A stretch of 64,000 bases of DNA from Sphingomonadaceae bacterium (GTDB taxonomy: Bacteria; Pseudomonadota; Alphaproteobacteria; Sphingomonadales; Sphingomonadaceae): positions 43,449 to 107,448 of the forward strand of contig DATMRS010000017.1 in assembly GCA_035566015.1 (NCBI GenBank), read 5' to 3'. The notes under the pieces were generated by a model. That model was not told where the DNA came from. It worked only from the letters and a program-made list of their open reading frames with translations, and ran no database searches. This document shows, piece after piece, positions 1 through 64,000 of this stretch. The translations under genes were made by a program, and so were the position numbers. Each line of letters starts with the position of its first letter. Positions within the stretch are counted from its first letter, which is position 1.

Positions 1-1548
1 ATTCGCGTCCACCTCCTCGCGCGTGTAGCCGGCGATCTCGAACGCCTTGTACATCACCTCCAGCTTGTGATTCCGGATCGCGCCTGATGAGAGTTCAACT
101 CCGTTGCAGACAATATCGTACTGATAAGCAAGGATATCGAGCGGGTCTTTCGTCTCCAGCGCCTCCAGCTCGCCCTGCGGCATCGAGAAGGGGTTGTGGC
201 TGAAATCGATCTTCTTCGCGTCCTCGTCATATTCGAACATCGGGAAATCGACGACCCAGCAGAATTTGAACGCGCCCTCCTCGATCAGACCGAGTTCCTC
301 ACCCGTCCGGGTGCGCGCCGCGCCGGCGAGGCGGGCGGCGTCGAGTTCCTTGCCCGCGGCGAAGAAGACGCCGTCATTTGGGCCGAGGCCAAGCGCGGCG
401 ATCAGCTTCGCGGTCGCCTCGGCCCCATGATTCTTGGCGATCGGGCCGCCGGGCTCGCCATCCTTGATGTTGATATAGCCGAGGCCCGAAAAGCCCTCCT
501 TCTTCGACCAGTCGTTCATGTCGTCGAAGAATTTGCGGCTCTTTGCCCCCGCACCCGGCGCGGGAATGGCGCGCACCACGCCGCCGCCCTCGACAATCCG
601 CGCGAAGATGCCGAAGCCCGATCCCCGGAAATGATCGGTGACGTCGCTGATCTCGATCGGGTTGCGCAGATCGGGCTTGTCCGAACCGTAGCGCAGCATC
701 GCGTCGCGATAGGCGATTCGCGGGAAAGGCAGCGCCGTCACCGCGCGACCGTTCGCAAACTCCTCGAACACACCATGCAGGACGGGCTCTATCGCATTGA
801 AAACATCCTCCTGTGTGACGAAGCTCATCTCAAAATCGAGCTGGTAAAATTCGCCCGGGCTGCGATCGGCGCGCGCATCCTCATCACGGAAGCAGGGCGC
901 GATCTGGAAATAGCGGTCGAAGCCCGCGACCATCAGGAGCTGCTTGAACATCTGCGGCGCCTGGGGGAGCGCGTAGAATTTGCCCGGATGCACGCGACTG
1001 GGCACAAGATAGTCGCGCGCGCCTTCCGGGCTGGACGCGGTGAGGATCGGTGTCTGAAACTCGGTGAAACCCCGCTCGATCATCCGGCGGCGGATTGAAC
1101 TGATGACATTCGAGCGCAGGACGATGTTGCGGTGCAGCCGCTCGCGCCTCAGATCGAGGAAACGATAGCGCAAGCGGATATCCTCGGGATAATCGGCCTC
1201 GCCTGCGACCGGCATCGGCAACTCCTGCGCGGCGGACTGGACGTCCACCTCGCGCGCGCGGACCTCGATCTCGCCGGTCGCGAGATTGGGATTCACCGCC
1301 TCTCCTGCGCGCGCCACCACGTCGCCGGTGATCGTGACGACCGATTCGGCGCGCAGCCGCTCCAACACCTTGAACGCATCGGAATCGACATCGGTGACGA
1401 TCTGGGTGATCCCGTAATGATCGCGCAGATCGACGAACAGCAAGCCGCCATGATCGCGCTTGCGATGCACCCAGCCGGACAGGCGAACCCGATCGCCGAC
1501 ATTCGACGCGCGAAGCTCGGCGCATGTATGGGTACGATAGGCGTGCAT
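1..1548 (-). CDS. aspS: aspartate--tRNA ligase, N-terminal 516 codons (C-terminus runs off the window)
   Basis: My reverse-strand translation from ATG (1548-1546) reads [46 protein letters not shown]...[19 protein letters not shown]...SGAIRNHK. It stays open to base 1. It is absent from the ORF track because it has no in-window stop. Confidence 0.9.
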
Positions 1549-1641
1549 CTGCGGGACTTTCTGTAGCTACAAATTACCGTGCGCCGCGTCGTCCATAGGG
1601 GCGCGTCTTGTCAAGGCGGATGGCGGCGCTATGAACCGTCC

Positions 1642-2811
1642 ATGAAAATTCATCCGCTGATAAGCGACAACGCCGCGCTCACCGATCTCGTCGCCCGCCT
1701 CTCGCGATCATCCTTCGTGACGGTCGATACCGAGTTCATGCGTGAGAATACCTACTGGCCCGATCTCTGCCTGATCCAGATCGCCGATTCCGAAGAGGCC
1801 GCCGCGATCGATCCCAAGGCGCCCGGTCTGGACCTCACGCCGCTGCTCGATTTGCTCGTCGAGAATGAGGAGGTGCTGAAGATATTCCATGCCGGCGGCC
1901 AGGACCTCGAAATCGTCCATAATCTGACCGGCAAGACACCCTACCCGCTGTTCGACACACAGGTGGCGGCCATGGCGCTGGGGATGGGCGAGCAGGTCGG
2001 CTACTCGAACCTGGTCGAGAGCATGCTGGGCGTGAAGCTCGACAAGGGCGCGCGCTTCACTGACTGGAGCCGCCGACCGCTCGACAAACGGCAGATCGAC
2101 TATGCGATCGCCGACGTAACGCACCTCGCCATGCTTTTTCCGCGCATGCTCGACAAGTTGCGCAAGACGGGGCGCGGCCAGTGGCTCGATCAGGAGATGG
2201 AACGGCTGGGCGATGTCGCCTCCTATCTTGTCGTTCCCGAACTCGCCTGGACGCGAATCAAGGCGCCGAGCCGCAAGCCCGAGGCGCTGGGCCGGCTGAA
2301 AGCGCTGGCAGCCTGGCGCGAGCGCGAAGCACGATCGAAGAATCTGCCGCGCGGCCGGATCGCGAAGGACGAGACGCTCGCCGATCTCGCCGGCAACCCA
2401 CCGCGTGCGCAGGCGGATCTCGCCAAGGTGCGCGGGCTTTCGTCGAGCTGGGCGAGCAATGATATCGGCCGGCGGCTGATGGAGGCGCTGGCGGCGGCAA
2501 CCCCACTGCCCGACGCGGAAATGCCGGCGCGCGACGATCGCAAGCCCGGCCTCGGCAAGGAAGGCGCGCTGGTTGCCGATCTGCTCAAGCTGCTACTCAA
2601 GGTTCGCGCGCGCGAGGCCGATGTGGCGCCGAAGCTGATCGCCCGCTCAGACGATCTGGAGGCGCTGGCGGCGGGCCGACGCGAGGGAATCGCGATGCTA
2701 GAGGGCTGGCGCTATGACGTGTTCGGCAAGGATGCGCTGGCGCTGGTCGAAGGGCGACTGGCATTCAGCGTGAAGAACGGGCGGATGACGATGTCCGAAG
2801 TGGCGGAATAA
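1642..2811 (+). CDS. rnd: ribonuclease D (3'-5' exonuclease plus HRDC domain)
   Basis: ORF 1579..2811. Likely start is MKIHPLISDN at 1642. Carries the DTEFMRENTYWPDLCLIQIA and YAIADVTHL exonuclease motifs. Confidence 0.85.
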   Translation: MKIHPLISDNAALTDLVARLSRSSFVTVDTEFMRENTYWPDLCLIQIADSEEAAAIDPKAPGLDLTPLLDLLVENEEVLKIFHAGGQDLEIVHNLTGKTPYPLFDTQVAAMALGMGEQVGYSNLVESMLGVKLDKGARFTDWSRRPLDKRQIDYAIADVTHLAMLFPRMLDKLRKTGRGQWLDQEMERLGDVASYLVVPELAWTRIKAPSRKPEALGRLKALAAWREREARSKNLPRGRIAKDETLADLAGNPPRAQADLAKVRGLSSSWASNDIGRRLMEALAAATPLPDAEMPARDDRKPGLGKEGALVADLLKLLLKVRAREADVAPKLIARSDDLEALAAGRREGIAMLEGWRYDVFGKDALALVEGRLAFSVKNGRMTMSEVAE

Positions 2812-2844
2812 CGATCGGGCAGCACCTATCCGATCTGGGGGTGC

Positions 2845-3786
2845 TTACCCGATCGTCAGGAATTTCTCGCGCCGGGCTTCGCGCAGGGCACTGCGGCTTT
2901 GGCCGGCCAGCGCGTCCAGTTCCTCGCCGATGGCGATGCCAAGCAGGGCGATCGCCTGTTCAGGATTGCGGTGCGCACCGCCAATCGGCTCGGGCACGAT
3001 CCGGTCGGCGACGCCCAGGCGCTTGAGATCGGCGGCGGTGATGCTGAGCGCCTGCGCGGCGTCGGCGGCCTTGTCGGCGGTGCGCCACAGGATCGAGGCG
3101 CAGCCTTCGGGTGAAATTACCGAATAAACGGCATGTTCGAACATCAGCACGCGGTTTGCCGCCGCCAGCGCCACCGCGCCGCCCGATCCGCCCTCGCCTA
3201 CTACCACGGCAACCAATGGCACGCCGCAATCCAGGCAGGCCTCCGTACAGCGTGCGATCGCTTCGGCCTGGCCGCGCTCCTCCGCCTGCACGCCCGGGAA
3301 AGCGCCCGACGTATCCACCAGCGTCACGATCGGCAGGCCGAACCGGTCGGCCAGCTTCATCAGGCGGATCGCCTTGCGATAGCCCTCCGGCTTCGCCATG
3401 CCGAAATTATGCTTGAGCCGCGTGGCGGTATCGTCGCCCTTCTCGTGGCCTATCACCATCACGCGCCGACCGCCGATCCGGCCGAGGCCACCGATGATCG
3501 CCGCATCGTCGGCAAAGGCGCGGTCGCCCGCAAGCGGCACGAAATTGTCGACGAAGCCGGCGACATAATTCTTGAAATGCGGCCGCTCGGGATGGCGGGC
3601 GACCTGCGTCTTCTGCCACGGCGTCAGCTTCGCATAGGTATCGCGCAGCAGCCGTTCGGACTTGGCCTCAAGCTTCGAAACCTCGCTTTCAATATCGAGC
3701 GAGCCCGCCTCGGCCGTTTCGCGCAATTCCGCGATCCGCCCCTGAAGCTCCGCGATTGGCTTTTCAAATTCGAGGAAGGTCACCAT
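2845..3786 (-). CDS. accA: acetyl-CoA carboxylase carboxyltransferase alpha subunit
   Basis: 313-aa [25 protein letters not shown]...[18 protein letters not shown]...[10 protein letters not shown]-like, typical AccA. Confidence 0.93.
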
Positions 3787-3868
3787 CCTTCCGGCGGTTA
3801 AGCCCGAGATTCGGCCACGTCAACGCAGAGGAGAAGCCTGCCCACGCTTTTCTGCGGCCGCGGCAGCC

Positions 3869-5011
3869 TCAATATTCGGCCTCGATCAAGTCGCGGTCGA
3901 GCGTGACGCCGAGCCCCGGTTTCTCCGACAACAGGACGAAGCCGGCATCGGTGATGACCGGCGCGTCCAGATAGGGAAGGACATAATTCCGATAGGCCGA
4001 TACCGGCGGGTTATGCAGCACCTCCACATAAGGCGAACACAGTGCGGCAGCGATGTGCATCTGACAGATGGTGCCGAGGCTCTGATAGCCCTCATGCGGG
4101 ATGATCGTCACACCGAAGGCCTCGGCCAAGGCCGCGATCTTGAAGAAGCGGCCGGGTCCGGTCAGCATCACCTCGGGCTGCCAGCAGCCGAAACAGTCAC
4201 GAATCGCATAGTGGCGGAAATCGGCCAGATCGACATTATTCTCCCCACCGGCGAGGAGAATATCGAGCCGGCTGTTGAGCGCGGCAAGACCGTCGAGATC
4301 GGTACGGGCCAAGGGCTCCTCAAGCCAGCCGACGCCCAGTTCCTGATAGGCTTTTCCCGTCGCAAGCGCGCGATCCAGATCCCAGGAGATGCCGCTTAGA
4401 TTTCGGCCGCGCGCCTGATTGGCGTCGCACAGGATCATGAAATCGTCCGATGTCGCCGTGCGCACGCTTTCGACCAGCCGGATATCCTCGCCAATCGTCT
4501 CCCAATGGGGGCGAAGCTTGATCGCCTTCCATCCTTCCGCATGGACGCGGACGGCAAGATCGGTCCTCTCCTCGATCGACGCGCCCCGCCCGATCGTGCT
4601 GCAATAAGCGAGCACTTCGCCGCTCTCGCCGCCCCAGAGGCGATAGAGCGGCTGGCCCAGCAACCGACCGGCGATATCCCAGAGCGCGATCTCGGCCGAA
4701 GCGACGTTCTTGCCGGAGAGCCCGCGATCGCCCCGTTCAAGTCGGGCGACATGGCCGGCAATGGGAAAGAGCGGCTGGCCGATCAGGCATTCGCGAATCC
4801 GGGCCAGCGCGTCGGGCTCGACTCCCGGCGCAAGCCCAAGGACGCCCTCATCCGTTTCCAGCTCAAGAATATGGTTGCCGCCGATCTGCCCCCGAAAGGA
4901 AGGCCCGGCGCCGGGCAGAGGGCCGAGGTCTTCGACGAGGCGCAGCGCATATTGGCGGACGGCGACAATATGTGTGTGGCCCGCCGATGCGATGCCCTCC
5001 GGTTCCTTCAT
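3869..5011 (-). CDS. enolase-superfamily enzyme (mandelate racemase/muconate lactonizing family, dehydratase-like)
   Basis: C-terminal 380 aa of ORF 3869..5380. Start taken at MKEPEG (ATG 5011-5009), because the longer ORF overlaps the upstream TauD-like gene. Metal-ligand-type motifs present: ILCDANQA, WLEEP, GGEN. Confidence 0.8.
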   Translation of the reverse strand: MKEPEGIASAGHTHIVAVRQYALRLVEDLGPLPGAGPSFRGQIGGNHILELETDEGVLGLAPGVEPDALARIRECLIGQPLFPIAGHVARLERGDRGLSGKNVASAEIALWDIAGRLLGQPLYRLWGGESGEVLAYCSTIGRGASIEERTDLAVRVHAEGWKAIKLRPHWETIGEDIRLVESVRTATSDDFMILCDANQARGRNLSGISWDLDRALATGKAYQELGVGWLEEPLARTDLDGLAALNSRLDILLAGGENNVDLADFRHYAIRDCFGCWQPEVMLTGPGRFFKIAALAEAFGVTIIPHEGYQSLGTICQMHIAAALCSPYVEVLHNPPVSAYRNYVLPYLDAPVITDAGFVLLSEKPGLGVTLDRDLIEAEY

Positions 5012-5036
5012 GGCCCCTCCCCCTTCTCTTGTGGAT

Positions 5037-6029
5037 TTAGGCCGAGGCCGCTGCCTTGAGCTTTTCCCGGCGCAGCCGCTTGCGCGTAACTTCGGGAAAA
5101 TTGTCGGGCACGGGCGGCGTGTCCTCGGGGGCCAGCCAGAGACGAAGGAGAAGCCGTTTCCGTGTTTCGGAATTCTGGAACTCGCGTCGGCCATGGAGGA
5201 CCGTGCGGTTGTTCCAAAAAAGAATCTCGCCATCCTCCAGCAGGAACTCCGCCCGCGTATTCTCGGCGACATCGCGCAGGAAATGCAGCGCCTCATCGAG
5301 TTGCGGCGGAAATGTCTCGCCTCGTTTTTTGGCCGCATTGCGCATGCCGCCGTCCTGCAACTCGCAAGCGAGTTCGCCATTCACGTCGGCAAAGATCACC
5401 ACCTTGCGGTCCGTCAACACCTCGTCCTGGCTGATCATCGCATAATAGCCTTCGAAAAGCGCGGGCAGCAGATCAGGCCGGCGGCGTAGAAACTCGTTAT
5501 AGATGGTGGGCACGCTCGCGATCACGCTGGTGCCGCCATGCTCGGCGCGGCGGACGCAGGCGAGGCCCACCACCTCGTCGGTATCGGTGTGGAAACCGGC
5601 CTCATGCGAGCTGCGATAGCCGCGGCCCTTGGTGCGTTTGTCATAGGGGTTTTGCGGATCGGCCTCCTCCTCGACATAGCCCATGAGGTCGCCAAGATCG
5701 TTCTGCCATGATGGCCGGCCCAGATGCGTGCCCAGCCCCCAATAAATCCGCTCGATCCCGTCGCGGCCATATCGGTCCGCGGGCAAGCCGGTGAGCACGG
5801 TGGCACCCGGTCCGGTGCGCAGATCGGCTATTATCTTTTCGGCCAGGCGGCGGATGACAGGATGATCGAAATCCTCGCGCGTTACCGACAGGCTGGGCTT
5901 GTCACGCGTCCTGGCAAGCATCTCGTCGAGCGCGGCAAGCTCCTCCGGTTCGAGATGGCGGAGGAATATATCCTTCGGCGGGTTGCGCCAGGCCGTTTGA
6001 TTTTCGATCAAGTCACTGCCGATCTTCAT
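5037..6029 (-). CDS. TauD/TfdA-family Fe(II)/2-oxoglutarate-dependent dioxygenase
   Basis: ORF 5037..6074. An HTDTD (HxD) facial-triad motif and a distal H in NNRTVLHGR. Start MKIGSD at 6029 preferred because GGAG lies 8 nt upstream. The alternative start is 6074. Confidence 0.75.
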   Translation of the reverse strand: MKIGSDLIENQTAWRNPPKDIFLRHLEPEELAALDEMLARTRDKPSLSVTREDFDHPVIRRLAEKIIADLRTGPGATVLTGLPADRYGRDGIERIYWGLGTHLGRPSWQNDLGDLMGYVEEEADPQNPYDKRTKGRGYRSSHEAGFHTDTDEVVGLACVRRAEHGGTSVIASVPTIYNEFLRRRPDLLPALFEGYYAMISQDEVLTDRKVVIFADVNGELACELQDGGMRNAAKKRGETFPPQLDEALHFLRDVAENTRAEFLLEDGEILFWNNRTVLHGRREFQNSETRKRLLLRLWLAPEDTPPVPDNFPEVTRKRLRREKLKAAASA

Positions 6030-6319
6030 CTCGTCGCTCCATCCTCGGGTGGCGATATCCGCTGCAAGGCCCATGCCGGCGGGAACTCGGGATCGTCGGC
6101 GCCCTTGCCGTTACCGGATCACTCGACAGTAAACCGTAAATCCAGTTTTTTCGGTTTTCAAGCGATAAAACCCATATAGGATCGCGTGCATTTTCGTGCT
6201 GTGCGGCCCTTGAAGTGGGCGCCTGGACGAGAGTGACGCCCATTCGATTGTCGTACTTGACGCGGAAGTATCGCTTGCCGTAACTCTAAAACCTAGACGA
6301 ATGGCATAATAGGGCCTGC

Positions 6320-7186
6320 ATGATTGATGAAGCGCTTATCCAGGAAGTGTCGGAAGATTTATATTCGGCCGCACTCCGCCGCGTCCCTCCCGACACGGTC
6401 CGTGCGCTGGAACGCGCACGCGGACGGGAAGAACAGGAGAGCGCCCGCGCAACGCTCGACCTGATGCTGCGCAGCGCCGCCGCGGCCGAGGCGAACGACA
6501 AGTTCGTCTGCTCCGACAGCGGCGTGCCGACCTACCTGGTGGAAATCGGCGGCAGTGCCCAGTGGCAGGGCGATATCAAGGCGGCGATCACGCGCGGTTT
6601 CGCGCATCTGGTGGACACCATTTCGCCGCCCCTCCTCAAGCATGTGAACAACCCTCTCACCAATGAGCGCGGCTTTGCCGGCAAGGACATGCCTTCGATC
6701 AGCGTCGATCTGATCGGGAATGCCGATTATATCGATATCACCTGCATTCCCAAAGCGCTTGGATCGGGGCGTTGGGCGTCGATCAAAACGTTCATCTCTC
6801 CCTCGCTGGAAGAGATCGAGAGCTGCGTCATGGATGCAATCCTCGAAGCCGGATCACAGCATTGCCCTCCGGTCGTCGTCGGCGTGGGTATCGGCGGCAA
6901 TTTCGACCTGACGGCAAAACTGGCGAATCGCGCAACCTATCGCGAGATAGGATCGATCAATCCCGAGCCGATGCTGGCCGCTATGGAAGAGCGGCTGGCC
7001 GAGGCCGCGAACGCAACCGGCTTTGGGCCGATGGGCGTCGGCGGTTCGACGACCGTGCTCGCGGTGCATATCGATTACGCCTTCGGGCATGGCTACACGC
7101 CCGTCGCGGTATGCTTCAACTGCTGGATCAACCGGCGGGCGAAGGCACGGCTGCACAGCGACGGCCGCATCGAGCGGATCTTCTGA
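6320..7186 (+). CDS. Fe-S type hydro-lyase alpha subunit (class I fumarate hydratase / L(+)-tartrate dehydratase family, N-terminal domain protein)
   Basis: 288-aa ORF with CSDSGVPTY..., GVGIGG and ...AVCFNCW motifs typical of the family. Confidence 0.8.
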   Translation: MIDEALIQEVSEDLYSAALRRVPPDTVRALERARGREEQESARATLDLMLRSAAAAEANDKFVCSDSGVPTYLVEIGGSAQWQGDIKAAITRGFAHLVDTISPPLLKHVNNPLTNERGFAGKDMPSISVDLIGNADYIDITCIPKALGSGRWASIKTFISPSLEEIESCVMDAILEAGSQHCPPVVVGVGIGGNFDLTAKLANRATYREIGSINPEPMLAAMEERLAEAANATGFGPMGVGGSTTVLAVHIDYAFGHGYTPVAVCFNCWINRRAKARLHSDGRIERIF

Positions 7187-7818
7187 TGGCGACCGTCCAC
7201 CTCTCCTGCCCTCCGCCGCGCGCAGAGATAGAAAAGCTTGCCGTCGGGGATCTCGTCTATCTCACCGGCGAGGTGATCGTCACTGGCGGGCAACCGGCGC
7301 ATAAGCGCCTGATCGCCCATATCGAAGGCGGCCTACCCGTCCCGATCGACATGTCGGGGGTGTTCATCCACCTGCCGCACATGATCGAGGAAAGGCCGGA
7401 CGGCGACGGCTATGAGATTCATTATGTGAACCCCACGACGAGCCGTCGCTTCGACGAATATATGCCCGCGATCATCCGCGCCTTCGACCTGAAGATCGTT
7501 GGCGGGAAGGGCGGGCTGGGGCGCGATGTCGTCGCGGCGATGCGCGGGACGGGGTGCGCCTATCTGTCGCTGCTGGGCGGCGGAAGCGCGATCCTGTCGC
7601 AAGCTATCAAGAAGGTCCTCCAGGTCGAATGGCGCGACTTCCCGCCGCATTTCCGCCTGACCAAACTTTATGTGGAAGAGTTGGGGCCGCTGACCGTTGG
7701 CATCGATGCCCACGGCAATTCCATCTACGAACAGATCGAAACCACGGCGCGCGCGCGCTTGCCCGAGATCATGGCACGTCTCGCGAAGCGGCGCGAAGCG
7801 GCGGAGGGGACGCGCTGA
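7186..7818 (+). CDS. Fe-S type hydro-lyase beta subunit (fumarate hydratase C-terminal domain protein)
   Basis: In-frame part of ORF 6772..7818 starting MATVHLSCPPPRAEIEKLAVGDLVYLTGEVIVTGG. Its ATG overlaps the alpha-subunit stop (ATGA at 7184-7188). Confidence 0.8.
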   Translation: MATVHLSCPPPRAEIEKLAVGDLVYLTGEVIVTGGQPAHKRLIAHIEGGLPVPIDMSGVFIHLPHMIEERPDGDGYEIHYVNPTTSRRFDEYMPAIIRAFDLKIVGGKGGLGRDVVAAMRGTGCAYLSLLGGGSAILSQAIKKVLQVEWRDFPPHFRLTKLYVEELGPLTVGIDAHGNSIYEQIETTARARLPEIMARLAKRREAAEGTR

Positions 7819-7820
7819 CC

Positions 7821-8471
7821 ATGAGCAACATCGCCCCCCTCTTCATCGATCCCGCGCGCGACACGGCGTTCAAGCGCGGCATCTTCAACGCGATCATCGC
7901 GCCCCGTCCGATCGGGTGGATCAGCACGGTAAACAGTGAAGGGCAGGCGAACCTCGCCCCCTTTTCCTATTTCAATATCGTGTCGAACCTGCCGCCCATC
8001 CTGATGTTCTCTTGCAATACGCCCGAGGACAGGGACGCCAAGGATACGCTTGCCAATGTTCGGGCAACGGGGGAGTTCGTCTTCAACCTCGTCAGCGCCG
8101 ATTTGGCGGAGGCGATGAACGAGACGTCGACCCCGGTTCCGCACCATGTCGACGAGTTCGAACATGCCGGCATTGCGAAGGCCGCATCGATCAAGGTGCG
8201 CGCGCCACGCGTCGCGGCCTCTCCGTGCAGCCTCGAATGCAGGGTCGTCCACACCCTGTCCTTTGGCGGCGACGAGGGGCCGGAAACCAACATCACCTTC
8301 GGCCAGGTCGTCGGCATGCATATCGCGCCAGGCTTCCTCCACGAGGATGGCCATTTCGACACACTCGCGGCGCAACCCATATCCCGGCTCGGGGGAGCCG
8401 AATATGCAGTCACACAGCACAGCTTTGAACTTACCCGCCGCTTTACTCGCGCGAACGAAGCTACATACTGA
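7821..8471 (+). CDS. flavin reductase-like (FMN-binding split-barrel) protein
   Basis: In-frame part of ORF 7554..8471 from MSNIAPLF. Contains ...RPIGWISTVNSEGQANLAPFSYFN..., the flavin reductase family signature. Confidence 0.8.
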   Translation: MSNIAPLFIDPARDTAFKRGIFNAIIAPRPIGWISTVNSEGQANLAPFSYFNIVSNLPPILMFSCNTPEDRDAKDTLANVRATGEFVFNLVSADLAEAMNETSTPVPHHVDEFEHAGIAKAASIKVRAPRVAASPCSLECRVVHTLSFGGDEGPETNITFGQVVGMHIAPGFLHEDGHFDTLAAQPISRLGGAEYAVTQHSFELTRRFTRANEATY

Positions 8472-8487
8472 GAGAGCCAGCATAAAG

Positions 8488-9318
8488 ATGACCAGCATAG
8501 AAAGAAGGCCGGCCCTCCTCCAGTTGGGAGAAACGCCGGGAAAGGCGCAGCGGATTCTGGCCCGCGGCCAGAATTTCGTCGTCGAGCATATGATTGATGA
8601 TGGCACCGGCCATTTCGGCTTTGCCTCAGCGACCGAAAGCATCCTGTTGCTCCCGACAGCGGCGGTAAGACTTTCCGGCGATCTGACCGCCGATCTTCCA
8701 CGCCGGTCGATCGTCATCGTGCCGGCGGGCGCCTATGAGATGCGACTGGTGGAGGCAGGGGACCTATATCTCCTGTCGACCGACCGGCTGGATATCGACG
8801 ATCGCCAGGAACTGAACGCCGATATGTACGCCGATCCGGATCCACGCGTCCGGCCGGTGGGACCACCCTTCAAGCGGGCCGGTACGTCCGAGGATATCCG
8901 GATATATCCGGTCGAGCAGATTCCCATCCCGCCGGACAATGGGCGGCTGCGCTTTCTTCAAAGCGAGACGATGAGCCTCAACTGGGTGGAATATAGCGGC
9001 ACGCGCGGCCGCGACGCGCTGAGCCCTCACGCGCACGACGATTTCGAGCAGGCGTCGCTGGCGATCGAGGGTGATTTCGTTCACCATCTGCGAACGCCCT
9101 GGGGCCGCAACGCAGACTTATGGAGGGAGGATGAGCATGTCCCCGCCGGCGCGGGCAGCATCACGATCATCCCGCCGCACATAATCCATACGACCGAGGG
9201 CGTCGGCGATGGTCTGCATATTCTCGTCGATATCTTCGCGCCTCCTCGCCGTGATTTCATCGCGAAGAATTGGATATTCAATGCCCGGGATTATGCCGAT
9301 CCAATGGAGGCCGCCTGA
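8488..9318 (+). CDS. cupin-domain protein
   Basis: In-frame part of ORF 8146..9318 from MTSIERRP (ATG 8488). The His-rich HAHDDFEQ...FVHH...PPHIIH pattern suggests a metal-binding cupin. Confidence 0.6.
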   Translation: MTSIERRPALLQLGETPGKAQRILARGQNFVVEHMIDDGTGHFGFASATESILLLPTAAVRLSGDLTADLPRRSIVIVPAGAYEMRLVEAGDLYLLSTDRLDIDDRQELNADMYADPDPRVRPVGPPFKRAGTSEDIRIYPVEQIPIPPDNGRLRFLQSETMSLNWVEYSGTRGRDALSPHAHDDFEQASLAIEGDFVHHLRTPWGRNADLWREDEHVPAGAGSITIIPPHIIHTTEGVGDGLHILVDIFAPPRRDFIAKNWIFNARDYADPMEAA

Positions 9319-9453
9319 TGTTTTCACGGAAACATGCGGGCTTTGTGCCCTGTCCGTACATATTTGCAATGCTGGTAAAGCTAATCCTCGATTATAGTAC
9401 GCCCCCCCAGCAGCACGGCTGTTGATCGGGCAGAAGATCGAGGAGGTACTTTC

Positions 9454-10245
9454 TTGTCATCCGAGGAACCGACACCGATGCCTTCGAGCATAGCGGACAA
9501 ATCCGGCGACTGGGGCAGCAGGCAGGCTGCGGAATTACGTAATCGTGGCGTGTCTCGCTACGTCCAGCTCGCCACGCTGTTCCGTCGTCGAATAGAGACG
9601 GGCGTCTGGGATGTGGGCGCGCGCATTCCCACGGTGAGCGAACTGGCGGTTTCCTGCGACGTAGCGCGCGAAACGGTTCGTCAGGCGCTCGACATTCTGG
9701 AGACAGAGGGTCTGATCCGGCGCTATCGCGCCAAAGGGACCTTCGTGACCGCCGCGCCGCGCGAACAGCTCTGGTGCCAGCTCGAAACCAACTTCCTGGG
9801 TCTGTTGCAGGCACGCGAAGGCGCCCAGATCGAACTGCTGGGCGAGGAGCGGAAGACGCAGATCAGCGGCAATATCGAATTCGGTGCGCTTGAACCCGCC
9901 TATCGCCGTCTGCAACGCCGCCACTGGCGCGATGAGCAGCCCTATATGATCGCGGACGTGTTCATTTCCGAAAAATGGGTCAATAAAATTCCCAGGGCCG
10001 CGTTCAGTAGCAAGACCGCGCTCAAGCTTGTCGCTGATATCAACGAATTGAAGATCAGCGATGTCGAGCAGATCATGACGATCAATGTCGCGGATCTGGA
10101 AGCATCGGAGGCGCTGCGAATCCCGCTCAATGCGCCGGTTGCCCAGATCGAACGTTACGCGATCGATTCGAACGGCATGCTCGTCCTCTTCGCCCGTAAT
10201 ATCTATCGCGGCGACGTGGTTCGACTGAACATAAAATCCAAATAG
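9454..10245 (+). CDS. GntR/HutC-family transcriptional regulator (winged HTH plus UTRA domain)
   Basis: 263-aa ORF. VSELAVSCDVARETVRQALDILETEGLIRRYRAKGTFV is the GntR HTH signature. The start codon is non-ATG (TTG). Confidence 0.85.
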   Translation: MSSEEPTPMPSSIADKSGDWGSRQAAELRNRGVSRYVQLATLFRRRIETGVWDVGARIPTVSELAVSCDVARETVRQALDILETEGLIRRYRAKGTFVTAAPREQLWCQLETNFLGLLQAREGAQIELLGEERKTQISGNIEFGALEPAYRRLQRRHWRDEQPYMIADVFISEKWVNKIPRAAFSSKTALKLVADINELKISDVEQIMTINVADLEASEALRIPLNAPVAQIERYAIDSNGMLVLFARNIYRGDVVRLNIKSK

Positions 10246-10272
10246 GATAAGAAAGCCGAGACACGCGACGTC

Positions 10273-10989
10273 ATGAACAAAATCTATCCCTCGGCGCAAG
10301 CCGCCCTCGAAGGCGTGGCTTTCGACGGCATGACGCTGATGTCGGGCGGTTTCGGCCTGACGGGCAATCCGGAAAATCTAATCACGGGCCTGCTGGAAAC
10401 CGGCGTGCGCGGCCTCACCGTCATTTCGAACAATTGTGGCGCCGAAGGCTTCGGTCTGTGGGCGCTGCTCAACAACGGACAGATCGCCAAGATGGTGTCG
10501 TCCTATATCGGCAACAACCAGCTCTTCGCCGACCTTTATTTGCGGGGAGAACTGGAGCTGGAGCTTAATCCTCAGGGCACGTTGGCCGAGCGGATAAGGG
10601 CGGGGGGCGCCGGAATCGCGGCTTTCTATACGCGAACGGGGGTCGGCACAATCGTCGCGGCCGGAAAGCCGACCGAGGACTTCAACGGGGAAACCTATGT
10701 CCGCGAAACCTGCCTCACCGCCGATCTCGCCATTGTGAAGGCCTGGAAGGGCGATCCCGCCGGGAACCTCGTCTATCGAAAGACCGCGCGCAACTTCAAT
10801 CCCGACATGGCCACCGCCGCCAAGGTGACGATCGCCGAAGTCGAGGAGCTCGTGCCCGCCGGCGCGCTCGATCCCGATCAGGTCCATACGCCCGGCATCT
10901 ATGTCGACCGCCTGATCCAGGGCGAGCATTACGAGAAACGGATCGAGTTCCGGACAATCCGGGCGCGGCCCGACGCCATGCAATCTTGA
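10273..10989 (+). CDS. 3-oxoacid CoA-transferase subunit A
   Basis: 238 aa. [29 protein letters not shown]...[26 protein letters not shown]...[30 protein letters not shown] is the classic ScoA/PcaI sequence. No B-subunit gene follows. Confidence 0.9.
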
Positions 10990-11029
10990 AAGAGGACGAC
11001 GCATAGCGCCGTCTAAACAGGGCACCGAC

Positions 11030-12235
11030 ATGAAAGACGCGTTCATCTGTGACGGCATACGCACGCCCATCGGCCGTTATGGCGGTTCGCTGGCGACGGT
11101 GCGGGCCGACGATCTTGCCACCCTGCCCCTCAAGGCGCTGGCGGGGCGGAATGGCGGGGTCGACTGGGGCGCGGTGGACGACGTCATTTTCGGCTGCGCC
11201 AATCAGGCGGGCGAGGACAATCGCAACGTGGCGCGGATGGCCACCCTACTGGCGGGATGGGGCGACGGCGTCACCGGAACGACGGTCAACCGCCTGTGCG
11301 GCTCCGGCCTCGACGCCCTCGCCATCGCCGCCCGACAGATACGTTGCGGGGAGGCCGACCTGATCGTCGCCGGCGGCGTGGAAAGCATGAGCCGCGCACC
11401 TTTCGTCCTGCCGAAGGTCGACAAGGCGTTCGGCAGGGGCGCAACGCTCTATGACACGACGATCGGCTGGCGCTTCGTCAATCCGCTCATGGTAGCGGCG
11501 TTCGGCACCGACTCTATGTCCGAGACGGCCGAGAATGTGGCCGACGATTTCAACATCAGCCGCGAGGATCAGGACCGGTTCGCGCTCGAAAGCCAGCGAC
11601 GCGCGGCGGCGGCCCAGGCCAGCGGCCGCCTTGATCGAGAGATCGTTCCGGTTTCGCTGCCGCAAAAAAACGCTGCGCCGTTCCTCTTCTCGCAGGACGA
11701 GCATCCCCGTTCGACCAGTCCGGAGGCGCTTGCCCGGCTGAAGCCGATCGTCCGGCCGAACGGAACGATCACCGCAGGCAATGCGTCGGGCGTGAACGAC
11801 GGCGCGGCCGCGTTGATCGTCGCCAGCGAAGAGGGCGTTCGCAGGCATGGTCTGACACCACGCGCCCGGATCCTCGGCGCGGCAACTGCCGGGGTACCGC
11901 CGCGCATCATGGGCATGGGCCCCGCCCCCGCTTCGGAAAAGCTGCTCTCCCGGCTCGGCATCGCAATCGGCGATGTTGAGGTGATCGAACTCAACGAGGC
12001 TTTCGCCAGTCAGGCGCTCGCCGTTCTGCGCCGGCTCGGCCTGCCCGACAATGCGGAACATGTGAACCCGAACGGAGGCGCGATCGCGCTCGGTCATCCG
12101 CTCGGCATGTCGGGCGCGCGGCTCGCCCTCACCGCCACCGAAGAGCTGGTGCAGCGCGACGCCCGCCTCGCTTTGTGCACGATGTGCATCGGCGTCGGCC
12201 AAGGTATCGCGATGATGATCGAACGCGCGCGCTAA
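11030..12235 (+). CDS. acetyl-CoA C-acyltransferase / 3-oxoadipyl-CoA thiolase-type thiolase
   Basis: 401 aa. [19 protein letters not shown]..., [10 protein letters not shown] (active-site Cys), ...NEAFASQ...[17 protein letters not shown]...CIGVGQG. Confidence 0.92.
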
Positions 12236-12239
12236 GCCT

Positions 12240-14369
12240 CTACTGCGCCGCTGCCCGGCTGGGATCGGCTATGAAGGTTTTCGGCCGCGTCGGCGCGGGA
12301 TCGCCGTCCGCCTTCAACTTTTCGGCCTGGGCCGAAACATAGCCGCGGATCATGTCGATCTCGTCGGGGGCGAGAATTTTGCCCCAGCCGATCATGCCGT
12401 TGTCCTCAAGAAGGCCGTCATGAACGATCTGCTGCCACAAATCCTTTTCGGGTAGAGCCGCCGAACGGCGAAGGTCCGGAACGATATTGGGAGATCGCGC
12501 GCCGCCCGAATGACAGCGGGCGCAGTTGCGCGCGAACAGCGCGCCGCCTTGTTCAATCTGCGCCTGCGTCCAGTGGTCGGAAGCAGGATTGGCCGGGGGC
12601 GCCTTGCCCGGATCGGGCGGCAGCTTGGCCTTGCCGTCCAGACGGAACACGACGACGCGGCCGGGCTGCGGGGCATAGGAAACCTTGGAAGCCCCGGTGA
12701 GCATCGTCGGCCCGCCCGCCCCGCTGACGACCGCAAGATATTGCACGCCATCGATGCTGTAGGTGATCGGCGCCGGCATAGCGAAGTTCGGCATCGGATA
12801 GGACCATAGCTCCTTGCCATCGGTGGCCCGGTAAGCGGCCATCTCGCCGACCACGTCGCCGCGCGACTCGAACACCAGTCCGCCAGCGGTGGCGAGTGCG
12901 CCGCCGCCGGAAAACTCCTTTTTCCAGACGGTCTTGCCGGTCGCCGGATCGAAGGCGATGAAATAGGTCCGTGCGCCAATCGGCCGCGACAGGACGCCCG
13001 TGTTGGACGGCCCGCCGTCGACCTTCCTGAAATCGTCCATGGCCTGCATATACTGGCTGTTCTCGGACGTCGTCAGATAGACAAGGCCGGTCTTCGGATC
13101 ATAGGCCATCGGCGCGACCCCATGAGCGCCCCCCAGCCCCGGGCTGAGCAGGAACGGCCCATGTTCGTAGCGCGAATTGGGCGTATCGACCGGACGGCCG
13201 GTCGCCAGATCGATACGCTTCGCCCACGTGATCCCTTTCACGAACGGATTGGCGGACAGAAGCTTCCCGGTGCGCCGGTCGATAATATAGAAAAAGCCGT
13301 TCTTGGGCGCATGGAACAGCACCTTGCGCATCTTACCGCCGATCTTCATCTCCGTCTGCACGATCGGCTGGACCGAATTATAGTCCCAGCTTTCCGCCGG
13401 ATTTTCCTGATAATGCCAGACATATTTGCCCGTATCGGCGTCGATCGCGACGATCGAGCACAGGAATAGGTTGTCCCCCTGCCGGTTCGAACGGACCTGA
13501 TAGTTCCACGGTGAGCCGTTGCCGGTGCCGATGTAAATCTGGTTCAGGTCCGGATCGTAGGATATCGCATTCCAGGCGGTGCCGCCGCCGCCATATTTGT
13601 ACCATTCGCCGTGCCAGGTCGGCTCGACGAGGCTTTTCATGATCGGGTCGGATGCCGCGCCGTCGGGCGGCGCCTTGGGATCGCCCGGCACCGTATAGAA
13701 GCGCCAGACCATCTTGCCGGTCTGCGCGTCATAGGCGCTGACATAGCCGCGCACGCCGAAATCGGCCCCGCCATTGCCGATGATCACCTTGCCCCGGGCG
13801 ATGCGCGGCGCACCCGTTATCGCGTACATCTGCTTGGGATCGGTCGTCTGCACGCTCCAGACCGGTTTGCCCGTTCGGGCGTCTACGGCGATCAGGCGTC
13901 CGTCGATCGTGCCGATATAGACCTTGCCGTCGTAGACGGCCGCGCCCCGGTTGACGACGTCGCAGCACGCGCGCACGCCCAGCTTGCCGGGCACCTTGGG
14001 ATCGTAGAACCAGAGCTGTTTGCCGGTCCTGGCGTCGAGCGCATAGAGCTTGCTCCACGCCGTGCTGACATACATCACGCCGTCCACGACCAGCGGCTCG
14101 GACTCCTGTCCTCGTGTCGTATCGAGCTCGAAATACCAGGCGGGCACGAGCCGGCTGACATTGCTTTGGTTGATCTGGTCGAGCGTGGAATAATATTGGC
14201 CGTAATAGGTGCCCCCGTTCACTAGCCAGCTTTCCGGTTCCTCAGCGGCATGCACCATACGCGCGTCGGTCAGCGCGGCCGAGCCGTAGGAGGTATCGCC
14301 CCGATGATCGCCGGCTCCCGCAAGGACCACCGCGAAGGCCGCGGCCATAAAGATACGAACACCTTCCAT
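12240..14369 (-). CDS. quinohemoprotein (type II) PQQ-dependent alcohol dehydrogenase with C-terminal cytochrome c domain
   Basis: ORF 12240..14549. Start moved to MEGVRIFMAAAFAVVLAG (signal peptide) at 14369, alternative 14402, because the longer form overlaps the upstream gene. Vicinal-Cys GVRACCDVVNRG, WDYNS active-site region, C-terminal CARCH heme c motif. Confidence 0.88.
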   Translation of the reverse strand: MEGVRIFMAAAFAVVLAGAGDHRGDTSYGSAALTDARMVHAAEEPESWLVNGGTYYGQYYSTLDQINQSNVSRLVPAWYFELDTTRGQESEPLVVDGVMYVSTAWSKLYALDARTGKQLWFYDPKVPGKLGVRACCDVVNRGAAVYDGKVYIGTIDGRLIAVDARTGKPVWSVQTTDPKQMYAITGAPRIARGKVIIGNGGADFGVRGYVSAYDAQTGKMVWRFYTVPGDPKAPPDGAASDPIMKSLVEPTWHGEWYKYGGGGTAWNAISYDPDLNQIYIGTGNGSPWNYQVRSNRQGDNLFLCSIVAIDADTGKYVWHYQENPAESWDYNSVQPIVQTEMKIGGKMRKVLFHAPKNGFFYIIDRRTGKLLSANPFVKGITWAKRIDLATGRPVDTPNSRYEHGPFLLSPGLGGAHGVAPMAYDPKTGLVYLTTSENSQYMQAMDDFRKVDGGPSNTGVLSRPIGARTYFIAFDPATGKTVWKKEFSGGGALATAGGLVFESRGDVVGEMAAYRATDGKELWSYPMPNFAMPAPITYSIDGVQYLAVVSGAGGPTMLTGASKVSYAPQPGRVVVFRLDGKAKLPPDPGKAPPANPASDHWTQAQIEQGGALFARNCARCHSGGARSPNIVPDLRRSAALPEKDLWQQIVHDGLLEDNGMIGWGKILAPDEIDMIRGYVSAQAEKLKADGDPAPTRPKTFIADPSRAAAQ

Positions 14370-14425
14370 AGGGCGATCCTGTCTGTAATCATGGATGGGC
14401 ATCAGCGCGGCCGGCGATCGGCCAG

Positions 14426-15277
14426 TCAGGCGAGCGGCTCGCCTTCGAAGGTGATCCTGTGCATCAGACGCCGCTCGCCCTGATAATCGTTCGCCGCATA
14501 ATGCCAGGCGGTGATATTGTCCCAGAAAGCCACCGAGCCCTCGTCCCAATGGAAGCGGCAGAAAAACTCGGCACGCTCACGTGCATAACTGTAGAGATAT
14601 TGCAGCAGCGGCTGGCTTTCGGCTTCGCTCCAGCCTTCGAAATGCTTGGTGTAGGCCGCGTTGACGTAGAGGCTTTTGCGGCCGTTCACCGGATGCGTCA
14701 CCACGACCGGATGCACCGCTTTCTCTTCATCCTGGTCGGTGTTGATCAGCCCACCGCCGCTCTTGGCGAAACGGTAGCCGCTGTTGGAATGCACCGCCCT
14801 CAGACGCGATAGCGTTGCCTTGAGCCCCTCCGACAACGACTCATAAACGGCCGCCATGTTCAGGAACAAGGTGTCGCCACCGACGGGCGGCAATTCGCGC
14901 GCCACGAGTATCGAGCCGGTCGGCGGTTCGGCATAGAAGGACCCATCGGTGTGCCACGCTCCGCCGATGTTTGTCGTCTGCTGCTCTTCCTTCCGCACTT
15001 CGGACATGTGGGGATAGCCCTCCACCGTCTTGACGAAGCGCACCTTTTTCACCGGGCCGAAGTGCCGCGCGAACCGATCGTGATCCGTCGGCGTCAGCGA
15101 CTGCCCGCGAAAAAAGGCGACGCCATAATCGGCGGTGGCGCGGCGGATCGCGGCATAGGCCTCCTCGGGAAGCGGCTTCGACAAATCCAGACCGAGGATT
15201 TCCACCCCGCAATGGCCGGTTACGGGCCGGATATCGAGGATACCGTCATATTTTCCTTCATTCTGTCCATGTGCCAT
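14426..15277 (-). CDS. TauD/TfdA-family Fe(II)/2-oxoglutarate-dependent dioxygenase
   Basis: 283 aa. ...GGAWHTDGSFYAEPPTGSIL... (HxD) plus a distal His. Taurine-dioxygenase-like. Confidence 0.85.
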   Translation of the reverse strand: MAHGQNEGKYDGILDIRPVTGHCGVEILGLDLSKPLPEEAYAAIRRATADYGVAFFRGQSLTPTDHDRFARHFGPVKKVRFVKTVEGYPHMSEVRKEEQQTTNIGGAWHTDGSFYAEPPTGSILVARELPPVGGDTLFLNMAAVYESLSEGLKATLSRLRAVHSNSGYRFAKSGGGLINTDQDEEKAVHPVVVTHPVNGRKSLYVNAAYTKHFEGWSEAESQPLLQYLYSYARERAEFFCRFHWDEGSVAFWDNITAWHYAANDYQGERRLMHRITFEGEPLA

Positions 15278-15315
15278 GGCTCGATCCTCAATAATGTGAT
15301 TGCTAGTCGAACCCG

Positions 15316-16503
15316 TTATCGCGCGCCTTTGCGGGGATGCGCCTTCAGGGCTTCTTCATTGATCTCGACGCCCCATCCGGGCCCCTGCGGAACGTTGATC
15401 GCGCCGTCTTCCAGAGCCGGCAGCGCGCTGAACACATCCTTCGCCCACGGAACGATATCGGCATCGAATTCCAATATCCGGAGATTGGGAATGACGGCGG
15501 CGAAGTGCGCGCCCATCATCGCGTGGAAGGGGCTGCCCGCGGTATGGACCGCCACATTGACCTGGAAGCTGTCCGCCAGGCTCGCCATGCGCACCGCCTC
15601 GGGCATGCCGTTCCACATCATGTCGATGATCGCGACGTCGACAGCCTGATGCTGGAGATAGGGCAAGAGATGCCGGCGTCCATATATCGCCTCGAGCGAG
15701 GCGATCGGCGTCCGCGTCGACCGTCTTATATCCGCCAATGCGGCGGGCTCATACAGGTCGAACTCCAGCCAATCCGGATCGAACCCCTCCAACGCGCGCG
15801 CGATCCGGCGGAAACCTTCCGGCCTGAACGAGAAATTGAGATCGAGCATCAGGCCGGTGTCGGGGCCCGCCCCTTCGCGCATCACCTCCAACTGGCGGAG
15901 AAGCGCCTTGAGCGTCTGGGCATCCAAGTTGCGGGCGGGATCGCTATTGCGACGGCCGAGATTGGGGCCGAGCGTGCCGTCGGGCTGATCGAACATCATC
16001 AGGTTGGTCTTGAAACTACCGATGCCCCTTGCGGGTACCTCGGCGGCGACACGGCGCAGATCGTCGAGCCGGCGTACCGGCGTTACCCCCATGGCCTTTT
16101 CGAACAGATCGGGTACCATCGCGCGATAGAGGCCGCAATGCGACCAGTAAACCGGCGTGCGATCGCGGACTTTTCCGCCGAAAAGATCCCAGACGGGCAC
16201 ACCCAGCGCCTTGGCCTTGATATCCAAACACGCATTTTCGATCGCCGCCGCCGCCCGCATGTTCAGCCCGCCATCGTTGAGGCGGATGGCGGTTTCCAGC
16301 GCCGCGCCGATCCTGCCCGTCTGCCGCGGGTCCTGGCCGATCAGCGGGCCCGCGAGGGCGTGGATTACCGCCGGCAGCGCCGCCACCCGCAGGCCGGTAA
16401 ATTCGGACCAGCCGACCAATCCTTCGTCGGTCGTGATCTTAAGGAACGACCAGGTCTGCCAGCCGCCGTCGGCGTGGAAATCCTCAACTTTGGCAATACG
16501 CAT
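15316..16503 (-). CDS. enolase-superfamily dehydratase (galactonate dehydratase-like)
   Basis: 395 aa. MRIAKVEDFHADGGWQTWSFLKITTDEGLVGWSEF... is the typical N-terminal capping domain. LMLDLNF and DWLEFD barrel motifs present. Confidence 0.82.
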   Translation of the reverse strand: MRIAKVEDFHADGGWQTWSFLKITTDEGLVGWSEFTGLRVAALPAVIHALAGPLIGQDPRQTGRIGAALETAIRLNDGGLNMRAAAAIENACLDIKAKALGVPVWDLFGGKVRDRTPVYWSHCGLYRAMVPDLFEKAMGVTPVRRLDDLRRVAAEVPARGIGSFKTNLMMFDQPDGTLGPNLGRRNSDPARNLDAQTLKALLRQLEVMREGAGPDTGLMLDLNFSFRPEGFRRIARALEGFDPDWLEFDLYEPAALADIRRSTRTPIASLEAIYGRRHLLPYLQHQAVDVAIIDMMWNGMPEAVRMASLADSFQVNVAVHTAGSPFHAMMGAHFAAVIPNLRILEFDADIVPWAKDVFSALPALEDGAINVPQGPGWGVEINEEALKAHPRKGAR

Positions 16504-16517
16504 CGTGCCGAGCCCCG

Positions 16518-19391
16518 TCAGAACTTCACGGAGGCGCCCACCTGGAACCGGCGCCCGACAAAATCGTAGTAGACGCCGTTCGACGTGGCGAAGAGGCCCG
16601 GTATCGGATCGACCGGCGGGTCCTGGTTCAACAGATTCTGGATCGAGCCAAAGAGCTGAAGATTTTCGGTGATATCATAGCTGCTGTAGAGGCTGAGATA
16701 TGCGATCGCCGGGACACTGTTGTCATTGATCGTCGAAGACGGCCCCTGATTGTAGGAATTATCGATCGTGCCGGCGGAAATGAAATCGACCCGCGCCGTA
16801 ACCGACGCCGGGCCCAGCGCATAGGTGCTGGAAAATGTGAACTTCGCACGGGGTAGAGAATAATTGTTGTTCCCGCCATTTTCGCCCGCGTGATCGACAG
16901 TGTCCCCGCCGGCTCCCAGGTTCACCTTGACGTGATTCACATAGGTCATGTTGAAATCGGTTGAGAGCGATCCCGGTATCGATCCGAGCTCGGTTCTATA
17001 GGCCAGCTCGACGTTGAAGCCGTCTGATTTCACGAAACCGGCATTCAGGACGGGCAGATTGAGCGCCGTCGGCGCGCCATCCGCATCGAACGTGAATTTG
17101 CTGCAGAAAAATTCATCCCCCGCATTGCACAGGTTCGCGACGTTGGAGCTTGCGACCGACGTGATCGCGCCTTGCAGATTGACCCTGTAATAATCCACCG
17201 ACGCCTGGAAACCCGGCAGGAACCTGGGTTGGAAGACAGCGCCCGCTGTCACCGTGTCCGCGATTTCCGGATCGAGATCGCGGTTTCCGATCGACACATT
17301 TGCCGGAATGTTGCGTGTGAAGCCGTTGACTGTGATTGTATTCTGGTTGACCGAACCCTTGCCGAACAACTCGAAAATAGCCGGTGCCCGCAAGTCGCGC
17401 GACCGCGTCGCCCGGAAGCGAAGACCTTCGACAGGCTCATAATTAACGCCGATCTTCCAGGTCGTATGATCGCCCGCCGTACTGTAGCTGGCATAACGGA
17501 TCGCGGCATCGATATCCAGCGATCGTGCCATCGGCAAATCGCGCGCAAGCGGCACGAGGACTTCGAGATAGCCTTCCTTGACGTTGAACGATCCGTCGAG
17601 ATTGGTAGCGTTGTTGAGCAGGAAACCGCCCGCGTCCGAAACCGGATCGACGCGGACCTTCTCCTTTTCACGGCGATATTCGAAGCCCGCCGCGATAGCG
17701 ACCGGGCCTGCCCAGGTGCTGAATGGCTGTCCGCGCAGGTTGATCGCGGCGCTGTCCTGATCGTAATCCGCATATTGATAGGCGGTCTTCAGATAATAAT
17801 TGGCGGCATCCACCGAAGGCGCGCCCACGCCGCCAACCAGATTGACCGGCTGGCACCCCGCCGCCGCGGGATCGAAGAAGGGGCCCGGCACGGTCGCCCG
17901 GCAGACGATCTGGCCGTTATACAGTACGGCGTCGGTCGCGAAGGCGAACTTGGCCTTGTCCTGATTATGCTCGGTCGCGTTTCTGTAGCGATTGCGGCCG
18001 AAGCCGACATGCGCGTCCCAGTTCCAGCCGCCGCCCAGATCGCCCTTTGCGCCCAGGGCGACATGCCACGTCCGGGTGCGCCCTCTCGCCACGCCATTGG
18101 CCAGCTCACCGGTTCCCGTAAGGTCGTAATTCAATCGATTGATCGTGAAGCTGGAAATACCGGCCGCATCCATCGCATCGACGATCTGCTGCGATAGATA
18201 AGGGTTGTCGCGGCGGATCACCGCGCCAAGCGCGCGCGGCGGATTGACGATATTGATGCTCTTCACCTGCGCATAGGACGCCTCGACGAACAGCGACAAA
18301 GCATCGCTTACATCATATTGTGTCCGCAAATAGGTGCTGAGCCGGGAGACGGGGTTTGCCAGGCTGTTGTTCGTCGTGAACGCCGTCGCGTTGGGATCGC
18401 CGCCGACCATGGTGAGCGCGCCCGGAAACTCACCCAGCTCGAACGGCGCCAGCGCCCCGCCGGGCAGGAACTGCATATTGGCGAGCGAGAAATTCGCCGG
18501 TCCGGTAATGACGCCGCCCGGTGTCGACTTGGCGACGACGTTGGGCAGGACGAGGTTGGCCGGCAATCCGTTCGTCTTCCAGTTCGGATTGCTGACGATA
18601 TTGTAGAGTTTCGCGCTCCAGTCGCGCGTATAGACATCGCCCAGGCCAGCATCATGCGAATAATCGAACCCGGCGACGATGTTGCCCCGACCATCGGCAA
18701 AGTCGGTGCCGGCAAGACCGCCGATCCGATAGGTTTCATTGTCCCCATATTGGGAAATCCCGGTCTGCCCCTTGATCTCGATGCCTTTATATTTTGATTT
18801 CAGGAAGACGTTGACCACGCCGGCCACGGCATCAGAGCCCCATTGGGCCGACGCGCCGCCCGTCACGACATCGACATGGTCGATCATCAGCGAGGGAATG
18901 ACGTTGAGGTCAACCGCCACGACCGACCCGGCGGACGCCGCCGGCGCCTGCGGAACCATCCGCATGCCGTCCAGCAGCACGAGCGTGCGGTTGGCGCCCA
19001 AGCCGTAGAGGTCCGCGAAATTGGCGCCGGGAAGCTGCGTGCGATAGCCGGTCGAGGCCGGATTGAACGTCGCCTTGAACGACGGCATCTTCGTCAGCAC
19101 GTCGGCGACATTGCTGGCCTGGAATTTGTCGAGAGCCTCATTCGATACCACCGCCATCGGCGTCGGCGCGTTGAAGCCGCTGACGTTTACGCGCGATCCG
19201 GTGACGACGATTTCCTGAATCGGTGCCGGCGTGCCGGCGGTCGAGCTATTGGGCGTCGACGCGGCGGGCGAAGTCTGGGCAACCGCCGTGCCACTTATGC
19301 AAAGGCCAAGCGCCAGAACACTCGCACCCGGAAATTTCAATTTCCCCTTTTGCAGTCCAAAGTCCGCACGATGGGCAGATTCTCTCACCAC
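16518..19391 (-). CDS. TonB-dependent outer-membrane receptor
   Basis: 957 aa. Signal peptide, plug-domain motifs (IVVTGSR, DGMRM-like LLDGMRMV), C-terminal ...RRFQVGASVKF with terminal Phe. Confidence 0.9.
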   Translation of the reverse strand: MVRESAHRADFGLQKGKLKFPGASVLALGLCISGTAVAQTSPAASTPNSSTAGTPAPIQEIVVTGSRVNVSGFNAPTPMAVVSNEALDKFQASNVADVLTKMPSFKATFNPASTGYRTQLPGANFADLYGLGANRTLVLLDGMRMVPQAPAASAGSVVAVDLNVIPSLMIDHVDVVTGGASAQWGSDAVAGVVNVFLKSKYKGIEIKGQTGISQYGDNETYRIGGLAGTDFADGRGNIVAGFDYSHDAGLGDVYTRDWSAKLYNIVSNPNWKTNGLPANLVLPNVVAKSTPGGVITGPANFSLANMQFLPGGALAPFELGEFPGALTMVGGDPNATAFTTNNSLANPVSRLSTYLRTQYDVSDALSLFVEASYAQVKSINIVNPPRALGAVIRRDNPYLSQQIVDAMDAAGISSFTINRLNYDLTGTGELANGVARGRTRTWHVALGAKGDLGGGWNWDAHVGFGRNRYRNATEHNQDKAKFAFATDAVLYNGQIVCRATVPGPFFDPAAAGCQPVNLVGGVGAPSVDAANYYLKTAYQYADYDQDSAAINLRGQPFSTWAGPVAIAAGFEYRREKEKVRVDPVSDAGGFLLNNATNLDGSFNVKEGYLEVLVPLARDLPMARSLDIDAAIRYASYSTAGDHTTWKIGVNYEPVEGLRFRATRSRDLRAPAIFELFGKGSVNQNTITVNGFTRNIPANVSIGNRDLDPEIADTVTAGAVFQPRFLPGFQASVDYYRVNLQGAITSVASSNVANLCNAGDEFFCSKFTFDADGAPTALNLPVLNAGFVKSDGFNVELAYRTELGSIPGSLSTDFNMTYVNHVKVNLGAGGDTVDHAGENGGNNNYSLPRAKFTFSSTYALGPASVTARVDFISAGTIDNSYNQGPSSTINDNSVPAIAYLSLYSSYDITENLQLFGSIQNLLNQDPPVDPIPGLFATSNGVYYDFVGRRFQVGASVKF

Positions 19392-19748
19392 ATCTCCCTC
19401 CCAATATAATCATCAAAGATTTTTTCGATCATTTTATTATTTACGTCCGCAAGGTTGAGCGGCTTTTACTTCTTCACTATCTGCCGGACGGAAAACGCCC
19501 GAATCTACGCCAAACAGCGGCGCGATAGGTCTACGGCTGTCGGGCGCTTCCTCACGCCTGTTAGCCAACGCCTAGGCAACTCTACTCAATCACCTAGATT
19601 ATTAGTACATCGGTCGCAACCGCGCAACTCTTTTGCGTCTGCCTGAAAATTCCCATTTTGCTTGCCGCGAATTGGATCGCCGAAATCATGAACGATTAAT
19701 CTGTAGCATTCGATCTTGATGCTCGACAAAGGTGCGCTATCGGGCCGA

Positions 19749-21110
19749 TCAGGCTCGACCCGTTGCCGCCCGACCATGCTCGCGATGGAGGAAATGGGCC
19801 GCCCCGAACAGCATGAGCGCCGACCCCGCCGGGAAGGTCGCCACCACCAGAAGCGAATAGCGAACCGACTGAGCGCCGAAGCCCTGAAGGACATAATCGT
19901 TGAGATAGCCGACGAGTAGCGGCCCGAGGCTGGTGCCGATCAGGCTTGCCGACAGCAGCAGGATCGAAACCGCGAGCGCGCGGCGCTGCGGCCCCGCAAT
20001 CTCCATGGCCACGGCGTAGACGGGGGCTGTGTGCGCCAAAAGGAACAGGCTTTCGAGGCCGATGCCCGCCATCCACGCCCAGCGCGGCTCGCCGAGCAGG
20101 AACAGCACCTGCGACGGCGTGACCGCGAGGCAGCAGAGCGCCGGAAGCCACAGCCGCCAGCGCGCATCGCCTTTACCGAGCTGGTCTGTCAAAAAGCCCG
20201 CCATCAGCACGCCCACCGCAGTCAGCACGCCACGGAATGGCCCCAGTGCAACGGCGATCTCCCCGATGCCAAGACCATGGACGCGCGTCAGAAAGATCGC
20301 GCTCCACGCCGACGTAGCGTTGAGATGCGCGCCCACCAGCGCCGAGCTGCAGGCCAGCAAGACGAAAGGCAGCCTTACGAAACTGAAATCGAGAAACTTC
20401 GCGCTATCGTTACGCGCCGATTTTTCTGCGGCCGTTTCAAACCGACGCCGAGGCGGCTCCTTGACCGTCAGCGCCAGTATGCCGGCGAGCGAGAGCCCGA
20501 CCAGGCCGGAGACGATGAAGGTCGTCCGCCAGCCATAAGACTGGCCGATCCAGCCCGCGATCGGATAGAAAATGATGCTGCTGATCGACGTCCCCGCCGC
20601 GAAGTAGACCGACAAAGCCCGCGCGCGCGTGCGCCGACTGAACATGTCGTTGATCATCGCGTTGGAGGGCGCGGTGCCGCACGCCTCGCCCGCCCCCATG
20701 AGGAAGCGTGTCGCGGCCAGTTCGAAAGCATTGGTCACGAAGCCGGTGAACATCGTCATCAGGCTCCACGCCGCGAAGCCGACGGTAATCACCACACGGC
20801 GGCTGACCCGATCGGCCAATGCCGCCATCGGCACGCCGAGAAGCGCATAGAAGAGAACGAAGGCGAATCCTGAAATCAGCCCGTAAACAGTATCGCTGAT
20901 ATGAACGTCGATCCGGATGAGCGGCGCCAGAAGCCCCAGGAGCCCGCGATCGAAATAGTTGAATGCCGCGATCAGGATCAGGATGAACAGCGTATAGCCC
21001 GTCCGCGCCTTCGAAAAGGGCGCTTCCGAGGCTGTGATATCCGCGTTATTGGCGGCGGAAGCGCCCAATGGCATTTCCTGCTGCGCGTGCGACGAATAGG
21101 CCTGCGTCAT
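19749..21110 (-). CDS. MFS transporter
   Basis: C-terminal 453 aa of ORF 19749..21731, starting MTQAYSSHAQ (ATG 21110-21108), which overlaps the upstream gene stop as ATGA. Multi-TM hydrophobic sequence with FNYFDRGLLG... MFS motif. Confidence 0.82.
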   Translation of the reverse strand: MTQAYSSHAQQEMPLGASAANNADITASEAPFSKARTGYTLFILILIAAFNYFDRGLLGLLAPLIRIDVHISDTVYGLISGFAFVLFYALLGVPMAALADRVSRRVVITVGFAAWSLMTMFTGFVTNAFELAATRFLMGAGEACGTAPSNAMINDMFSRRTRARALSVYFAAGTSISSIIFYPIAGWIGQSYGWRTTFIVSGLVGLSLAGILALTVKEPPRRRFETAAEKSARNDSAKFLDFSFVRLPFVLLACSSALVGAHLNATSAWSAIFLTRVHGLGIGEIAVALGPFRGVLTAVGVLMAGFLTDQLGKGDARWRLWLPALCCLAVTPSQVLFLLGEPRWAWMAGIGLESLFLLAHTAPVYAVAMEIAGPQRRALAVSILLLSASLIGTSLGPLLVGYLNDYVLQGFGAQSVRYSLLVVATFPAGSALMLFGAAHFLHREHGRAATGRA

Positions 21111-22081
21111 GCCGCATGCTTTCCGTAGGGCAGGATGTGGAGCAGCGGCTTGCCGGCGATGAAATGCTCCAGATTTTGCCGAACCGCTGCCGCCAGCCGT
21201 TTGGGGGATTCGGCGCTGCCGCCACCGCCGGTATGCGGCGAGACAATTAAATTGGGCGCGTCCCAAAGCGGGTCGTCGGCCGGCAGTGGCTCGGGGGTGG
21301 TGACATCCAACGCCGCCCCCGCGAGCCTGCCCTCGACCAGCGCCTGGCGAAGCGCGACCTGATCGATCAAGCCGCCGCGCGCGATGTTCACCAGAAAGGC
21401 ACCGGGCTTCATCGCCGCAAATTCCGCCGCCCCGATCACGCCTTGGGTTTCGCGGTTCAGGGGCGCCGCAAGCAGCACCGCGTCCGCCTCGGCCAAGGCC
21501 GTCTTGATGTCGGCAACGGCGAAGGACGCATCGACGCCTTCGCGAGGGCCGCCCGATCGGGTCACGCCGATGACGCGCATGTCGAAGGCGTGCGCGCGTT
21601 TGGCGATTTCGAGACCGATCTTGCCCAGGCCGACCACCACCGCCGTCTTCATGAAGAGCGATCGGAAGCGCGGACTGAAGCCCCTGTTCCAGTCCCGCGC
21701 CGCCACGTTCCGCACGAAATCGGGCACGCAATGGGCGGTGGCCAGCAGCAACGCCATCGCATGCTCGGCAACGACGGGGGCGGAATGGCCGCCGCTGCTG
21801 GTCACAACGACATCATGCGGCACACCATGGGCCTCGAACCCCTCATTGCCGGCGGCGACGGTTTGGAACCAGCGCAGCGAGGGCGTTTCGCGCAGGAGCT
21901 TCGCGACCTCGGCGGTATATTTCGAAGCGCCCGACGAGATGATCGCATCGGCGCCGTCAAGCGCCTCGCCAAGCTTTTCCGGATCATCCACGACGACGAT
22001 TTCGGCGCCGTCCACATCCTTTATGGCCGGAACGACGGCATCCTTATACACGTCCACGGGAATCCAGACGACAACGCGCAT
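21107..22081 (-). CDS. D-isomer-specific 2-hydroxyacid dehydrogenase (NAD-binding)
   Basis: ORF 21107..22156. Start MRVVVWIPVD at 22081. GLGKIGLEIAKR Rossmann motif and ...NIARGGLID...PHTGG catalytic region. Confidence 0.85.
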   Translation of the reverse strand: MRVVVWIPVDVYKDAVVPAIKDVDGAEIVVVDDPEKLGEALDGADAIISSGASKYTAEVAKLLRETPSLRWFQTVAAGNEGFEAHGVPHDVVVTSSGGHSAPVVAEHAMALLLATAHCVPDFVRNVAARDWNRGFSPRFRSLFMKTAVVVGLGKIGLEIAKRAHAFDMRVIGVTRSGGPREGVDASFAVADIKTALAEADAVLLAAPLNRETQGVIGAAEFAAMKPGAFLVNIARGGLIDQVALRQALVEGRLAGAALDVTTPEPLPADDPLWDAPNLIVSPHTGGGGSAESPKRLAAAVRQNLEHFIAGKPLLHILPYGKHAA

Positions 22082-22294
22082 ATCTTTTCCCTCTCCCGGT
22101 GCGCGTGTCTTTGTGGGGTCATCCTCCGTCCCGGACCTATTCAAAGTCCGGGTCAAACCACGGCTACGCCATGCTTCTCGGATGCCGCCTCTCCCTTGCG
22201 CATATCCGCTATCGGCCCGAATGTTCCAGAACCGCCCTTTGGTGTCAATATTCTATGTTTTTATGTGATAAGGGACGATAGGTGGCGCGCGCCG

Positions 22295-23251
22295 CTATCC
22301 GGCCGGAAGTCCTTCTCGCTCGAAATAGGTATTCGCCGCATCGACCAGATGGTCGATCACGGCCTGGCGGGCCTCTTGCGTGAAACTGGCCGAATGCGGG
22401 GTGAGGATGACATTATCGAGCGGATGGAAGCGCGGATTGACCGACGGCTCCCGTGGAAAGACATCCAATGCCGCGGCCGCCAACGCCTTGCGCTCAAGGG
22501 CGTCGAGCAGTGCCTCTTCGTCCACCACCGCGCCGCGCGCGATATTGACGAGAATCCCATCCCGTCCCAGCGCATCGAGCACGCGGCGGTTCACCAGATG
22601 GCGCGTTTCCTCCGACTCTCCGCAGGCGAGCACGAGAATGTCGCTGTCGGCGGCGAGGTCGACGATATCGGTATGAAAAGCGAAGGGTTGGTCGGTTCGT
22701 TCACGGCGCGAAGTATAGCCGACCGGCATGCCCAACGCCGCGCATTTTTCCGCGACGCGCAGCCCGATTCGGCCGAGGCCGACAATGCCGACGCGCCGGT
22801 TCGTCACCCGCCTCGCGGTACGGAAACGCCCCTTTTCCCAAAGGCCCGAACGAACGAAGCGATCGGCGCTGACGATGTCTCGCTGCGCCGCGAACATCAG
22901 CCCGAGCGCGAAATCGGCGACATCTTCGGTGAACTGATCGGGGGTATGGGCTAGCGCAATCCCCCGCCGATCCAGACCCGCGACATCGATCTTGTCCAGC
23001 CCGGCGCCCATCGACAGCACCAGTTCGAGATTCGGCAACACGTCCAAGAGGCCGGGCGGAACGCCGAGCAGCGCGCGCGTCGCCACCACTCGGGTCGTAG
23101 AAGGAACCGCCTCTATCGGCACCGCGTCCAGACCTTCCAGGACGTGCTCGCTCAAAACGAAATGCTGCGCGAGGGCAGCGTGAAGATCATCCGGCAACTT
23201 CGCAATGACCGTAACCTCGCCGCGCCTGGGCTCCATATCCACTCCGTCCAT
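22295..23251 (-). CDS. D-isomer-specific 2-hydroxyacid dehydrogenase (glyoxylate/hydroxypyruvate reductase-like)
   Basis: 318 aa. GIVGLGRIGLRVAEK, NIARGAVVDE, TPHSAS motifs. Confidence 0.85.
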   Translation of the reverse strand: MDGVDMEPRRGEVTVIAKLPDDLHAALAQHFVLSEHVLEGLDAVPIEAVPSTTRVVATRALLGVPPGLLDVLPNLELVLSMGAGLDKIDVAGLDRRGIALAHTPDQFTEDVADFALGLMFAAQRDIVSADRFVRSGLWEKGRFRTARRVTNRRVGIVGLGRIGLRVAEKCAALGMPVGYTSRRERTDQPFAFHTDIVDLAADSDILVLACGESEETRHLVNRRVLDALGRDGILVNIARGAVVDEEALLDALERKALAAAALDVFPREPSVNPRFHPLDNVILTPHSASFTQEARQAVIDHLVDAANTYFEREGLPAG

Positions 23252-23435
23252 GCTGCATCAAATCTCGGGTATAGTGATTAACCCATTTCAATGGGTCAAT
23301 AGCGCTCCCGTCGGCTGTACGGATCTCAGACGATTCCCGTAAGCTACCGGTTTGCGCTTGACATTTAACCTAATGATTCAGTCTTTCTTCCCAAGAACGC
23401 CCCGCCCTCCTCTTCGCAACGCGAGTCTGGCTTAC

Positions 23436-24305
23436 ATGATCGAGACCGTCACCGCACCAGCCGTCACGCCGCCCATGAGCGCTCTCCCTCGCGGCGCATG
23501 CGACTGCCACATGCACGTCTTTGGGCCGTTCGACGCCTTTCCTCCGCCCGATGAACCGAGCTACGCCCTGCCGGACACTAATCCGACGCTTCACCTCACT
23601 ACACTCGACCGGCTCGGCCTCGATCGCGCGATACTGATCCAGCCCTCGCCCTACCAGACCGACCATCGGGCACTGCTACACGCCCTCGCCAACAGCCCGG
23701 ATCGGTTGCGCGGCATCGGCTCCTGCGATGCCGAGACGAGCGGCGAGACCTTGCAGGCGCTGCGGCGGGCCGGCATCATCGGGCTCCGCTTCGTCGAGAT
23801 GAAAGCGAAGGATGGTGGCCGCTATCCGGGAACGCAGGGGCTGGACAGTTTCGATCGGCTGGCGGCGGATATGCGCACCCACCACATGCATGCCCAGCTT
23901 TGGGCCGATGCCGCTTCCTGCGCCGATGCCGCGCAAAGAATGGCGAAACAGGGCATGACGTTGGTTCTGGATCACCTCGCCGGTTTGGGTCCCGAAGACC
24001 TGCCCGGCAGCCGGAATTTCGACAGGATCGCCGAGGCGCTCGACAGCGGGCTGCTGTGGATCAAGCTCACCTATTTCCGCAAATCGGCCCGGCCTTTGGA
24101 CTACGGCGACATGCGCCCGGTTGTTGCGGCGCTCGCCGAAGCGAGGCCGGATCGCCTGCTTTGGGGTTCGGACTGGCCCTTCGTGCGCATGGACGGGGAG
24201 CAGCCCGACGCCGGTCGCCTGATCGGGCAGCTCCGTGAATGGATCGGCGAGGATGCTTTCATCCGGGTCGTGCGCGACAACCCGGCGATGCTGTTCGGCT
24301 GGTAG
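23436..24305 (+). CDS. amidohydrolase-2 family protein (LigI/lactonase-like)
   Basis: ORF 23352..24305. Likely start MIETVTAP at 23436. ACDCHMHVFGP metal/active-site motif and C-terminal WGSDWPF motif. Confidence 0.75.
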   Translation: MIETVTAPAVTPPMSALPRGACDCHMHVFGPFDAFPPPDEPSYALPDTNPTLHLTTLDRLGLDRAILIQPSPYQTDHRALLHALANSPDRLRGIGSCDAETSGETLQALRRAGIIGLRFVEMKAKDGGRYPGTQGLDSFDRLAADMRTHHMHAQLWADAASCADAAQRMAKQGMTLVLDHLAGLGPEDLPGSRNFDRIAEALDSGLLWIKLTYFRKSARPLDYGDMRPVVAALAEARPDRLLWGSDWPFVRMDGEQPDAGRLIGQLREWIGEDAFIRVVRDNPAMLFGW

Positions 24306-24314
24306 CTACCGCGC

Positions 24315-25232
24315 TTAGGTCTCCCTGGGCCGGTCCCCCAGCGGATGACGGCTGTTCACCAGATCGACCAGCCGCCGGCTGTCGACATGCGTGTAGATCT
24401 GCGTCGTTGCGATATCGGCATGGCCCAGCATCGTCTGCAGCGCACGCAGGTCCGCCCCGCCTTCGAGCAGGTGCGTGGCGAAGGCATGGCGCAGCACATG
24501 GGGGCTGATCCGCGTGGGGGCGATCCCCGCCTCCGCCGCGAGTGCCTTGAGCAGTTGGTAGAGCCTCACCCGGCTCAGATGCGAGCGTCCTGATGGGAAA
24601 AGCCAGGGCGCATCCGCAGGCACACATGCACCCCACACTGCCACCGCGGCGCGCGCGCGATCGGAGATCGGCACCAGCCGCTCGCGCCCGCCCTTGCCGC
24701 GCAGGATCAGGAAAGGCCGATCGCCAGACAGCGCGCGGCGTGGCAGCGAAACAAGCTCGGTTGCGCGCAGCCCCGATCCGTAGAGCAGCTCGACGAGCGC
24801 GATCAGCCGCAGCACCGCCGAGTCGTCGGGCCGGGCCGCCCGCCGTTCCTCCAACGTGGCGAAAAGCCGATCGATATCGGCATGGTCGAGCGTCCGGGGC
24901 AGCGTGCGTTCGGCGCGCGGACGCGGCAGCGCGGAGGAGGGATCGTCCGTCCGTAACCCCTCCTCCGCCAGGAAGCCGTAGAAACGCCGCAGCGCCGCCG
25001 CCTTGCGCGCTACCGTCGCGCGCGCCAGTGGCATCCACGCCGCGCCCAGCCGGCCCAGATCCTCCGCCCCCGCCGTCGCTAGCCGGCCGCCGAGCAGGGC
25101 GGAGGCGGCGCGGAGATCGGAATCATAGGCCATCAACGTATTCTTCGCCGATCCCGCCTCGGCCGCCATCATTTCGAGGAAGCGCCCGATCAACCGGCCG
25201 TCTTCTCCAACTTCCAGCGCGGCGCCCTTCAC
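24315..25232 (-). CDS. xerD: site-specific tyrosine recombinase XerD
   Basis: 305 aa. ...NTLMAYDSDLR..., ...GLRATELVSL...GKGGRERLVP...HVLRHAFATHLLEGGADLRALQTMLGHADIATTQIYTHV (R-H-R-Y catalytic set). Confidence 0.9.
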   Translation of the reverse strand: MKGAALEVGEDGRLIGRFLEMMAAEAGSAKNTLMAYDSDLRAASALLGGRLATAGAEDLGRLGAAWMPLARATVARKAAALRRFYGFLAEEGLRTDDPSSALPRPRAERTLPRTLDHADIDRLFATLEERRAARPDDSAVLRLIALVELLYGSGLRATELVSLPRRALSGDRPFLILRGKGGRERLVPISDRARAAVAVWGACVPADAPWLFPSGRSHLSRVRLYQLLKALAAEAGIAPTRISPHVLRHAFATHLLEGGADLRALQTMLGHADIATTQIYTHVDSRRLVDLVNSRHPLGDRPRET

Positions 25233-27067
25233 GATCGCGTCATCGCCTCCGCCGCGATCATCCGCGCCTCATTCTCCAGCCCCACGGCCTTCAGCGCGGC
25301 CATCATGTGGTAGAAATAATGCGCGGGTACGCCGCGCCAGGTCGGCGTCTGCATGCCCACGGCACAGAGCAAGGCGACGGTGCCCGGCTGCCGCGCGCGC
25401 GCGGCCTTGTCGATCGCGCGCGTCCATACATCCTGGGCGCCCAACGGCAGGTCGGTAGCCTTGGCGAGCCGTTCCTGGTCGCGCGCCGAAATCCGCCCGA
25501 GGCCGGCAAGCGCGGCGATCAGCAGTCGGCTCTTGTGAAGTCCCTCGGCTCCCGCGCGTTCGCGGAAGGAATCGATCCGGCCGAAGCTCAGATCCACAGC
25601 CGGCCGGGACGAGCCTACCGCCAGCATCGCCCAGGCGGCATCGCCAGACTTGCCCATATTCTCGACGACGGGCGCCCAGCGTGCCGCCTGTATGTCGAGC
25701 CCGGCGGAGAACATCGATCCGATCAGCGCGGCCGCATCGCTCGCCCTTGTATCGCTCGGCGTGATTCGCGCCGCCGCGCGCGCGGTGAGGATCGCGGCGC
25801 CGTAACGGTCGCGATCACCCTTCGCCCCGCTCCACAGCGCGCGCATCGCCGACAGGCGCGCCGCCTCATCCTGCCCGACATAAGCGGTACGCAGCCGCCC
25901 GGCGTCGCTGTCCGTCACCTCGGACACATCGGTTGCGTCGTAAACCGTGCCGTAAAGATCGACGAGCGCGACGTTCGAGAAGACGCCGAGCGCGGCGGCG
26001 ATCCGCGCCGCCTTGATCCGGTCGGCCGGCGGCACCATTGCGGCCCTCGCGCGCCACGCCTGAACCTGCGGCCCCACCGTTTCGAACAACGGATCGGGTA
26101 TCTTGACCGCGAGCGCCGTGGCGAGGCCGAACCGCCAGGCGGTCAGCTTGTCGACCCCATTCCATTCGATATTGATCGATCGCCGGCCGTTGACGCCCGC
26201 GCCGACCACTTTCTCGGCCAGAAGCCGATCGATGCCGCGCCCTGCCCGCTTCTGCTTCGCCTGGTCCATCAGCGCGCTCGCGACCGATGGTTCGCCCGAC
26301 AAAGCCGCGCACATGGCGGCGGCCAGCGGCCAGACCGGCTCGTCGCTGATCCGCTGCGCCCCGGGCACCAGCGGACACAGGCCGGCGGGATCGGCGGTGG
26401 CGAGCCGCGTCTGCGTCGCCACCTGATACATGTTCGCGTTGAAGTTCGCGACATCGACGCTCTGGACGAGCATCCTCGCCGCATCCGCCTCGCCCATCCG
26501 GAGGAGGAGCCAGGCGCGCTCAGCCACCCAGTCCACCGGCGCCACCGCACGGGGCGACGCGAGACGCGACAGGAGCGCACGCCGGAGCAGGATCGATTGC
26601 CAGCGCGAGGCGATCGGCGCGTCCAGCCGGTGCATGAGCACCGTGAGAAAACGGCCGTTCGCCTGCCCGAACGCATCGGTCGCCATGCCGTAGGGCGGCG
26701 ATACCATGCCGACATTGGCGAGCGACCGGCGGGCGGCGGGCGGCAGCTCCAGTTCCTCGGCCTTTTTCTCCGCCTGCTCTGCCTTCGCCGCGGCTTCGGC
26801 GGGGCTCAGCTCCTCGGGCGGAGGCGGTGGCACGATGTCGGGCGGCAACAGCACCGTCGGTCCGCCGGGTTGCGGCGTCGGAGCGGCGGGTCGCTGCGCC
26901 GGTGGCGCCGAGGGCTGGGGCGGCGGCGCGGGCACAGGCTCGCCGAATCCCGGCGGCAGCAGGGATTCGGGCGCGCGCTGCGCCAATGCGGGCCAGTAGG
27001 CTATCGCGCCGCCCGCGACGCCGCAAAGCAATAGGCCGGCGAAAAACCTACTTCTGAGCCGTGACAT
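25229..27067 (-). CDS. hypothetical secreted protein with N-terminal Pro-rich region
   Basis: 612-aa ORF. Signal-like MSRLRSRFFAGLLLCGVAGGAIAYWPALAQ, then a PAPPPQPSAPPAQRPAAPTPQP low-complexity stretch, then an Ala/Leu-rich helical body. The stop overlaps the xerD start. I recognise no family. Confidence 0.6.
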   Translation of the reverse strand: MSRLRSRFFAGLLLCGVAGGAIAYWPALAQRAPESLLPPGFGEPVPAPPPQPSAPPAQRPAAPTPQPGGPTVLLPPDIVPPPPPEELSPAEAAAKAEQAEKKAEELELPPAARRSLANVGMVSPPYGMATDAFGQANGRFLTVLMHRLDAPIASRWQSILLRRALLSRLASPRAVAPVDWVAERAWLLLRMGEADAARMLVQSVDVANFNANMYQVATQTRLATADPAGLCPLVPGAQRISDEPVWPLAAAMCAALSGEPSVASALMDQAKQKRAGRGIDRLLAEKVVGAGVNGRRSINIEWNGVDKLTAWRFGLATALAVKIPDPLFETVGPQVQAWRARAAMVPPADRIKAARIAAALGVFSNVALVDLYGTVYDATDVSEVTDSDAGRLRTAYVGQDEAARLSAMRALWSGAKGDRDRYGAAILTARAAARITPSDTRASDAAALIGSMFSAGLDIQAARWAPVVENMGKSGDAAWAMLAVGSSRPAVDLSFGRIDSFRERAGAEGLHKSRLLIAALAGLGRISARDQERLAKATDLPLGAQDVWTRAIDKAARARQPGTVALLCAVGMQTPTWRGVPAHYFYHMMAALKAVGLENEARMIAAEAMTRS

Positions 27068-27185
27068 TCAGCATCTCTTTCTCGACACGAACCGGCTGCA
27101 CCTCGGTATTCCGGTTGGCGAGGAAGAGCACGCCTCCCACAATCAGCACGACGATCAGAAGGAGGATGATGCTGGAACGCGACAT
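27048..27185 (-). CDS. small single-pass membrane protein (45 aa), hypothetical
   Basis: The tail of ORF 27048..27728 reads MSRSSIILLLIVVLIVGGVLFLANRNTEVQPVRVEKEMLNVTAQK. An AGGGA SD-like sequence lies about 6 nt upstream. It overlaps the start of the 612-aa gene by 20 nt. Confidence 0.45.
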   Translation of the reverse strand: MSRSSIILLLIVVLIVGGVLFLANRNTEVQPVRVEKEMLNVTAQK

Positions 27186-27282
27186 GGGCTTCCCTTGAGC
27201 TGGCCCCCGGACAGGCGGCTTCGACATGGACGATGCGTGGGCTTTTGCCCCACGCCCCGCCACTGTGTATAGCCCCGCCGCC

Positions 27283-27822
27283 ATGCAGCAAAGCCTTTCG
27301 CCCGACAGCGCGCCCCGCCATCGCACGATCGTGCTCATCGGACTGATGGGCGCGGGCAAGTCGACCGTGGGGCGGAAGCTCGCGGCCAGACTGCATTTGC
27401 CTTTCGTCGACGCCGATACCGAGATCGAGCGCGCGGCGGGCCTCAGCATTCCCGAAATCTTCGAGCGGTTCGGCGAAGCGCATTTTCGCGACGGCGAACG
27501 GCGCGTGATCGCCCGGCTGATCGATGGCATGCCGAAGGTGATCGCCACCGGCGGCGGCGCCTTCATGCAGCCCGAAACGCGCTCGCTGATCCTCGACCGG
27601 GCGACCACCATCTGGCTCGACGCCGATATCGATACCTTGGCCGAACGCGTGCGGCGGCGGGACAATCGCCCTTTGCTTCGCGGCAGGAACCCGCATGAGG
27701 TGCTGTCCGAACTGGCGGCGGTGCGCAATCCCGTCTACGCGCTGGCCCCCATCCATATACGCAGCGAACCCGTGCCGCATGAGGCGACGGTGGAAGCGAT
27801 AATGAAGGCGCTTGAAGCATGA
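27283..27822 (+). CDS. aroK: shikimate kinase
   Basis: ORF 27226..27822. Likely start MQQSLSP at 27283. Walker A LIGLMGAGKSTVGRKLA, then ...DADTEIE...GGGAF. Confidence 0.9.
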   Translation: MQQSLSPDSAPRHRTIVLIGLMGAGKSTVGRKLAARLHLPFVDADTEIERAAGLSIPEIFERFGEAHFRDGERRVIARLIDGMPKVIATGGGAFMQPETRSLILDRATTIWLDADIDTLAERVRRRDNRPLLRGRNPHEVLSELAAVRNPVYALAPIHIRSEPVPHEATVEAIMKALEA

Positions 27823-28925
27823 CACGGGTGGACGTTGCGCTGGGCCGGCGCGCTTATGCGATCGACATAGAGGATGGCGCGCTCGATCGGGCAGGCACGC
27901 TCCTTGCCTCCTACGCGCGAGGGGAGCGGCTGGTGATCGTCACCGACGACCACGTCGCGGCGAGCCAACTCCCGCGGCTCACCGCCTCGCTCGCCTCGGC
28001 CGGCATCGCGGTGGCGACCGAAATCCTTCCCGCCGGCGAAGGCACCAAGAGCTGGGCGTATCTCGAAAAGCTTCTCGATCGCCTGCTCGGCGAAGGGGTG
28101 GAACGCGGCGACCATATCGTCGCGCTGGGCGGCGGCGTGATCGGCGATCTCGTGGGCTTTGCGGCGGCGATCCTGAAACGCGGCTGCGGCTTCGTGCAGG
28201 TGCCGACCACCCTGCTCGCCCAGGTCGATTCGTCGGTCGGCGGCAAGACCGCGATCAATACGGCGGCGGGCAAGAATCTCGTCGGCTCTTTCCACCAGCC
28301 GTCCTACGTCCTGATCGATCCGACGACGCTCGATACGCTTCCGCCGCGCGAAGTGCGCGCAGGCTATGCCGAGGTCGTCAAATATGGGCTGATCGACAGC
28401 CTGCCCTTCTTCGCCTGGTGCGAGGAAAACGGCAGCGCCCTGCTCGCCGACGATGCGGCGGCGCGGGTGGAGGCAATCCGGCATAGTGTCTCGGCCAAGG
28501 CCGCGATCGTCGCCGAGGACGAGCGCGAGACGAGCGGCAAGCGCGCGCTCCTCAATCTCGGCCACACGTTCGGCCATGCGCTGGAAGCCGAAACGGGCTT
28601 CTCCGACCGGCTCCTCCATGGTGAGGCGGTGGCAGCGGGCATGGCGCTCGCTTTCCGCTTTTCCGTGCGTCAAGGCCTATGCCCAGCTGAGGACGCCGCG
28701 CGTGTCACCGCCCATCTGCGCGCCGCCGGCCTGCCCGCGACCCTCGCCGATGCCGGCGTCGACGCATCGGGCGAGGCTCTCGTCGCGCACATGGCGCACG
28801 ACAAGAAAATGGAGGCGGGTCGCCTCCCCTTCCTCCTCGCGCGCGGCATCGGCCAGACCTATCTCGCCAGGGAAGTGGATCTTGCCGACGTCGCCGCCTT
28901 CCTCAATGAGGAACGGGCCAGCTGA
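27819..28925 (+). CDS. aroB: 3-dehydroquinate synthase
   Basis: 368 aa. ...ALGGGVIGDLVGFAAA...VPTTLLAQVDSSVGGKTAIN...GHTFGHALE...HGEAVA. The ATG overlaps the aroK stop. Confidence 0.93.
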   Translation: MTRVDVALGRRAYAIDIEDGALDRAGTLLASYARGERLVIVTDDHVAASQLPRLTASLASAGIAVATEILPAGEGTKSWAYLEKLLDRLLGEGVERGDHIVALGGGVIGDLVGFAAAILKRGCGFVQVPTTLLAQVDSSVGGKTAINTAAGKNLVGSFHQPSYVLIDPTTLDTLPPREVRAGYAEVVKYGLIDSLPFFAWCEENGSALLADDAAARVEAIRHSVSAKAAIVAEDERETSGKRALLNLGHTFGHALEAETGFSDRLLHGEAVAAGMALAFRFSVRQGLCPAEDAARVTAHLRAAGLPATLADAGVDASGEALVAHMAHDKKMEAGRLPFLLARGIGQTYLAREVDLADVAAFLNEERAS

Positions 28926-28940
28926 CATTTCCAATCGATC

Positions 28941-29861
28941 CTAGCGTCGTTTCGCCGCCAAGGCATCGAGCGCAAGGGCGGCCGCGCCCAATGGACCGGC
29001 GTCGTCGCCAAGCGCGGGCGGGCCGATGATATGCTCCAGAGCGGACGGCGTGATGCGGGCGATATAGCCGTTCAGCAAGGCGGCGGTGCGCGCGCGGATC
29101 GAGGGGAGCAGGAAGGCGCGGCCCAGTCCCACGCCGCCGCCGATCAGGATGCGATCGGGCGAAAGCGTGAGGATGAGGAGCGCCATCAGCTCGGCCAATT
29201 CATCCGCGATCTGCCACCATAAGGGGTCGTCGGGGGGTACCTCGCCCGCCGGCTGTCCGGCGCGGGCGGCGATGGCGGGGCCGGATATCAGGCCTTCCAG
29301 GCAGTCGCCATGATAGGGGCACAGGCCGACGAAATGGTCGCCGGGCGCGCGCCGGACGCGCAGATGGCCGATTTCGGGATGGACGAGGCCATGAACGGGC
29401 CTGCCGTCGATCAACACGCCGCCGCCGATCCCGGTGCCGATCGTCAGATAAACGAGCGCCCTTGCCCCTTGGCCCGCGCCCCAGCGCTGTTCGGCAAGCG
29501 CGCCGCCGGCGACATCGGTGTCGAAGCCGATCGGTACCGCGAAATGGTGGGCGAAATGGCCGCGCACATCGGTGCCCGCCCAGCCGGGCTTGGGTGTGCT
29601 GGTGATCGTTCCATAAGCCGGGCGCGTGGGATCGAGCTGCACAGGGCCGAAGCTCGCCACGCCGATCGCGGCGGGCGCGCCATGCTGTCCAGTCCAGCCC
29701 GCGATGGCGTCGGAAAGGGCCGCGAGCGTCGTTTGCGGATCGGCGGTCGGTACGCGCAGCCGATCGAGTATCCTGTTACCGCGCGCGATGAGCGCAACGC
29801 ATTTGGTGCCCCCCAGTTCGACACCTGCAACAAGCGGGGGCGCGGCGTCACCGTCGGGCAT
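28941..29861 (-). CDS. ROK-family sugar kinase (fructokinase/glucokinase-like)
   Basis: ORF 28941..30017. Start MPDGDAAPPLVAGVELGGTKCV at 29861, which overlaps the ampG stop (ATGA). Zinc motif ...HPEIGH...CPYHGDCLEG. Confidence 0.82.
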   Translation of the reverse strand: MPDGDAAPPLVAGVELGGTKCVALIARGNRILDRLRVPTADPQTTLAALSDAIAGWTGQHGAPAAIGVASFGPVQLDPTRPAYGTITSTPKPGWAGTDVRGHFAHHFAVPIGFDTDVAGGALAEQRWGAGQGARALVYLTIGTGIGGGVLIDGRPVHGLVHPEIGHLRVRRAPGDHFVGLCPYHGDCLEGLISGPAIAARAGQPAGEVPPDDPLWWQIADELAELMALLILTLSPDRILIGGGVGLGRAFLLPSIRARTAALLNGYIARITPSALEHIIGPPALGDDAGPLGAAALALDALAAKRR

Positions 29862-31195
29862 CAGGCGCTGCTCTGCCGTACATTTTCCACCACGAAGCCC
29901 CGCCGCCACATCAGGAGCAACAGCAGCAGCCCCGGAAGCGCGACGAGTGTCGTCAGCAGATAGAAACCCGCCCAGCCCAGCGCCTCGGCCGCATAACCCG
30001 ACGGTGCCGACAGCCACGTCCGCCCGACCGCGGCGAAGGAGGAGAGCAGCGCAAATTGCGTCGCGGTGTAAGCGAGATTCGACAGGCCCGAGAGGTAGGT
30101 GACGAAGACGGTCAGGCCGATACCGCTCGCCAGATTCTCGCTGCCCACCGCCCAGGCGAGCATCAGCGGCGAATGGCCGGCCCAGGCGAGGGCAGCGAAA
30201 TTGAGGTTCGTCACCATCATCAGCATGCCCGAGACGACGAGCGCGCGACCCATACCGAGCCAGGCGATGAACGGTGCGCCCAGCGCGGAGCCGACGATCA
30301 GCGCCCAGAAGCCGACCAGCTTGTTCACCGCGATATATTCGGTGTCGGTGAAACCCAGATCGACGATCATCGGATTGAGCATCGCCTGCCCCATGGCATC
30401 ACCCAGCTTGTAGATGAGGACGAAGAGGAGGATCAGCACCGCGCCGCGCCGGCTCAGGAACTCACGGAAGGGCAGGATCACGGTTTCCGACAGCCATTCC
30501 GTCACACCGCGTGCCGGCCGCTCGGCGGCAAGCGCGATCTCGTGCAGGCCGCGCCCGCCGATCAGGGCCGCCAGCACGCCCGGCAGGACAAGGAAAGCCG
30601 TCACACCATAGGCGACCGCCCAGCCGAGCCCCGCGCCTTCGGCCGAGGCGAGCCACACAGTACCGGCGCCCGCGGCGAGATTGCCGATACGATAGCCGAA
30701 CTGGTTCATCGCGGTGCCGTGAGGCAATTCGGCATCGGGCAAAATCTCAATCCGATAGGCGTCGATCACGATATCCTGCGTCGCCGACAGGAAGGCTGTC
30801 ATCACTGCCCAGAAGGCGAAGGCGGCCAGGCCGCCCGCCGGATCGCTGCCTCCCAGCATCCAGATCGACAGGAAGAGAAGCGCCTGGACGGCGAACAACC
30901 AGGCGCGCCGCTGCCCGACGAGGCGGGTCAGCAGCGGGATGGGCAAGCGATCGATCAGCGGCGCCCAGAGGAATTTGAGCGTGTAAGGCGTCGTCAGCCC
31001 GATCGCGAAGCCGATCGTCGTCTTGTCGACCCCTACTTTCGACAGCCAATAGGTCATCGTCGCGAGTAGCAGCGTAAGCGGAAAGCCGCTCGATATGCCG
31101 AGCAGCAGCGCCGCGACGGGACGGATGTGGAAATAGGGGCGGATGCCGGCCAGCCCGCCGGCCGGCGCTTCCTCGATCATCGTTTCGTTCATCAA
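29861..31195 (-). CDS. ampG: AmpG-family muropeptide MFS permease
   Basis: 444 aa. ...TPYTLKFLWAPLIDRLP... AmpG signature with multiple TM segments. Confidence 0.85.
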   Translation of the reverse strand: MMNETMIEEAPAGGLAGIRPYFHIRPVAALLLGISSGFPLTLLLATMTYWLSKVGVDKTTIGFAIGLTTPYTLKFLWAPLIDRLPIPLLTRLVGQRRAWLFAVQALLFLSIWMLGGSDPAGGLAAFAFWAVMTAFLSATQDIVIDAYRIEILPDAELPHGTAMNQFGYRIGNLAAGAGTVWLASAEGAGLGWAVAYGVTAFLVLPGVLAALIGGRGLHEIALAAERPARGVTEWLSETVILPFREFLSRRGAVLILLFVLIYKLGDAMGQAMLNPMIVDLGFTDTEYIAVNKLVGFWALIVGSALGAPFIAWLGMGRALVVSGMLMMVTNLNFAALAWAGHSPLMLAWAVGSENLASGIGLTVFVTYLSGLSNLAYTATQFALLSSFAAVGRTWLSAPSGYAAEALGWAGFYLLTTLVALPGLLLLLLMWRRGFVVENVRQSSA

Positions 31196-31240
31196 GGCGC
31201 GAGCATAAGGCGGCCCGCCGGCTTGGAAAGCCCCAAAAGG

Positions 31241-31678
31241 TCAGGCGGGCGCGCCCTCATCATAGAGGGTGAGGCCCGGCGGCAACCGCCGCGGTGTCGT
31301 CCCCGCACGCCGCGCCTCCACCGCCAGAAGCGCATCGCGCAATATCCGATGCGAATAAGGCTTGGCGAGGCAGCCGATCGCAAAAGAGCGTGCCTCGGGC
31401 GGGCAATAGCCGGTGACGAGCAGCACCGGCACGTCCCGGCCAAAAGCGGCGCGCGCCACCGCCAGGCCGTCATCGCCGCTGGATAGTTGCACGTCCGCCA
31501 GCACGAGATCGGGCGGCGCCTTTTCGAGGAGCGCGATCGCCTCGGCCGCATTGTCTACGGTGCCGACGATCCGGTAGCCCTGCTCGCGCAGATAATGCTC
31601 CGTATCGAAAGCGATGAGCGGTTCGTCCTCGACGATCAATATGCGGTTGATCGCCTTTTCACGCTTGCCGAACATCAT
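31241..31678 (-). CDS. single-domain response regulator (receiver only)
   Basis: ORF 31241..31747. Start MMFGKREKAINRILIVEDEPLIA at 31678. Phospho-acceptor context DLVLADVQL. No output domain. Confidence 0.75.
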   Translation of the reverse strand: MMFGKREKAINRILIVEDEPLIAFDTEHYLREQGYRIVGTVDNAAEAIALLEKAPPDLVLADVQLSSGDDGLAVARAAFGRDVPVLLVTGYCPPEARSFAIGCLAKPYSHRILRDALLAVEARRAGTTPRRLPPGLTLYDEGAPA

Positions 31679-31807
31679 GGCCGCCGACTCATACGCATGG
31701 GTTCTCCAACGATAAATTGCGGCGAAACCGGACGCCAGCGGTAACAACGCATATCCTATGCGCTTGACCGCACGCCGCTTTCAGCGGACCAAGGCGAGAC
31801 GGGCCGG

Positions 31808-33163
31808 TTGCGGGCCGGGCCCATTCCTTTCCCGAACCAGCCAGGGAGACGCCGTTTGGCGAAGCGCCTCACCCTCTACATCCTGCTCGCGATGATCGCC
31901 GGCATCGTGCTCGGCGTCGTCCTCCATGCCGCCCTCGACGATCCGAAGCAGATCGAGACGGTCACCAGCTATCTGACGATCCTGACCGACCTGTTCCTGC
32001 GGCTGATCAAGATGATCATCGCTCCGCTGGTCTTCTCCACGCTGGTTGCGGGCATCGCACATATGGGCGACACGGCGGCGCTGGGACGGATCGGCTTCCG
32101 CAGCATCGCCTGGTTCCTCACCGCGAGCCTGCTGTCGCTGACGCTTGGCCTGATCCTCGTCCACCTGTTCCAGCCCGGCACCGGGTTGCAGATGGCGCTA
32201 CCCGAGGCGACCGCCGCCAGCGGTATCGATCGCGGCGATTTCAGTCTCCATCAATTCATCACCCATCTCGTCCCGCGATCGATATTCGAGGCGATGGCGA
32301 CCAACGAGATCCTTCAGATCGTCATCTTCTCGCTTTTCGTCGGCGTGGCGATCACCGCGCTGGGGGAGAAGGCCGCGCCGGTGGTGCGCGGGATCGAGGC
32401 GCTGGTCGCGATCATGCTCCAGATCACCGATTACGTCATGCGTTTCGCACCCGTCGCGGTGTTCGCGGCGGTGACGACCGCCATCGCGCAGGAGGGCGTC
32501 GGCATCCTCGCTACCTTCGGCTATTTCATGGGCAGCTTCTATATCGGGCTGTTTCTGCTGTGGGGACTGCTGCTCTTCCTCGCCTTCGCGCTGACCGGCG
32601 GTCGGGCTGCAACACTTGCTCGCTACATTCGCGATCCCACGCTGCTCGCTTTCTCCACCGCATCGTCCGAAGCCGCCTTCCCGCGCACGCTGGAAGCGCT
32701 GGACCGGTTCGGCGTGCCGGGGCGCATTTCCAGCTTCGTGCTACCGCTCGGCTATTCTTTCAACCTCGACGGCACGATGATGTACTGCACCTTCGCGACG
32801 ATGTTCATCGCGCAGGCCTATGGCATCCACATGCCGCTCGGCTCGCAGATCACGATGCTGCTCCTGCTGATGGTGACGTCGAAGGGGATGGCGGGCGTAC
32901 CGCGTGCGAGTCTCGTCGTGATCGCCGCGACGCTGGCCTTCTTCGACATACCTGAAGCGGGCCTGCTTCTGATCCTCGCGGTCGATCATTTCCTCGACAT
33001 GGGGCGATCGGCGACGAACGTCATCGGCAATGCGGTGGCGAGCGTGCTCGTCGCCAAATGGGAAGGTGCGCTGGAGCCGCCCGAATCGCCCGACATCGCC
33101 CCCCTGCGCGCCCCCAGCCATACCGCGCATCATGGCCGTCGCGGGCTGGAGGAGGAGCGATAG
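31808..33163 (+). CDS. dicarboxylate/amino acid:cation symporter (DAACS family, DctA/GltP-like)
   Basis: 451-aa ORF. ...LIKMIIAPLVFSTLVAGIA..., ...TSSEAAFP..., ...DHFLDMGRSATNVIGNAVA... family motifs. The true start may be an internal non-ATG codon. Confidence 0.85.
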   Translation: MRAGPIPFPNQPGRRRLAKRLTLYILLAMIAGIVLGVVLHAALDDPKQIETVTSYLTILTDLFLRLIKMIIAPLVFSTLVAGIAHMGDTAALGRIGFRSIAWFLTASLLSLTLGLILVHLFQPGTGLQMALPEATAASGIDRGDFSLHQFITHLVPRSIFEAMATNEILQIVIFSLFVGVAITALGEKAAPVVRGIEALVAIMLQITDYVMRFAPVAVFAAVTTAIAQEGVGILATFGYFMGSFYIGLFLLWGLLLFLAFALTGGRAATLARYIRDPTLLAFSTASSEAAFPRTLEALDRFGVPGRISSFVLPLGYSFNLDGTMMYCTFATMFIAQAYGIHMPLGSQITMLLLLMVTSKGMAGVPRASLVVIAATLAFFDIPEAGLLLILAVDHFLDMGRSATNVIGNAVASVLVAKWEGALEPPESPDIAPLRAPSHTAHHGRRGLEEER

Positions 33164-33199
33164 CTGGCGCGGGGCACATGTTGAGGCTAGGGGATCGGC

Positions 33200-33982
33200 A
33201 TGCCTCCCACCCCTCCTCGCCCTCCTCGCCGCGAACCTGACCGGCCGCTGACCGCCGGCAAGGGACAGCCGCAGCGCATCGCCAAACTGCTCGCCCGCGC
33301 CGGTGTCGCGTCGCGGCGCGAAATCGAGCGGATGATCGCCGAGCGACGGATCGCGATCGACGGCGTGCCGCTGGAAACGCCCGCGACGATCATCACCTCG
33401 CTCGATGCCGTGACGGTGGACGGCAAGCCGGTGAAGGCCCCCGAGCCGGCGCGCCTCTTCCGCTTCCACAAGCCGGCCGGTCTGCTCACCACCGAGCGGG
33501 ACCCTAAGGGCCGGCCCACCATCTACGACCGCCTGCCGCCTGACCTGCCGCGCGTGATGCCGGTCGGCCGGCTCGACCTTTCCACCGAGGGGCTGCTGCT
33601 GCTTACCACCGACGGCGGACTGAAGCGCCAGCTCGAACTGCCCTCGACGGGAATCACGCGCACCTATCGCGCGCGCGTGTTCGGCCCGATCAGCCAGCCA
33701 CGCCTCGAATCATTGATCGACGGAATCGAGATAGACGACATCCGCTATGGATCGATCGACGCCAATCTTGAACGGCGCACCGGCCGCAATGCCTGGGTGG
33801 AAATGAAACTGACCGAGGGCAAGAATCGCGAGGTGCGGCGTGTCCTTGAGCATTTGGGGCTTCAGGTCAGCCGGTTGATCCGCACCGCCTACGGCCCCTT
33901 CCGACTGGCCGACATGCCCGTCGGCGCGGTGGACGAGGTGCGTCCGCACGAACTGGCGGCGCTGCGCAAGATGCTGAAATGA
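33200..33982 (+). CDS. rRNA pseudouridine synthase (RsuA/RluB family) with S4 domain
   Basis: 260 aa. QRIAKLLARAGVASRREIERMI (S4) and PVGRLDLSTEGLLLLTTDG (catalytic Asp motif). Confidence 0.88.
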   Translation: MPPTPPRPPRREPDRPLTAGKGQPQRIAKLLARAGVASRREIERMIAERRIAIDGVPLETPATIITSLDAVTVDGKPVKAPEPARLFRFHKPAGLLTTERDPKGRPTIYDRLPPDLPRVMPVGRLDLSTEGLLLLTTDGGLKRQLELPSTGITRTYRARVFGPISQPRLESLIDGIEIDDIRYGSIDANLERRTGRNAWVEMKLTEGKNREVRRVLEHLGLQVSRLIRTAYGPFRLADMPVGAVDEVRPHELAALRKMLK

Positions 33983-33989
33983 ACATGAT

Positions 33990-34529
33990 ATGCGGATAAT
34001 CGCGGGCGCATGGCGGGGCCGCAAACTGGCGGTTCCGGCGGGTCTGGCGACGCGGCCGACATCGGATCGCACGCGCGAGGCTCTGTTCTCGATGCTCGCT
34101 AGCCGGCTGGGCAGCTTCGAGGACCTGGTCGTCGCCGATCTTTTCGCAGGCACGGGTGCGCTTGGTCTCGAAGCGCTTTCGCGCGGTGCGGCGCGCTGCA
34201 TCTTCGTCGAGCAGGATCGCGCCGCACTCGACGCGCTGCGCAAGAACGTCGCTGCGCTGGAAGCGAGGGCGGACATACGCGCCCAGCCTGTCTCGACATT
34301 AGGTCAGGCCCGGGAGCCCTGCCATCTCCTCCTGCTTGACCCGCCTTATGACAGCGGAGGGGGCGGCGCGCTTCTCGAACGGTTGAAGCGGCTCGGTTGG
34401 GTCGCCCCCGGCGCGTGGGTTAGCATCGAGACGGGGCGGCACGAAAAGGTCGGCGCGGGTGGCTTCCGCTTTGATGCCGAGCGCGTCCATGGCAAGGCTA
34501 AGCTCAGCCTGCTTCGCGCCGAAGACTGA
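33990..34529 (+). CDS. rsmD: 16S rRNA (guanine966-N2)-methyltransferase
   Basis: 179 aa. MRIIAGAWRGRKL...TRPTSDRTREALFSML...DLFAGTGALGLEALSRGA...LDPPY. Confidence 0.88.
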   Translation: MRIIAGAWRGRKLAVPAGLATRPTSDRTREALFSMLASRLGSFEDLVVADLFAGTGALGLEALSRGAARCIFVEQDRAALDALRKNVAALEARADIRAQPVSTLGQAREPCHLLLLDPPYDSGGGGALLERLKRLGWVAPGAWVSIETGRHEKVGAGGFRFDAERVHGKAKLSLLRAED

Positions 34530-34595
34530 ACCCGCGGAACCGCCGCCCCCCTTTTCGCGCTCTGCGTCGGTTAAGGCTGACGAAGGGCGACGGGA

Positions 34596-35642
34596 TTGGC
34601 TGGCAGGAAGAAGGACGAAGGCGATCCGCGCGAGGCGGCCGAGCATGCCGGACTGATCCACGTTTCCGACGACCAGCCAGGCATTACGCGGCGGCGCGCG
34701 GGCAAAGGCTTCCGCTATTTCGATGCCGAGGGGCAGCCGGTTCGCGACAAGGCGGTGCTCGCGCGCATCCGCAAGCTCGCCATTCCGCCCGCCTATGCGG
34801 ACCTCTGGATCTGCCCGCATCCTAACGGACACATTCAGGCGACGGGGCGCGATGCGCGCGGGCGCAAGCAATATCGCTACCATGACCGCTTCCGCGAAGT
34901 CCGCGACAGCGCGAAATATAAGCATATGCTGGACTTCGCGACGACGCTGCCCGCCATAAGGCAGCGGATCGCCAAGGATATGGCGCGGCGTGGCCTGCCC
35001 CGGGAAAAGGTGTTGGCTACCGTCGTCCACCTGCTGGAAACGACGATGATCCGCGTCGGCAATGCCGATTATGCGAAGCAGAACAAGAGCTACGGCCTCA
35101 CCACGCTGCGCGACCGGCATGTCGCGATCGAGGGATCGGAGCTGCGCTTCCGCTTTACGGGCAAGAGCGGCAAGACATGGCAATTGGCGCTGCACGATCG
35201 GCGCGTCGCGCGTATCGTCAAGGCGAGCCAGGACCTGCCCGGCCAGCATCTCTTCCAATATCTCGACGAAGCGGGCGAGCAACATGAGGTGACATCGACG
35301 GACGTGAACGCCTATCTACGCGAAATATCGGGGCAATCGATCACCGCGAAGGATTTTCGCACTTGGACGGGCACCGTTCTTGCCGCTCTGGCGCTCGCCG
35401 GGCAGGAGACGCCCGAAAGCGAAGCGGCGGCGAAACGTGGCATTCGCGCCGCGATCGACACTGTGGCGAAGAGCCTGGGTAATACACCCGCCATCTGCCG
35501 CAAATGCTACGTCCATCCGGAAATATTGGCCGCTTATGGACAGGGAGTGCTCGACCTGAAGCTGCGGCGCGACAACGCCAAGGACGGGCTTGATCCTGCT
35601 GAAGACGCCGTGCGTCGGTTCCTGCGCAAACGACTGTCCTGA
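34596..35642 (+). CDS. DNA topoisomerase IB (poxvirus/eukaryote-like type IB enzyme)
   Basis: 348 aa. ...GKGFRYFDAEGQPVRD...IPPAYADLWICPHPNGHIQATGRDARGRKQYRYH..., ...GKSGK..., C-terminal ...CRKCYVHP carrying the catalytic Tyr context. Confidence 0.85.
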   Translation: MAGRKKDEGDPREAAEHAGLIHVSDDQPGITRRRAGKGFRYFDAEGQPVRDKAVLARIRKLAIPPAYADLWICPHPNGHIQATGRDARGRKQYRYHDRFREVRDSAKYKHMLDFATTLPAIRQRIAKDMARRGLPREKVLATVVHLLETTMIRVGNADYAKQNKSYGLTTLRDRHVAIEGSELRFRFTGKSGKTWQLALHDRRVARIVKASQDLPGQHLFQYLDEAGEQHEVTSTDVNAYLREISGQSITAKDFRTWTGTVLAALALAGQETPESEAAAKRGIRAAIDTVAKSLGNTPAICRKCYVHPEILAAYGQGVLDLKLRRDNAKDGLDPAEDAVRRFLRKRLS

Positions 35643-35715
35643 AGAGCCGTTTTTTCTTGGAAGGCGAAACAATCGCCTCTTCCCGACGTTGAGCGCGGCG
35701 AAAGGGAGAAGGATC

Positions 35716-36141
35716 TTGGCTCGTCAGATCAGTTCGCTTACCCTTGCCGACGCCCGAGAGATCATAGCCGGGGGCGAGGCAGCCGCCGAAAAGCTTGGTA
35801 TCCCTTATAACATCGCCGTCGTCGACGTAGGCGGCAATCTGATCGCCCATATCCGTATGGACGATTCCTGGGTCGGCAGCATCGACATAGCGATCCACAA
35901 GGCATGGACGGCACGCGCGTTCGACATGTCGACCGAGATGCTGGCTACTATGGCGCAATCAGGCAAGCCGCTGTTCGGCATTCAGGATACCAACCGGGAT
36001 AAGGTGGTGATCTTCGCGGGCGGCATGCCGGTGAAGCTGGACGATGTCGTCATCGGCGCGGTGGGCGCGAGCGGCGGCACCGTCGATCAGGACCAGAAGG
36101 TCGTCGAAGCGGCGGTCGCGGCGTTCAGTCCCGCGGGCTGA
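35716..36141 (+). CDS. GlcG/HbpS-like heme-binding protein (DUF336)
   Basis: In frame with ORF 35590..36141. TTG start at 35716 preceded by AGGGAGAAGG. ...AVVDVGGNLIAHIRMD...SIDIAIHKAWTARAF...GGMPV...IGAVGASGG. Confidence 0.75.
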   Translation: MARQISSLTLADAREIIAGGEAAAEKLGIPYNIAVVDVGGNLIAHIRMDDSWVGSIDIAIHKAWTARAFDMSTEMLATMAQSGKPLFGIQDTNRDKVVIFAGGMPVKLDDVVIGAVGASGGTVDQDQKVVEAAVAAFSPAG

Positions 36142-36165
36142 AAACTCACCGGGAAAGAGGCGGCG

Positions 36166-36909
36166 ATGATCGCGCATCTCCCTTATTGTGGTTCGCCCCC
36201 TATGCCCGCGGAGCTCGCCGGGCGCTTCAATCTCGATCCGGTCCTGATCGTCGTCTTGGTGGCGGTGGGCACAGCGCATTGGGCATGGGCCAGGCGCAGA
36301 AATGAGGGCGGATATGCCGCAGCCGGCTGGCTGGTGGCGGCCTTCGCCTTCCTCTCTCCGCTTTGTGCGCTGTCGGTATCGCTGTTCGGCGCACGCGTCG
36401 CCCAGCATATGATATTGCTGTTGCTCGCCGCGCCGCTGATCGCGCTCGCCCTTCCGCCAGTGCCCGAACGATATGGTCTGCGCGGCCTGTGGGGCAGCAC
36501 GGCGGCTTTCTTCGTTGCATTATGGTTCTGGCACATGCCGGTGCCCTATGACGCGACCTTCCTGTCGACGCCGCTCTATTGGACAATGCACATAAGCCTG
36601 TTCGGCAGCGGCATTCTCCTGTGGCGCGCATTGCTCCGGCACCGGCCGGAACATACGGCGCAGGTTCTCGCGGCAGGCGCGCTCAGTTCGATGCAGATGG
36701 GGCTGCTGGGCGCAGTGCTGACGCTGGCGAACCACCCGATGTTCCTCTGGCACTTCGGGACGACAGGCGCATGGGGGCTCACCCCGCTTCAGGATCAGCA
36801 GATCGGCGGGCTCATCATGTGGGTGCCGGGCATACTGCTCTTCCTCTGGGCGGCGCTGCGTTCGCTGTCGCGGCTGTGGAACCTACTCGAAGAGGCGCGG
36901 CCGGCATGA
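36166..36909 (+). CDS. cytochrome c oxidase assembly protein, caa3-type CtaG family (membrane)
   Basis: 247 aa polytopic protein. ...AQHMILLLLAAPLIALA..., ...DQQIGGLIMWVPG... family motifs. Confidence 0.75.
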   Translation: MIAHLPYCGSPPMPAELAGRFNLDPVLIVVLVAVGTAHWAWARRRNEGGYAAAGWLVAAFAFLSPLCALSVSLFGARVAQHMILLLLAAPLIALALPPVPERYGLRGLWGSTAAFFVALWFWHMPVPYDATFLSTPLYWTMHISLFGSGILLWRALLRHRPEHTAQVLAAGALSSMQMGLLGAVLTLANHPMFLWHFGTTGAWGLTPLQDQQIGGLIMWVPGILLFLWAALRSLSRLWNLLEEARPA

Positions 36910-37868
36910 TGGGGCAGCCGCTCGGCTATCTCGACGCGGCGGGCGCACGCGCCTGGGGCGTCCTCCCCCTCACCTGGTTCACACTGATCGTCTCCATCCT
37001 CGTCTGCCTGATCGTCGGCATCCTCCTGTGGCTGGGCGTGCGGCGCGCGCTGGCGAACGGCGGCCCGGCGGAAACCCGCGCCACCCCGGTGGAGCGCGGC
37101 GGCAACGGCGTCCGCTGGATCGTCATCGGCCTGATCCTGACGGCGGTGCCGCTGTTTGCGACGCTGGTCTGGACGATGGTCGCGCTCGCCGCCGTATCGG
37201 GGCCGCCCGATCATCCGGCGCTGGTGCTCGACGTGACGGCGCATCAATGGTGGTGGGAAGTCAAATATAACGGATCGAACCCATCCCGGGGCTTCACGAC
37301 CGCCAATGAGATTCACGTACCCATAGGCGTGCCGATCCTCGTGCGCCTCCATGGCGGCGACGTGATCCACAGCTTCTGGGTGCCCAAGCTGACGGGCAAG
37401 ACCGACGCCATTCCCGGCCAGACCAACCAAAGCTGGATCGAAGCTGACAAGCCCGGCCGCTACCGAGGCCAGTGCACCGAATTTTGCGGCGCCCAGCATA
37501 GCAAGATGGGTTTCGAGGTGGTTGCGGAGCCGATGGCGGACTTCGAAAAGTGGCGAGCCCGTCAGTTGCAGACCGCCCCGCCGCCCGCGACGCCAGCGCA
37601 GGTGCGCGGCCTGGCGCTGGTCGAGTATCGCTGCGGACTGTGCCACACGGTTCGCGGGACGAGTGCGGGCGCCGTCACCGGCCCCGACCTAACCCATCTG
37701 ATGAGCCGGCGCACGATCGCCGCCGGCATGCTCCCCAACAATCCGGGCACCCTTTCCGGCTGGATACAGGACCCGCAGGGCGTAAAACCGGGCGCGCTGA
37801 TGCCCGCCCAATATCTTTCCGGCCAGCAGCTCTCCGATGTTCGCGCCTATCTGGAGACGCTCAAATGA
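36906..37868 (+). CDS. cytochrome c oxidase subunit II with fused C-terminal cytochrome c domain
   Basis: In-frame part of ORF 36579..37868 from MMGQPLGY. The ATG overlaps the CtaG stop. CuA site HSFWVPKL...CTEFCGAQHSKM and heme c site CGLCH. Confidence 0.88.
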   Translation: MMGQPLGYLDAAGARAWGVLPLTWFTLIVSILVCLIVGILLWLGVRRALANGGPAETRATPVERGGNGVRWIVIGLILTAVPLFATLVWTMVALAAVSGPPDHPALVLDVTAHQWWWEVKYNGSNPSRGFTTANEIHVPIGVPILVRLHGGDVIHSFWVPKLTGKTDAIPGQTNQSWIEADKPGRYRGQCTEFCGAQHSKMGFEVVAEPMADFEKWRARQLQTAPPPATPAQVRGLALVEYRCGLCHTVRGTSAGAVTGPDLTHLMSRRTIAAGMLPNNPGTLSGWIQDPQGVKPGALMPAQYLSGQQLSDVRAYLETLK

Positions 37869-39805
37869 AACCGGCCGATTATCGCACGCCGAAGGTCGAC
37901 GCGAGCAGCGTGGAGCATGAGGCTCATCTGCTGAAATTGTGGGAAACGGCGCCCGGCCTGCGTGGATTCCTGAGCACCGTGGATCATAAGGAGATAGGCA
38001 AACGCTACATCGTTACCGCGTTCCTTTTCCTGTTCCTCGGCGGGATCGAGGCGCTGGTGATGCGCCTGCAACTTGCGGGGCCCGACAAGACCCTGCTGAC
38101 CCCCGAACAATATAATGAGCTATTCTCGACGCACGGGATGACGATGATCTTCCTCTATGCGTCGCCGATCCTGTCCGGCTTTTCCAATTATCTGTGGCCG
38201 CTGCTCCTCGGCAGCCGCGACATGGCCTTTCCCCGGCTCAACGCGCTCAGCTACTGGATCTATCTCGCGGCGGGACTGTTCCTCTATGCCGGCTTCCTCA
38301 CCGGCAACGGCCCTAATGACGGCTGGTTCAACTACGTCCCTTATGCCTCGCGCGACTATAATCCGGGGCTGAACCAGGATTTCTACGCATTGGGGATGGT
38401 ATTCCTCGGCATATCGACGACGATCGGCGCGGCCAATTTCATCGTCACCGCCTTCCGCACCCGTGCGCCGGGCATGTCGATCAATCGTCTGCCGATCCTC
38501 GTCTGGGGCACGCTGACCGCGAGCGTGGCCAACCTGATCGTCGTGCCCGCCGTCAGCCTGGCCTTCTTCCTGCTGTGGATGGACCGGCAATATGGCACCC
38601 ATTTCTTCGATCCGCAGGGCAATGGACAGCCGCTGCTATGGCAGCATCTGTTCTGGATATTCGGCCACCCGTGGGTCTATGCGATCGTGCTGCCCGCGAT
38701 GGGTATGGTGTCGGACGGCCTGCCCGTCTTCTGCCGGCGGCCGCTCGTCGGCTATTCGCTGGTGGCGCTGGCGACGGTCGCGACGATGATCCTGGGCTTC
38801 GGCGTCTGGGTGCACCACATGTTCGCGACCGGCCTGCCGGGACTCAGCCTTTCCTTCTTTTCCGGCGCGTCGATCATCATCACCTTTCCCTCGGCGGTGG
38901 CGATCTTCGCCTGGCTGGCGACGATCTGGCTGGGGCGGCCCGTCATCACCACCGCCTTCCTGTTTTTCGCCTCGATGATCCTGCTGTTCGTGATCGGCGG
39001 CGTTTCGGGCTTCATGACCGCCAGCGTGCCGGTCGACTGGCAACTGACCGACACCTATTTCATCGTCGCGCACCTCCATTATGTCCTGATCGGCATCAAC
39101 GTCTTCCCCGTCGTTGGCGCGACCTATTTCTGGTTTCCCAAGATGACGGGCCGCCTGATGGATGAGCGGCTGGGGCGCTGGAATTTCTGGACGATGTTCC
39201 TGGGCTTCAATATCGGCTTCCTGCCGATGCACCTCACCGGCCTCTACGGGATGCCACGCCGCATCTACACCTATCCCGCGGGCATGGGCTGGAGCACGCT
39301 CAATCTCGTCACCTCGATCGGCAGCTTCCTGTTCGCCGTCGGCGTGCTGCTATTCCTGATCAATGTGGTGAAAAGCTGGCGTAGCGGATCGCCCGCCGGC
39401 GCCAATCCTTGGGATGCGCCAACCCTCGAATGGGCCACCTCCTCGCCGCCGCCGCCCTATAATTTCGCGATCATCCCCACGGTCGCCTCGCGCCACCCGT
39501 TGTGGGAGGGCCGGCTGGATGAGGAAGGCGCCGTCTCGTCCCTCGATCGCGGCATGCTGCTTGCCGAGGGGAAGGAGACGATCGGCACGTCGGCGCTCGA
39601 CGGTGCGCCGGACATGGTGCTTGAAATGCCCGAGGACAGCTATGCGCCGCTCCTCCTCGCGGCCGGCCTTTCAATCTTGTTCGCCGGCCTGCTTCTCCGG
39701 CTGTGGCCGGTGACGGCCGTAGGTGGGACAGTCGTTGCCCTGTCGGCGCTGGGCTGGCTGTGGCCGCGCCGCGAACTGCGCGAGCGGGAGGCCGCCCATG
39801 CCTGA
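37865..39805 (+). CDS. heme-copper oxidase subunit I
   Basis: In-frame part of ORF 37550..39805 from MKPADYRTPK. The ATG overlaps the CoxII stop. ...VDHKEIGKRYI..., FGHPWVY, VWVHHMF, AHLHYVL ligand motifs. C-terminal extension of about 100 aa. Confidence 0.9.
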   Translation: MKPADYRTPKVDASSVEHEAHLLKLWETAPGLRGFLSTVDHKEIGKRYIVTAFLFLFLGGIEALVMRLQLAGPDKTLLTPEQYNELFSTHGMTMIFLYASPILSGFSNYLWPLLLGSRDMAFPRLNALSYWIYLAAGLFLYAGFLTGNGPNDGWFNYVPYASRDYNPGLNQDFYALGMVFLGISTTIGAANFIVTAFRTRAPGMSINRLPILVWGTLTASVANLIVVPAVSLAFFLLWMDRQYGTHFFDPQGNGQPLLWQHLFWIFGHPWVYAIVLPAMGMVSDGLPVFCRRPLVGYSLVALATVATMILGFGVWVHHMFATGLPGLSLSFFSGASIIITFPSAVAIFAWLATIWLGRPVITTAFLFFASMILLFVIGGVSGFMTASVPVDWQLTDTYFIVAHLHYVLIGINVFPVVGATYFWFPKMTGRLMDERLGRWNFWTMFLGFNIGFLPMHLTGLYGMPRRIYTYPAGMGWSTLNLVTSIGSFLFAVGVLLFLINVVKSWRSGSPAGANPWDAPTLEWATSSPPPPYNFAIIPTVASRHPLWEGRLDEEGAVSSLDRGMLLAEGKETIGTSALDGAPDMVLEMPEDSYAPLLLAAGLSILFAGLLLRLWPVTAVGGTVVALSALGWLWPRRELREREAAHA

Positions 39806-40409
39806 AGTCGCGCTGGCCGAGCCCAGGGACCTGCCGGTCGGCCCGACCGGGCGCCGCGGGCTCGGCTCCTGGGGTGTCGGCACGCTGATCGCGAGCGAAG
39901 CCGCGCTCTTCGGTTATCTGCTGTTCGCTTATTTCTATACCGGCGCGGCCGCGCCGGGCGCATGGGTGCTGGAGGCAGAGCCTTCGCTCAAGCTGGCGCT
40001 GCCCAACACGATCCTCCTGCTGCTGTCGAGCGTCGCGGCATGGTTTGGCGAGAGCGGCGTGCTGAAGGGGCGGCGCGGCCGGGCGCTGACAGGCTTCGGG
40101 CTGGCGTTCGTGATGGGGGCGGTGTTCGCGCTCGTCCAATGGTTCGAGTGGCAGGCGAAGCCGTTCGGCATCGGCGCGTCGAGCTATGCCTCGCTCTATT
40201 TCGTGACGACGGGTTTCCATATGGCGCATGTCCTTGTCGGCATCGCCATATTGGCGGCGCTCTTCTGCTGGACGGCGCTGGATTATTTCAGCCCCCGCCG
40301 GCGGCTCACCGTCACCGCCGGCGTCCTCTACTGGCACTTTGTCGACCTGGTCTGGCTGTTCGTCTTCGCTACCTATTATATCACGCCTTATCTGGGGTTC
40401 GGCACATGA
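39798..40409 (+). CDS. cytochrome c oxidase subunit III-like protein
   Basis: In-frame part of ORF 39723..40409 from MPEVALAEPRD. ...SSYASLYFVTTGFHMAHVLVG...YWHFVDLVWLFVF. Overlaps the CoxI end. Confidence 0.82.
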   Translation: MPEVALAEPRDLPVGPTGRRGLGSWGVGTLIASEAALFGYLLFAYFYTGAAAPGAWVLEAEPSLKLALPNTILLLLSSVAAWFGESGVLKGRRGRALTGFGLAFVMGAVFALVQWFEWQAKPFGIGASSYASLYFVTTGFHMAHVLVGIAILAALFCWTALDYFSPRRRLTVTAGVLYWHFVDLVWLFVFATYYITPYLGFGT

Positions 40410-40852
40410 ATGCCCGACATGAAGCGCTTCCCCATCATCCCGCGCCGCATCGGGAGCGGGTCGCGCTCCATGAGAGCCTGTTCGGCGTGGCGGGCGGGCC
40501 GATCGCCTGGTTCGTCCAGCTCTGCGCCGGCTATGCGTTGGCAAGCTGGCCCTGCTTTCCGAACAGCGATCGCGGCATCGCTCCCCTGCCCGGCTATGGC
40601 TGGACATGGCCGGCGATGATCGTGGTGCTGGTCGCCGGCGTGCTGGTGGCCTTCGCCGCTTTCCTCGTCTCGTGGCGGGTCTTCCGTCGGACGCGTGAGG
40701 AAGCCGGCGGCGGCGAGCATGAGTTGCTGGAAGTAGGAACGGGCCGTAGCCGCTTCCTTGCGCTCTGGGGCATGATCCTCGGGGGGAGCTTCACCATCGC
40801 GACCGCGCTCGACGCCGTCGCCTTCATCCTGCTGCCGCGATGCGCCGGCTGA
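40406..40852 (+). CDS. hypothetical membrane protein of the oxidase operon (possible small subunit)
   Basis: In-frame part of ORF 39962..40852 from MNARHEALPHH. The ATG overlaps the CoxIII stop. Three or four predicted hydrophobic helices. No family recognised. Confidence 0.55.
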   Translation: MNARHEALPHHPAPHRERVALHESLFGVAGGPIAWFVQLCAGYALASWPCFPNSDRGIAPLPGYGWTWPAMIVVLVAGVLVAFAAFLVSWRVFRRTREEAGGGEHELLEVGTGRSRFLALWGMILGGSFTIATALDAVAFILLPRCAG

Positions 40853-41181
40853 TCCCCCTCATGGCGCTCGGCCTTCTCGCGTCCTGCGGGAAGGGTGACC
40901 ACTATGCCGAGGCGAAGGCGCTCATCGCCGCCAATTGCGTCGCCTGCCATATCGTGCCGGGCGTCCCCGCCGCCACGGGCACCGTGGGTCCCTCGCTGGC
41001 CGGGGTAGGTCGCCGCAAGGTACTCGCGGGTCGCTTCCCGAATACGCCCGCGACGATGGCGCGCTGGATCGAGCATCCGCAGGCGATGTTGCCGGGCACC
41101 GCCATGCCCGAAATGGGCTTTACCGCCGCACAGGCGCGCACCATCGCCACCTATCTCTACACGCTGGATGATGAAAAATGA
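40840..41181 (+). CDS. c-type cytochrome, probable lipoprotein
   Basis: 113 aa. Lipobox-like LLASCG, heme motif CVACH, distal Met region GTAMPEMG. Confidence 0.8.
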   Translation: MRRLIPLMALGLLASCGKGDHYAEAKALIAANCVACHIVPGVPAATGTVGPSLAGVGRRKVLAGRFPNTPATMARWIEHPQAMLPGTAMPEMGFTAAQARTIATYLYTLDDEK

Positions 41182-43040
41182 GATGCTTACGCCTGCTTCC
41201 CGCGCTCACGCTTTTTCCCATGTCGGTGGCCGCGCAAACGGTGCCGCCCCCGGTGCCCGCGAACGAGGTGTTCACGCGTGAGCAGATCGGGCACGCGCTC
41301 GCGGCGCCGACCCCGAATGCGGGGCGCACGCACGCTAACGTCCCGCGCGATGACGGCCAGTGGACGATGCCGTCCAAAAATTATGCGGGCACCCGCTATT
41401 CGGCGATGAACGAGATCACGCCCGCGAACGTGCGCAACCTGAAGCCGGTCGTCACCTTTTCGCTGGGCGTGAACAAGGGGCAGGAGGCCGCGCCGATCGT
41501 GGCGGACGGCACGATGTATATCGTGACCGCCTATCCCAATTACGTCTATGCACTCGATCTCACCAAGCCCGGCGCGCCGCTCAAGTGGAAATTCGCGCCG
41601 AAGCCTCTGCCAGCCAGCCAGGGCGTCGCCTGCTGTGATGTGGTCAATCGCGGCGGAACGATCAGCAACGGCAAATATATCTTCAACACGCTCGACGGGC
41701 AGACGATCGCGATCAACGTCAGGACGGGCAAGGCGGTGTGGCGCACCAAGCTCGGCAACATCAACAAGGGTGAGACGATCACGATGGCGCCGCTGGTCGC
41801 CGACGGGAAGGTCTATGTCGGCAATTCGGGCGGCGAACTGGGCGTGCGCGGCTGGATCGCGGCACTCGACGAGAAGAGCGGCAAGCTGCTGTGGAAGGCC
41901 TATAATACAGGGCCGGACAAGGATGTGCTGATCGGTCCCGCCTTCAGGCCCTTCTACGCGGCCGATCGCGGCAAGGACCTCGGCGTGAAGACCTGGCCGC
42001 CCGAGGCCTGGAAGATCGGCGGCGGCAATGTCTGGGGATGGGTCAGCTATGATCCCGAACTGGGCGTGATCTATCACGGCACGGGCAATCCCGGTCCCTG
42101 GAATCAGGAGCAGCGGCCCGGCGACAACAAATGGACGACCGGCATCTTCGCGCGCGATCCCGATACGGGTGCCGCCAAATGGTATTATCAGTTCACGCCG
42201 CATGACGAGCATGATTATGACGGGATCAACGAGCAGATATTGCTCGACATGCCGTTTGCCGGGAAGATGCGGAAGGTGCTCGTCCGGCCCGAGCGCAACG
42301 GCTATGTCTATGTTATCGAGCGCACGACCGGGCGCGTGCTGTCTGCCGATCCTTTCGGACCCGTCAATTCCTCCAAGGGCGTCGATCTCAAGACCGGGCG
42401 GCTGATCGTCAACAAGGCGAAGGAAACGAAGCTCGGCCAGGTGGTCCGCAATATCTGCCCCACCGCGTCGGGCGCGAAGGACTGGAACCCCTCCTCATTC
42501 AGTCCGCGAACAGGGCTGATCTACATTCCGCACGAAAATCTGTGCATGGACTGGATGAACCTCGAGGTGAGCTACATCTCCGGCACGCCCTATGTCGGCG
42601 CAGAGGTGCATATGAAGCCGGGCCCCGGCGGCCATCGCGGCGAATTGACGGCGTGGGATCCCGTCCGGCGCCGTCCGGTCTGGACGGTGAAGGAGAATTT
42701 CCCCGTCTGGTCGGGCACCGTCGTCACCGGCGGCGATGTCGTTTTCTATGGAACGATGGACGGCTGGTTCAAGGCGGTCGACGCGCGCACGGGCAAGCTG
42801 CTGTGGCGGTTCAAGGCGGATAGCGGCATCATCAGCCAGCCGGTCAGCTATCGCGGGCCCGACGGGCACCAATATATCGCCGTGCTTTCGGGCGTGGGCG
42901 GCTGGGCGGGGGCGGTCGTGTCGGGGCCTGTCGATCCGCGCGACGGATCGGCCGCGCTCGGCTTCGTCAACGCCATGTCCGATCTTCCCAAATATTCCAC
43001 CGCCGGAGGGACGCTTTATGTCTTCGCGCTTCCGCACTGA
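41178..43040 (+). CDS. xoxF: PQQ-dependent methanol/ethanol-family dehydrogenase, XoxF-type
   Basis: 620 aa with signal peptide. Collinear with my memory of MxaF/XoxF: ...GVACCDVVNRG..., GNSGGELGVRGW, KIGGGNVWGW, TPHDEHDYDGINE, ICPTASGAKDWN, VFYGTMDGWFKAVDARTGKLLW. Confidence 0.88.
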   Translation: MRCLRLLPALTLFPMSVAAQTVPPPVPANEVFTREQIGHALAAPTPNAGRTHANVPRDDGQWTMPSKNYAGTRYSAMNEITPANVRNLKPVVTFSLGVNKGQEAAPIVADGTMYIVTAYPNYVYALDLTKPGAPLKWKFAPKPLPASQGVACCDVVNRGGTISNGKYIFNTLDGQTIAINVRTGKAVWRTKLGNINKGETITMAPLVADGKVYVGNSGGELGVRGWIAALDEKSGKLLWKAYNTGPDKDVLIGPAFRPFYAADRGKDLGVKTWPPEAWKIGGGNVWGWVSYDPELGVIYHGTGNPGPWNQEQRPGDNKWTTGIFARDPDTGAAKWYYQFTPHDEHDYDGINEQILLDMPFAGKMRKVLVRPERNGYVYVIERTTGRVLSADPFGPVNSSKGVDLKTGRLIVNKAKETKLGQVVRNICPTASGAKDWNPSSFSPRTGLIYIPHENLCMDWMNLEVSYISGTPYVGAEVHMKPGPGGHRGELTAWDPVRRRPVWTVKENFPVWSGTVVTGGDVVFYGTMDGWFKAVDARTGKLLWRFKADSGIISQPVSYRGPDGHQYIAVLSGVGGWAGAVVSGPVDPRDGSAALGFVNAMSDLPKYSTAGGTLYVFALPH

Positions 43041-43599
43041 GGCCGTGGGGCTCGCCCTCCTGCTGCTCGCCGGCTGCGACAAGGGGCAAGAGGAACAGGG
43101 GATGCCGGCGCAGCAACCGATCACGCAAGGCGTGATAGACAGCGCGCTTGCCCCGGGATCGAGCGCGCCCGCCGTAACCGAGGACCCACGCGCCGCCGCT
43201 TATTATGACAATGCCGACGCCGTGAACACCGGCAAGCGATTGTTCCATCAATATAATTGTTCGGGCTGCCACTCGAACGGCGGCGGCGGCATGGGGCCGT
43301 CGCTGATGGACGATGAGTGGATCTATGGCGGCCGCCTGACGCAAATACATCAGACGCTGGTCGAGGGACGGCCCAACGGCATGCCCGCCTGGGGCGGACG
43401 GATACCCGACGAGCAGCTCTGGCAGATTTCCGCTTATGTCCGTTCGATGTCGTTACCGGCGACATTGGCGGCGCAGAACGGGCCGACGCCGTCACAGTCC
43501 CCCGCCCCCGTGCCAAGAGCAGCCGATCAGCATGCCGGTTGGGCGCCGCCGCCCGACACGACTAACGATTATACGACAACGACGATGGGGCCGGGGTGA
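43018..43599 (+). CDS. c-type cytochrome, probable lipoprotein (candidate electron acceptor of the dehydrogenase)
   Basis: In-frame part of ORF 42736..43599 from MSSRFRTEAVGLALLLLAGC (lipobox). CSGCH heme motif, ...GMGPSLMDDEWIYG...GMPAWG. Overlaps the xoxF end by 23 nt. Confidence 0.8.
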   Translation: MSSRFRTEAVGLALLLLAGCDKGQEEQGMPAQQPITQGVIDSALAPGSSAPAVTEDPRAAAYYDNADAVNTGKRLFHQYNCSGCHSNGGGGMGPSLMDDEWIYGGRLTQIHQTLVEGRPNGMPAWGGRIPDEQLWQISAYVRSMSLPATLAAQNGPTPSQSPAPVPRAADQHAGWAPPPDTTNDYTTTTMGPG

Positions 43600-44552
43600 G
43601 ACATTATCCGCTGCTGTTGCTGGCGCTGCTCGCCACACCAGTCTTTGCCGATACCGTTTATGTTTCCGATGAGCAGGCGAACGTGCTGCGCGTCGTCAAC
43701 GGCCAGACGGGCGCGGTAAAGGGCGCGATCGCAGTCGGCGCGCGTCCGCGCGGCATGGCGCTCTCCCCCGACGGGCGCACGCTCTACGTCGCGGCGGGCG
43801 ACGCCAACCGGATCGATGCCATCGATCTCGCGACAGGAAAGGTGGTGCGCCACCTCGATTCCGGCACCGATCCCGAACGGTTCGTCGTCAGCCCCGACGG
43901 CAAGCGCCTTTACATCGCCAATGAGGATCATAGCGCCGTATCCTTTTTCGATCTGCCGGCGAACAAGGTGGTACGCGAGGTGCGCGTCGGCCCGGAGCCG
44001 GAGGGCATGGCGGTCAGCCCCGATGGCCGACTGGTAGTCGCGACGTCGGAGGGCGCCAGCACCGTCCATTTCATCGATGCGACGACGGGCGCATTGATCG
44101 ATAGCGCGCTGGTCGGTTCGCGCCCCCGCGCCGCCCTGTTCCTCGATCACGGCAAGCGGCTCTGGGTCACGTCCGAGCTTCGGGGCACGATCAGTGTCTT
44201 CGACGTGGCCACGCGCAAGATCGCCGCGATCATCGATCTGCAAAAGATGCTGCCCGACATCGATCCGGTGCAGGCCGTCGAGCTTGCTGCCACGCGGGAC
44301 GGCAAGCGCATCTTCGTGGCGCTGGGCCGCGGCGATCACGTCGCGGAGATCGATCCGGCGACGCGCGAGGTCGTGCGCACCTTTCCGGTCGGCAACCGCA
44401 ACTGGGGCATAACGCTCTCGCCCGACGAGAAGCGTCTCTACGCGGTGGCCGGCCTTTCGGGAGACATGACCGTGATCGATCTGGTGGCCAATCGGGTGAT
44501 ACGTACCGTGAAGTTGGGAGGACGTCCCTGGGGCGTGGTGGCGACGCCATGA
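43596..44552 (+). CDS. YVTN-type beta-propeller repeat protein (PQQ-dehydrogenase-associated class)
   Basis: 318 aa with signal peptide. Repeated ...P.G.A.SPDG..LYVA... units (at least 6). Start overlaps the upstream stop. Confidence 0.78.
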   Translation: MRHYPLLLLALLATPVFADTVYVSDEQANVLRVVNGQTGAVKGAIAVGARPRGMALSPDGRTLYVAAGDANRIDAIDLATGKVVRHLDSGTDPERFVVSPDGKRLYIANEDHSAVSFFDLPANKVVREVRVGPEPEGMAVSPDGRLVVATSEGASTVHFIDATTGALIDSALVGSRPRAALFLDHGKRLWVTSELRGTISVFDVATRKIAAIIDLQKMLPDIDPVQAVELAATRDGKRIFVALGRGDHVAEIDPATREVVRTFPVGNRNWGITLSPDEKRLYAVAGLSGDMTVIDLVANRVIRTVKLGGRPWGVVATP

Positions 44553-45340
44553 GCGCGTTGCTGCTCGGTATCCTGTTGCAGGCCGCGCCCGCGCCGGCAC
44601 AACCGCGCGAGCTGGTGGTCTGCGCGGATCCCAACAACCTGCCCTTCTCCAATCGCGCGGGCGAGGGATTTGAGAACAAGATCGCCGCGCTGCTGGCGCG
44701 CGATCTCGGTGCAAAGATCAGCTATATCTGGTGGGCGCAGCGGCGCGGCTATGTCCGCAACACGCTGAACGAGGCGAAGTGCGACATCTGGCCGGGTGTG
44801 GCAAGCGGCGTCGAAATGGTCGCGACTACAAGGCCTTATTACCGTTCCACCTATGTCTTCCTGACGCGCAAGGACAGGCCGCTGGGCGGCCTCACCCTCG
44901 ACGATCCGCGCCTCAAGTCGCTGTCGATCGGCGTGCAGATGGTGGGCGACGATGCGATGAACACGCCGCCCGCTCATGCGATGGCCAGCCGGGGGCTGAT
45001 CGACAATATCCGCGGCTATATGCTTTACGGTGATTATCAGCAGCCCAACCCGCCGTCCGCAATCATCGATGCCGTCGCCAAAGGCGATGTGGACGTTGCC
45101 CTCGTCTGGGGGCCGCTTGCCGGCTATTTCGCACAGCGATCGGCGGTGCCGCTTCGGATCGAGCCGGTGACTCCCTGGCTCGATCAGGCGCAATGGCCAA
45201 TGGTCTATGACATTTCGGTGGGGGTTCGCCGCGACGAACCTGGCCTTCGCAAGGCGATCGAAGCCGTCCTGGAGAAGGAAAAACCTACGATAGACGCACT
45301 ATTGCGCGACTATGGCGTGCCCGCGCCAGCGGGCGATTGA
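44549..45340 (+). CDS. quinoprotein-dehydrogenase-associated periplasmic substrate-binding protein (MxaJ/XoxJ-like)
   Basis: 263 aa. ...ELVVCADPNNLPFSN...FENKIAALLARDLG...YIWWAQRRGYVRNTL...CD... typical of MxaJ-like proteins. Start overlaps the upstream stop. Confidence 0.8.
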   Translation: MSALLLGILLQAAPAPAQPRELVVCADPNNLPFSNRAGEGFENKIAALLARDLGAKISYIWWAQRRGYVRNTLNEAKCDIWPGVASGVEMVATTRPYYRSTYVFLTRKDRPLGGLTLDDPRLKSLSIGVQMVGDDAMNTPPAHAMASRGLIDNIRGYMLYGDYQQPNPPSAIIDAVAKGDVDVALVWGPLAGYFAQRSAVPLRIEPVTPWLDQAQWPMVYDISVGVRRDEPGLRKAIEAVLEKEKPTIDALLRDYGVPAPAGD

Positions 45341-45411
45341 CGCGCCCGCGATCCGCCGCCTAGCTGATCGTCGAACGCGGCAAAGCCGCCGACGCGATCA
45401 AGGAGCGACGC

Positions 45412-46227
45412 ATGACCGAACCGACCGGAGCCGCCGGGCTCACCATGTATCATATCCCCGGCTGCCCCTTCTCCGAGCGGGTGGAATTGCTGCTCGATCT
45501 CAAGGGCCTGAACGGGATCATGGCGGATCATGAGATCGACATCTCCAAGCCGCGCCCCGACTGGCTGCTCAAGAAGACGCGCGGCACCACCTCGCTCCCC
45601 GCGCTGGAGCTGGAAAATGGCGAGACGCTGAAGGAAAGCATGGTCATCATGCGCTACTTCGAGGATCGCTATCCCGATCCGGCGGTGGCTCAGCGCGATC
45701 CTTATCGCCACGCCGTCGAGAATATGCTGTGCGCGACCGACGGCGCGTTCACGGGATCGGGCTACCGCATGATCCTGAACCGCGATCCGGCCAAGCGCGA
45801 CGAACTCGCTGCCGAAGTGAATGCGCAATATGCCCGGCTCGATGATTTCCTGCGCTATTACAGTCCGAACGGCACCTATCTGTTCGACGCGTTCGGCTGG
45901 GCCGAAGTGGCGTTCACGCCGATGTTCAAGCGACTCTGGTTCCTTGAATATTATGAGAATTACGAGATCCCGCAAACGCTGACGCGCCTTCTCGCCTGGC
46001 GCGAGGCGTGTCTGGCGCATGAGGTCAGCCAGCGCCATCATGGCCATGAGGAATTGATGAAGCTCTATTTCGATTATAGCCAGGGCGCGGGCAACGGCCG
46101 CATTCCCCAAGGCCGCACGATATCGAGCTTCACCCTCGATCCCCATTGGCGCGATCGGCCGATGCCCCCCCGCGACAAATGGGGCAAGGCGCCTGGCGAT
46201 GCTGAACTGGGGCTCATCCCCGTCTGA
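45412..46227 (+). CDS. glutathione S-transferase-family protein (thioredoxin-like N-domain with CPF motif)
   Basis: 271 aa. MYHIPGCPFSERVELLL...LPALELENGETLKESMVIMRYFEDRYP. AAGGAG SD upstream. Confidence 0.75.
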   Translation: MTEPTGAAGLTMYHIPGCPFSERVELLLDLKGLNGIMADHEIDISKPRPDWLLKKTRGTTSLPALELENGETLKESMVIMRYFEDRYPDPAVAQRDPYRHAVENMLCATDGAFTGSGYRMILNRDPAKRDELAAEVNAQYARLDDFLRYYSPNGTYLFDAFGWAEVAFTPMFKRLWFLEYYENYEIPQTLTRLLAWREACLAHEVSQRHHGHEELMKLYFDYSQGAGNGRIPQGRTISSFTLDPHWRDRPMPPRDKWGKAPGDAELGLIPV

Positions 46228-46244
46228 AAAGGAGCCGAATCCTC

Positions 46245-46874
46245 ATGCGGATCTTCGCCCGTCTGGTCCTGCCGGCCGCTCTCCTCTGCCTCGCCATCGC
46301 GCCGGCATCCGGCCAGGCGCCTGAAGGGCAGCCACCGGCGCCCAAACCGGCGACGGTCCGCGTAACGCTACAGACGAGTGACGGGCCGATCGTCCTCGAA
46401 CTGGAAAAGGAGCGCGCGCCGATCACGACCGCCAATTTCCTGCGTTATGTCGACCAGAAGCGCTTCGACGGCACCAGCTTCTATCGCGCGGCGAAGGTGG
46501 CGGAGGGCTATGGTCTCGTCCAGGGCGGGACGCGCAACGATCCCAAGCGCACACTCCCGCCGATCGTGCATGAACCGACCACCCTAACCCACCTGTCGCA
46601 TGTCGAGGGCGTCATCTCGATGGCGCGTGAGGCTCCGGGCACGGCGACCGGCGATTTCTTCATCACCGTAGGCGACATGCCCTCGCTCGACGCCGATCCG
46701 ACGCAGCCGGGCGATAATGCCGGCTTCGCCGCCTTCGGTCATGTCGTCGAAGGCATGGACGTGGTGCGCCACATCCTCGAAGCGCCGACCTCACCCACCG
46801 AAGGCGAAGGCATCATGAAGGGCCAGATGCTCTCACCCCCGATCCGCATAGTCACGGCTCGCCGGACGGAGTGA
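46245..46874 (+). CDS. periplasmic peptidyl-prolyl cis-trans isomerase (cyclophilin type)
   Basis: 209 aa with signal peptide. ...APITTANFLRYVD...FYR...GVISMAREAPGTATGDFFI...FAAFGHVVEGMDVV. Confidence 0.88.
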   Translation: MRIFARLVLPAALLCLAIAPASGQAPEGQPPAPKPATVRVTLQTSDGPIVLELEKERAPITTANFLRYVDQKRFDGTSFYRAAKVAEGYGLVQGGTRNDPKRTLPPIVHEPTTLTHLSHVEGVISMAREAPGTATGDFFITVGDMPSLDADPTQPGDNAGFAAFGHVVEGMDVVRHILEAPTSPTEGEGIMKGQMLSPPIRIVTARRTE

Positions 46875-46936
46875 AGGCGGGGAAACCCGAATTTATCGCG
46901 CTGGACCGCCACCGAACGTCAGCGTAGGCGCGAATC

Positions 46937-47725
46937 ATGGTCCAACTCGCGCCCGAAATTATTGCCTTGCTGTTCTTCGCGGCAGTCGCGGCGGGCTTCG
47001 TCGACGCGATCGGCGGCGGGGGCGGATTGATCACCCTTCCTGCCCTTCTGGCGGCCGGCGTCGGCCCCGTCGCGGCGATCGCCACCAACAAGACGCAGGG
47101 CAGTTTCGGCACGGCGTCCGCCACCTGGGCCTTCTGGCGCAAGGGCCATATCGACTTCAGGCTTCTCAAATGGCCGCTGATCGCCACTCTGGTCGGCGCC
47201 GCCCTCGGCGCCGGCACCGTCCTGCTGGTCGATACAAAATGGCTGATGGTGCTGCTGCCCGTCCTGCTCGTCGCCATCGCCTTCTATTTTCTGATCGGCC
47301 CCAGGGCGAGCGACGAGGACGTCCATGCCCGGCTCACGCCCTTCGCGTTCGGGACGGTCGCCGGCGGCATCGGCTTCTATGACGGCTTCTTCGGGCCGGG
47401 CACCGGATCGTTCTTCATTTTGGCGCTGGTCACGCTGCTGGGCATGGGGTTGACCCGCGCCACCGCGCACACCAAGGCGCTGAATTTCACGAGCAACGCC
47501 GTCTCGCTCGTCATATTCGCGATCGGGGGCCACGTCCTCTGGATCGTCGGCCTGATCATGGCGGCGGGCCAGGTGATCGGCGGTTGGGCCGGCTCTCACG
47601 CCGCGATGCATTTCGGGCCGAAGATCATTCGCCCCTTACTGGTAATCGTCTGCCTCGCAATGGTGGTGAAACTTCTCGCCGACCCGGCTAACCCGCTGCG
47701 AGCTTGGGTCAGCGGCCCGTTTTGA
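46937..47725 (+). CDS. TSUP (TauE/SafE) family anion exporter
   Basis: 262 aa polytopic protein. ...GFVDAIGGGGGLITLPALL... and the second-half repeat ...FYDGFFGPGTGSFF.... Confidence 0.85.
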   Translation: MVQLAPEIIALLFFAAVAAGFVDAIGGGGGLITLPALLAAGVGPVAAIATNKTQGSFGTASATWAFWRKGHIDFRLLKWPLIATLVGAALGAGTVLLVDTKWLMVLLPVLLVAIAFYFLIGPRASDEDVHARLTPFAFGTVAGGIGFYDGFFGPGTGSFFILALVTLLGMGLTRATAHTKALNFTSNAVSLVIFAIGGHVLWIVGLIMAAGQVIGGWAGSHAAMHFGPKIIRPLLVIVCLAMVVKLLADPANPLRAWVSGPF

Positions 47726-47737
47726 GCTGCCGGTCAG

Positions 47738-48262
47738 CTAATATGAACGTGTGCGCAGCCGCCCTTCATAATCACGCTTGCCAATCGGAACGCCCCGCAT
47801 CCGCAGGATGTCGTAGGCCGTGACAACGTGGAAGTAGAAGTTGGGTATCGAGAACGACAGAATCAGCGTCTCGGACGTAAAGGCGAGTTTGCGAGGACCG
47901 ATCTGAAGGTCCAGATGCCTGCCCGCCCAGCCATTTACCTCGTCGGATCCGAACGCCTCCAGCGCCCTTTTCGCCTTCTCCATCATCCCTTTCAAATCGC
48001 CGAATGGAACCGGTCCCACAAGTGCGGGCGGAGTGAATGCGCCCGTTCGCGCAGCCTCAAGTCCCCACACCGCATGATGCCATGCTGCCTCGATCTGGAA
48101 ATGAAATGGGGCCATGTCATCAATCAAGCGAACTTCCACAAAGTCGTCAGGGTCGTGGCCCGTTTTCACGCAATGCTCCTCTGCGCGATCAAGGACGCGC
48201 GCGAGAGCATTCACGGTCTGCAAGAAGGTCGGCACACTGATGTCGTAGAGTGAGATTGACAT
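47738..48262 (-). CDS. DUF1993-family protein
   Basis: ORF 47738..48334. Start MSISLYDISVPTFLQ at 48262. ...NFYFHVVTAYDILRMRGVPIGKRDY is the C-terminal signature of the family. Confidence 0.75.
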   Translation of the reverse strand: MSISLYDISVPTFLQTVNALARVLDRAEEHCVKTGHDPDDFVEVRLIDDMAPFHFQIEAAWHHAVWGLEAARTGAFTPPALVGPVPFGDLKGMMEKAKRALEAFGSDEVNGWAGRHLDLQIGPRKLAFTSETLILSFSIPNFYFHVVTAYDILRMRGVPIGKRDYEGRLRTRSY

Positions 48263-48344
48263 GAGCGGCGCTCTCCCCGGCGACTTTGCGACTCTGCTCT
48301 TAGTGAGAGAAGCGGACTGCGCCAACGGCAGCAATGGGGGCGTT

Positions 48345-48434
48345 TGGCGGATGGGGTGGGATTCGAACCCACGGTGAGCGTGAACCCACGGCGGTTTTCA
48401 AGACCGCTGCCTTAAACCACTCGGCCACCCATCC
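48345..48434 (-). tRNA. tRNA-Ser (anticodon UGA)
   Basis: The reverse complement folds as GGATGGG/CCCATCC acceptor, GCGGT-CTTGAAA-ACCGC anticodon arm (TGA), a long variable arm, GTGGG-TTCGAAT-CCCAC T-arm, and an encoded 3' GCCA. Confidence 0.9.
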
Positions 48435-48586
48435 TGAGGCAAGCGCCTGTACCGTGTTTTTCGGCGATGCCAACGCTGTTCCTGTGATTGCCCCTGAAAA
48501 TCGGACTTTCCACTCCTATCTATCTTTTTTGTCGATGTGCCGCTAACGCAGCGCGGTTTTCGCGGACATATGGATCAAGAGGGCTG

Positions 48587-48805
48587 ATGGCCAAGGAAGA
48601 ACTGCTTGAAATGCGCGGGTCGGTTGTGGAACTCCTCCCCAACGCGATGTTCCGCGTGCGGCTGGAGAACGATCATGAGGTTCTCAGCCATACCGCCGGC
48701 AAGATGCGCAAGAATCGTATTCGCGTGCTCGTCGGCGACGAGGTGCTCGTCGAATTGACGCCTTATGATCTGACCAAGGGTCGGATCACCTACCGCTTCA
48801 AATAA
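48587..48805 (+). CDS. infA: translation initiation factor IF-1
   Basis: 72 aa from [72 protein letters not shown] (within ORF 48488..48805). Confidence 0.95.
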
Positions 48806-48818
48806 TCGGACTGCTGTC

Positions 48819-49400
48819 GTGCGGCTGGTCCTTGCCTCCGCCAGCCCGCGCCGTCGCGACCTGCTCGCGCGTCTCGGCATCGTGCCCGATGTGATCGATC
48901 CGGCCGATATCGACGAGACGCCGACCAAGGGCGAACTGCCGCTGCCTTATGCGCGGCGCATGGCCGCGGCGAAGGCGCAGGTGGTGGCCGAACGCTATCC
49001 CGGCAGCCTGGTGCTGGCCGCCGACACGGTCGTCGCCGCCGGACGGCGCATCTTGCCCAAGGCAGACACGGAGGCCGAGGCGCGCGCCTGCCTCACTTTG
49101 CTGTCAGGCCGGCGTCATCGCGTCATTTCCGCTTTGTGCCTGATCGATGGCAGCGGACATGCGCGGCATCGCGAATCGATCAGCATCGTCGCCTTCACGC
49201 GCCTGACCGATACGGATATCGCGGCCTGTCTCGCGACCGGCGACTGGCAGGGTAAGGCCGGCGGCTATGCGCTCCAGGGCCGGGCGGAAGCCTATGTACG
49301 CTTCCTCTCAGGCAGTCATTCGGGCGTGGTCGGCCTGCCGCTATTCGAAACCCGCGCCCTGCTCTCCGCCGCCGGCTATGCGCCGCAAGCGGATGGCTGA
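48819..49400 (+). CDS. maf: Maf-family nucleoside triphosphate pyrophosphatase
   Basis: 193 aa. LVLASASPRRRDLLARLGI...LAADTVV...GKAGGYALQG. Confidence 0.88.
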   Translation: MRLVLASASPRRRDLLARLGIVPDVIDPADIDETPTKGELPLPYARRMAAAKAQVVAERYPGSLVLAADTVVAAGRRILPKADTEAEARACLTLLSGRRHRVISALCLIDGSGHARHRESISIVAFTRLTDTDIAACLATGDWQGKAGGYALQGRAEAYVRFLSGSHSGVVGLPLFETRALLSAAGYAPQADG

Positions 49401-50400
49401 GTGGCTCTATGAAGCCGGCATTGGCGAGGCGCGTGCGGCACTCGTCGAAGGGGATGCGATCGTAGAGGCACGAATCGAGCGCGAGGAGGAAGGGCCACGT
49501 GTCGGCGCCGTGCTGTCGGCGCGTTTGGTGCGGACGATGCCGGAAACGAAGCGGGCGCTCGTCACGCTCGAAAGCGGCGCACCGGCCATGCTGCGCCCCG
49601 TGCCGATGCGGATCGGCGAAGGCGCCCCCCTGCGCGTGACCATCACGCGTGAGGCGATTCCGGAGGAAGGCAATCCCAAACCCGCCTTGGCGCGGCTCGC
49701 TACAGAGGAGGAGGCGCCCTCCCCCGGCCCGTCGCTGCACGACAGGATCGTCGCCACTGGCCATCTGGTTCGCCAGTTGGATGCGCATGAGAGCGACGCT
49801 CTGGAGGCGGCCGGCTGGTCCGAAGTCTTGGAAGAAGCACACGGCGGCCTTATCGTCTTCCCCGGCGGGCTGCTTCGGTTGGCGCTGACTCCGGCCATGA
49901 CCCTGTTCGATGTCGACGGCTCGCTTGCCCCCGGGGCGCTGGCGATCGCCGGGGCAGCGGCCGCGGCACGCGCGATCCGGCGGCTCGACATCGGCGGTTC
50001 GATCGGCATCGATTTGCCCAGCGCACAGGGCAAGGCCGATCGCCAGGCTGCGGCGGCGGCGGTGGACGCATGGCTGCCGCCGCCATTCGAACGTACCGCC
50101 GTCAACGGCTTCGGCTTCCTCCAGATCGTCCGCCCGCGCCCGCGCGTGTCGCTGCCCGAGCGGATTCGCGTCGATCCGGTGCTGACGGCGGCGCTTGCGC
50201 TCCTTCGGCGCGCCGAGCGCGCGGGGGGCGCCGGCCGGCGCACGATCGCAGCCGCCCCTGTCGTTATCCGTCGTCTCGCCGCCGCGCCCCAATGGCTGGA
50301 GATGCTGGGGCGCAGAACGGGCGCGGCGATCGACTTGCGAGAGCTGCCGGGCGCGCCCATATCCGGCGGCGATGTCCATGTCGAACACCCGCCGGCCTAA
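49393..50400 (+). CDS. ribonuclease E/G-family protein (short form)
   Basis: In-frame part of ORF 49267..50400 from MAEWLYEAGIGEARAALVEGDAIVEA. ...LTLFDVDG...GGSIGIDLP...NGFGFLQIVRPR. The family call is from memory of the maf-rng-yacG synteny in alphaproteobacteria. Confidence 0.6.
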   Translation: MAEWLYEAGIGEARAALVEGDAIVEARIEREEEGPRVGAVLSARLVRTMPETKRALVTLESGAPAMLRPVPMRIGEGAPLRVTITREAIPEEGNPKPALARLATEEEAPSPGPSLHDRIVATGHLVRQLDAHESDALEAAGWSEVLEEAHGGLIVFPGGLLRLALTPAMTLFDVDGSLAPGALAIAGAAAAARAIRRLDIGGSIGIDLPSAQGKADRQAAAAAVDAWLPPPFERTAVNGFGFLQIVRPRPRVSLPERIRVDPVLTAALALLRRAERAGGAGRRTIAAAPVVIRRLAAAPQWLEMLGRRTGAAIDLRELPGAPISGGDVHVEHPPA

Positions 50401-50593
50401 GCGCGCCGTCTGCCCTTATTGCGGCGACCCCGCCGTCGCCGAGCATGCGCCTTTTTGCAGCAGAGGCTGCCGCGATCGCGATCTTCTCAAATGGCTTGGC
50501 GAGGGCTATCGCCTGCCCGGCCGCCCCGCGACGAGCGACGGTGAAGAAATCGACGCCGATGGGCTGGACAGCGAGCGGGACGGCCCTCTATAG
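50372..50593 (+). CDS. yacG: DNA gyrase inhibitor YacG (zinc-binding)
   Basis: In-frame tail of ORF 50195..50593. ...CPYCGDPAVAEHAPFCSRGCRDRDLLKWLGEGYRLPG is the four-Cys YacG motif. Confidence 0.8.
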   Translation: MSMSNTRRPKRAVCPYCGDPAVAEHAPFCSRGCRDRDLLKWLGEGYRLPGRPATSDGEEIDADGLDSERDGPL

Positions 50594-50609
50594 GCCCCCC
50601 GACGCTCCG

Positions 50610-50685
50610 GCCCAGGTAGCTCAGTTGGTAGAGCACGTGACTGAAAATCACGGTGTCGGCGGTTCGATTCCGTCCCTGGGCACCA
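50610..50685 (+). tRNA. tRNA-Phe (anticodon GAA)
   Basis: GCCCAGGTAGCTCAGTTGGTAGAGCACGTGACTGAAAATCACGGTGTCGGCGGTTCGATTCCGTCCCTGGGCACCA. Near-identical architecture to E. coli tRNA-Phe. Anticodon loop CTGAAAA. Confidence 0.93.
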
Positions 50686-50786
50686 TCCTTCCGTTCAGCA
50701 GCATCCGCCACCATCCTTGAAACCCTAGGTATTCTGCGGTATTTCACCTTTGTAGCGTTCGCAGACGTTCGATTGCGTTCGCTCAC

Positions 50787-50857
50787 ATACCCCCAATCTC
50801 GGGGGTGTTTTTGGGGGTATATCGCTGGGGTATCCTTCAAACGGGCAAAATACCCCC
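50787..50857. repeat. cluster of five GGGGGT(A/G)T motifs (both orientations) between tRNA-Phe and int
   Basis: ATACCCCC 50787-50794, GGGGGTGT 50801-50808, GGGGGTAT 50813-50820, GGGGTAT 50827-50833, ATACCCCC 50850-50857. Confidence 0.8.
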
Positions 50858-50868
50858 AGCTACGGGGC

Positions 50869-52119
50869 ATGGGCATGGCGCTCACCGATATAGCTGTTCG
50901 CACCGCGAAGCCGGGCGATAAGCCTTACAAGCTGTTTGATGGCGGCGGGCTGCACGTTGCCGTCACCCCGGCCGGAGGGAAACTCTGGCGGCTCAAATAC
51001 CGCCTTGCGGGCAAGGAAAAGCTGCTCTCGCTGGGAGCCTATCCGGCAACGTCACTATCTGCCGCTCGCAAGGCCGCCGATGCCGCCCGCGTCGATATGG
51101 CGGCGGGCGTCGATCCCTCGCTGGAGAAGCGCCGCGCCAAGGCCAAGGCCATACAAGGCGCTGGCGACACGTTCGCGGCCATTGCGGCGGAATATATCGC
51201 CAAGCGCAAGCGCGACGGGGATCGGCCCTATTCGCCTGCCACGGCGGCCAAGGTCGAATGGTTAGCCGCGCAGTTGACGCCTGCCATCGGCACCATCCCC
51301 GTTGCGTCGATCGAACCGAGCGACATTCTGGCGGCCCTGCGCAAGCTGGAGCGCAAGGGAAATCTGGAAACAGCGCGGCGATGCCTGCAATTCGCTTCGC
51401 AAGTGCTGCGCTACGCCGTCGCCACCGCGCGCCTCGCCAGCGATCCCAGCCGCGACTTGAAGGGCGCTCTTACCGCGCCGCGCGTGAAGCACCATGCCGC
51501 GATCATCGAGCCGGCGAAGCTGGGCGGCTTGCTCCGCGCCATTGACGGCTATCAGGGCGACGCCGTGACGCGGCTGGCGCTCCAGCTCGCGCCCCATCTA
51601 TTCGTCCGCCCCGGCGAACTGCGGCAGGCCCGTTGGGAAGAACTGAACCTGGCGGCGGCGACTTGGATGATCCCGGCGGAGAAAATGAAGATGCGCCGCC
51701 CCCATGCCGTCCCGTTATCCCGGCAAGCGCTTGCCATTCTTGACGCTCTACGGGCGATCACGGGCGGCGAGGAAGGCTATCGCGGCTATGTGTTCCCCTC
51801 GCTGCGGACGCGCCAGCGGCCGATGAGCGAGAACACGCTCAACGCGGCGCTGCGGCGGCTCGGCTATTCCAGCGACGAAATGACAGCGCACGGCTTCCGG
51901 GCGACGGCTTCCACGCTGTTGAACGAAAGCGGCAAATGGAGCGTCGATGCGATCGAACGCGCGCTGGCGCACGGCGACAGCGACGCGGTGCGCGCCGCCT
52001 ACCATCGCGGGGCGCACTGGAAAGAGCGCGTGGCGATGGCCCAATGGTGGAGCGATTATCTCGACACCCTGCGCAAGGGCGCGGACATTGTGCCGTTTCC
52101 CGGCCGGGAGGTGGGATAG
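50869..52119 (+). CDS. int: tyrosine-type site-specific integrase, P4/CP4-57-like (DUF4102 N-domain)
   Basis: In-frame part of ORF 50653..52119 from MGMALTDIAVRTAKPGDKPYKLFDGGGLHVAVTPAGGKLWRLKYRLAGKEKLLSLGAYP. C-terminal ...HGFRATAST...ALAHGDSDAVRAAYHRG catalytic region. Confidence 0.92.
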   Translation: MGMALTDIAVRTAKPGDKPYKLFDGGGLHVAVTPAGGKLWRLKYRLAGKEKLLSLGAYPATSLSAARKAADAARVDMAAGVDPSLEKRRAKAKAIQGAGDTFAAIAAEYIAKRKRDGDRPYSPATAAKVEWLAAQLTPAIGTIPVASIEPSDILAALRKLERKGNLETARRCLQFASQVLRYAVATARLASDPSRDLKGALTAPRVKHHAAIIEPAKLGGLLRAIDGYQGDAVTRLALQLAPHLFVRPGELRQARWEELNLAAATWMIPAEKMKMRRPHAVPLSRQALAILDALRAITGGEEGYRGYVFPSLRTRQRPMSENTLNAALRRLGYSSDEMTAHGFRATASTLLNESGKWSVDAIERALAHGDSDAVRAAYHRGAHWKERVAMAQWWSDYLDTLRKGADIVPFPGREVG

Positions 52120-52483
52120 AGTTTCACCGGACTCTCGGTCCGATGGAAGCGGGCTGGCGACAGGATAGCCCCACGAGGCTGGCCCTGCCACATTCGGGGC
52201 GCTTGGTGGGCGTCCAGCCTAGGCCGCGCCACCATCGACAATCCTATTTCGGCTGATCCCTTGACCCGCTTCACCGCCACCCCTGTCAACTGCTCGACGC
52301 GCTGCTAGCGACAGCCGCCGCGCGCGGACTGGAGGCGACGAAATGACGCTCAGAACCACACCTATTCTTCTTTAATTCTCTTAATAATATCAGTATTATA
52401 TAGGCACAATCAGTACCCGTTTTTGCGTGTTTTGCAGCCTCCGAAATGATAGAAGTTTGAGCTGTTTCTCGGAGGTTAGCACG

Positions 52484-53170
52484 ATGTCTCCAATCCCGAA
52501 TCGTCGCCATTTTCTCGCTGGTGGATTCGCGGCGCTTTACGCCTGCGGCGGGTTTAGCTCGCTTCATACGGCTCTCGCCAGACCGGTGCTCTTGCGTTCC
52601 TTCGCCGGGAACCGGACCGCTTCAAGCTTCGCTTCCTGCCTATTCCGGTACGAAGATGTCATGCCCAACGCCTTGGTCAGCGCCATTGAAACCGAGCTTA
52701 GCCATATTGTTGTGCAGCACGACAGTGAGGCGGAGGAGCGCCGAAGCGCCGAATTCTTCGCCTGGCTCACGGTCCGCGTGATCGCGCCGGCTTATCTACG
52801 GCGCGCCGGGTATGACCAGTTGGCGGCAGATTGCGAAAATCAGTCCGATTTGCGGGACGAAGCGCGCCCTTCGGCTACGGCACAACACACCATCGGCAAG
52901 CAATATGCCTACTCCCTGACTCCTCGACTCGCGAGCTTCGCTTATGGCGCGAGCGCCCACGCCTCGACAGCGACGTTCTATGCCGGCCATGAGGACATCG
53001 AAACCGTTATCGAGACGGGCCATTATTGCGCCCTCGCGCTGCTCGAAGGCTTCTCTTACGAAGACGCCTCGCCGGCCGACGCGGCGCAAATCTGGGCCTT
53101 TGCCGTGCGGGCGATCAACGCGGATCTCCAATTGAGTCAGGCAGATATGCCCGGCATGGTCTACGGCTGA
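52484..53170 (+). CDS. hypothetical protein with twin-arginine (Tat)-like signal peptide
   Basis: In-frame part of ORF 52427..53170 from MSPIPNRRHFLAGGFAALYACGGFSSLHTALA. GGAGG SD 8 nt upstream. No family recognised. Preceded by a locally AT-rich promoter-like patch. Confidence 0.6.
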   Translation: MSPIPNRRHFLAGGFAALYACGGFSSLHTALARPVLLRSFAGNRTASSFASCLFRYEDVMPNALVSAIETELSHIVVQHDSEAEERRSAEFFAWLTVRVIAPAYLRRAGYDQLAADCENQSDLRDEARPSATAQHTIGKQYAYSLTPRLASFAYGASAHASTATFYAGHEDIETVIETGHYCALALLEGFSYEDASPADAAQIWAFAVRAINADLQLSQADMPGMVYG

Positions 53171-53406
53171 ACGTGCCGGCCTGATCACGTCGGGCCGAAG
53201 CTCCTACGCGATGCGCGCCGCCTACCTCCACGGGCCACATTAGAAATAGCGCATCGCGGTGGTGCGGTGACCATCCCGACATGCTGTGAACGGAGGCGAA
53301 GGTTGCGCCGCTACAGGGCGAGCCTTGGCGGCATCCCCGGCTGGCGTTAAGTCTTGGGTGAAGGCGGGGGTCATGCCCGGCTCTAACGCTTTGCTCTGGG
53401 GGGTAA

Positions 53407-56400
53407 ATGTCCACGCCACTTCGCCGATTGCTTGCCCAATATCGGGCGGCATCCCGTACCGAACGCGAGAAGGGGACGTATTTCGAGCGGTTGGCGGTGG
53501 CCTTCGTCAAGCACGATCCGGGCATGGTGCAGGAATATGAGGATGCCTGGCTGTTCTCCGATTGGGCGAAGGCGCACCGGCTGGACGGGCGGGATATTGG
53601 CATTGATGCCGTCGCTAAAATCCGGGGCGAGGATAGCTTTTGCGCGATCCAGTGCAAATTCTATGCGGAGGGGTATCGCATCCAGAAAGGCGATATCGAC
53701 AGTTTTCTTAGCTCATCACAGACCAAGCATTTTTCCCGTGGCCTGATCATCGAAACGACTGGCGCGCCGTGGAGCGTCAATGCCACAGCGTTGCTGGACG
53801 ACCTGAATGTCACCACGCTTGATCTGGAGCGGCTTGAGCAGAGCCCGATTGATTGGGAGGCTTGGTTTCAGCGCGATGAAATCAAAGTCGCCCCGCCCAA
53901 AGTGTTGCGAGAGCACCAGCGTGACGCCCTCGCAGCCGTTCGGGAGGGGCTTGCGGAGGCCGATCGCGGCAAGCTGATCATGGCGTGCGGCACGGGCAAG
54001 ACGTTCACCAGCCTGAAAATCGCCGAGGGACAGGTTGGCGCGGGCGGCACCGTGCTGGTGCTGGTGCCGTCGCTGGCGTTGATGAACCAGACGATCCGCG
54101 AATGGACAATAGACAGCACGACGCCGCTGCGTTCCTATGCGGTGTGTTCCGATGTTCAGGTGGGCCGGCGGACGCGCGACAAGGATGACGTGGCGGAGGT
54201 TGACCTCCACGACCTGGACTATCCCGCCACAACCAACGCGGCCAAGCTGGCGTCCCGGTCCTCCTATCCGGCGGGCGACCGGATGACGGTGGTGTTTTCC
54301 ACCTATCAGTCGATTCAGGTCATAGCCGACGCGCAAAAGCGGTACGGCTTTCCCGAATTTGACCTGATCATCTGCGATGAGGCGCATCGCACGACCGGCG
54401 CGACCTTGGCGGGTGAAGACGAAAGCAATTTCGTCAAAATCCATGATCAGGACTTTATCGCAGGCCGGAAGCGCCTCTACATGACCGCCACGCCGCGCGT
54501 CTTTGGCGAGGCGGCCAAGGCCAAGGCGGGCGAGGTATCGGCCGCGCTGGCGTCGATGGACGACGAAGCGCTGTATGGCAAAACGCTGTTCACCCGTGGC
54601 TTTGGCTGGGCGGTGGAGCATGGCCTGCTGACCGATTACAAGGTGCTGGTGCTGGCCGTGGATGAAGCCATGGTGTCAACCGGCGTGCAGAACCGGCTGG
54701 CGGATGGCTCCAGCGAAATGAAGCTGGACGACGCGACCAAGATCATCGGGTGCTACAAGGCGCTGACCAAGAACGGCCAAAAGGGCGAGTTTGCCAACGA
54801 CGGCCAGCCGATGAAACGCGCTTTGGCGTTCTGCAAGGATATCGCGTCATCGAAGCTGATCCGGTCCGAATTTGCAGCGGTGGTCAGTGAATATCTGGCG
54901 TCCGATGAGGGCGAGGCAGCGATGGGCGACGCGGAGGCGCTGCTCTGCGAATTGCGCCATGTGGACGGCACGATGGGCGCGAAGGAACGCGGCGCGCATC
55001 TGGAATGGCTGAAGGAACAGCATGGCGAACGGATCGCGCGCATCCTAACCAACGCCCGCTGTCTGTCCGAAGGCGTGGACGTGCCCGCGCTCGACGCCAT
55101 CCTGTTCATGCACCCGCGCAAGAGCCAGATTGACGTGGTGCAGTCCGTCGGGCGGGTGATGCGTCGCGCGCCGGGCAAAACGATGGGCTATGTCATCCTG
55201 CCGATCGGCGTGCCCGCCGGGATGACCCCCGAACAGGCGCTGGCCGACAATGAGCGCTACCGCGTCATCTGGCAGATATTGAATGCGCTGCGCAGCCACG
55301 ATGAACGCTTCGATGCGATGATCAACAAAGCCGATCTTGGCGTGGACATAAGCGACCATATCGAGGTGATCGCCGTCAGCAACAAGCTACCGAGTGGCAA
55401 GACGACCACGCAGACCGGGCATATTGGCGCGGGCGGCGGTGGCGATGGCGAATCGTCTGAAGGCGACAGCACGCCCAAGGCCGCACCAGCCTTCCAGAAC
55501 GCCTTTGTGTTTGATGAATTTTCCAGGGCGATCATGGCGAAGATCGTCAAGAAATGCGGGCGGCGCGACTATTGGGAGGATTGGGCGGGCGACATTGCCA
55601 CAATCGCCCAGACCCATATCACCCGGATCAGCGCGCTGGTGCAAAAGCCGGGCACGTCCGAACGCGCGGCGTTCGAGGCTTTTCTGGCTGAAATCCGCGA
55701 TGACCTGAACGACAGCATCACCGAAGCCGACGCGATCGAAATGCTGGCGCAACATCTTATCACCCGCCCAGTGTTCGACGCGCTGTTCGAGGGGCACAGC
55801 TTCACCGGCAATAATCCGGTCTCGAAAGCCATGCAGACGGTGCTGGCGGCGCTCGACGAGCATCGGCTGGATAAGGAGGCGGACAGCCTCCAGCGCTTCT
55901 ATGACAGCGTGCAGCGGCGCGCGGCGGGCATTGATAATGCCGAGGCCAAGCAAAAGATCGTCGTCGAACTGTACGACAAGTTTTTCCGCAACGCCTTCCC
56001 CAAGATGACCGAGCGGCTGGGCATCGTTTATACACCGGTGGAGGTGGTGGACTTCATCCTCCATTCGGTGAACGAGGTGCTGCAATCCGAATTTGGACAG
56101 ACGCTGGGCAGCAAGGGCGTCCATATCCTTGATCCCTTCACCGGCACCGGCACCTTCATCACGCGGTTGCTGCAAACGGGCCTCATCAAGCCCGACGAGC
56201 TGGCCCACAAATACGCCCATGAAATCCACGCCAACGAGATCGTGCTGCTGGCCTATTACATCGCCGCGATCAATATCGAGGCGGTCTATCACGGCATCAT
56301 GGGTGGCAATTACGTGCCGTTCGAGGGCATCTGCCTGACGGACACGTTCCAGCTTTACGAGCAGGAACGCGATCTGATCGCACATCTGATGCCCGAAAAC

Positions 56401-57735
56401 AGCAACCGCCGCACCCGGCAAAAGGCGCTCGATATTCGCGTCATCATCGGCAACCCGCCGTATTCGGTGGGACAAGGCAGCGCGAACGATAATGCCGCCA
56501 ATGTCGATTATCCCCGATTGGACGGGCGAATCCGCGAAACCTATGCCAAGCGATCCAAGGCGACCAACAAGAATGCGCTCTATGACAGCTATATCCGCGC
56601 GATCCGCTGGGCCAGCGACCGGATCGGCGACGCGGGCGTGGTGGCCTATGTGTCCAACGCCGGATGGCTGGACGCCAACACCGCCGATGGCCTGCGGAAA
56701 TGTCTGGCGGATGAATTTGCCAGCATTCATGTGTTCCATTTGCGGGGCAATCAACGCACGTCGGGCGAGCGATCCCGGCGCGAAGGCGGCAAGATTTTTG
56801 GCAGCGGCAGCCGCACGCCCGTCGCCATCGCGCTGCTGGTCAAGAACCCCGCCGCCGCCGAACATGGCCAGATATATTTCCACGATATTGGCGATTATCT
56901 GACCCGCGAGGACAAGCTGGCGATCATCGCCCGGTTCAGCAGCATTGAAGGCATCGCGCGCGCGGGCGGCTGGCAGACGATCACCCCCGATGAGCATGGC
57001 GATTGGTTGGGGCAGCGTGACAAGGCGTTCGACGCCTTCCTGCCGATGGGGGACAAGGACAACAAATCGGGTGCGGTACTATTTGCGAACTATTCGAGAG
57101 GTATTGAAACTGGGCGCGATGCGTGGTGCTACAACGCTAGCCGCGAAACCGTGGCCCACAATATGCGCGCGATGATCGGCTTCTATAATGCTGAACTGGC
57201 GCGGTTCGACGCTGCCCACCCCCATGCCGACCGTAAGGCACGTGGCGACGCGGTGGACGGGTTTATCGACAATGACCCGACAAAGATCAGTTGGACTAGC
57301 AGCCTGAAAAGCGATTTGGCCAAAGGCGATGCGTTCACCTTTGAGGCATCAAACCTGACCCCCAGCCTCTATCGCCCCTTCACCCGCCAATGGCTCTACT
57401 ACACCGGCGATACCGTTCATCGTGTAGGCCAGATGCCGCGTATCTTTCCGATGGGCGAAGCTGCGACCAATCGGGTGATTATGGTGAAGGCACGTCCAGC
57501 CGAAGGCGGGCAGCTTGCCTTGATGGTGGACACCATCCCCGAACTGCAAACCGACGGCGGCACGCAATGTTTTCCTGAATACCTCTATGAGGCAGCCAAA
57601 GGTGTAGCCAGAACAGAACAGAACAGAACAGAACAGAACAGAACAATTATACCCTCCATTAACGGAGGAGCAAGAACAAAATCTGGTGATTTGCACGTCG
57701 GGCGGGGGGGCAGAAAGTCGCCTTCAGCGTATTGA
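53407..57735 (+). CDS. Type ISP-like restriction-modification enzyme: Mrr-like PD-(D/E)xK nuclease, SF2 helicase/translocase and gamma-class N6-adenine methyltransferase. Truncated before the C-terminal domain in the current frame.
   Basis: 1442-aa ORF. Nuclease: GIDAVAK...AIQCKFY. Helicase: ACGTGKT, ICDEAHRTTG, MTATPR, QSVGRVMR. MTase: DPFTGTGTF then IIGNPPYS. Then ...QCFPEYLYE, after which the frame runs through (CAGAA)7 into non-homologous sequence and stops. Confidence 0.88.
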   Translation: MSTPLRRLLAQYRAASRTEREKGTYFERLAVAFVKHDPGMVQEYEDAWLFSDWAKAHRLDGRDIGIDAVAKIRGEDSFCAIQCKFYAEGYRIQKGDIDSFLSSSQTKHFSRGLIIETTGAPWSVNATALLDDLNVTTLDLERLEQSPIDWEAWFQRDEIKVAPPKVLREHQRDALAAVREGLAEADRGKLIMACGTGKTFTSLKIAEGQVGAGGTVLVLVPSLALMNQTIREWTIDSTTPLRSYAVCSDVQVGRRTRDKDDVAEVDLHDLDYPATTNAAKLASRSSYPAGDRMTVVFSTYQSIQVIADAQKRYGFPEFDLIICDEAHRTTGATLAGEDESNFVKIHDQDFIAGRKRLYMTATPRVFGEAAKAKAGEVSAALASMDDEALYGKTLFTRGFGWAVEHGLLTDYKVLVLAVDEAMVSTGVQNRLADGSSEMKLDDATKIIGCYKALTKNGQKGEFANDGQPMKRALAFCKDIASSKLIRSEFAAVVSEYLASDEGEAAMGDAEALLCELRHVDGTMGAKERGAHLEWLKEQHGERIARILTNARCLSEGVDVPALDAILFMHPRKSQIDVVQSVGRVMRRAPGKTMGYVILPIGVPAGMTPEQALADNERYRVIWQILNALRSHDERFDAMINKADLGVDISDHIEVIAVSNKLPSGKTTTQTGHIGAGGGGDGESSEGDSTPKAAPAFQNAFVFDEFSRAIMAKIVKKCGRRDYWEDWAGDIATIAQTHITRISALVQKPGTSERAAFEAFLAEIRDDLNDSITEADAIEMLAQHLITRPVFDALFEGHSFTGNNPVSKAMQTVLAALDEHRLDKEADSLQRFYDSVQRRAAGIDNAEAKQKIVVELYDKFFRNAFPKMTERLGIVYTPVEVVDFILHSVNEVLQSEFGQTLGSKGVHILDPFTGTGTFITRLLQTGLIKPDELAHKYAHEIHANEIVLLAYYIAAINIEAVYHGIMGGNYVPFEGICLTDTFQLYEQERDLIAHLMPENSNRRTRQKALDIRVIIGNPPYSVGQGSANDNAANVDYPRLDGRIRETYAKRSKATNKNALYDSYIRAIRWASDRIGDAGVVAYVSNAGWLDANTADGLRKCLADEFASIHVFHLRGNQRTSGERSRREGGKIFGSGSRTPVAIALLVKNPAAAEHGQIYFHDIGDYLTREDKLAIIARFSSIEGIARAGGWQTITPDEHGDWLGQRDKAFDAFLPMGDKDNKSGAVLFANYSRGIETGRDAWCYNASRETVAHNMRAMIGFYNAELARFDAAHPHADRKARGDAVDGFIDNDPTKISWTSSLKSDLAKGDAFTFEASNLTPSLYRPFTRQWLYYTGDTVHRVGQMPRIFPMGEAATNRVIMVKARPAEGGQLALMVDTIPELQTDGGTQCFPEYLYEAAKGVARTEQNRTEQNRTIIPSINGGARTKSGDLHVGRGGRKSPSAY

Positions 57736-58525
57736 TGAGCAACGCCGTACCGAGCCTCCACATGGTGGATATCGAGGGCAGCCAATGCTTCCCGATGTTT
57801 CTCTACGAAACGGAGGGCGGGCAATGAGCGATACGCAAGCCAGCCTCTTCGAGCAGGATTCGCCTCAGCCCCGAATCGTGCGCCGCGACGGCATTACCGA
57901 CGAAGGGCTGGCCCATTTCCAGGCGGCCTATCCCGAAGAGGCGATCAGCAAGAAAGACCTGTTCTACTACATCTATGGCCTACTCCATTCAGAGGACTAT
58001 CGCGCTCGTTTCGCCGACAATCTCTCAAAGCAATTACCGCGCATTCCCCGCGTGAAAACCGCTGCTGATTTCCGGGCCTTTTCCAAGTCAGGGCGTGCGC
58101 TGGCGGGATTGCATGTGAACTACGAACAGGTGGAGCCTTACCCCGTTACAATCGCTGAGGGTGATTTTCGGCTGGCCAATATCCCCGACCCGGTGAAATT
58201 CTACCGCGTCGAGAAAATGAAATTTGGCGGCAAGCGTCCGAATCTCGACAAAACGACCGTCACCTACAACACCAACATCACCATGACCGGTATCCCGCTG
58301 GAAGCCTATGAGTATGTGGTGAACGGCAAGCCCGCGCTGGAATGGGTGATGGAGCGCCAGTGCGTGAAGACCGACAAGGCCAGCGGCATCGTCAACGATG
58401 CCAATCGCTATGCCAACGAAACCGTGGGCGACCCCGCCTACCCCCTACTGCTGTTCCAACGGGTGATCACGGTAAGCTTGGAAACGATGAAAATCGTGCG
58501 GGCGTTGCCGAGGCTGGAGATTTAA
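57608..58525 (+). CDS. C-terminal (Type ISP C-domain-like) segment of the R-M enzyme in the +1-shifted frame. Also translatable on its own from ATG 57824.
   Basis: This frame is open from 57608, just after a TAG at 57605-57607, through the repeat to the stop at 58525. From 57824 it reads MSDTQASLFEQ...RRDGITDEGLAHFQAAYPEE..ISKKDLFYYIYGLLHSEDYRARFADNLSKQLPRIPRVKTAADFRAF...GRALAGLHVNYE..., which is the usual continuation after the QCFP..LY.. motif. GGAGGG lies 7 nt before ATG 57824. Confidence 0.75.
   Translation, partial: PEQNRTEQNRTEQLYPPLTEEQEQNLVICTSGGGAESRLQRIDEQRRTEPPHGGYRGQPMLPDVSLRNGGRAMSDTQASLFEQDSPQPRIVRRDGITDEGLAHFQAAYPEEAISKKDLFYYIYGLLHSEDYRARFADNLSKQLPRIPRVKTAADFRAFSKSGRALAGLHVNYEQVEPYPVTIAEGDFRLANIPDPVKFYRVEKMKFGGKRPNLDKTTVTYNTNITMTGIPLEAYEYVVNGKPALEWVMERQCVKTDKASGIVNDANRYANETVGDPAYPLLLFQRVITVSLETMKIVRALPRLEI
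57609..57645 (+). repeat. perfect pentanucleotide microsatellite (CAGAA)7 plus CA inside the R-M coding sequence
   Basis: Read directly: ca gaaca x7 at 57609-57645. Translated RTEQNRTEQNRT in the upstream frame. Confidence 0.97.
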
Positions 58526-58701
58526 GGCCTGTCGCGCGCGCGACTAGCATCTTCCGCGCGATATCTCTGTTGTCCGACACGAGATCAACGGCTGGAAATG
58601 GCCGGGCTTCACCCTTTGCTATCGATGGGCGCTGGCAGAGTTCGCTAGCGTCCGCTATGTTCCGCATATGTACCAGACGTTCGCTTGGAAGGGGCGAGCC
58701 A

Positions 58702-59541
58702 ATGACAGGATATGCAGGCATGGACGATAATGGAAGCGCGGCGGCGGCTCTTGCGATCATTCGAGAATGGGAATGGGAGTACGAGGATTTTGATGGCTTC
58801 GGTACGACGCCGAAATGGCTTTCTCTGAACGAAGCGATGAACTCGCTTGCGTTCGCGGGTCATGCTGATCCGGCTCGCGCGTTCCTTAGGCTCCTGGCCG
58901 ATGGTGCGCTGGTGACGCGGGGCAAATACCAGTGGCGGGCTTTTCGAGCGGGTAACCATTTCGACGGAGAGGGAAGCGGGGGCATTCCACCGGCACGCTG
59001 GCTTGTAATCGTCGATTCCACTCCTTTTGACATGTTTGATCTGCCAAAGCTTGGGTTATCAAACATGGAGCCAGGTGATTGGGACTGGCGGAATGGTTGC
59101 TGCACCGTCGCGGCGGCCTCTGACGGCGATCCAGCCAAATGGTGGGAAACCGGATATGCCGAGGAATGGTTTTCCGCTTGGGATATCGAAGTGCATTGCC
59201 CGTCAGTCGATTTCCCGAAGAGCGATAGTGCCCCTGCTGTCGAGAATGACGCTTGCGAGCCTGCCGAACCTCTGGTGCCCATCATTGGTCATAGCAAAGG
59301 CCGTCCGCCCAAATACGATTGGGAAGGCGCGTTAGCCCATGTCACGGCTGTAGCGAACACGCCGGACGGCCTGGAAACCGGCCCTGGCGCACAGGCTGCA
59401 ATTGAGCGCTTGATGGCCGACCATTTCACGCGGACCAGCAATGATGGAAGCGGCCCTTGCGAGTCCGAAATCCGCAAGCGGGCGAGCCGTGTGATGAAGG
59501 CAATCGAGGCGTTGAAGCCGTCGCTTTCCAAGGTCGCGTAA
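58702..59541 (+). CDS. hypothetical protein (Trp/acidic-rich N-part, conserved-looking GRPPKYDW C-part)
   Basis: In-frame part of ORF 58342..59541 from MTGYAGMDDNG. GGAAGGGG SD upstream. No family recognised. Confidence 0.6.
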   Translation: MTGYAGMDDNGSAAAALAIIREWEWEYEDFDGFGTTPKWLSLNEAMNSLAFAGHADPARAFLRLLADGALVTRGKYQWRAFRAGNHFDGEGSGGIPPARWLVIVDSTPFDMFDLPKLGLSNMEPGDWDWRNGCCTVAAASDGDPAKWWETGYAEEWFSAWDIEVHCPSVDFPKSDSAPAVENDACEPAEPLVPIIGHSKGRPPKYDWEGALAHVTAVANTPDGLETGPGAQAAIERLMADHFTRTSNDGSGPCESEIRKRASRVMKAIEALKPSLSKVA

Positions 59542-59706
59542 ACGGCGCTTGGCGGGAAGGCCGATAAATCCCGCCGCGCATGATAATCAGCCTTTCCCGG
59601 CCCTTATGGGCCTTTATCGGCGGACAACCGCAGCCATCCGCCAGCATCCTTTCGCATACCGCCGAGGCATTTCGCCACGGCGCAATCGCGAAGGAAACGG
59701 CCAATC

Positions 59707-59892
59707 ATGGCAATTCAGGAACAGGGTCCGCCTCTCGCCTACAGTATTAAGGAGGCTTGTCGCGTTTCGTCATTGGGGCGCACCCGCCTTTATGCCCTTA
59801 TCAACGAGGGCCGGCTCGAAAGCCGCAAGATCGGCAAGCGCACACTGATCCCCGCCGTAAGCTTGCGCCGCCTGATCGAGGGGGAGGCGTGA
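59707..59892 (+). CDS. AlpA/MerR-type helix-turn-helix DNA-binding protein (excisionase/regulator of integrative elements)
   Basis: 61 aa. YSIKEACRVSSLGRTRLYALINEGRLESRKIGKRTLIPAVSLRRLIEG. AGGAA SD upstream. Confidence 0.8.
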   Translation: MAIQEQGPPLAYSIKEACRVSSLGRTRLYALINEGRLESRKIGKRTLIPAVSLRRLIEGEA

Positions 59893-59895
59893 GCC

Positions 59896-60078
59896 ATGGC
59901 CCAGACATACGAAGCCCCGCACATTGGCGGGGCGTCGCGGAACAACTGTGGTGGCTGCTTCCGTGCTTTTTCTACCCCGCGCGTCTTGCAGACGCAATTC
60001 CTGATCGCGGCCTGCCAGGTCCGCCCCGAACTGGCGGCGATGCTGGCTGCGTTCGTCTTCGGGGGAGGCGGGGCATGA
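59896..60078 (+). CDS. small hypothetical protein (60 aa)
   Basis: The ORF begins 4 nt after the alpA-like stop and ends in an ATGA overlap with the primase start, so it is positioned for translational coupling. No homology recognised. Confidence 0.35.
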   Translation: MAQTYEAPHIGGASRNNCGGCFRAFSTPRVLQTQFLIAACQVRPELAAMLAAFVFGGGGA

Positions 60079-60998
60079 TAGACCTTCACGCCATCCGCGC
60101 TGCCAATCCGCTGCCTTCGATTGTGGGGGCAACAGTGAAGCTCCAGCGCGCGGGCCGCGAGTATAAGGCTTGCTGCCCCTTTCATCCCGACAGGTCGCCC
60201 TCCTTCACCATCTTTGCGGATGGCGAGCGCTTCCATTGCTTCGGCTGCGGGGCATCCGGCGACGTGCTGGATTTTGTGCAGCGGGCGTATGCCGTGCGGC
60301 TACCCGAGGCGGCACGGATGCTCGGCGCGGGCGATATGCCCCGGCGGCCCATGCCTTCGAGCCCCGAGGCTTCGGACGGCGCCGACACCCGCGCGAAGCG
60401 TGCGCGCGCCCTGGCGATCTGGCACCGGGCCAAGTCGGCGGCCGGGACGCTGGCAGAGGCCTATTTGCGCTTCCGGGGCATCCTTCCCCCCTATCCGCCT
60501 GATTTGCGGTTCCTGCGCCTTCGCTGTGGCAATCTGGGGGCGTTGCCGTGCCTTGTCGCTGCGGTGCGCGACGTGGCGGGCACGGTGATCGGCATTCAGC
60601 GGATCTGGCTTGCCGGCGATGGGCAGGGAAAGGCGGCCATTACCACCCCCAAACGATCGCTGGGCCAGGTGAAGGGCGGCGCAATCCGGCTCGGCAAGCT
60701 GGACGGCACGGGCTGGCTGACCGTCTGTGAAGGCCCCGAAGATGGCCTGTCGCTGCGGAACATGCTGGGCGGCCCGGTTTGGGTGGCGGCGGGGGCGACG
60801 TTCCTGCCCGCGATGCAGTTTCCCCCCGAGGTGCGAACGATCGTGATCGGGGCGGACAACGACCCGGCCGGGTGCAGGGCGGCAGAGGATGCGGCGCAGG
60901 CCTATGCCGGGCGCGGGCTATCCGTCCGCATCATCCGGCCCCTTTCTGGCTGCAAGGACTTCAACGACGAATTGAGGGGGCGCGGCAATGGCTGCTAA
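60075..60998 (+). CDS. DNA primase: CHC2 zinc finger plus Toprim-like domain
   Basis: In-frame part of ORF 59757..60998 from MIDLHAIRAANPLPSIVG. CCPFHPDRSPSFTIFADGERFHCFGCGASGDVLDF zinc finger. ...VCEGPEDGLSL...GADNDPAG Toprim-type acidic motifs. Confidence 0.85.
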   Translation: MIDLHAIRAANPLPSIVGATVKLQRAGREYKACCPFHPDRSPSFTIFADGERFHCFGCGASGDVLDFVQRAYAVRLPEAARMLGAGDMPRRPMPSSPEASDGADTRAKRARALAIWHRAKSAAGTLAEAYLRFRGILPPYPPDLRFLRLRCGNLGALPCLVAAVRDVAGTVIGIQRIWLAGDGQGKAAITTPKRSLGQVKGGAIRLGKLDGTGWLTVCEGPEDGLSLRNMLGGPVWVAAGATFLPAMQFPPEVRTIVIGADNDPAGCRAAEDAAQAYAGRGLSVRIIRPLSGCKDFNDELRGRGNGC

Positions 60999-62520
60999 CC
61001 CGAGCATACAAGAGCGGCTGGCAGCGGCGGACCCGTTTGCCGGTTGGCCCGATCCGATTCCGCTGCGGGACGAACTACCGCCGGTGCTGGCCTTCCCACC
61101 CGATCTGTTGCCGAGCCAATTGCGCGGCTGGGTGCTCGACATTGCCGAGCGCATGAATTGCCCGGTTGATCTGGTGGCCATCCCGGCCATGGTTTCGGCC
61201 GGGGCGCTTATCGGGCGGCGCATCGGCATTCGACCCCAGCGACGCACCACATGGCTGGAAGTGGGCAATCTGTGGGGGTGCGTCGTCGCCCGGCCCGGCT
61301 GCATGAAAAGCCCGGCGGCAGCCGAAGCGCTTGCCCCGATCCGGGGACTGGAAGCCAAAGCGGCGGAATGGAACAAGGAGGCCGCCGCCCGGTTCGAGGT
61401 AGCCGAGGCCGTGCACAAGCTGGAGCGCGGCGACGCCGACAAGGCCGCGCGAAAGCGGCTGAAAGACGAGGGCGCGGACTCCGCGCGGAAGGTGCTGGCG
61501 GCGCTTGTGACGCCCGAGCCGCCATCGGAGCGGCGGTACTTCACAAGCGACGCCACGGCGGAAAAGCTGGGCGAGATATGCGCGGCCAATCCGGATGGCA
61601 TCCTGGTTCATCGCGACGAACTGGTGCCGCTCTTCACCGACCTGGACAGCCCCGAAAAGGCATCGGCGCGTGGATTCTTCCTGACCGGCTGGGGTGGGCA
61701 GGAAGGCTACACCTTCGATCGCATCATGCGCGGCACCGTGCGCGTGCCAGCGGTCAACCTGTCGGTATTCGGGACGACCCAGCCGAGCCGCATCGCCGCC
61801 TATATGCGCGACAGCATCCGGCGATTCGATGATGGCATGGTCCAGCGTTTGCAGTTGCTGGCCTGGCCGGATTTCACGGGCGAATTTCGAGAGGTGGACC
61901 GCTACCCGGACAGCGAGGCGCGGCGGCTGGCGCATGAATGCTATGCCGATCTGGCCGGTCTCAACCTGCACGAAATCGGCGCGCAACGGGATGAAGTCGA
62001 CGGTCTGGGAGCGGTGCCCTTCCTGCGCTTTGCCGATGATGCGCAGGATATTTTCACCGAATGGCGGGCAGCGCTTGAAGCGGAATTGCGAGGCCAGGAT
62101 TTGGCCCCGGCGCTGGTGGCCCATTTGTCCAAATATCGCGGGCTGATCCCCCGGCTGGCCCTAATCTGCCATCTTGCCAACAATGCCTACGGCCCGGTTT
62201 CGATTGAGGCGGTACGGCAGGCTTTGGGCTGGGCCGATTATCTCCGATCCCATGCCCGGCGCGCCTATGCCTCGACCATGATCGATAATGCCGAGGCGGC
62301 ACGGGCGATCTGGCGGCGCGTCCACAGAGGTGATCTGCCCCAGCCGTTCACCGCGCGCGACATTCGCCAAAAGGGATGGTCTGGCCTGACAGAGCAAAGC
62401 CGGATCGAGGCCGGCCTGGAAGCGCTTACCGATGCCTACCGCCTCCGGGCTGAAAAGGTCGATACCGGGGGGCGGCCGTCAACACTCTATCGCGCCAATC
62501 CCAAGGCCATGCACGCATGA
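60988..62520 (+). CDS. DUF3987 (YfjI-like) protein, putative replicative helicase partner of the primase
   Basis: 510 aa. ...WPDPIPL...P.FP.DLLP..LR.WV..IAE..., ...ERRYFTSDATAEKLGEI...GILVHRDEL..., typical of DUF3987 proteins of integrative elements. Confidence 0.75.
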   Translation: MAANPSIQERLAAADPFAGWPDPIPLRDELPPVLAFPPDLLPSQLRGWVLDIAERMNCPVDLVAIPAMVSAGALIGRRIGIRPQRRTTWLEVGNLWGCVVARPGCMKSPAAAEALAPIRGLEAKAAEWNKEAAARFEVAEAVHKLERGDADKAARKRLKDEGADSARKVLAALVTPEPPSERRYFTSDATAEKLGEICAANPDGILVHRDELVPLFTDLDSPEKASARGFFLTGWGGQEGYTFDRIMRGTVRVPAVNLSVFGTTQPSRIAAYMRDSIRRFDDGMVQRLQLLAWPDFTGEFREVDRYPDSEARRLAHECYADLAGLNLHEIGAQRDEVDGLGAVPFLRFADDAQDIFTEWRAALEAELRGQDLAPALVAHLSKYRGLIPRLALICHLANNAYGPVSIEAVRQALGWADYLRSHARRAYASTMIDNAEAARAIWRRVHRGDLPQPFTARDIRQKGWSGLTEQSRIEAGLEALTDAYRLRAEKVDTGGRPSTLYRANPKAMHA

Positions 62521-62558
62521 ACGCCCCCGACAGGAACCCCCGAAACCAACAAAAGCCC

Positions 62559-62576
62559 TTTTGGGGGTTTTGGGGG
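62559..62576 (+). repeat. tandem TTTTGGGGG x2
   Basis: cttttgggggttttgggggc read directly in the DUF3987-downstream intergenic region. Shares the G5 core with the island-end motifs. Confidence 0.7.
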
Positions 62577-62616
62577 CAACCCTCCCCGGCACTTTCCCGA
62601 AAATCGAGGTGAACCC

Positions 62617-63312
62617 ATGACGGCACGCAAGAGCAAGGCGAAGCCCCCAGTGGACAAGGCAACGCGCCCGCCAAAAACCCCAATCATTATTGAGGAAGGC
62701 GAAGAGACAGCGGACGCCATCACGCGTGCAACGATCGCCCCGGCGCTACGGCACGGACAGCTCGCCCTGGAATTGGCCAAGCCATTTTTTAGCGGGATGC
62801 CCAAGGATCAACAGCCCGCGCTGGCGCACTTCGTAAGCGAGATCGCGACGCGGGCCAGCGAAGCCGGCGGGGGCGATATGGCGCTGGCCAGCCGGCTACT
62901 CGCCGCGCAGGCCATGACGCTGGATGGCATCTTCACCGAATGCGCCCGGCGATCGGCGCTCAATATGGGCGAATATATCAACGCCTCCGAACGCTATATG
63001 CGCCTGGCCCTCAAGGCGCAGGCCAATTCCCGTGCGACGATCGAAGCGCTGGCGAAGCTGCATAGCCCGCGCGAACAGACGGTGCGGCACGTTCACGTCA
63101 ACGAAGGCGGCCAAGCCGTCATTGCCGATGAATTTCACCATCACGCGGGGGGCGCAGAAAATGCACAATCGACCGAACAACCCCATGCAACCCGAACCGG
63201 CGCGATTGGCGGCCGCCCCGCGCTGTCTGGCCCGGACCCGCTCGGGGAAGCCTTGTCGCTCCCCGGCGGTGAAGGGGCGCAAGCGGTGCCGAATGCACGG
63301 CGGCAAGGGTAG
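62617..63312 (+). CDS. hypothetical protein of the island backbone
   Basis: 231-aa ORF with GAGGTG SD. The helical part ...RLLAAQAMTLDGIFTECARRSALNMGEYINASERYMRLALKAQANSRATIEALAKLHSPREQTV is of a kind I recall next to primase/DUF3987 modules. The family name is unknown to me. Confidence 0.55.
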   Translation: MTARKSKAKPPVDKATRPPKTPIIIEEGEETADAITRATIAPALRHGQLALELAKPFFSGMPKDQQPALAHFVSEIATRASEAGGGDMALASRLLAAQAMTLDGIFTECARRSALNMGEYINASERYMRLALKAQANSRATIEALAKLHSPREQTVRHVHVNEGGQAVIADEFHHHAGGAENAQSTEQPHATRTGAIGGRPALSGPDPLGEALSLPGGEGAQAVPNARRQG

Positions 63313-63439
63313 CGGCGCGCCCAAAGCCAACCGCAACGCCTGGAAACACGGCGCGAGGGCCGCCAGCACGCGCGATACGCTCGCGTTGATCCGTGCACTT
63401 GGCGAAATGCTCGACGATAGCAGGGGAGAAGCCTGCTAG
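63161..63439 (+). CDS. small basic protein with CRxxxxxGxxCRMHGG...GAPKxNxNAxKHG motif
   Basis: In-frame part of ORF 62924..63439 from MHNRPNNPMQ. It overlaps the previous ORF by 152 nt in another frame. The motif recurs in small proteins of alphaproteobacterial mobile elements (recollection, unverified). Confidence 0.45.
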   Translation: MHNRPNNPMQPEPARLAAAPRCLARTRSGKPCRSPAVKGRKRCRMHGGKGSGAPKANRNAWKHGARAASTRDTLALIRALGEMLDDSRGEAC

Positions 63440-63677
63440 CCGATCCGTGGCCATGCACCCCTCCGGGGGGGCTTCAAAGTTCAGCGCTCGCGAAGCGGAC
63501 ACCGCAGTGAACCTGTGTTAAATCGCTAAGTCAGTTTTTGTCAGATTTTTGCACGCGCGACCCCATGAAAGGCGGACGGACGCATGGAGGCGGTATCGCG
63601 CCAGCCCCCTCGCATTGGCGCGAAAGGCGGCCTGAACCGCGCATCCATCATTCATCCCCGTTCGCCACTATCCAGCA

Positions 63678-63702
63678 TTTTTGGGGGTATTTTTGGGGGT
63701 AT
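63678..63702 (+). repeat. tandem TTTT(T)GGGGGTAT x2 at the distal end of the island
   Basis: catttttgggggtatttttgggggtattctg read directly. Same GGGGGTAT core as the int-proximal cluster. Confidence 0.85.
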
Positions 63703-63850
63703 TCTGTAAAATTGCTCTATAATAAATGGCTAGTTTCAGCTATTTTTTAGCATTAATGTGATGCCGTCCCTGTCCCCGAATAGCGACATCTTGCCAGTCG
63801 GCGCCGGTTCCTTCACTGATTGATCAACGATCATCAGGAGAAAGCCGGAC

Positions 63851-64000
63851 ATGAGCGAAGAACGCCCCGTCGATCGCAGCGCCGTGATCGGCATGATTAC
63901 CGCCTGCTGGAAAACGCAGGTGATCGGTGAAGGCGTGCGGCGCGGGATATTCGAAGCACTGGCGGAAGAACCGGATACGGCCGGCGCTCTCGCGACCGCC
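63851..64000 (+). CDS. N-terminus of a probable O-methyltransferase-family protein (dimerisation/wHTH domain), truncated by the window end
   Basis: ATG 63851 preceded by GGAGAAAG. MSEERPVDRSAVIGMITACWKTQVIGEGVRRGIFEALAEEPDTAGALATA resembles the N-terminal domain of class I SAM O-methyltransferases. Confidence 0.4.
   Translation, partial: MSEERPVDRSAVIGMITACWKTQVIGEGVRRGIFEALAEEPDTAGALATA

Follow-up and report, generated by a model that had tools for sequence, protein, structure and literature searches.

An integrative island at the sole tRNA-Phe gene of a Sphingomonadaceae genome, with PICMI-like core genes and a putative repeat-switched Type ISP restriction gene

The closest described counterparts of the locus analysed here are the PICMIs, i.e. 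phage-inducible chromosomal minimalist islands of Vibrionaceae (PMC10803314), with which it shares three core genes, encoding a tyrosine integrase, an AlpA/HTH_17-type protein and a DUF3987 'primase' (PMC10803314). Further common traits are the lack of capsid-remodelling or packaging genes, minimal relatives of around 6 kb and the possible carriage of a defence gene. P4 and P4-like satellites are likewise integrated at tRNA genes and combine int, an AlpA-like regulator and a primase/helicase replication module, while the Gram-negative PICIs resemble the locus in their int, regulator and pri-rep organization. In the cryptic element CP4-57 of E. coli K-12 (ssrA-intA-yfjH-alpA-yfjI...), a P4-type integrase lies beside a small RNA gene, together with a short slot, a small HTH gene, a DUF3987 protein and, elsewhere in the element, the anti-phage cargo AbpAB and RnlAB. 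With respect to the cargo, SSR tracts are found in phase-variable Type I and Type III mod/hsd R-M genes (PMC5909438, PMC7383803).

The window, i.e. the whole stretch of 64 000 nt that was analysed, harbours such an element at positions 50686–63772 (13 087 nt; Table 1). Its limits were set by an empty-site allele on a metagenome contig (L074), whose flanks, both 98–99 % identical, align to 48689–50685 and 63773–66673 in window numbering with just CAC in between. The initial annotation had proposed comparing related genomes for an empty tRNA-Phe site, and its right end, 63771, was correct to within one base. It had also described an intact tRNA-Phe followed by a P4-type integrase, which agrees with an integrase ATG 183 nt past the tRNA gene. 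The empty allele, the absence of the island beside tRNA-Phe in 15 of 16 relatives from the family, contrary to the case of one conserved 13 kb stretch in all of them, and a sparse backbone, found in 10 of 401 family genomes, argue for a discrete, horizontally acquired, site-specific integrative island of 13.1 kb at the 3′ end of the only tRNA-Phe gene (single-copy among 43 tRNAs). Occupied and empty alleles coexist in populations just 1–2 % apart.

Table 1. Features of the island and its target gene (window coordinates)
Feature	Position	Strand	Basis or remark
tRNA-Phe(GAA)	50610..50685	+	ARAGORN, Rfam
Inferred attL identity block CCGTCCCTGGGCACCA, last 16 nt of tRNA-Phe	50670-50685	+	attB/attL/attR comparison
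Four GGGGGTRT motifs, two per strand, candidate arm-type integrase binding sites	50787..50857	.	Between tRNA and int
Tyrosine integrase, P4/CP4-57 IntA type, 416 aa	50869..52119	+	Pfam PF13356, PF22022, PF00589
Cargo ORF u1, 228 aa	52484..53170	+	Gene call in L051
Second P4-type integrase, degenerate 3′-end remnant, 84 nt	53199..53282	+	Repeat to int and tblastn
Type ISP R-M gene, large ORF, present state 1442 aa	53407..57735	+	Pfam; PADLOC REase_MTase_IIG 1902 bits
Perfect pentanucleotide tract (AGAAC)7	57609..57645	+	TRF score 74, top of window
TRD segment VIC..QCFPMFLYE, second copy ('B')	57686..57827	+	Alignment of 7 loci
ORF for C-terminal half of ISP TRD, 233 aa	57824..58525	+	Pfam Type_ISP_C positions 158-336
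Orphan ORF u2, 273 aa, last gene of slot	58720..59541	+	Gene call
HTH_17/excisionase-family protein, 61 aa, first backbone gene	59707..59892	+	PF12728 E 6e-10
60-aa ORF, no assigned function	59896..60078	+	Gene call
Primase, CHC2 zinc ribbon + DUF7146 + Toprim_3, 307 aa	60075..60998	+	Pfam
DUF3987 (YfjI-family) protein, 510 aa	60988..62520	+	PF13148 E 3e-77
Backbone ORF u3, 231 aa	62617..63312	+	Conserved in 6 loci
HGGxSTG zinc-ribbon protein, 92 aa, C-x9-C..C-x2-H	63161..63439	+	NF041373 44.7 bits, cut-off 29
Two tandem TTTTTGGGGGTAT repeats, candidate attR arm-type sites	63678..63702	+	Repeat search
attR core remnant GATgCCGTCCCTG	63760..63772	+	attB (L074)/attL/attR comparison

As a whole, the locus is best explained, with a probability of roughly 0.55, as a tRNA-Phe island of a PICMI-like satellite family with a chimeric slot and a repeat-switched Type ISP gene, the present copy being probably fixed. 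Its backbone genes are all full length with intact domains and run in the order int, HTH_17, 60-aa ORF, CHC2/DUF7146/Toprim primase, DUF3987, u3 and HGGxSTG zinc-ribbon ORF, so that family matches and gene calls reproduce the gene order noted before. The integrase, with Arm-DNA-bind_3, Phage_int_M and Phage_integrase domains (Pfam), is 35 % identical to E. coli CP4-57 IntA over its full length (E 1e-78) and 78 % identical to that of L156, an element at tRNA-Thr. The gene for the HTH_17 protein, a candidate recombination directionality factor and activator, is conserved in eight relatives (L043–L047, L156, L158 and L161). This protein scored 28.4 bits against TIGR01764, below the cut-off of 28.8, and gave neither a Pfam Phage_AlpA match nor BLASTP similarity to E. 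coli AlpA; of its earlier description as an AlpA-type HTH, the small HTH stands, with HTH_17/excisionase models (PF12728) as its matches, and the AlpA assignment does not. Family searches with the 60-aa ORF gave no match, and a 44-aa ORF takes its position on a related contig (P0007).

The primase matches phrog_510 DNA primase (2.4e-45) and the DUF3987 protein phrog_2373 DNA helicase. The latter is 34 % identical to a 'YfjI family protein' of small Bartonella plasmids and 21 % to E. coli YfjI, and since its relatives reside on small non-mobilizable plasmids, it is likely a replication protein, presumed to be a replicative helicase or initiator. Both backbone ORFs noted after DUF3987 are present and overlap by around 150 nt, an arrangement kept in 7 loci and visible as a frame switch in GC3; the second carries the NCBIfam HGGxSTG domain. 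For u3, a four-helix core and a disordered tail, the part overlapping the next gene, are predicted (AlphaFold pLDDT 58), and it has 4499 cluster representatives at E<=1e-3, no Pfam family and no BFVD structural match.

This backbone recurs at different tRNA genes, i.e. Gly, Thr, Gln and Phe, suggesting a sparse Sphingomonadaceae family of small elements. Its minimal form, around 6 kb, comprises a P4/IntA-type integrase with arm-type sites, an HTH_17 Xis/AlpA-like protein, the CHC2-Toprim primase, DUF3987 and the pair of u3 and HGGxSTG genes. One heavily decayed relative at tRNA-Phe (L049) additionally harbours two genes between its att repeat and the HGG gene, one for a phage-type HNH (phrog_2323, 3e-26) and one for a small terminase (phrog_83, 5.8e-9); this pair could have been left behind by a tandem prophage. 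In phage data, just one distant relative was found in IMG/VR, a contig with a 49 %-identical DUF3987 beside a TerL-like gene, and one weak match in sequenced phages.

Between int and the HTH gene lies a stretch of 7.6 kb. Since DNA homology to the closest compact relative, L156, breaks off at the stop codon of int and is picked up again at the start codon of the HTH gene, this region is a true variable slot, ranging from 0.65 to 6.3 kb in the nine relatives measured (0.65–7.6 kb including the present copy). R-M genes occupy it in three of the ten elements measured, and a Type ISP or MmeI-like gene in two of the nine relatives. An int-proximal slot with defence cargo, as initially proposed, is thus borne out by the homology limits and the Type ISP R-M gene within them, while the 'three cargo ORFs' became four, i.e. 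a Tat-signal-like ORF (u1), the Type ISP gene split in two and an orphan (u2). ORF u1 has a twin-arginine-like motif, NRRHFL, at its N-terminus and no match in Pfam, PHROGs, NCBIfam or PADLOC. The sole family match of u2 is a weak one to phrog_13283, and over its C-terminal 75 aa it shares 47 % identity with an ORF at the matching position in L046.

Just upstream of the Type ISP gene, the remnant of a second integrase marks the present copy as a chimera. It lies around the catalytic-Tyr region and contains in-frame stops; 57 nt are 79 % identical to 51983–52039, and tblastn aligns integrase residues 368–393. The distance from this remnant to the start of the ISP gene equals the int-to-ISP distance in L052, in which, as on the P0007 contig, int is directly upstream of the ISP gene. 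The slot was therefore most likely built from two elements, an upstream module of int and u1 having been joined to another element with its own Type ISP gene, whose integrase has been reduced to the 84 nt directly 5′ of that gene.

The large ISP ORF encodes an Mrr nuclease, an SF2 helicase, a coupler, an N6-MTase and the first half of the TRD (E 2.8e-54 against LlaGI). The second half is a separate ORF with GGAGG upstream of its ATG, and is also a separate gene call of 233–245 aa in five relatives (L051, L052, L054, L055 and L056). The frame break sits at the (AGAAC)7 tract, which has six units instead of seven in a second assembly identical across 23.4 kb. At this position, relatives have tracts of other units, likewise with a period of 5, and the split architecture is kept among them with all three frames represented. 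Behind the tract, copy B has one G more than in six relatives (G7 run, 57704–57710), which breaks it; it terminates at an ATGA stop/start overlap. Across 7 loci its variable columns by codon position are 8/8/29, and the counts of synonymous and non-synonymous changes are 240:128 in its own frame, compared with 37:322 and 35:322 in the two alternative frames. The gene is truncated in both available assemblies, and one added AGAAC unit would restore a 1707-aa frame. Together, these features point to a repeat-switched gene.

At the right end, attR lacks 10 nt, GGCACCACAC, expected in an intact site, as judged from one empty allele. Of the 16-nt identity block, the final 7 nt are gone with it and 9 nt stay shared with attL. 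Another element, L160, has an intact 16-nt repeat of the same tRNA segment. Because of this loss, the present copy is probably unable to excise and thus locked in the chromosome; were the remaining 9 nt used for recombination, the only tRNA-Phe gene would be left truncated. The AT-rich 60 nt preceding the attR remnant belong to three AT-rich patches noted earlier (52360–52420, 57594–57690 and 63700–63760; GC 0.30, 0.42 and 0.26), which are real and enriched in the island but not, as claimed, exclusive to it, since the 51 kb of flanking core also contain five comparable 60-nt windows. The motif GGGGGTRT has eight matches in the window versus 2.1 expected, six of them at the two island ends, and L046 shows its own variant, TTGGGGGCCAC, at both ends with the same attR layout.

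The impaired attR, with its cost to tRNA-Phe, also fits a domesticated, immobile defence island, i.e. a fixed chromosomal locus kept just for its cargo or decaying, as do the deletion chimera, the extra G, the truncated ISP gene and the decay of L049. We consider this somewhat unlikely, considering that the backbone ORFs and the arm-site arrays at both ends are intact, that occupied and empty alleles coexist and that a single repeat-unit change reopens the ISP frame; moreover, it concerns the present copy and is compatible with an origin as a satellite.

In the satellite family to which we assign the island, the integrase and the HTH_17 protein would excise the element, the primase and DUF3987 protein would replicate the excised circle, and spread would most likely proceed via a helper phage, as for a PICMI-like minimal satellite, since none of the ORFs matched capsid, relaxase, T4SS or transposase families (Pfam, PHROGs, NCBIfam, PADLOC), in agreement with the initial annotation. 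Helper-phage dependence is plausible from the gene content, i.e. all three genes that PMC10803314 defines as the mandatory PICMI core, DUF3987 relatives on small non-mobilizable plasmids, the HNH and TerS genes of L049 and the DUF3987-TerL contig. Against it count the terminase similarity of the HGGxSTG protein, which spans just ~35 aa of zinc ribbon (PHROG small terminases, E ~1e-4 to 1e-5), and u3, which has no structural match. We know of no helper phage for the island. The earlier suggestion of a helper-dependent or mobilisable element with a cargo slot holds for the island and the slot; no packaging, capsid-interference, cos/pac or oriT/relaxase function was recognisable in the present copy.

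Transfer could alternatively be conjugal: after excision, the element would rely on a cryptic oriT and on a plasmid or ICE in the same cell for relaxase and T4SS, and its primase would serve establishment in the recipient, as in many conjugative plasmids. CHC2/DUF7146/Toprim primases are indeed common on conjugative elements, the primase weakly matches the TraI C-terminal region (NCBIfam, E 1.3e-9, far below cut-off), and same-clade SSR-type ISP genes also share contigs with genes for MobA/TraD or a relaxase (L055, L057). However, neither the island nor any family member examined has a relaxase, T4CP or recognisable oriT, the plasmids with DUF3987 relatives are typed non-mobilizable, and L049 has HNH and TerS rather than Mob genes, so that an integrative mobilisable element appears quite improbable. 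Although the window stops 228 nt past the proposed right end and the contig 2.8 kb further, a reading of the island as one end of a larger ICE, also raised initially, or of a prophage running beyond 64000 is rejected, because L074 joins tRNA-Phe directly to 63773 onward, with the same O-methyltransferase, ligase and SDR genes at 98–99 % identity.

In contrast to the PICMIs, which are located downstream of fis in Vibrionaceae, the satellite-like family described here occupies tRNA genes in Sphingomonadaceae and adds a separate CHC2/DUF7146/Toprim primase and the u3-HGGxSTG pair, the present copy reaching 13.1 kb. Compared with CP4-57, the DUF3987 proteins are just 21 % identical, the HTH proteins have no detectable similarity, and the CP4-57 stretch examined has no CHC2-Toprim primase or HGGxSTG gene; its defence cargo follows yfjI instead of sitting between int and alpA. 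The island differs from P4 in having no psu, sid, delta or epsilon homologues (PHROGs, Pfam), in its separate primase and helicase genes of other families and in that no cos site was identified. Among PICI-like traits, the TerS and HNH of L049 recall packaging-redirecting satellites, whereas the present copy has no terS, ppi, rpp or capsid morphogenesis genes and just the 92-aa zinc-ribbon protein sharing a short motif with some TerS N-termini. With LlaGI/LlaBIII (Type ISP), the cargo shares the full LlaGI domain set. A literature search found no Type ISP example of an SSR phase-variable R-M gene. Like the phase-variable mod/hsd genes, the cargo has an intragenic repeat tract that is polymorphic in length and whose unit is no multiple of three (PMC5909438, PMC7383803). 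In contrast to those Type I and Type III genes, the tract here is located within the TRD, flanked by two diverged copies of one and the same TRD segment, and is followed by a separately initiated C-terminal ORF.

The exact ends of the island were provided by an empty-site allele, i.e. metagenome contig L074, which was retrieved when metagenomes were searched with the O-methyltransferase of the right flank as query. Bases 1-1999 of this contig match window 48689-50685 at 99.1 % and bases 2003-4903 match window 63773-66673 at 98.4 %, with only CAC between the two matches. Since this allele joins both flanks, the island corresponds to window 50686-63772 (13,087 nt), and the empty tRNA-Phe site that the initial annotation had proposed to look for in close relatives does exist. 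The genes to the right of the island, i.e. a methyltransferase, an ATP-dependent ligase and an SDR, are all present in the empty allele and, on this sequence comparison, are core genes, which excludes a larger ICE extending beyond 64000, the alternative considered earlier. In 16 relatives at family level that share both the left-hand gene and tRNA-Phe, no island backbone gene lies within 8 kb of the tRNA gene and one relative carries an unrelated integrase there, while right-flank synteny was not conserved in 60 family or order relatives, none of which is congeneric. The element combines an empty allele, an integrase adjoining the tRNA gene and a (reduced) repeat of the tRNA 3′ end at its far end, as found in site-specific tRNA-integrating islands.

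As predicted from sequence, the recombination module is complete and the replication module is conserved, with all genes on the forward strand.

Features of the island at tRNA-Phe and the evidence for each
Feature	Window position	Strand	Evidence
tRNA-Phe(GAA), intact	50610-50685	+	ARAGORN, Rfam
Integrase, 416 aa	ATG 50869	+	Arm-DNA-bind_3, Phage_int_M, Phage_integrase (PF00589, PF13356, PF22022)
u1, 228 aa	after integrase	+	gene order
Type ISP restriction-modification gene, split in two ORFs	after u1	+	gene order
u2, 273 aa	after Type ISP gene	+	gene order
HTH_17 protein, 61 aa	after u2	+	PF12728, E 6e-10
60-aa ORF	after HTH_17 gene	+	gene order
Primase, 307 aa	after 60-aa ORF	+	CHC2 zinc ribbon, DUF7146, Toprim_3
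DUF3987 protein, 510 aa	after primase	+	PF13148, E 3e-77
Two overlapping ORFs (u3; HGGxSTG)	after DUF3987; second, 63161-63439	+	NCBIfam HGGxSTG domain above cut-off in second

The succession of tRNA-Phe and a P4-type integrase, first read from the sequence alone, was confirmed by ARAGORN, Rfam and Pfam, and searches of the island ORFs with Pfam, PHROGs, NCBIfam and PADLOC likewise bore out the reported absence of capsid, conjugation (relaxase, T4SS) and transposase genes. The AT-rich patches were confirmed, but comparable ones are present in the flanking core as well, so that they are not confined to the island as had been claimed. With the same four resources, u1, u2 and the 60-aa ORF gave no family match, and neither did most ORFs in the slots of related elements. 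The HTH_17 protein did not match PF05930 and showed no BLASTP similarity to Escherichia coli AlpA, and promoter and terminator scans did not exceed the shuffled expectation.

The tRNA 3′ end was found not to recur as a long direct repeat. Its sole repeat is CCGTCCCTG at 63764-63772 (9 nt exact; 13/16), a 9-mer match which is not significant by itself and which is accepted only because of the empty allele and the family layout. While attB in L074 reads …GATTCCGTCCCTGGGCACCA-CAC-TCCCCGAATAGC, attL reads …GATTCCGTCCCTGGGCACCA-TCCTTCC… and attR …GATGCCGTCCCTG-TCCCCGAATAGC. The island end bears a tRNA-like block, as expected for attP, and the 10 nt GGCACCACAC required in the canonical attR product are missing from attR of this copy. 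We infer that the identity block comprised the 16 nt CCGTCCCTGGGCACCA, followed by a later deletion at attR; the same sequence forms a perfect 16-nt direct repeat in L160, a related element at tRNA-Phe. The attP junction of the excised circle would then read …GATGCCGTCCCTGGGCACCATCCTTCC…. An alternative in which attR arose by integration through a core of 3 nt (TCC) was rejected, since the island end has the tRNA-like GATgCCGTCCCTG block and the 16-nt repeat is intact in L160.

Mobility of this copy has probably been lost, because tRNA-Phe is present as a single copy in the genome and recombination through the 9 nt that remain would cost this essential tRNA its last 7 nt. The damage to attR may illustrate the way in which mobile defence islands come to be fixed. 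In five elements, the attR match to the tRNA breaks off at one common point, which lies 4 nt into the 3′ acceptor strand, leaving a gap of 10 nt in the island (63760-63772), 4 nt in L049 (L049:6404), 3 nt each in L046 (L046:8942) and L052 (L052:13819), and 1 nt in L056 (reverse complement, 20221), the last two being loci with related Type ISP genes. This shared stop point may have been left by abortive recombination or favoured by selection for lock-in. In addition, the window has eight matches to GGGGGTRT (2.1 expected in 64 kb), six of which sit at the two island ends, and the related element L046 has its own variant of this motif at both ends, which fits candidate arm-type sites, given the arm-binding domain of the integrase.

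The backbone, i.e. HTH_17, primase, DUF3987, u3 and HGGxSTG genes, was also found in Novosphingobium, Sphingomonas and Sphingomonadaceae MAGs, and is present in 10/401 family genomes (9/112 genera). Members with a P4-type integrase are inserted at tRNA-Gly(CCC), tRNA-Gly(UCC), tRNA-Thr, tRNA-Gln or tRNA-Phe. The closest integrase (78 % identity) belongs to the compact element L156, whose DNA homology to the island covers window 50617-52115 and resumes from 59705. Because this homology is absent in between, the 7.6 kb from the integrase stop to the HTH start, containing u1, the Type ISP gene and u2, represent the variable part. Together with the range of slot sizes, this break (52115 vs 59705) supports the int-proximal variable slot proposed in the initial annotation. 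The corresponding distance is 0.65 kb in L156, 0.7 kb in L045, 0.9 kb in L158 and 1.0 kb in L161, and it increases to 2.2 kb in L046 (a PDZ protein and a u2-like ORF), 2.9 kb in L047 and 6.3 kb in L043, 3.9 kb in L044 (fragments of an MmeI-like Type IIG enzyme) and 5.7 kb in the P0007 contig (the same Type ISP gene as in the window). The slots have a lower GC content than the backbone. In L044 (4828-6363), the Type IIG fragments lie in several frames, apparently as a pseudogene.

Evidence for exchange between elements is found at window 53199-53282, 125 nt 5′ of the ISP start codon, where the last part of an integrase gene is present in degenerate form (57 nt at 79 % identity to the resident integrase gene, with in-frame stops). 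The integrase gene is intact in L052 and the P0007 contig, where it lies directly 5′ of the ISP gene with the same spacing. On the basis of this remnant and arrangement, the present copy is a sequence chimera in which a module of integrase and u1 was fused with an element of the order integrase, ISP gene and, further on, backbone. The simplest route would be tandem integration followed by deletion. An empty-site allele is available for the island, its cargo slot is defined, and module exchange between sibling elements is visible.

The cargo gene harbours the full LlaGI/LlaBIII domain set, i.e. Mrr nuclease, SF2 helicase, coupler, N6-MTase and target-recognition domain (TRD). All domains of a single-polypeptide ISP enzyme are thus found, with the frame broken within the TRD in its present state. 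The break coincides with a perfect (AGAAC)7 tract at window 57609-57645, and a second assembly of the same population (L051) is identical over 23.4 kb except for six AGAAC units instead of seven. A period-5 tract occurs at the same point, after GGTQCFPEYLYE, in 14 of the best 120 homologues, its unit varying by lineage (AGAAC, GCACA, GCAGA, GTCCA and others, in at least 14 protein clusters), and these 14 relatives are distributed 5:5:4 across the three downstream frames. With six or seven units the large ORF has 1416 or 1442 aa, and with five or eight units 1702 or 1707 aa. A unit not divisible by three, length polymorphism and the presence of all frames among relatives are consistent with a phase-variable simple sequence repeat (SSR). 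Literature searches returned phase variation of Type I and III systems and no SSR-switched Type ISP case.

On the 3′ side of the tract lies a second, diverged copy of a TRD segment (VIC..QCFPMFLYE; copy B, window 57686-57827), whose end overlaps, at ATGA, a separate gene call of 233-245 aa that encodes the remaining TRD and has its own GGAGG. Over seven loci, the variable columns of copy B are distributed 8/8/29 by codon position, and synonymous changes exceed non-synonymous ones in its own frame only. These patterns argue that copy B is maintained, and its reading as a relic of module replacement was rejected on the concentration of substitutions at third codon positions in this frame. Here, copy B is broken by a G7 run (57704-57710), which exceeds the corresponding CGGGGGN of all six relatives by one G; the extra base may be a mutation, reflect a second slippage tract or stem from a homopolymer error. 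Every SSR-type ISP gene examined has a mobile context, and the cargo indicates that islands of this kind disseminate a hypermutable Type ISP restriction system in environmental bacteria. At L055:7187-15707, an SSR-type Type ISP gene is located directly 5′ of a Cas9 gene, with MobA/MobL and TraD on the same contig.

At the other end of the island, GC3 reveals a switch of coding frame near 63040. In every family member (L043-L049), the u3 and HGGxSTG genes share about 150 nt that are read in different frames (window 63161-63312), with the u3 stop codon embedded in the stretch that encodes the conserved GGKGSG motif. The u3 family comprises 4499 cluster representatives and has no Pfam model; the AlphaFold model of u3 has low confidence (pLDDT 58), with no BFVD match. 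If the family is phage-dependent, this very widespread unnamed pair gains a candidate role. A u3-HGGxSTG pair also adjoins tRNA-Ser(UGA) in a related metagenome contig (L082:9668-11212), 2.7 kb from that organism's O-methyltransferase homologue.

As to the life cycle of the element, the HTH_17 protein may act as a directionality factor or activator, the primase and DUF3987 protein would replicate the excised circle, and transfer would need a helper. A phage satellite is, on indirect evidence, the favoured reading of the sequence, since the core corresponds to the definition of PICMI apart from the fis site, the HGGxSTG zinc ribbon has a short motif common to some small terminases, and L049, a decayed tRNA-Phe member in a Novosphingobium MAG, has a phage-type HNH gene and a small terminase gene (phrog_83, 5.8e-9; L049:5209-6091) inside the att repeat, between the HGGxSTG gene and the 16-nt repeat. 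The DUF3987 relatives are YfjI-family proteins of small non-mobilizable plasmids; a scan of viral contigs with the single DUF3987 protein gave no matches, and one with the family alignment gave one 5-kb contig. It is tempting to speculate, at a probability of roughly 0.3, that the island represents an undescribed minimal tRNA-integrating satellite lineage of Alphaproteobacteria, with u3-HGGxSTG as a helper-hijacking (packaging-specificity) module, carrying a three-state repeat-switched Type ISP enzyme with two TRD segment copies both under purifying selection. Given this selection on both copies, the pentanucleotide tract would toggle the enzyme among truncated, tandem-segment-plus-split and fused forms, i.e. 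as a switch of activity or specificity and not a simple ON/OFF. The genome that carries the island has a second P4-type integrase gene (54 % identical; C6:129713-132150) with an HTH_17 gene 1 kb 3′, and a frameshifted third copy (C23:106016-107199); both loci are probably further islands.

PICMI are among the closest known systems. Their SatelliteFinder model comprises a tyrosine or serine integrase (PF00589, PF00239 or PF07508), an AlpA-type protein (PF05930 or PF12728) and a ‘primase’ of the DUF3987 (PF13148) or DUF5906 type, and they integrate downstream of fis, a helper phage inducing their excision and replication and packaging them in its particles (PMC10803314). The island has all three core genes (PF00589, PF12728 and PF13148) but lies at the 3′ end of tRNA-Phe, and its relatives at tRNA-Gly, -Thr and -Gln. 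As for the module by which PICI redirect packaging or capsids (terS, ppi, rpp, cpm), the island offers only the HGGxSTG zinc ribbon with its weak, short TerS PHROG matches, while the relative L049 has HNH and TerS genes. The capsid-size and helper-control genes of P4-like satellites (sid, psu, delta, epsilon) were not found in any ORF by Pfam or PHROGs. An ICE or IME is opposed by a right end fixed by the empty site and by the lack of a relaxase, T4CP/T4SS and recognizable oriT in the island. With E. coli CP4-57 it shares the outline of integrase, slot, alpA and DUF3987 genes with defence cargo. We regard it as a real island, its ends exact and its cargo slot genuine, which by its genes is a family-level newcomer of the integrase/AlpA-like/primase/DUF3987 kind, PICMI- and CP4-57-like. 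It is a clean example, with resolved ends, of small integrase/Xis-like/primase/DUF3987 elements outside Vibrionaceae and Enterobacteria, and, should the family depend on phages, the range of minimal satellites of the PICMI type would include Alphaproteobacteria.

What the first reader, a model, noticed from the sequence alone, without database searches (positions are those of the whole stretch)
57609..57645. A (CAGAA)7 microsatellite sits exactly at the frame break of the Type ISP-like R-M gene: predicted slipped-strand ON/OFF switch
Seen in sequence:
- The nuclease-helicase-methylase ORF (codon phase of 53407) and the ORF carrying the expected C-terminal domain (codon phase of 57686, stop at 58525) overlap only around a perfect pentanucleotide tract, ca(gaaca)x7 at 57609-57645.
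- The downstream frame opens at 57608, immediately after a TAG at 57605-57607, and has no stop until 58525.
- The distance from ATG 53407 to stop 58525 is 5119 nt, which is 3n+1. Eight repeat units (+5 nt) or five units (-10 nt) would give one continuous ORF of 1707 or 1702 codons.
- The present seven units terminate at 57735. Six or nine units would hit TAA at 57660.

Established knowledge: simple-sequence repeats inside R-M genes drive phase variation in host-adapted bacteria, for example Type III mod genes of Haemophilus, Neisseria and Helicobacter, and a poly-G Type IIG gene in Campylobacter.

Inference: this island-borne enzyme toggles between a truncated form and a full-length form. An AT-rich pentanucleotide repeat is conspicuous in such a GC-rich genome, and I know of no such switch reported for this enzyme class in an environmental alphaproteobacterium.
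Basis: partly seen in the sequence, partly recalled or inferred. Interest (0 to 1): 0.85.

Follow-up and report, generated by a model that had tools for sequence, protein, structure and literature searches.

The report
Repeat-driven frame switch in restriction enzyme
A perfect (CAGAA)7 repeat inside the DNA-recognition part of a mobile-island Type ISP restriction-modification gene is one copy of a widespread, conserved slippage cassette that shifts the enzyme between full-length, split and truncated forms, so this anti-phage enzyme class appears to be phase-variable even in environmental bacteria.

Summary
(CAGAA)7 lies at 57609-57645, at the frame break of a Type ISP gene, and all the frame arithmetic checks out.

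The slipped-strand reading is strongly supported by comparison:
- An independent assembly of the same 110-kb contig differs from the window over 16 kb by one repeat unit only (6 vs 7).
- Clusters at 90% identity hold full-length, split and truncated forms that differ by unit number.
- About 40 genomes from Alpha-, Beta- and Gammaproteobacteria carry repeats of period 4, 5, 7 or 8 (never 3, 6 or 9) at the same site.
- The Acetobacter homologue was shown experimentally to be hypermutable in 2009, but it was called a "DNA helicase".

The switch has three states, not two. One frame is kept stop-free and fuses to the C-terminal "guide" half. A second frame encodes a duplicated TRD-core segment that includes DNA-reading Loop VI. 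This segment is under purifying selection and ends at a stop overlapping the ATG of the guide ORF. The third frame terminates early.

In this window an extra G (G7, 57704-57710) rewires the frames. That is why 7 and 6 units are both truncated, and why 8 units, 5 units or loss of one G give the full-length protein.

The phenotype (ON/OFF versus a change of specificity) is untested.

The parts
50610..50685 (+). tRNA-Phe, likely integration site of the ~13-kb island that carries the gene
   Evidence: ARAGORN. An integrase gene lies directly downstream.
50869..52119 (+). Tyrosine integrase of the island (Arm-DNA-bind_3, Phage_int_M, Phage_integrase)
   Evidence: Gene call and Pfam on the identical locus L001, positions 3463-4713, which map to the window at offset +47406.
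53407..57735 (+). Large Type ISP ORF in its present state (1442 aa). Domains: Mrr nuclease, SF2 ATPase, coupler, N6-adenine methyltransferase and the first half of the TRD. It ends in out-of-frame sequence.
   Evidence: Pfam hits: Mrr_cat_2 1.7e-34, ResIII 1e-22, ISP_coupler 1.4e-51, N6_Mtase, Type_ISP_C positions 2-164. It is identical to HWW64950.1, annotated 'type ISP restriction/modification enzyme [Sphingomonadaceae bacterium]'.
57469..57591 (+). Copy 1 of the TRD-core segment (NRVIMVKARPAEGGQLALMVDTIPELQTDGGTQCFPEYLYE). It is equivalent to LlaGI ~1342-1386, i.e. the beta-hairpin plus Loop VI.
   Evidence: Translation. Alignment of the homologous segment to LlaGI and LlaBIII. Loop definitions from PMC4872093.
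57609..57645 (+). (CAGAA)7 plus CA: hypermutable pentanucleotide tract, the frame selector
   Evidence: TRF. A 6-unit variant occurs in otherwise identical DNA. Related loci carry 11 and 22 units.
57646..57827 (+). Three-frame cassette. Frame X carries copy 2 of the TRD-core segment (NLVICTSGGG|QKVAFSVLMSNAVPSLHMVDIEGSQCFPMFLYETEGGQ*) and is broken here by the extra G. Frame Y is a stop-free bridge to the C-terminal ORF. Frame Z has early stops (TAA 57660).
   Evidence: Three-frame translation. The same architecture is found in 36 of 37 classifiable SSR loci; the one exception, L055, is a double cassette.
57704..57710 (+). G7 tract, one base longer than in relatives, which have GGGGGCC, GGGGGAC or G6. 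It shifts the cassette frames and is possibly a second slippage site.
   Evidence: Comparison of the tract across 13 loci. In-silico G6 with 7 units gives 1705 aa.
57812..57816 (+). GGAGG Shine-Dalgarno-like motif, 7 nt upstream of ATG 57824
   Evidence: Read from the sequence. Conserved in L002, L003 and L004.
57824..58525 (+). 233-aa ORF for the second half of the TRD (conserved core helices plus 'guide' subdomain). Its ATG overlaps the frame-X stop as ATGA.
   Evidence: Pfam Type_ISP_C positions 158-336, E=4e-63. Called as a separate gene in L001 and L002. Many stand-alone 233-235-aa homologues exist. Junction sequences are listed.

Best explanation

**How it works.** Gain or loss of one 5-nt unit by replication slippage moves translation among three frames of the ~215 nt that follow.
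- Frame Y is kept free of stops. It reads the cassette as an unconserved linker and fuses the nuclease-ATPase-methylase-TRD core to the C-terminal core-helices/guide half, giving a full-length single chain of ~1705 aa.
- Frame X reads a second, conserved copy of the TRD-core beta-hairpin/Loop VI segment. It stops at a TGA that overlaps the ATG of the 233-aa guide ORF, giving a two-polypeptide form of about 1475 + 233 aa.
- Frame Z stops after a few codons, giving a truncated protein of 1416-1421 aa.

**This window.** A +1 G in a G-tract inside the cassette has rewired the frames. As a result, 7 units (the window) and 6 units (the sister assembly) both give truncated proteins. Eight units, five units, or loss of one G give the full-length enzyme, and the split state is lost.

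**Shown versus inferred.** Shown: repeat-number polymorphism, the frame consequences, conservation of the cassette and selection on it. Inferred: that the truncated forms lack restriction and/or methylation activity, and that switching is fast and reversible in this organism.
For: **1. Polymorphism at this locus.** L001 matches window 47407-63662 with 0 mismatches and a single 5-nt gap, giving 6 vs 7 units. The two contigs are 110253 and 110258 nt long.

**2. All three states in near-identical alleles.**
- P0014 cluster: 1483 aa (X), 1430 aa (Z), 1705 aa (Y).
- P0036 cluster: 1479 aa (X), 1421 aa (Z), 1717 aa (Y).
- The members differ by unit number.

**3. Unit number differs between very close sequences.**
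- L038 vs L039: 99.6% identical, (AGGAC)14 vs 16.
- L040 vs L041: 12 vs 6 units.
- L053 vs L054: (CGGA)14 vs 5.

**4. Same site, many motifs.** I count 13 motif classes, with periods 4, 5, 7 and 8 only, up to 57 units, across three proteobacterial classes.

**5. Selection on the cassette.**
- Frame Y has 0 stops in 36 of 36 loci. After synonymous shuffling of frame X it stays open in only 1-40% of trials per locus.
- Frame Z has 1-8 stops in 35 of these 36 loci; L059 has none.
- Frame X shows a coding signature. Nucleotide differences by codon position are 0.30/0.22/0.51, and amino-acid identity is 65% against 38-39% in the other frames.
- This is similar to the same segment in ordinary fused genes (0.34/0.29/0.66).

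**6. State census.** States are roughly one third each among genomes: Y 12, Z ~10, X ~9.

**7. Full-length homologues.** They read exactly through frame Y: P0004 from Sphingomonas sp. BGYR3 (1705 aa), P0006, P0040 and P0053.

**8. Experiment on a homologue.** A. pasteurianus AP-TR04, (aggac)n in APA01-18740, was designated hyper-mutable by PCR-directed sequencing and varied among the strain's isolates. About 5% of reads in HTR sequencing were one unit shorter or longer. The three frames gave C-termini of 283, 58 and 8 aa (PMC2761278). The 58-aa frame matches the frame-X length in the related Acetobacteraceae loci.

**9. The rest of the gene is intact.** It has all domains and is 82-85% identical to full-length homologues.
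Against: - No read-level or culture data exist for this organism. The 6 vs 7 difference comes from two assemblies, possibly of the same sample.
- Both observed alleles are truncated, and the extra G disrupts copy 2, so this particular copy could be on its way to decay.
- The 233-aa ORF has its own GGAGG and ATG. The C-terminal half may therefore be supplied in trans in every state, which would blunt or abolish an ON/OFF effect.
- No methylome or restriction phenotype is available for any member of this cassette family.
- The shuffle test and the state census treat related loci as if they were independent.
Confidence: 0.8

Rival explanations
1. Specificity switch rather than ON/OFF. The frames choose which copy of the Loop VI segment is used: copy 1 in the fused form, copy 2 in the split form. 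The enzyme would then change its DNA target, or its mode of action, instead of simply being turned off.
For: - Copy 2 is under purifying selection as a protein although it is read out of frame in the fused state.
- The duplicated segment maps onto LlaGI 1342-1386. This region contains Loop VI, whose H1368, G1372 and Q1373 read target position +3.
- Copy 1 and copy 2 differ there: PELQTDGGTQ vs PSLHMVDIEGSQ.
- L055 and L051 carry two tandem copy-2 cassettes with different loops, so all three frames end meaningfully and no frame is a plain OFF.
- The stop/ATG overlap is conserved.
Against: - In the split state copy 1 is still present in frame upstream. Nothing shows that copy 2 displaces it in the fold.
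- No methylome data exist.
- In this window copy 2 is broken by the extra G, so the idea cannot apply to this allele as it stands.
- Structure prediction of the split form could not be run with the tools available.
Confidence: 0.3
2. The repeat is hypermutable but functionally neutral. The C-terminal half is always made from its own ribosome-binding site and assembles with the large protein, so activity is the same in all frames.
For: - GGAGG and ATG are conserved in front of the 233-aa ORF.
- Complete genomes carry the split form annotated as two intact genes, e.g. K. oboediens pKOB1.
- Many stand-alone 233-235-aa homologues exist.
Against: - Neutrality does not explain why repeats at this site always have frame-shifting periods, in 13 independent motif classes.
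- It does not explain why frame Y is kept stop-free.
- It does not explain why the frame-X stop precisely overlaps the ATG.
Confidence: 0.1
3. Decaying pseudogene or recombination scar. The downstream piece is a remnant of another Type ISP gene, joined by illegitimate recombination with a chance microsatellite at the junction.
For: - The TRD segment is partly duplicated, with Pfam profile positions 109-164 present twice.
- An extra G disrupts copy 2.
- Both observed alleles are truncated.
Against: - The same duplication, repeat and frame-shifted junction are conserved across about 40 genomes, with selection signatures.
- Intact full-length and split forms exist in close relatives.
- The large ORF has no other lesions.
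Confidence: 0.07
4. Assembly or sequencing error. The true tract has 8 units (or the G-run is G6), and the gene is simply intact.
For: Repeats and homopolymers are error-prone. Two assemblies disagree on the unit number.
Against: - A 35-37-nt tract is shorter than a short read.
- Neither assembly gives an in-frame number.
- G7 is the same in both assemblies.
- The family-wide pattern shows that out-of-frame states are normal, about two thirds of genomes.
Confidence: 0.03

Closest known systems
Hyper-mutable tandem repeat AP-TR04 in the 'DNA helicase' gene APA01-18740 of Acetobacter pasteurianus IFO 3283; also G. xylinus pGXY010 (aggac)28 and A. vinelandii Avin_22890 (agcc)40 (Azuma et al. 2009, PMC2761278)
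   Same: It is the same gene family and the same site. It has a pentanucleotide unit and three frames giving long, 58-aa and 8-aa C-termini. Variation in unit number was shown experimentally among isolates. The Acetobacteraceae loci found here (L034-L042, L081) have (AGGAC)n and a 58-aa frame X.
   Different: It was described as a helicase that might contribute to genome instability. [quoted passage not shown] The paper does not mention the duplicated Loop VI segment, the stop/ATG overlap, selection on the frames, or the breadth across Proteobacteria. The window has a different unit (CAGAA), a different host family (Sphingomonadaceae) and an extra G-tract frameshift.
Phase-variable Type III mod genes (Haemophilus, Neisseria, Helicobacter) and phasevarions
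   Same: A simple-sequence repeat inside a restriction-modification gene, with a unit length that is not a multiple of 3, switches the reading frame by slippage.
   Different: In those genes the repeat usually lies in the 5' part and gives a plain ON/OFF of a separate Mod subunit in host-adapted pathogens. Here the repeat lies ~4.2 kb into a 5.1-kb single-chain gene, inside the TRD, within a dedicated three-frame cassette. Many of the hosts are environmental bacteria.
NgoAV hsdS poly-G tract (Neisseria gonorrhoeae) and SSR-bearing Type I hsdS/hsdM genes (PMC7383803)
   Same: The repeat is placed within the specificity-determining part. A frameshift gives a truncated specificity module, and for NgoAV the result is a change of specificity rather than loss.
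   Different: Those are separate S subunits of a multi-subunit Type I system, with the tract between two whole TRDs. Here a single TRD is split within its core. One short segment is duplicated, and the downstream half has a coupled start codon.
LlaGI / LlaBIII (prototype Type ISP enzymes; PDB 5FFJ, 4XQK)
   Same: Same domain order. The close homologue P0003 aligns over its full length to LlaBIII (E=0). The TRD subdomains (core, jaw, guide) and Loop VI can be mapped.
   Different: The prototypes are uninterrupted single polypeptides with no repeat, no duplicated segment and no internal start.
Campylobacter jejuni cj0031 (poly-G Type IIG enzyme)
   Same: A single-chain restriction-and-modification enzyme switched by a hypermutable tract.
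   Different: It uses a homopolymer and gives ON/OFF only. It has no helicase motor and no multi-frame cassette.

Membership tests
Type ISP restriction-modification enzymes | N-terminal Mrr-family nuclease domain | tested here: met
   Pfam Mrr_cat_2, residues 35-157, E=1.7e-34.
Type ISP restriction-modification enzymes | SF2 helicase-like ATPase followed by the all-helical coupler domain | tested here: met
   ResIII 1e-22, Helicase_C 1e-06, ISP_coupler 1.4e-51. GTGKT and DEAH motifs are visible in the translation.
Type ISP restriction-modification enzymes | Gamma-class N6-adenine methyltransferase domain (NPPY) | tested here: met
   N6_Mtase 2.2e-06 (above its gathering score) and Eco57I 3.7e-05, 24.3 bits (just below its 25.3-bit cut-off). 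DPFTGTGTF and GNPPYS are present in the translation.
Type ISP restriction-modification enzymes | Complete C-terminal TRD (core, jaw, guide) on the same single polypeptide | tested here: not met
   In the present allele the large ORF holds Type_ISP_C positions 2-164, and positions 158-336 lie in another frame. The feature would be met with 8 or 5 units, or with G6. It is met in the homologues P0004, P0006, P0040 and P0053.
Type ISP restriction-modification enzymes | Overall homology to a solved prototype | tested here: met
   P0003, 84% identical to the window protein, aligns to LlaBIII 4XQK over residues 15-1636 (E=0) and to LlaGI 5FFJ.
Type ISP restriction-modification enzymes | ATP-dependent translocation, collision-dependent cleavage and hemimethylation of an asymmetric site | not testable with these tools
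   This needs biochemistry or a methylome.
SSR-driven phase-variable (contingency) loci | Perfect simple-sequence repeat inside the ORF with a unit length that is not a multiple of three | tested here: met
   (CAGAA)7, 100% perfect. At the same site in relatives the periods are 4, 5, 7 and 8 only.
SSR-driven phase-variable (contingency) loci | Unit number varies between otherwise identical or near-identical sequences | tested here: met
   6 vs 7 units with 0 mismatches over 16 kb. All three states occur within 90% clusters.
SSR-driven phase-variable (contingency) loci | Changes in unit number switch between full-length and truncated products | tested here: met
   In-silico edits. Natural full-length, split and truncated homologues.
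SSR-driven phase-variable (contingency) loci | High-frequency, reversible switching within a clonal population | not testable with these tools
   Shown only for the A. pasteurianus homologue, by PCR sequencing of isolates (PMC2761278). Not shown for this organism.
SSR-driven phase-variable (contingency) loci | A phenotype (restriction, methylation) that switches with the tract | not tested
   No methylome or phage assay exists for any cassette-bearing Type ISP gene in the literature searched.
Phasevarion (phase-variable methyltransferase acting as epigenetic regulator) | Methylation-dependent change in expression of a set of genes | not tested
   No data. Considered only as a possibility.

The most novel reading that the evidence does not exclude
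The cassette is a frame-encoded specificity switch. The repeat length decides which alternative beta-hairpin/Loop VI segment sits next to the guide half: copy 1, copy 2, or in some genomes copy 2a or 2b. One gene would then yield enzymes with different DNA targets (or fused versus split architectures with different behaviour), plus in most genomes an OFF state. This would be target diversification by slippage without recombinases or extra specificity genes.
Probability: 0.3. Interest if true: 0.9.

Novelty: new variant of a known kind. Interest (0 to 1): 0.78.

Why it matters
Phase-variable restriction-modification is known mainly from Type I and III systems, and a few Type IIG systems, of host-adapted pathogens. 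This finding adds three things.

- **A new enzyme class and new habitats.** The single-chain, motor-driven Type ISP class carries a dedicated slippage cassette. It is conserved and selected across Alpha-, Beta- and Gammaproteobacteria, including soil, water and vinegar bacteria, and often sits on plasmids and integrative islands. Stochastic switching of defence is therefore not a speciality of pathogens.
- **Practical consequences.** It explains many "frameshifted" or split Type ISP annotations and many contig breaks at this site. It also re-interprets a 2009 report of an unstable "helicase".
- **A testable design.** The cassette has three overlapping frames: one kept open, one kept coding, one closed. 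The duplicated piece is a DNA-reading loop, so the switch may change target specificity.

Tried and rejected
1. **Recombination scar.** My first reading after seeing QCFP..LYE twice was that the downstream piece is a dead remnant of a second gene. I rejected this as the general explanation once the same architecture, frame relations and selection signatures appeared in about 40 genomes.
2. **Metagenome scan for more alleles of this locus.** I searched with CAGAACAGAACAGAACAATTATA. It returned one contig (L078), an unrelated MmeI-like methyltransferase gene with an in-frame (CAGAA)5. It gave no information on the target locus.
3. **Programmed -1 ribosomal frameshifting from frame X into the guide frame.** I saw no classical slippery heptamer near the junction, and the ATGA overlap with an upstream GGAGG is the simpler reading. 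I did not test this further.
4. **Structure prediction of the fused and split forms.** Not run.
5. **Right end of the island.** I looked for a direct repeat of the tRNA-Phe 3' end and found none of 16 nt or more.
6. **Viral contig scan.** It gave a single locus (L079). On inspection this is the same 18,206-nt contig and range as L014 (Sinirhodobacter populi), so it adds no new locus. There is thus no sign that the cassette is typically phage-borne.
7. **Literature.** Searches for phase-variable Type ISP found nothing. The only prior art found was the Acetobacter "helicase" repeat.
Full report
**Observation.** The tract is real. Tandem Repeats Finder gives a 100% perfect period-5 array of 7.4 copies at 57609-57645, the highest-scoring tandem repeat in the window (sequence). 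ORF 53407-57735 (1442 aa) and the frame that opens at 57608 after TAG 57605-57607 and stops at 58525 meet only at the tract.
- 8 units: 1707 aa
- 5 units: 1702 aa
- 6 units: 1416 aa
- 9 units: 1421 aa; 6 and 9 units both stop at the TAA at 57660

**What the gene is.** The large ORF has the full Type ISP domain order:
- Mrr nuclease, ResIII/Helicase_C ATPase, ISP coupler and N6-adenine methyltransferase with NPPY
- Type_ISP_C profile positions 2-164

The ORF starting at ATG 57824 carries Type_ISP_C positions 158-336. A homologue 84% identical to it (P0003) aligns end to end with LlaBIII (4XQK) and LlaGI (5FFJ). The window protein is HWW64950.1, annotated as a type ISP enzyme of a Sphingomonadaceae MAG.

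The gene sits on an island next to tRNA-Phe. The island also carries a tyrosine integrase, an AlpA-like HTH protein, a primase and a DUF3987 protein. Relatives have the same neighbourhood.

**Anatomy of the junction.** The ~215 nt after the tract are not a plain linker. All three frames have a defined role.
- **Frame X** encodes LYPPLTEEQEQNLVICTSGGG|QKVAFSVLMSNAVPSLHMVDIEGSQCFPMFLYETEGGQ*. This is a second copy of the TRD segment that already ends the large ORF (NRVIMVKARP...IPELQTDGGTQCFPEYLYE). Its TGA (57825-57827) overlaps ATG 57824 of the 233-aa ORF, and a GGAGG lies 7 nt upstream.
- **Frame Y** is stop-free and runs into the 233-aa ORF.
- **Frame Z** stops at 57660.

A G7 run (57704-57710) inside copy 2 is one base longer than in every relative examined; they have GGGGGCC, GGGGGAC or G6. 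With G6 the present 7-unit allele would be full-length at 1705 aa, and 8 units would give the split form at 1474 aa. However, 7 units are out of frame because of this extra G, and in this allele the split state has been lost.

**Evidence that the tract varies.**
- L001, from an ENA assembly, matches window 47407-63662 with no mismatch and one 5-nt gap, giving six units instead of seven. The contigs are 110253 and 110258 nt long.
- Within 90%-identity clusters, alleles with the same flanks occur in all three states. One cluster has 1483, 1430 and 1705 aa; another has 1479, 1421 and 1717 aa.
- Near-identical loci differ in unit number: L038 vs L039 at 99.6% identity, 14 vs 16 units; L040 vs L041, 12 vs 6; L053 vs L054, 14 vs 5.
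- The homologous (aggac)n tract of A. pasteurianus IFO 3283 was designated hyper-mutable by PCR-directed sequencing and varied among the strain's isolates. Its three frames give C-termini of 283, 58 and 8 aa (PMC2761278). The 58-aa frame matches the frame-X length in the Acetobacteraceae loci recovered here.

**Breadth and conservation.** A scan of one genome per GTDB species with the frame-X peptide returned 73 loci.
- About 37 of them have a repeat of four or more units directly upstream of copy 2. By my count there are 13 motif classes, with periods 4, 5, 7 and 8 only and up to 57 units.
- Hosts include Sphingomonadales, Acetobacteraceae, Rhodobacterales, Neisseria, Methylophilaceae, Cardiobacterium, Xanthomonadales and others.
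- Many contigs end in the repeat.
- A complete K. oboediens plasmid carries (AGGAC)49 in the split state, annotated as two intact genes overlapping by ATGA.
- Ordinary relatives without a repeat are fused and have a single copy of the segment.

In 36 of 37 classifiable repeat loci:
- The guide frame is X+2.
- The guide frame has no stop across the cassette. Synonymous shuffling of frame X leaves it open in only 1-40% of trials per locus.
- In 35 of the 36, frame Z has 1-8 stops (L059 has none).
- The frame-X stop overlaps or abuts the guide start codon in nearly all.

Frame X evolves as coding sequence. Differences by codon position are 0.30/0.22/0.51, and amino-acid identity is 65% against 38-39% in the other frames. 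This is comparable to the same segment in fused genes (0.34/0.29/0.66). Across genomes the states are about equally frequent: Y 12, Z ~10, X ~9. Stand-alone 233-235-aa guide ORFs are numerous in metagenomes.

**Structural meaning.**
- Aligned to LlaGI, the duplicated segment corresponds to residues ~1342-1386.
- That region comprises the conserved beta-hairpin 1347-1358 and Loop VI (1365-1374).
- In Loop VI, H1368, G1372 and Q1373 read target position +3 (PMC4872093).
- The break point lies just before the conserved core helices and the guide subdomain, which steers DNA but does not read sequence.
- Copies 1 and 2 differ in Loop VI.
- Two genomes (L055 from Neisseria, L051 from Acinetobacter) have two tandem copy-2 cassettes with different loops, so every frame ends meaningfully.

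**Most likely mechanism.** Slippage in the tract selects among a fused full-length enzyme (Y), a two-polypeptide enzyme made through a coupled restart (X) and a truncated protein (Z).
- Shown: polymorphism, frame outcomes, conservation and selection.
- Inferred: that the truncated state is inactive, that switching is fast and reversible in this host, and what the split state does.

For this window, both known alleles (7 and 6 units) are truncated. A gain of one unit, a loss of two units, or loss of one G would restore a full-length enzyme.

**Rivals.**
- *Specificity switch* (copy 1 versus copy 2 Loop VI). It is attractive because copy 2 is selected as protein and because of the double cassettes, but it is untested. 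I give it about 0.3.
- *Neutral repeat with the guide always supplied in trans.* It fits the conserved start signals, but not the exclusive frame-shifting periods or the open frame Y.
- *Pseudogene or recombination scar, and assembly error.* Both are poorly supported at the family level. The extra G leaves some room for incipient decay of this copy.

**Comparison with what is known.** The closest precedent is the 2009 Acetobacter "DNA helicase" repeat. It is the same gene family and site, but it was not recognised as restriction-modification or as phase variation. Searches for phase-variable Type ISP found nothing:
- An H. pylori methylome paper states that its Type ISP frameshifts are not due to repeats.
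- The Type I repeat survey and a Neisseria phasome paper do not list it.

Mechanistically it belongs with SSR contingency loci in restriction-modification genes: Type III mod, hsdM and hsdS (including NgoAV), and cj0031. It differs in enzyme class, in the position of the repeat inside the TRD, in the three-frame cassette with a duplicated DNA-reading segment, and in its spread among environmental bacteria and mobile elements. I rate it a new variant of a known kind.

Noticed in passing
window 50794-50820, 62559-62576, 63676-63703: TTTTTGGGGGTAT-type short repeats sit just downstream of tRNA-Phe and again near 62.6 and 63.7 kb, roughly bracketing the ~13-kb island. They could be integrase arm-type or att-flanking sites. 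No direct repeat of the tRNA 3' end was found.
   Followed up: partly
window 51983-52039 and 53206-53262: A 57-nt imperfect direct repeat (79% identity). The 3' end of the integrase gene is repeated just upstream of the Type ISP start, flanking the 228-aa ORF. Relatives (L002, the P0006 contig) lack that ORF, so it may be a cargo-insertion scar.
   Followed up: no
L078 (Ga0116172_10034675), reverse strand 1506-1530: An unrelated MmeI-like DNA methyltransferase gene (NPPF, FVSTNSITQGEQV motifs) carries an in-frame (CAGAA)5 followed by the same CAATTATAT flank as in the window. The same unit therefore recurs in another restriction-modification enzyme class.
   Followed up: partly
L055 5867-6260 (Neisseria sp. 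83E34); L051 ~5790-6130 (Acinetobacter MAG): Two tandem copy-2 cassettes (Loop VI PDLHLIGDAQ, then PDVQMQMNGQ). Each ends in a stop that overlaps the next ATG, so all three frames after the repeat lead to a meaningful product.
   Followed up: partly
L040/L041 and L053/L054, either side of the repeat: In both near-identical pairs the DNA downstream of the repeat (cassette plus guide ORF) is 99.2-99.4% identical, while the upstream gene body is ~96.5%. This suggests the 3' cassette is exchanged or conserved as a unit separately from the variable TRD.
   Followed up: no
L080 (A. pasteurianus 386B plasmid Apa386Bp1) 3409-6899: Here IS5 transposase genes lie directly upstream of a truncated Type ISP CDS, so the 5' bulk of the gene appears to be missing. 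What remains is the last ~260 codons with (ACAGG)19, the cassette and the guide ORF, next to a reverse-transcriptase gene.
   Followed up: no
L011, L034, L036, L044, L059, L060, L065 (position 1); L047 (run of N inside the tract): Many public contigs begin or break exactly in this repeat. Short-read assemblies therefore systematically fragment these genes, and the cassette's frequency is underestimated.
   Followed up: no

Follow-up and report, generated by a model that had tools for sequence, protein, structure and literature searches.

The 64,000-nt stretch of Sphingomonadaceae DNA analysed here (the window) contains a gene of the restriction-modification (R-M) type in which one segment of the TRD occurs twice and in different reading frames, and this raises the question whether the second version is debris of a past recombination or a working part of the gene. 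The upstream reading frame, ORF A (53407..57735, + strand, frame 1, 1442 aa), encodes an Mrr nuclease, an SF2 translocase, an ISP coupler, an N6-adenine methylase and the N-terminal half of the TRD, and is truncated in the current repeat phase. Its homologous part closes with ...GGQLALMVDTIPELQTDGGTQCFPEYLYE at 57591. A second, diverged version of this terminal QCFPEYLYE segment was confirmed at 57690-57827 in frame 0, where the translation reads FARRAGGQKVAFSVLMSNAVPSLHMVDIEGSQCFPMFLYETEGGQ followed by a stop, and the continuation (MSDTQASLFEQ...DGITDEGL) is found in frame 2 from 57824 through 58525. These are the three frames that the initial annotation had described. In the Pfam profile Type_ISP_C, ORF A matched positions 2-164, the 45-aa frame-0 peptide alone positions 119-157 (E 6.9e-7) and the frame-2 ORF positions 158-336 (E 4e-63). 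The locus thus has two coding copies of profile positions 119-157. The similarity between the two copies is beyond chance, and at a protein identity of about 40% we agree with the earlier view that they are too different for a recent tandem duplication.

Copy 1 (NRVIMVKARPAEGGQLALMVDTIPELQTDGGTQCFPEYLYE) occupies 57469..57591 in frame 1, on the + strand like all features of the locus. The joint that follows had been noted to contain repeats, and a perfect (CAGAA)7.4 tract with 100% matches, the putative frame selector, was found there at 57609-57645. The frame-0 part of copy 2 is real, but its start lies further 5' than had been seen, at 57647: LYPPLTEEQEQNLVICTSGGG (57647-57709, frame 2), which holds a GGAGGAG motif, is the 5' part of copy 2, and a single additional G lies between it and the remainder. 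In homologs this part reads LYPTLTEEQERNLVICTSxGGQKV... within a single frame. The extra G belongs to a G7 run (57704..57710), one G above that of an intact copy 2, which splits the copy between frames 2 and 0; in other loci the run is G5 or G6 (GGCGGGGG[C/A/G]CAG). The 3' part (GGQKVAFSVLMSNAVPSLHMVDIEGSQCFPMFLYETEGGQ and a stop; 57705..57827, frame 0), previously called a relic, gives the Type_ISP_C match at E 6.9e-7 and includes an alternative Loop VI (PSLHMVDIEGS). Its TGA stop (57825-57827) overlaps the ATG (57824-57826) of ORF2, and a GGAGGG Shine-Dalgarno (SD) motif, a 7-nt spacer and the ATGA overlap together span 57812..57827. ORF2 (57824..58525, frame 2, 233 aa) encodes the conserved TRD helices and the 'guide' subdomain (Type_ISP_C 158-336), and is annotated as a separate 233-aa gene in the related loci L009 and L034. 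With 5 or 8 repeat units, ORF A would be joined to ORF2 through a stop-free stretch of frame 2 that extends from the repeat to ORF2 (57608..57823).

The domain content is that of a Type ISP enzyme. Residues 35-157 of ORF A matched Mrr_cat_2 (E 1.7e-34), as an N-terminal nuclease of the Mrr family, and the SF2 ATPase and coupler are represented by ResIII (E 1e-22), Helicase_C and ISP_coupler (E 1.4e-51). Matches to N6_Mtase/Eco57I, together with FTGTGTF and GNPPYS in the translation, correspond to a gamma-class N6-adenine methyltransferase. The C-terminal TRD, with core and guide, is present as Type_ISP_C split over ORF A and ORF2, in agreement with PDB alignments, and a close homolog, P0007, aligned with LlaBIII over 26-1576. 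As sequenced, the functions are not all in one polypeptide, since ORF A ends at 57735 and the guide lies in another frame. The family assignment by homology stands, and the single-polypeptide state would be conditional on the repeat number. LlaGI and LlaBIII (PDB 5FFJ and 4XQK; Kulkarni et al. 2016, PMC4872093) share the domain order Mrr-SF2-coupler-gamma N6A methylase-TRD with the window gene but, unlike the cassette, are uninterrupted single polypeptides with one Loop VI and have no internal repeat, second module or separate C-terminal ORF.

Copy 1 aligned to residues ~1170-1220 of the 5ffj chain, equivalent to LlaGI ~1334-1384. In LlaGI the core hairpin comprises 1347-1358 and Loop VI, which reads target position +3, comprises 1365-1374 (PMC4872093). 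By this alignment the duplicated segment is the counterpart of the core beta-hairpin of LlaGI together with Loop VI. At the position of LlaGI H1368 and LlaBIII N1360 the two modules of the window have different residues (Q versus H), and in loci with three modules the residues are N or E, H, and Q.

We attribute these features, with a probability of roughly 0.78, to a repeat-switched cassette rather than a recombination scar, that is, to a conserved second module whose frame is set by slippage and which gives rise to three states, alpha, beta and gamma. In the canonical order, the N-terminal part of the TRD and module 1 (...QCFPEYLYE) are followed by a short linker, a perfect repeat with a unit of 4, 5, 7 or 8 nt, and module 2 (...QCFPMFLYETE..), the stop of which overlaps the start of the 233-aa ORF2 in the -1 frame behind GGAGG. 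Slipped-strand changes in repeat number would then choose the downstream frame. In the alpha state, module 2 would be read in frame up to its stop and ORF2 by coupled re-initiation, yielding a two-piece enzyme. In the beta state, the -1 frame of module 2 would be translated into a disordered linker that fuses ORF A to ORF2, yielding a one-piece enzyme that uses module 1. In the gamma state, translation would stop soon past the repeat and the enzyme would be off. ORF2 is probably translated as a separate polypeptide, for which termination-reinitiation is favoured by the universal ATGA/TAATG overlap and the SD motif, and the alpha and beta forms are probably both active; with less certainty, the two forms may use different Loop VI modules and so differ in the reading of +3. 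Programmed frameshifting from copy 2 into ORF2 was rejected, as there is no slippery site.

The layout of copy 1, non-triplet repeat, copy 2, stop/start overlap and 233-aa ORF is shared by about 50 loci from the alpha-, beta- and gamma-proteobacteria, and the offset of copy 2 with respect to ORF2 was universal among the loci compared. Almost all loci have a repeat at the joint, and its unit varies: 5 nt in 28 loci, 4 nt in 14, 7 nt in 2 and 8 nt in 1, units of 3 or 6 nt being found in none of 45 related loci. The copy-2 stop overlapped the ORF2 start in 26/26 loci, and an SD-like motif was present upstream of ORF2 in 25 of these 26. In some Neisseria-like loci there are two additional modules, placed in staggered frames. 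In its own frame, copy 2 had pN/pS values of 0.15, 0.095 and 0.24 in three clades, and of more than 1 off frame; copy 1 gave 0.16 and ORF2, as a control, 0.087 and 0.057. Judged by these ratios, copy 2 is under purifying selection in its own frame, as genuine coding sequence, and is not decaying as the term relic had implied. Among the other loci with a repeat, all 22 that were tested had alpha and beta frames without stops and a gamma frame that was closed. Synonymous resampling gave probabilities of an open beta frame of 0.008-0.43 per locus with a mean of 0.11, the loci being related and hence not independent trials. Across loci, the beta (-1) frame over copy 2 is open much more often than such resampling would lead one to expect, and its openness is selected as well. 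The earlier description of copy 2 as an out-of-frame linker holds for the full-length product.

Two features of a contingency locus were found, a perfect non-triplet repeat within the reading frame, here (CAGAA)7.4, and variation of its number between otherwise identical sequences. Contig L034 and the window, whose assemblies may derive from related data, show 0 mismatches and one 5-nt gap across 7,251 aligned nt, with (CAGAA)6 in the former, (CAGAA)7 in the latter and G7 in both. P0005, P0132 and P0133 are identical except for the repeat, and split, fused and truncated states are all represented; P0015 and P0127 are a further case. The gene of the window is truncated at both sampled repeat lengths, 7 (window) and 6 (L034), and in silico a full-length fusion of ORF A and ORF2 is obtained at 5 or 8 units. 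The one extra G of G7 puts the parts of copy 2 in different frames, so that repeat slippage alone cannot express module 2; G6 in place of G7 restores the three canonical states in silico. Copy 2 is disabled by this +1 G locally, in this window only, where module 2 is not expressible in frame and behaves like a pseudogenised piece.

The observed conservation of the layout, the selection signatures in both frames, the natural polymorphism in repeat length and the structural identity of the module have to be set against the initial interpretation, in which copy 2 is the non-functional footprint of a single module replacement in this gene: some 45 codons surviving from the old allele would form an out-of-frame linker at an illegitimate joint. 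Two diverged copies do exist, copy 2 of the window shares its frame with neither neighbour and is broken by a frameshift, and TRD mosaicism does occur in the family: P0007 is 88.7% identical to the N-part of the window TRD yet has a module of the copy-2 type, and copy 1 and copy 2 have been swapped independently among close relatives, the Loop VI of copy 2 also independently of ORF2. The exchange of TRD parts between alleles, suspected from the start, is borne out by these cases. However, a layout that recurs in about 50 loci and three classes is not the scar of one event in this gene, and in many homologs (P0004, P0005, P0015, P0021, P0042, P0097 and P0105) the two QCFP..LY motifs follow each other within a single frame, which contradicts the footprint reading by the very test that had been set for it at the outset. 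The purifying selection on copy 2 in its own frame, the conserved stop/start overlap and SD motif and the near-universal joint repeat with its differing units likewise speak against it, and pS values of 0.4-0.7 argue against the recent spread of one dead cassette. A silent donor copy had also been suggested; tblastn searches of the 3.44-Mb assembly with ORF A, ORF2 and the relic found no second Type ISP copy and matched only the locus itself. We therefore consider a footprint very improbable; the two diverged TRD versions, the out-of-frame linker and the swapping of parts are retained from that interpretation, whereas the recombination scar and the decay are not. Scarcely any weight is given to an assembly or sequencing artefact, in which the repeat count and G7 would be erroneous and the true gene a continuous or canonical ORF. 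Homopolymers and microsatellites are error-prone and the two assemblies differ in repeat count, but G7 is found in both and nothing else distinguishes them, the offset from copy 2 to ORF2 holds universally, and the staggered two-copy layout would persist even with errors removed, as it does in all relatives.

Within the repeat-switched cassette, slippage may select which of the two hairpin plus Loop VI modules (three in Neisseria-like loci) completes the TRD, which would result in specificities differing at +3 in addition to an off state. We propose this tentatively, at somewhat less than even odds, from the staggered frames of the modules, each stop overlapping the next start, from the different residues between modules at the LlaGI H1368/LlaBIII N1360 position and from the independent exchange of modules between relatives. 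Module 1 remains in the alpha product, which makes the use of module 2 less certain. Its presence in every product is also in line with plain ON/OFF or ON/ON/OFF phase variation, where alpha and beta would recognise the same site with specificity unchanged, and module 2 would be kept to carry ribosomes to the coupled ORF2 start or to help dock ORF2. Being contiguous with the TRD core, module 1 would fold first, and with it a normal fold is predicted for the fused form: AF2 modelled the TRD and guide of a natural fused product confidently and a 70-residue linker as disordered (pLDDT 32-46), the best structural matches being LlaGI (5ffj) and LlaBIII (4xqk). For a chain in the alpha state (L009), AF2 gave a low-confidence model, with a pLDDT of 63 and both modules below 65. 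The conserved ATGA coupling and SD motif fit plain phase variation too, and phase-variable fused or truncated R-M enzymes are known, for example Cj0031 (PMC4889913). A spacer or coupling ORF, however, would not need family-like amino-acid conservation (pN/pS 0.10-0.24), and with unchanged specificity there would be no need for close relatives to exchange this Loop VI separately from copy 1 and ORF2, nor for a second extra module, in a third frame, with three different +3-reading residues. We regard plain phase variation without a change in specificity as possible, on balance doubtful.

Phase variation in R-M systems has been described chiefly for host-adapted pathogens and for enzymes of Types I, III and IIG. 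The Type IIG enzyme Cj0031 of Campylobacter jejuni reportedly switches ON and OFF by means of a poly-G tract, and is not known to have an alternative recognition module or a coupled downstream ORF. It resembles the present gene as a single-chain R-M enzyme whose full-length or truncated state is set by a hypermutable coding tract (Anjum et al. 2016, PMC4889913). The homopolymer switch in the Type I hsdS of NgoAV (Adamczyk-Poplawska et al. 2011, cited in PMC5953494) reportedly also alters specificity by a change in repeat length, but through truncation of HsdS in a multi-subunit system and not through a choice of loops in staggered frames. Type III mod and Type I hsdS/hsdM phasevarions (PMC5909438, PMC7383803) likewise have a non-triplet repeat of strain-variable number inside an R-M gene, but there the repeat usually lies near the 5' end and acts ON/OFF, and Type I specificity switching relies on inverted hsdS copies and recombinases instead of frame choice. 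These published surveys covered Type I and Type III, not Type ISP, and in the literature we found no phase-variable Type ISP system beyond the report of a repeat in Acetobacter pasteurianus. This repeat, AP-TR04 or (aggac)n, in the 'DNA helicase' APA01-18740 (Azuma et al. 2009, PMC2761278), lies in a homolog that belongs to the same cassette clade; AGGAC repeats are present in L021, L023 and L026-L028. Among these homologs it is the only repeat for which hypermutability has been reported from experiment, and the resulting C-termini of 283, 58 and 8 aa correspond to beta, alpha and gamma, respectively. The meaning of the repeat was left open in that paper, the gene was unrecognised as Type ISP R-M, and the duplicated module, coupled ORF and two-frame selection are absent from it.

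To the known phase-variable R-M systems the present work adds Type ISP enzymes, which in environmental and commensal Proteobacteria hold a conserved, mobile contingency cassette. Its design is unusual: in a dual-coding stretch, selection maintains a protein module in one frame and a linker free of stops in another, and this stretch is wired to a putative translationally coupled downstream ORF. If the loops alter specificity, the cassette would provide a compact, recombinase-free diversification of restriction targets and methylation patterns, and a natural guide to a small swappable piece of the TRD for re-targeting Type ISP enzymes. In annotation, such genes should not be dismissed as pseudogenes or 'DEAD/DEAH helicases'.

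The idea that selection disfavours DNA identity of the two QCFP..LYE blocks was rejected, since some loci share exact runs of 11 nt. An inverting hsdS-type shufflon was rejected as well: the assembly has no second Type ISP copy, and the copies are direct and each translatable in the frames of relatives. The adjacent integrase, which was weighed in this rejection, is the P4-type integrase of the island and lies beside tRNA-Phe.

In the window, ORF A (53407-57735, + strand) encodes a restriction-modification enzyme of Type ISP, 1442 aa long, with Pfam matches to Mrr_cat_2, ResIII/Helicase_C, ISP_coupler, N6_Mtase and Type_ISP_C (profile positions 2-164). Its homologous part closes with the residues ...IPELQTDGGTQCFPEYLYE and ends at 57591. 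Positions 57690-57827 read ...GGQKVAFSVLMSNAVPSLHMVDIEGSQCFPMFLYETEGGQ and a stop in frame 0, and this 45-aa peptide alone matched Type_ISP_C positions 119-157 (Pfam, E 6.9e-7), which bears out the initial annotation in so far as it saw a second, diverged version of the segment in another frame. ORF2, a C-terminal ORF beginning at 57824 in frame 2 (MSDTQASLFEQ...), covered positions 158-336 (E 4e-63). Since the peptide matches 119-157 by itself, beside ORF A and ORF2, some 45 positions of the profile have two coding segments; we refer to the two versions as copy 1 (in ORF A) and copy 2, with 57690-57827 as the 3' part of the latter. Between them lie a perfect (CAGAA)7.4 tandem repeat (57609-57645) and a G7 run (57704-57710). 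At the start of copy 2 (57662-57688), the conserved LTEEQE(Q/R/K)N is encoded as ACGGAGGAGCAAGA.., with an SD-like GGAGGAG about 13 nt ahead of CTGGTG. This stretch looks like a module end (LYETEEGQ and a stop) followed by a module start (MN[LM][VT]IC), a likeness that suggests an origin of the cassette as a tandem array of modules and a possible internal start.

Querying with ORF A's C-terminal part gave many close homologs, which fall into three length classes. In proteins of ~1475-1483 aa, ...QCFPEYLYE is followed by five residues, the repeat-encoded peptide and LYPTLTEEQERNLVICTSxGGQKVPFTVLMSNAIPSLHMADIEGSQCFPMFLYETEEGQ with a stop, copies 1 and 2 sharing one frame and ORF2 being separate (alpha state). 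In those of ~1704-1733 aa, copy 2 is read in another frame (..HGGYRGQPMLPDVSLRNGGRAMSD..) that continues into the C-terminal part (beta state), and a class of ~1406-1452 aa terminates right after the repeat (gamma state). Ordinary single-copy enzymes (~1635 aa) have one module, QCFPRYLYD and a ~25-aa linker. Copy 1 of cassette-bearing genes always ends in QCF[PS]E[YH]xYE or QCFPQYLYE and copy 2 in QCFPMFLY[ED], the single-copy ending being QCFP[RL]YLY.

An alignment of copy-2 peptides, used to scan contigs from genomes and metagenomes, yielded 50 loci, which come from Alphaproteobacteria (Sphingomonas, Sphingobium, Altererythrobacter, Micropepsaceae, Gluconacetobacter, Komagataeibacter, Acetobacter), Betaproteobacteria (Methylophilus, Methylotenera, Neisseria) and Gammaproteobacteria (Methylococcales, Xanthomonas, Rhodanobacter, Acinetobacter). 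The position of the repeat was constant and its unit variable (CAGAA, AGCAC, AGCAG, AGGAC, CGGAT, GCGA, CGAA, AGCAGCG, AACAGAGC and others), with lengths of 5 nt (28 loci), 4 nt (14), 7 nt (2) and 8 nt (1), never a multiple of three. Whichever of the three frames is read, the unit of every repeat-bearing locus encodes a peptide that is hydrophilic and free of stops (TEQNR, AQHST, AEQSR, AERSG, DRTGQ, ASER, ERTN and so on). The copy-2 stop overlapped the ORF2 start codon in 26 of 26 loci examined (20 ATGA, 5 TAATG, 1 GTGA), ORF2 lay in the -1 frame in every locus examined, and GGAG/GAGG preceded its start in 25 of the 26, mostly with a 7-nt spacer. Gene callers had called a separate 233-aa gene for ORF2 in two related contigs, L009 and L034. 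We infer that ORF2 is translated by coupling and that the alpha and beta forms are both active. Two locked variants were also seen: in Sphingobium sp. Leaf26 (L017, 2440-2690) the repeat is down to 2 units and a 1-nt deletion moves the bulk of copy 2 into the reading frame of ORF A, an alpha-like arrangement with the ATGA overlap retained and the SD motif gone, and L033 is without repeat in a fixed fused state. A Sinirhodobacter locus (L018) has a fragment of copy 2 only, without ORF2.

The frame switch appears to operate in nature. Contig L034 (ENA metagenome, 110,253 nt) aligned with the window over 7,251 nt with 0 mismatches and one 5-nt gap, corresponding to (CAGAA)6 versus (CAGAA)7. Within 90%-identity clusters, one allele was met in the alpha (P0005, 1479 aa), beta (P0133, 1717 aa) and gamma (P0132, 1421 aa) states with repeat number as the sole difference, and the same holds for P0015 (alpha) and P0127 (beta); loci with a readable state comprised 14 alpha, 8 beta and 13 gamma. 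In Acetobacter pasteurianus, the (aggac)n repeat AP-TR04 of the 'DNA helicase' gene APA01-18740 was found experimentally to vary in length among isolates and during culture, with reported C-termini of 283, 58 and 8 aa (Azuma et al. 2009, PMC2761278). These are the beta, alpha and gamma outcomes, respectively.

Selection on copy 2 was assessed by pairwise Nei-Gojobori counts over 33 codons in three clades. In its own frame pN/pS was 0.15, 0.095 and 0.24, in the other two frames 1.4-5.5; copy 1 gave 0.16 and a stretch of ORF2, as positive control, 0.087 and 0.057. Between the repeat and the stop of copy 2, the alpha and beta frames were both stop-free in 22 of 22 other repeat-bearing loci tested, and the gamma frame contained stops in all 22, usually 3-5 codons past the repeat. 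When synonymous codons of copy 2 were redrawn by each locus's own codon usage, the probability of an open beta frame was 0.008-0.43 per locus (mean 0.11; the loci are related and the trials not independent), and below 0.08 in each of several deeply diverged, lower-GC clades. Copy 2 is thus a selected coding segment, and the fusing frame across it is likewise selected. Because its own-frame pN/pS is low and the beta frame is kept stop-free beyond the resampling expectation, the stretch is dual-coding: one frame specifies a protein module, and another is kept open as a linker.

The initial annotation had taken 57690-57827 for an out-of-frame relic left by module replacement. Given the layout recurring in 50 loci, the selection in two frames and the natural repeat polymorphism, all of them shown here, this reading is replaced: copy 2 is a second recognition-loop module, conserved and under selection, in a frame-switch cassette driven by the repeat, and in the window strain it carries a local frameshift. 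Elsewhere, GGQKV starts with GGCGGGGG[C/A]CAG (G5) or, in other loci, G6, and the window has G7. The extra G leaves LYPPLTEEQEQNLVICTSGGG in frame 2 and the remainder of copy 2 in frame 0, with 2 stops upstream in frame 0. Computed products with G7 were truncated for 7 units (window, 1442 aa) and 6 units (L034, 1416 aa) and fused for 5 or 8 units (1702 or 1707 aa). With G6 in silico the canonical three states were restored for the window gene (7 units fused, 8 split, 6 truncated). Because G7 separates its two parts by frame, copy 2 in the window is a linker-coding stretch only, and its own loop is out of reach of repeat slippage alone. Apart from the extra G its amino-acid sequence is intact; the insertion is therefore recent or reversible.

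The duplicated segment is the hairpin plus Loop VI of the target recognition domain (TRD). Copy 1 aligned to residues ~1170-1220 of the 5ffj chain, which correspond to LlaGI ~1334-1384 once residues 2-165, missing from the crystallised deletion mutant, are counted, and to LlaBIII ~1325-1375; ORF2 aligned to the remainder. The LlaGI stretch contains the conserved core beta-hairpin (1347-1358) and Loop VI (1365-1374), target position +3 being read by H1368, G1372 and Q1373 in LlaGI and N1360 in LlaBIII, and the 'guide' subdomain takes no part in reading the target (Kulkarni et al. 2016, PMC4872093). ORF2 is the counterpart of the conserved helices I1395-I1428 and the guide. The hypervariable stretch just ahead of QCFP is Loop VI (IPELQTDGGT in copy 1, VPSLHMVDIEGS in copy 2), and in the H1368/N1360 column copy 1 has Q where copy 2 has H. 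We propose tentatively, at somewhat less than even odds, that the choice of frame determines the Loop VI in use and thereby alters specificity at +3.

In sequence comparisons, the module behaves as a natural exchange unit. The single-copy enzyme P0007 is 88.7% identical to the N-terminal part of the window TRD, yet its module is of the copy-2 type (69% to copy 2, 38% to copy 1). Loci L019 and L025 share 95% in ORF2 and 93% in copy 1 and only 70% in copy 2; L019 and L020 share 95.5% in copy 2 and 64% in copy 1. Nine loci, from Neisseria sp., an Acinetobacter MAG and related metagenome contigs, carry two modules, 2a and 2b, after the repeat, mostly CGAA (L031, 2350-2770; L033, 2280-2640; L052, L054, L057-L061). 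The module 2a stop overlaps the ATG opening module 2b (MNMTICITG...) and the module 2b stop overlaps the ORF2 start, so that 2a, 2b and ORF2 lie in three successive frames. Every frame is then productive, and each of the three outcomes occurs in nature, in metagenomes. ORF A ends after the first of these modules in L059 and L060 and after the second in L031, L052, L057 and L058, and is fused in L054; the residue in the +3-reading column differs from module to module, with N or E in module 1, H in 2a and Q in 2b. Module 2b is also possible as a free-standing 46-aa ORF.

For a natural fused product (Sphingomonas sp. BGYR3, L010), the predicted fold of the C-terminal 501 aa had a mean pLDDT of 78.8 and a pTM of 0.76. 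Residues 205-274, the repeat peptide and the beta reading of copy 2, were disordered (pLDDT 32-46). Since the TRD core, including module 1, and the guide were confident and the best structural matches were LlaGI (E 8e-29), LlaBIII and DrdV, the fused form has the look of a viable enzyme whose linker is long and flexible. The alpha-state chain modeled without ORF2 gave low confidence for both modules.

We found no description of such a frame switch for Type ISP enzymes in the searchable literature. The nearest precedents are the phase-variable Cj0031, the NgoAV hsdS switch and the A. pasteurianus report (Azuma et al. 2009, PMC2761278), in which APA01-18740 was not recognised as a Type ISP enzyme and the duplicated module went unremarked. 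Public annotations call family members 'DEAD/DEAH box helicase', 'damage-inducible protein', 'predicted helicase' or 'partial', and enter the forms of one allele, whether split, fused or truncated, as different proteins.

In the region 50610-63700, an integrative island carries the Type ISP gene as cargo, together with a tRNA-Phe (50610-50685), a P4-type integrase within 50653-52119 and, downstream, a CHC2/Toprim primase (59757-60998) and DUF3987 (60988-62520). Homologs have these integrase and primase genes as neighbours too (L009 and the P0006 contig), which is consistent with spread of the cassette across classes. Pfam gave no match for the two ORFs flanking the gene inside the island (52427-53170 and 58342-59541); at their places in L034, products of 228 aa and 273+ aa are called.
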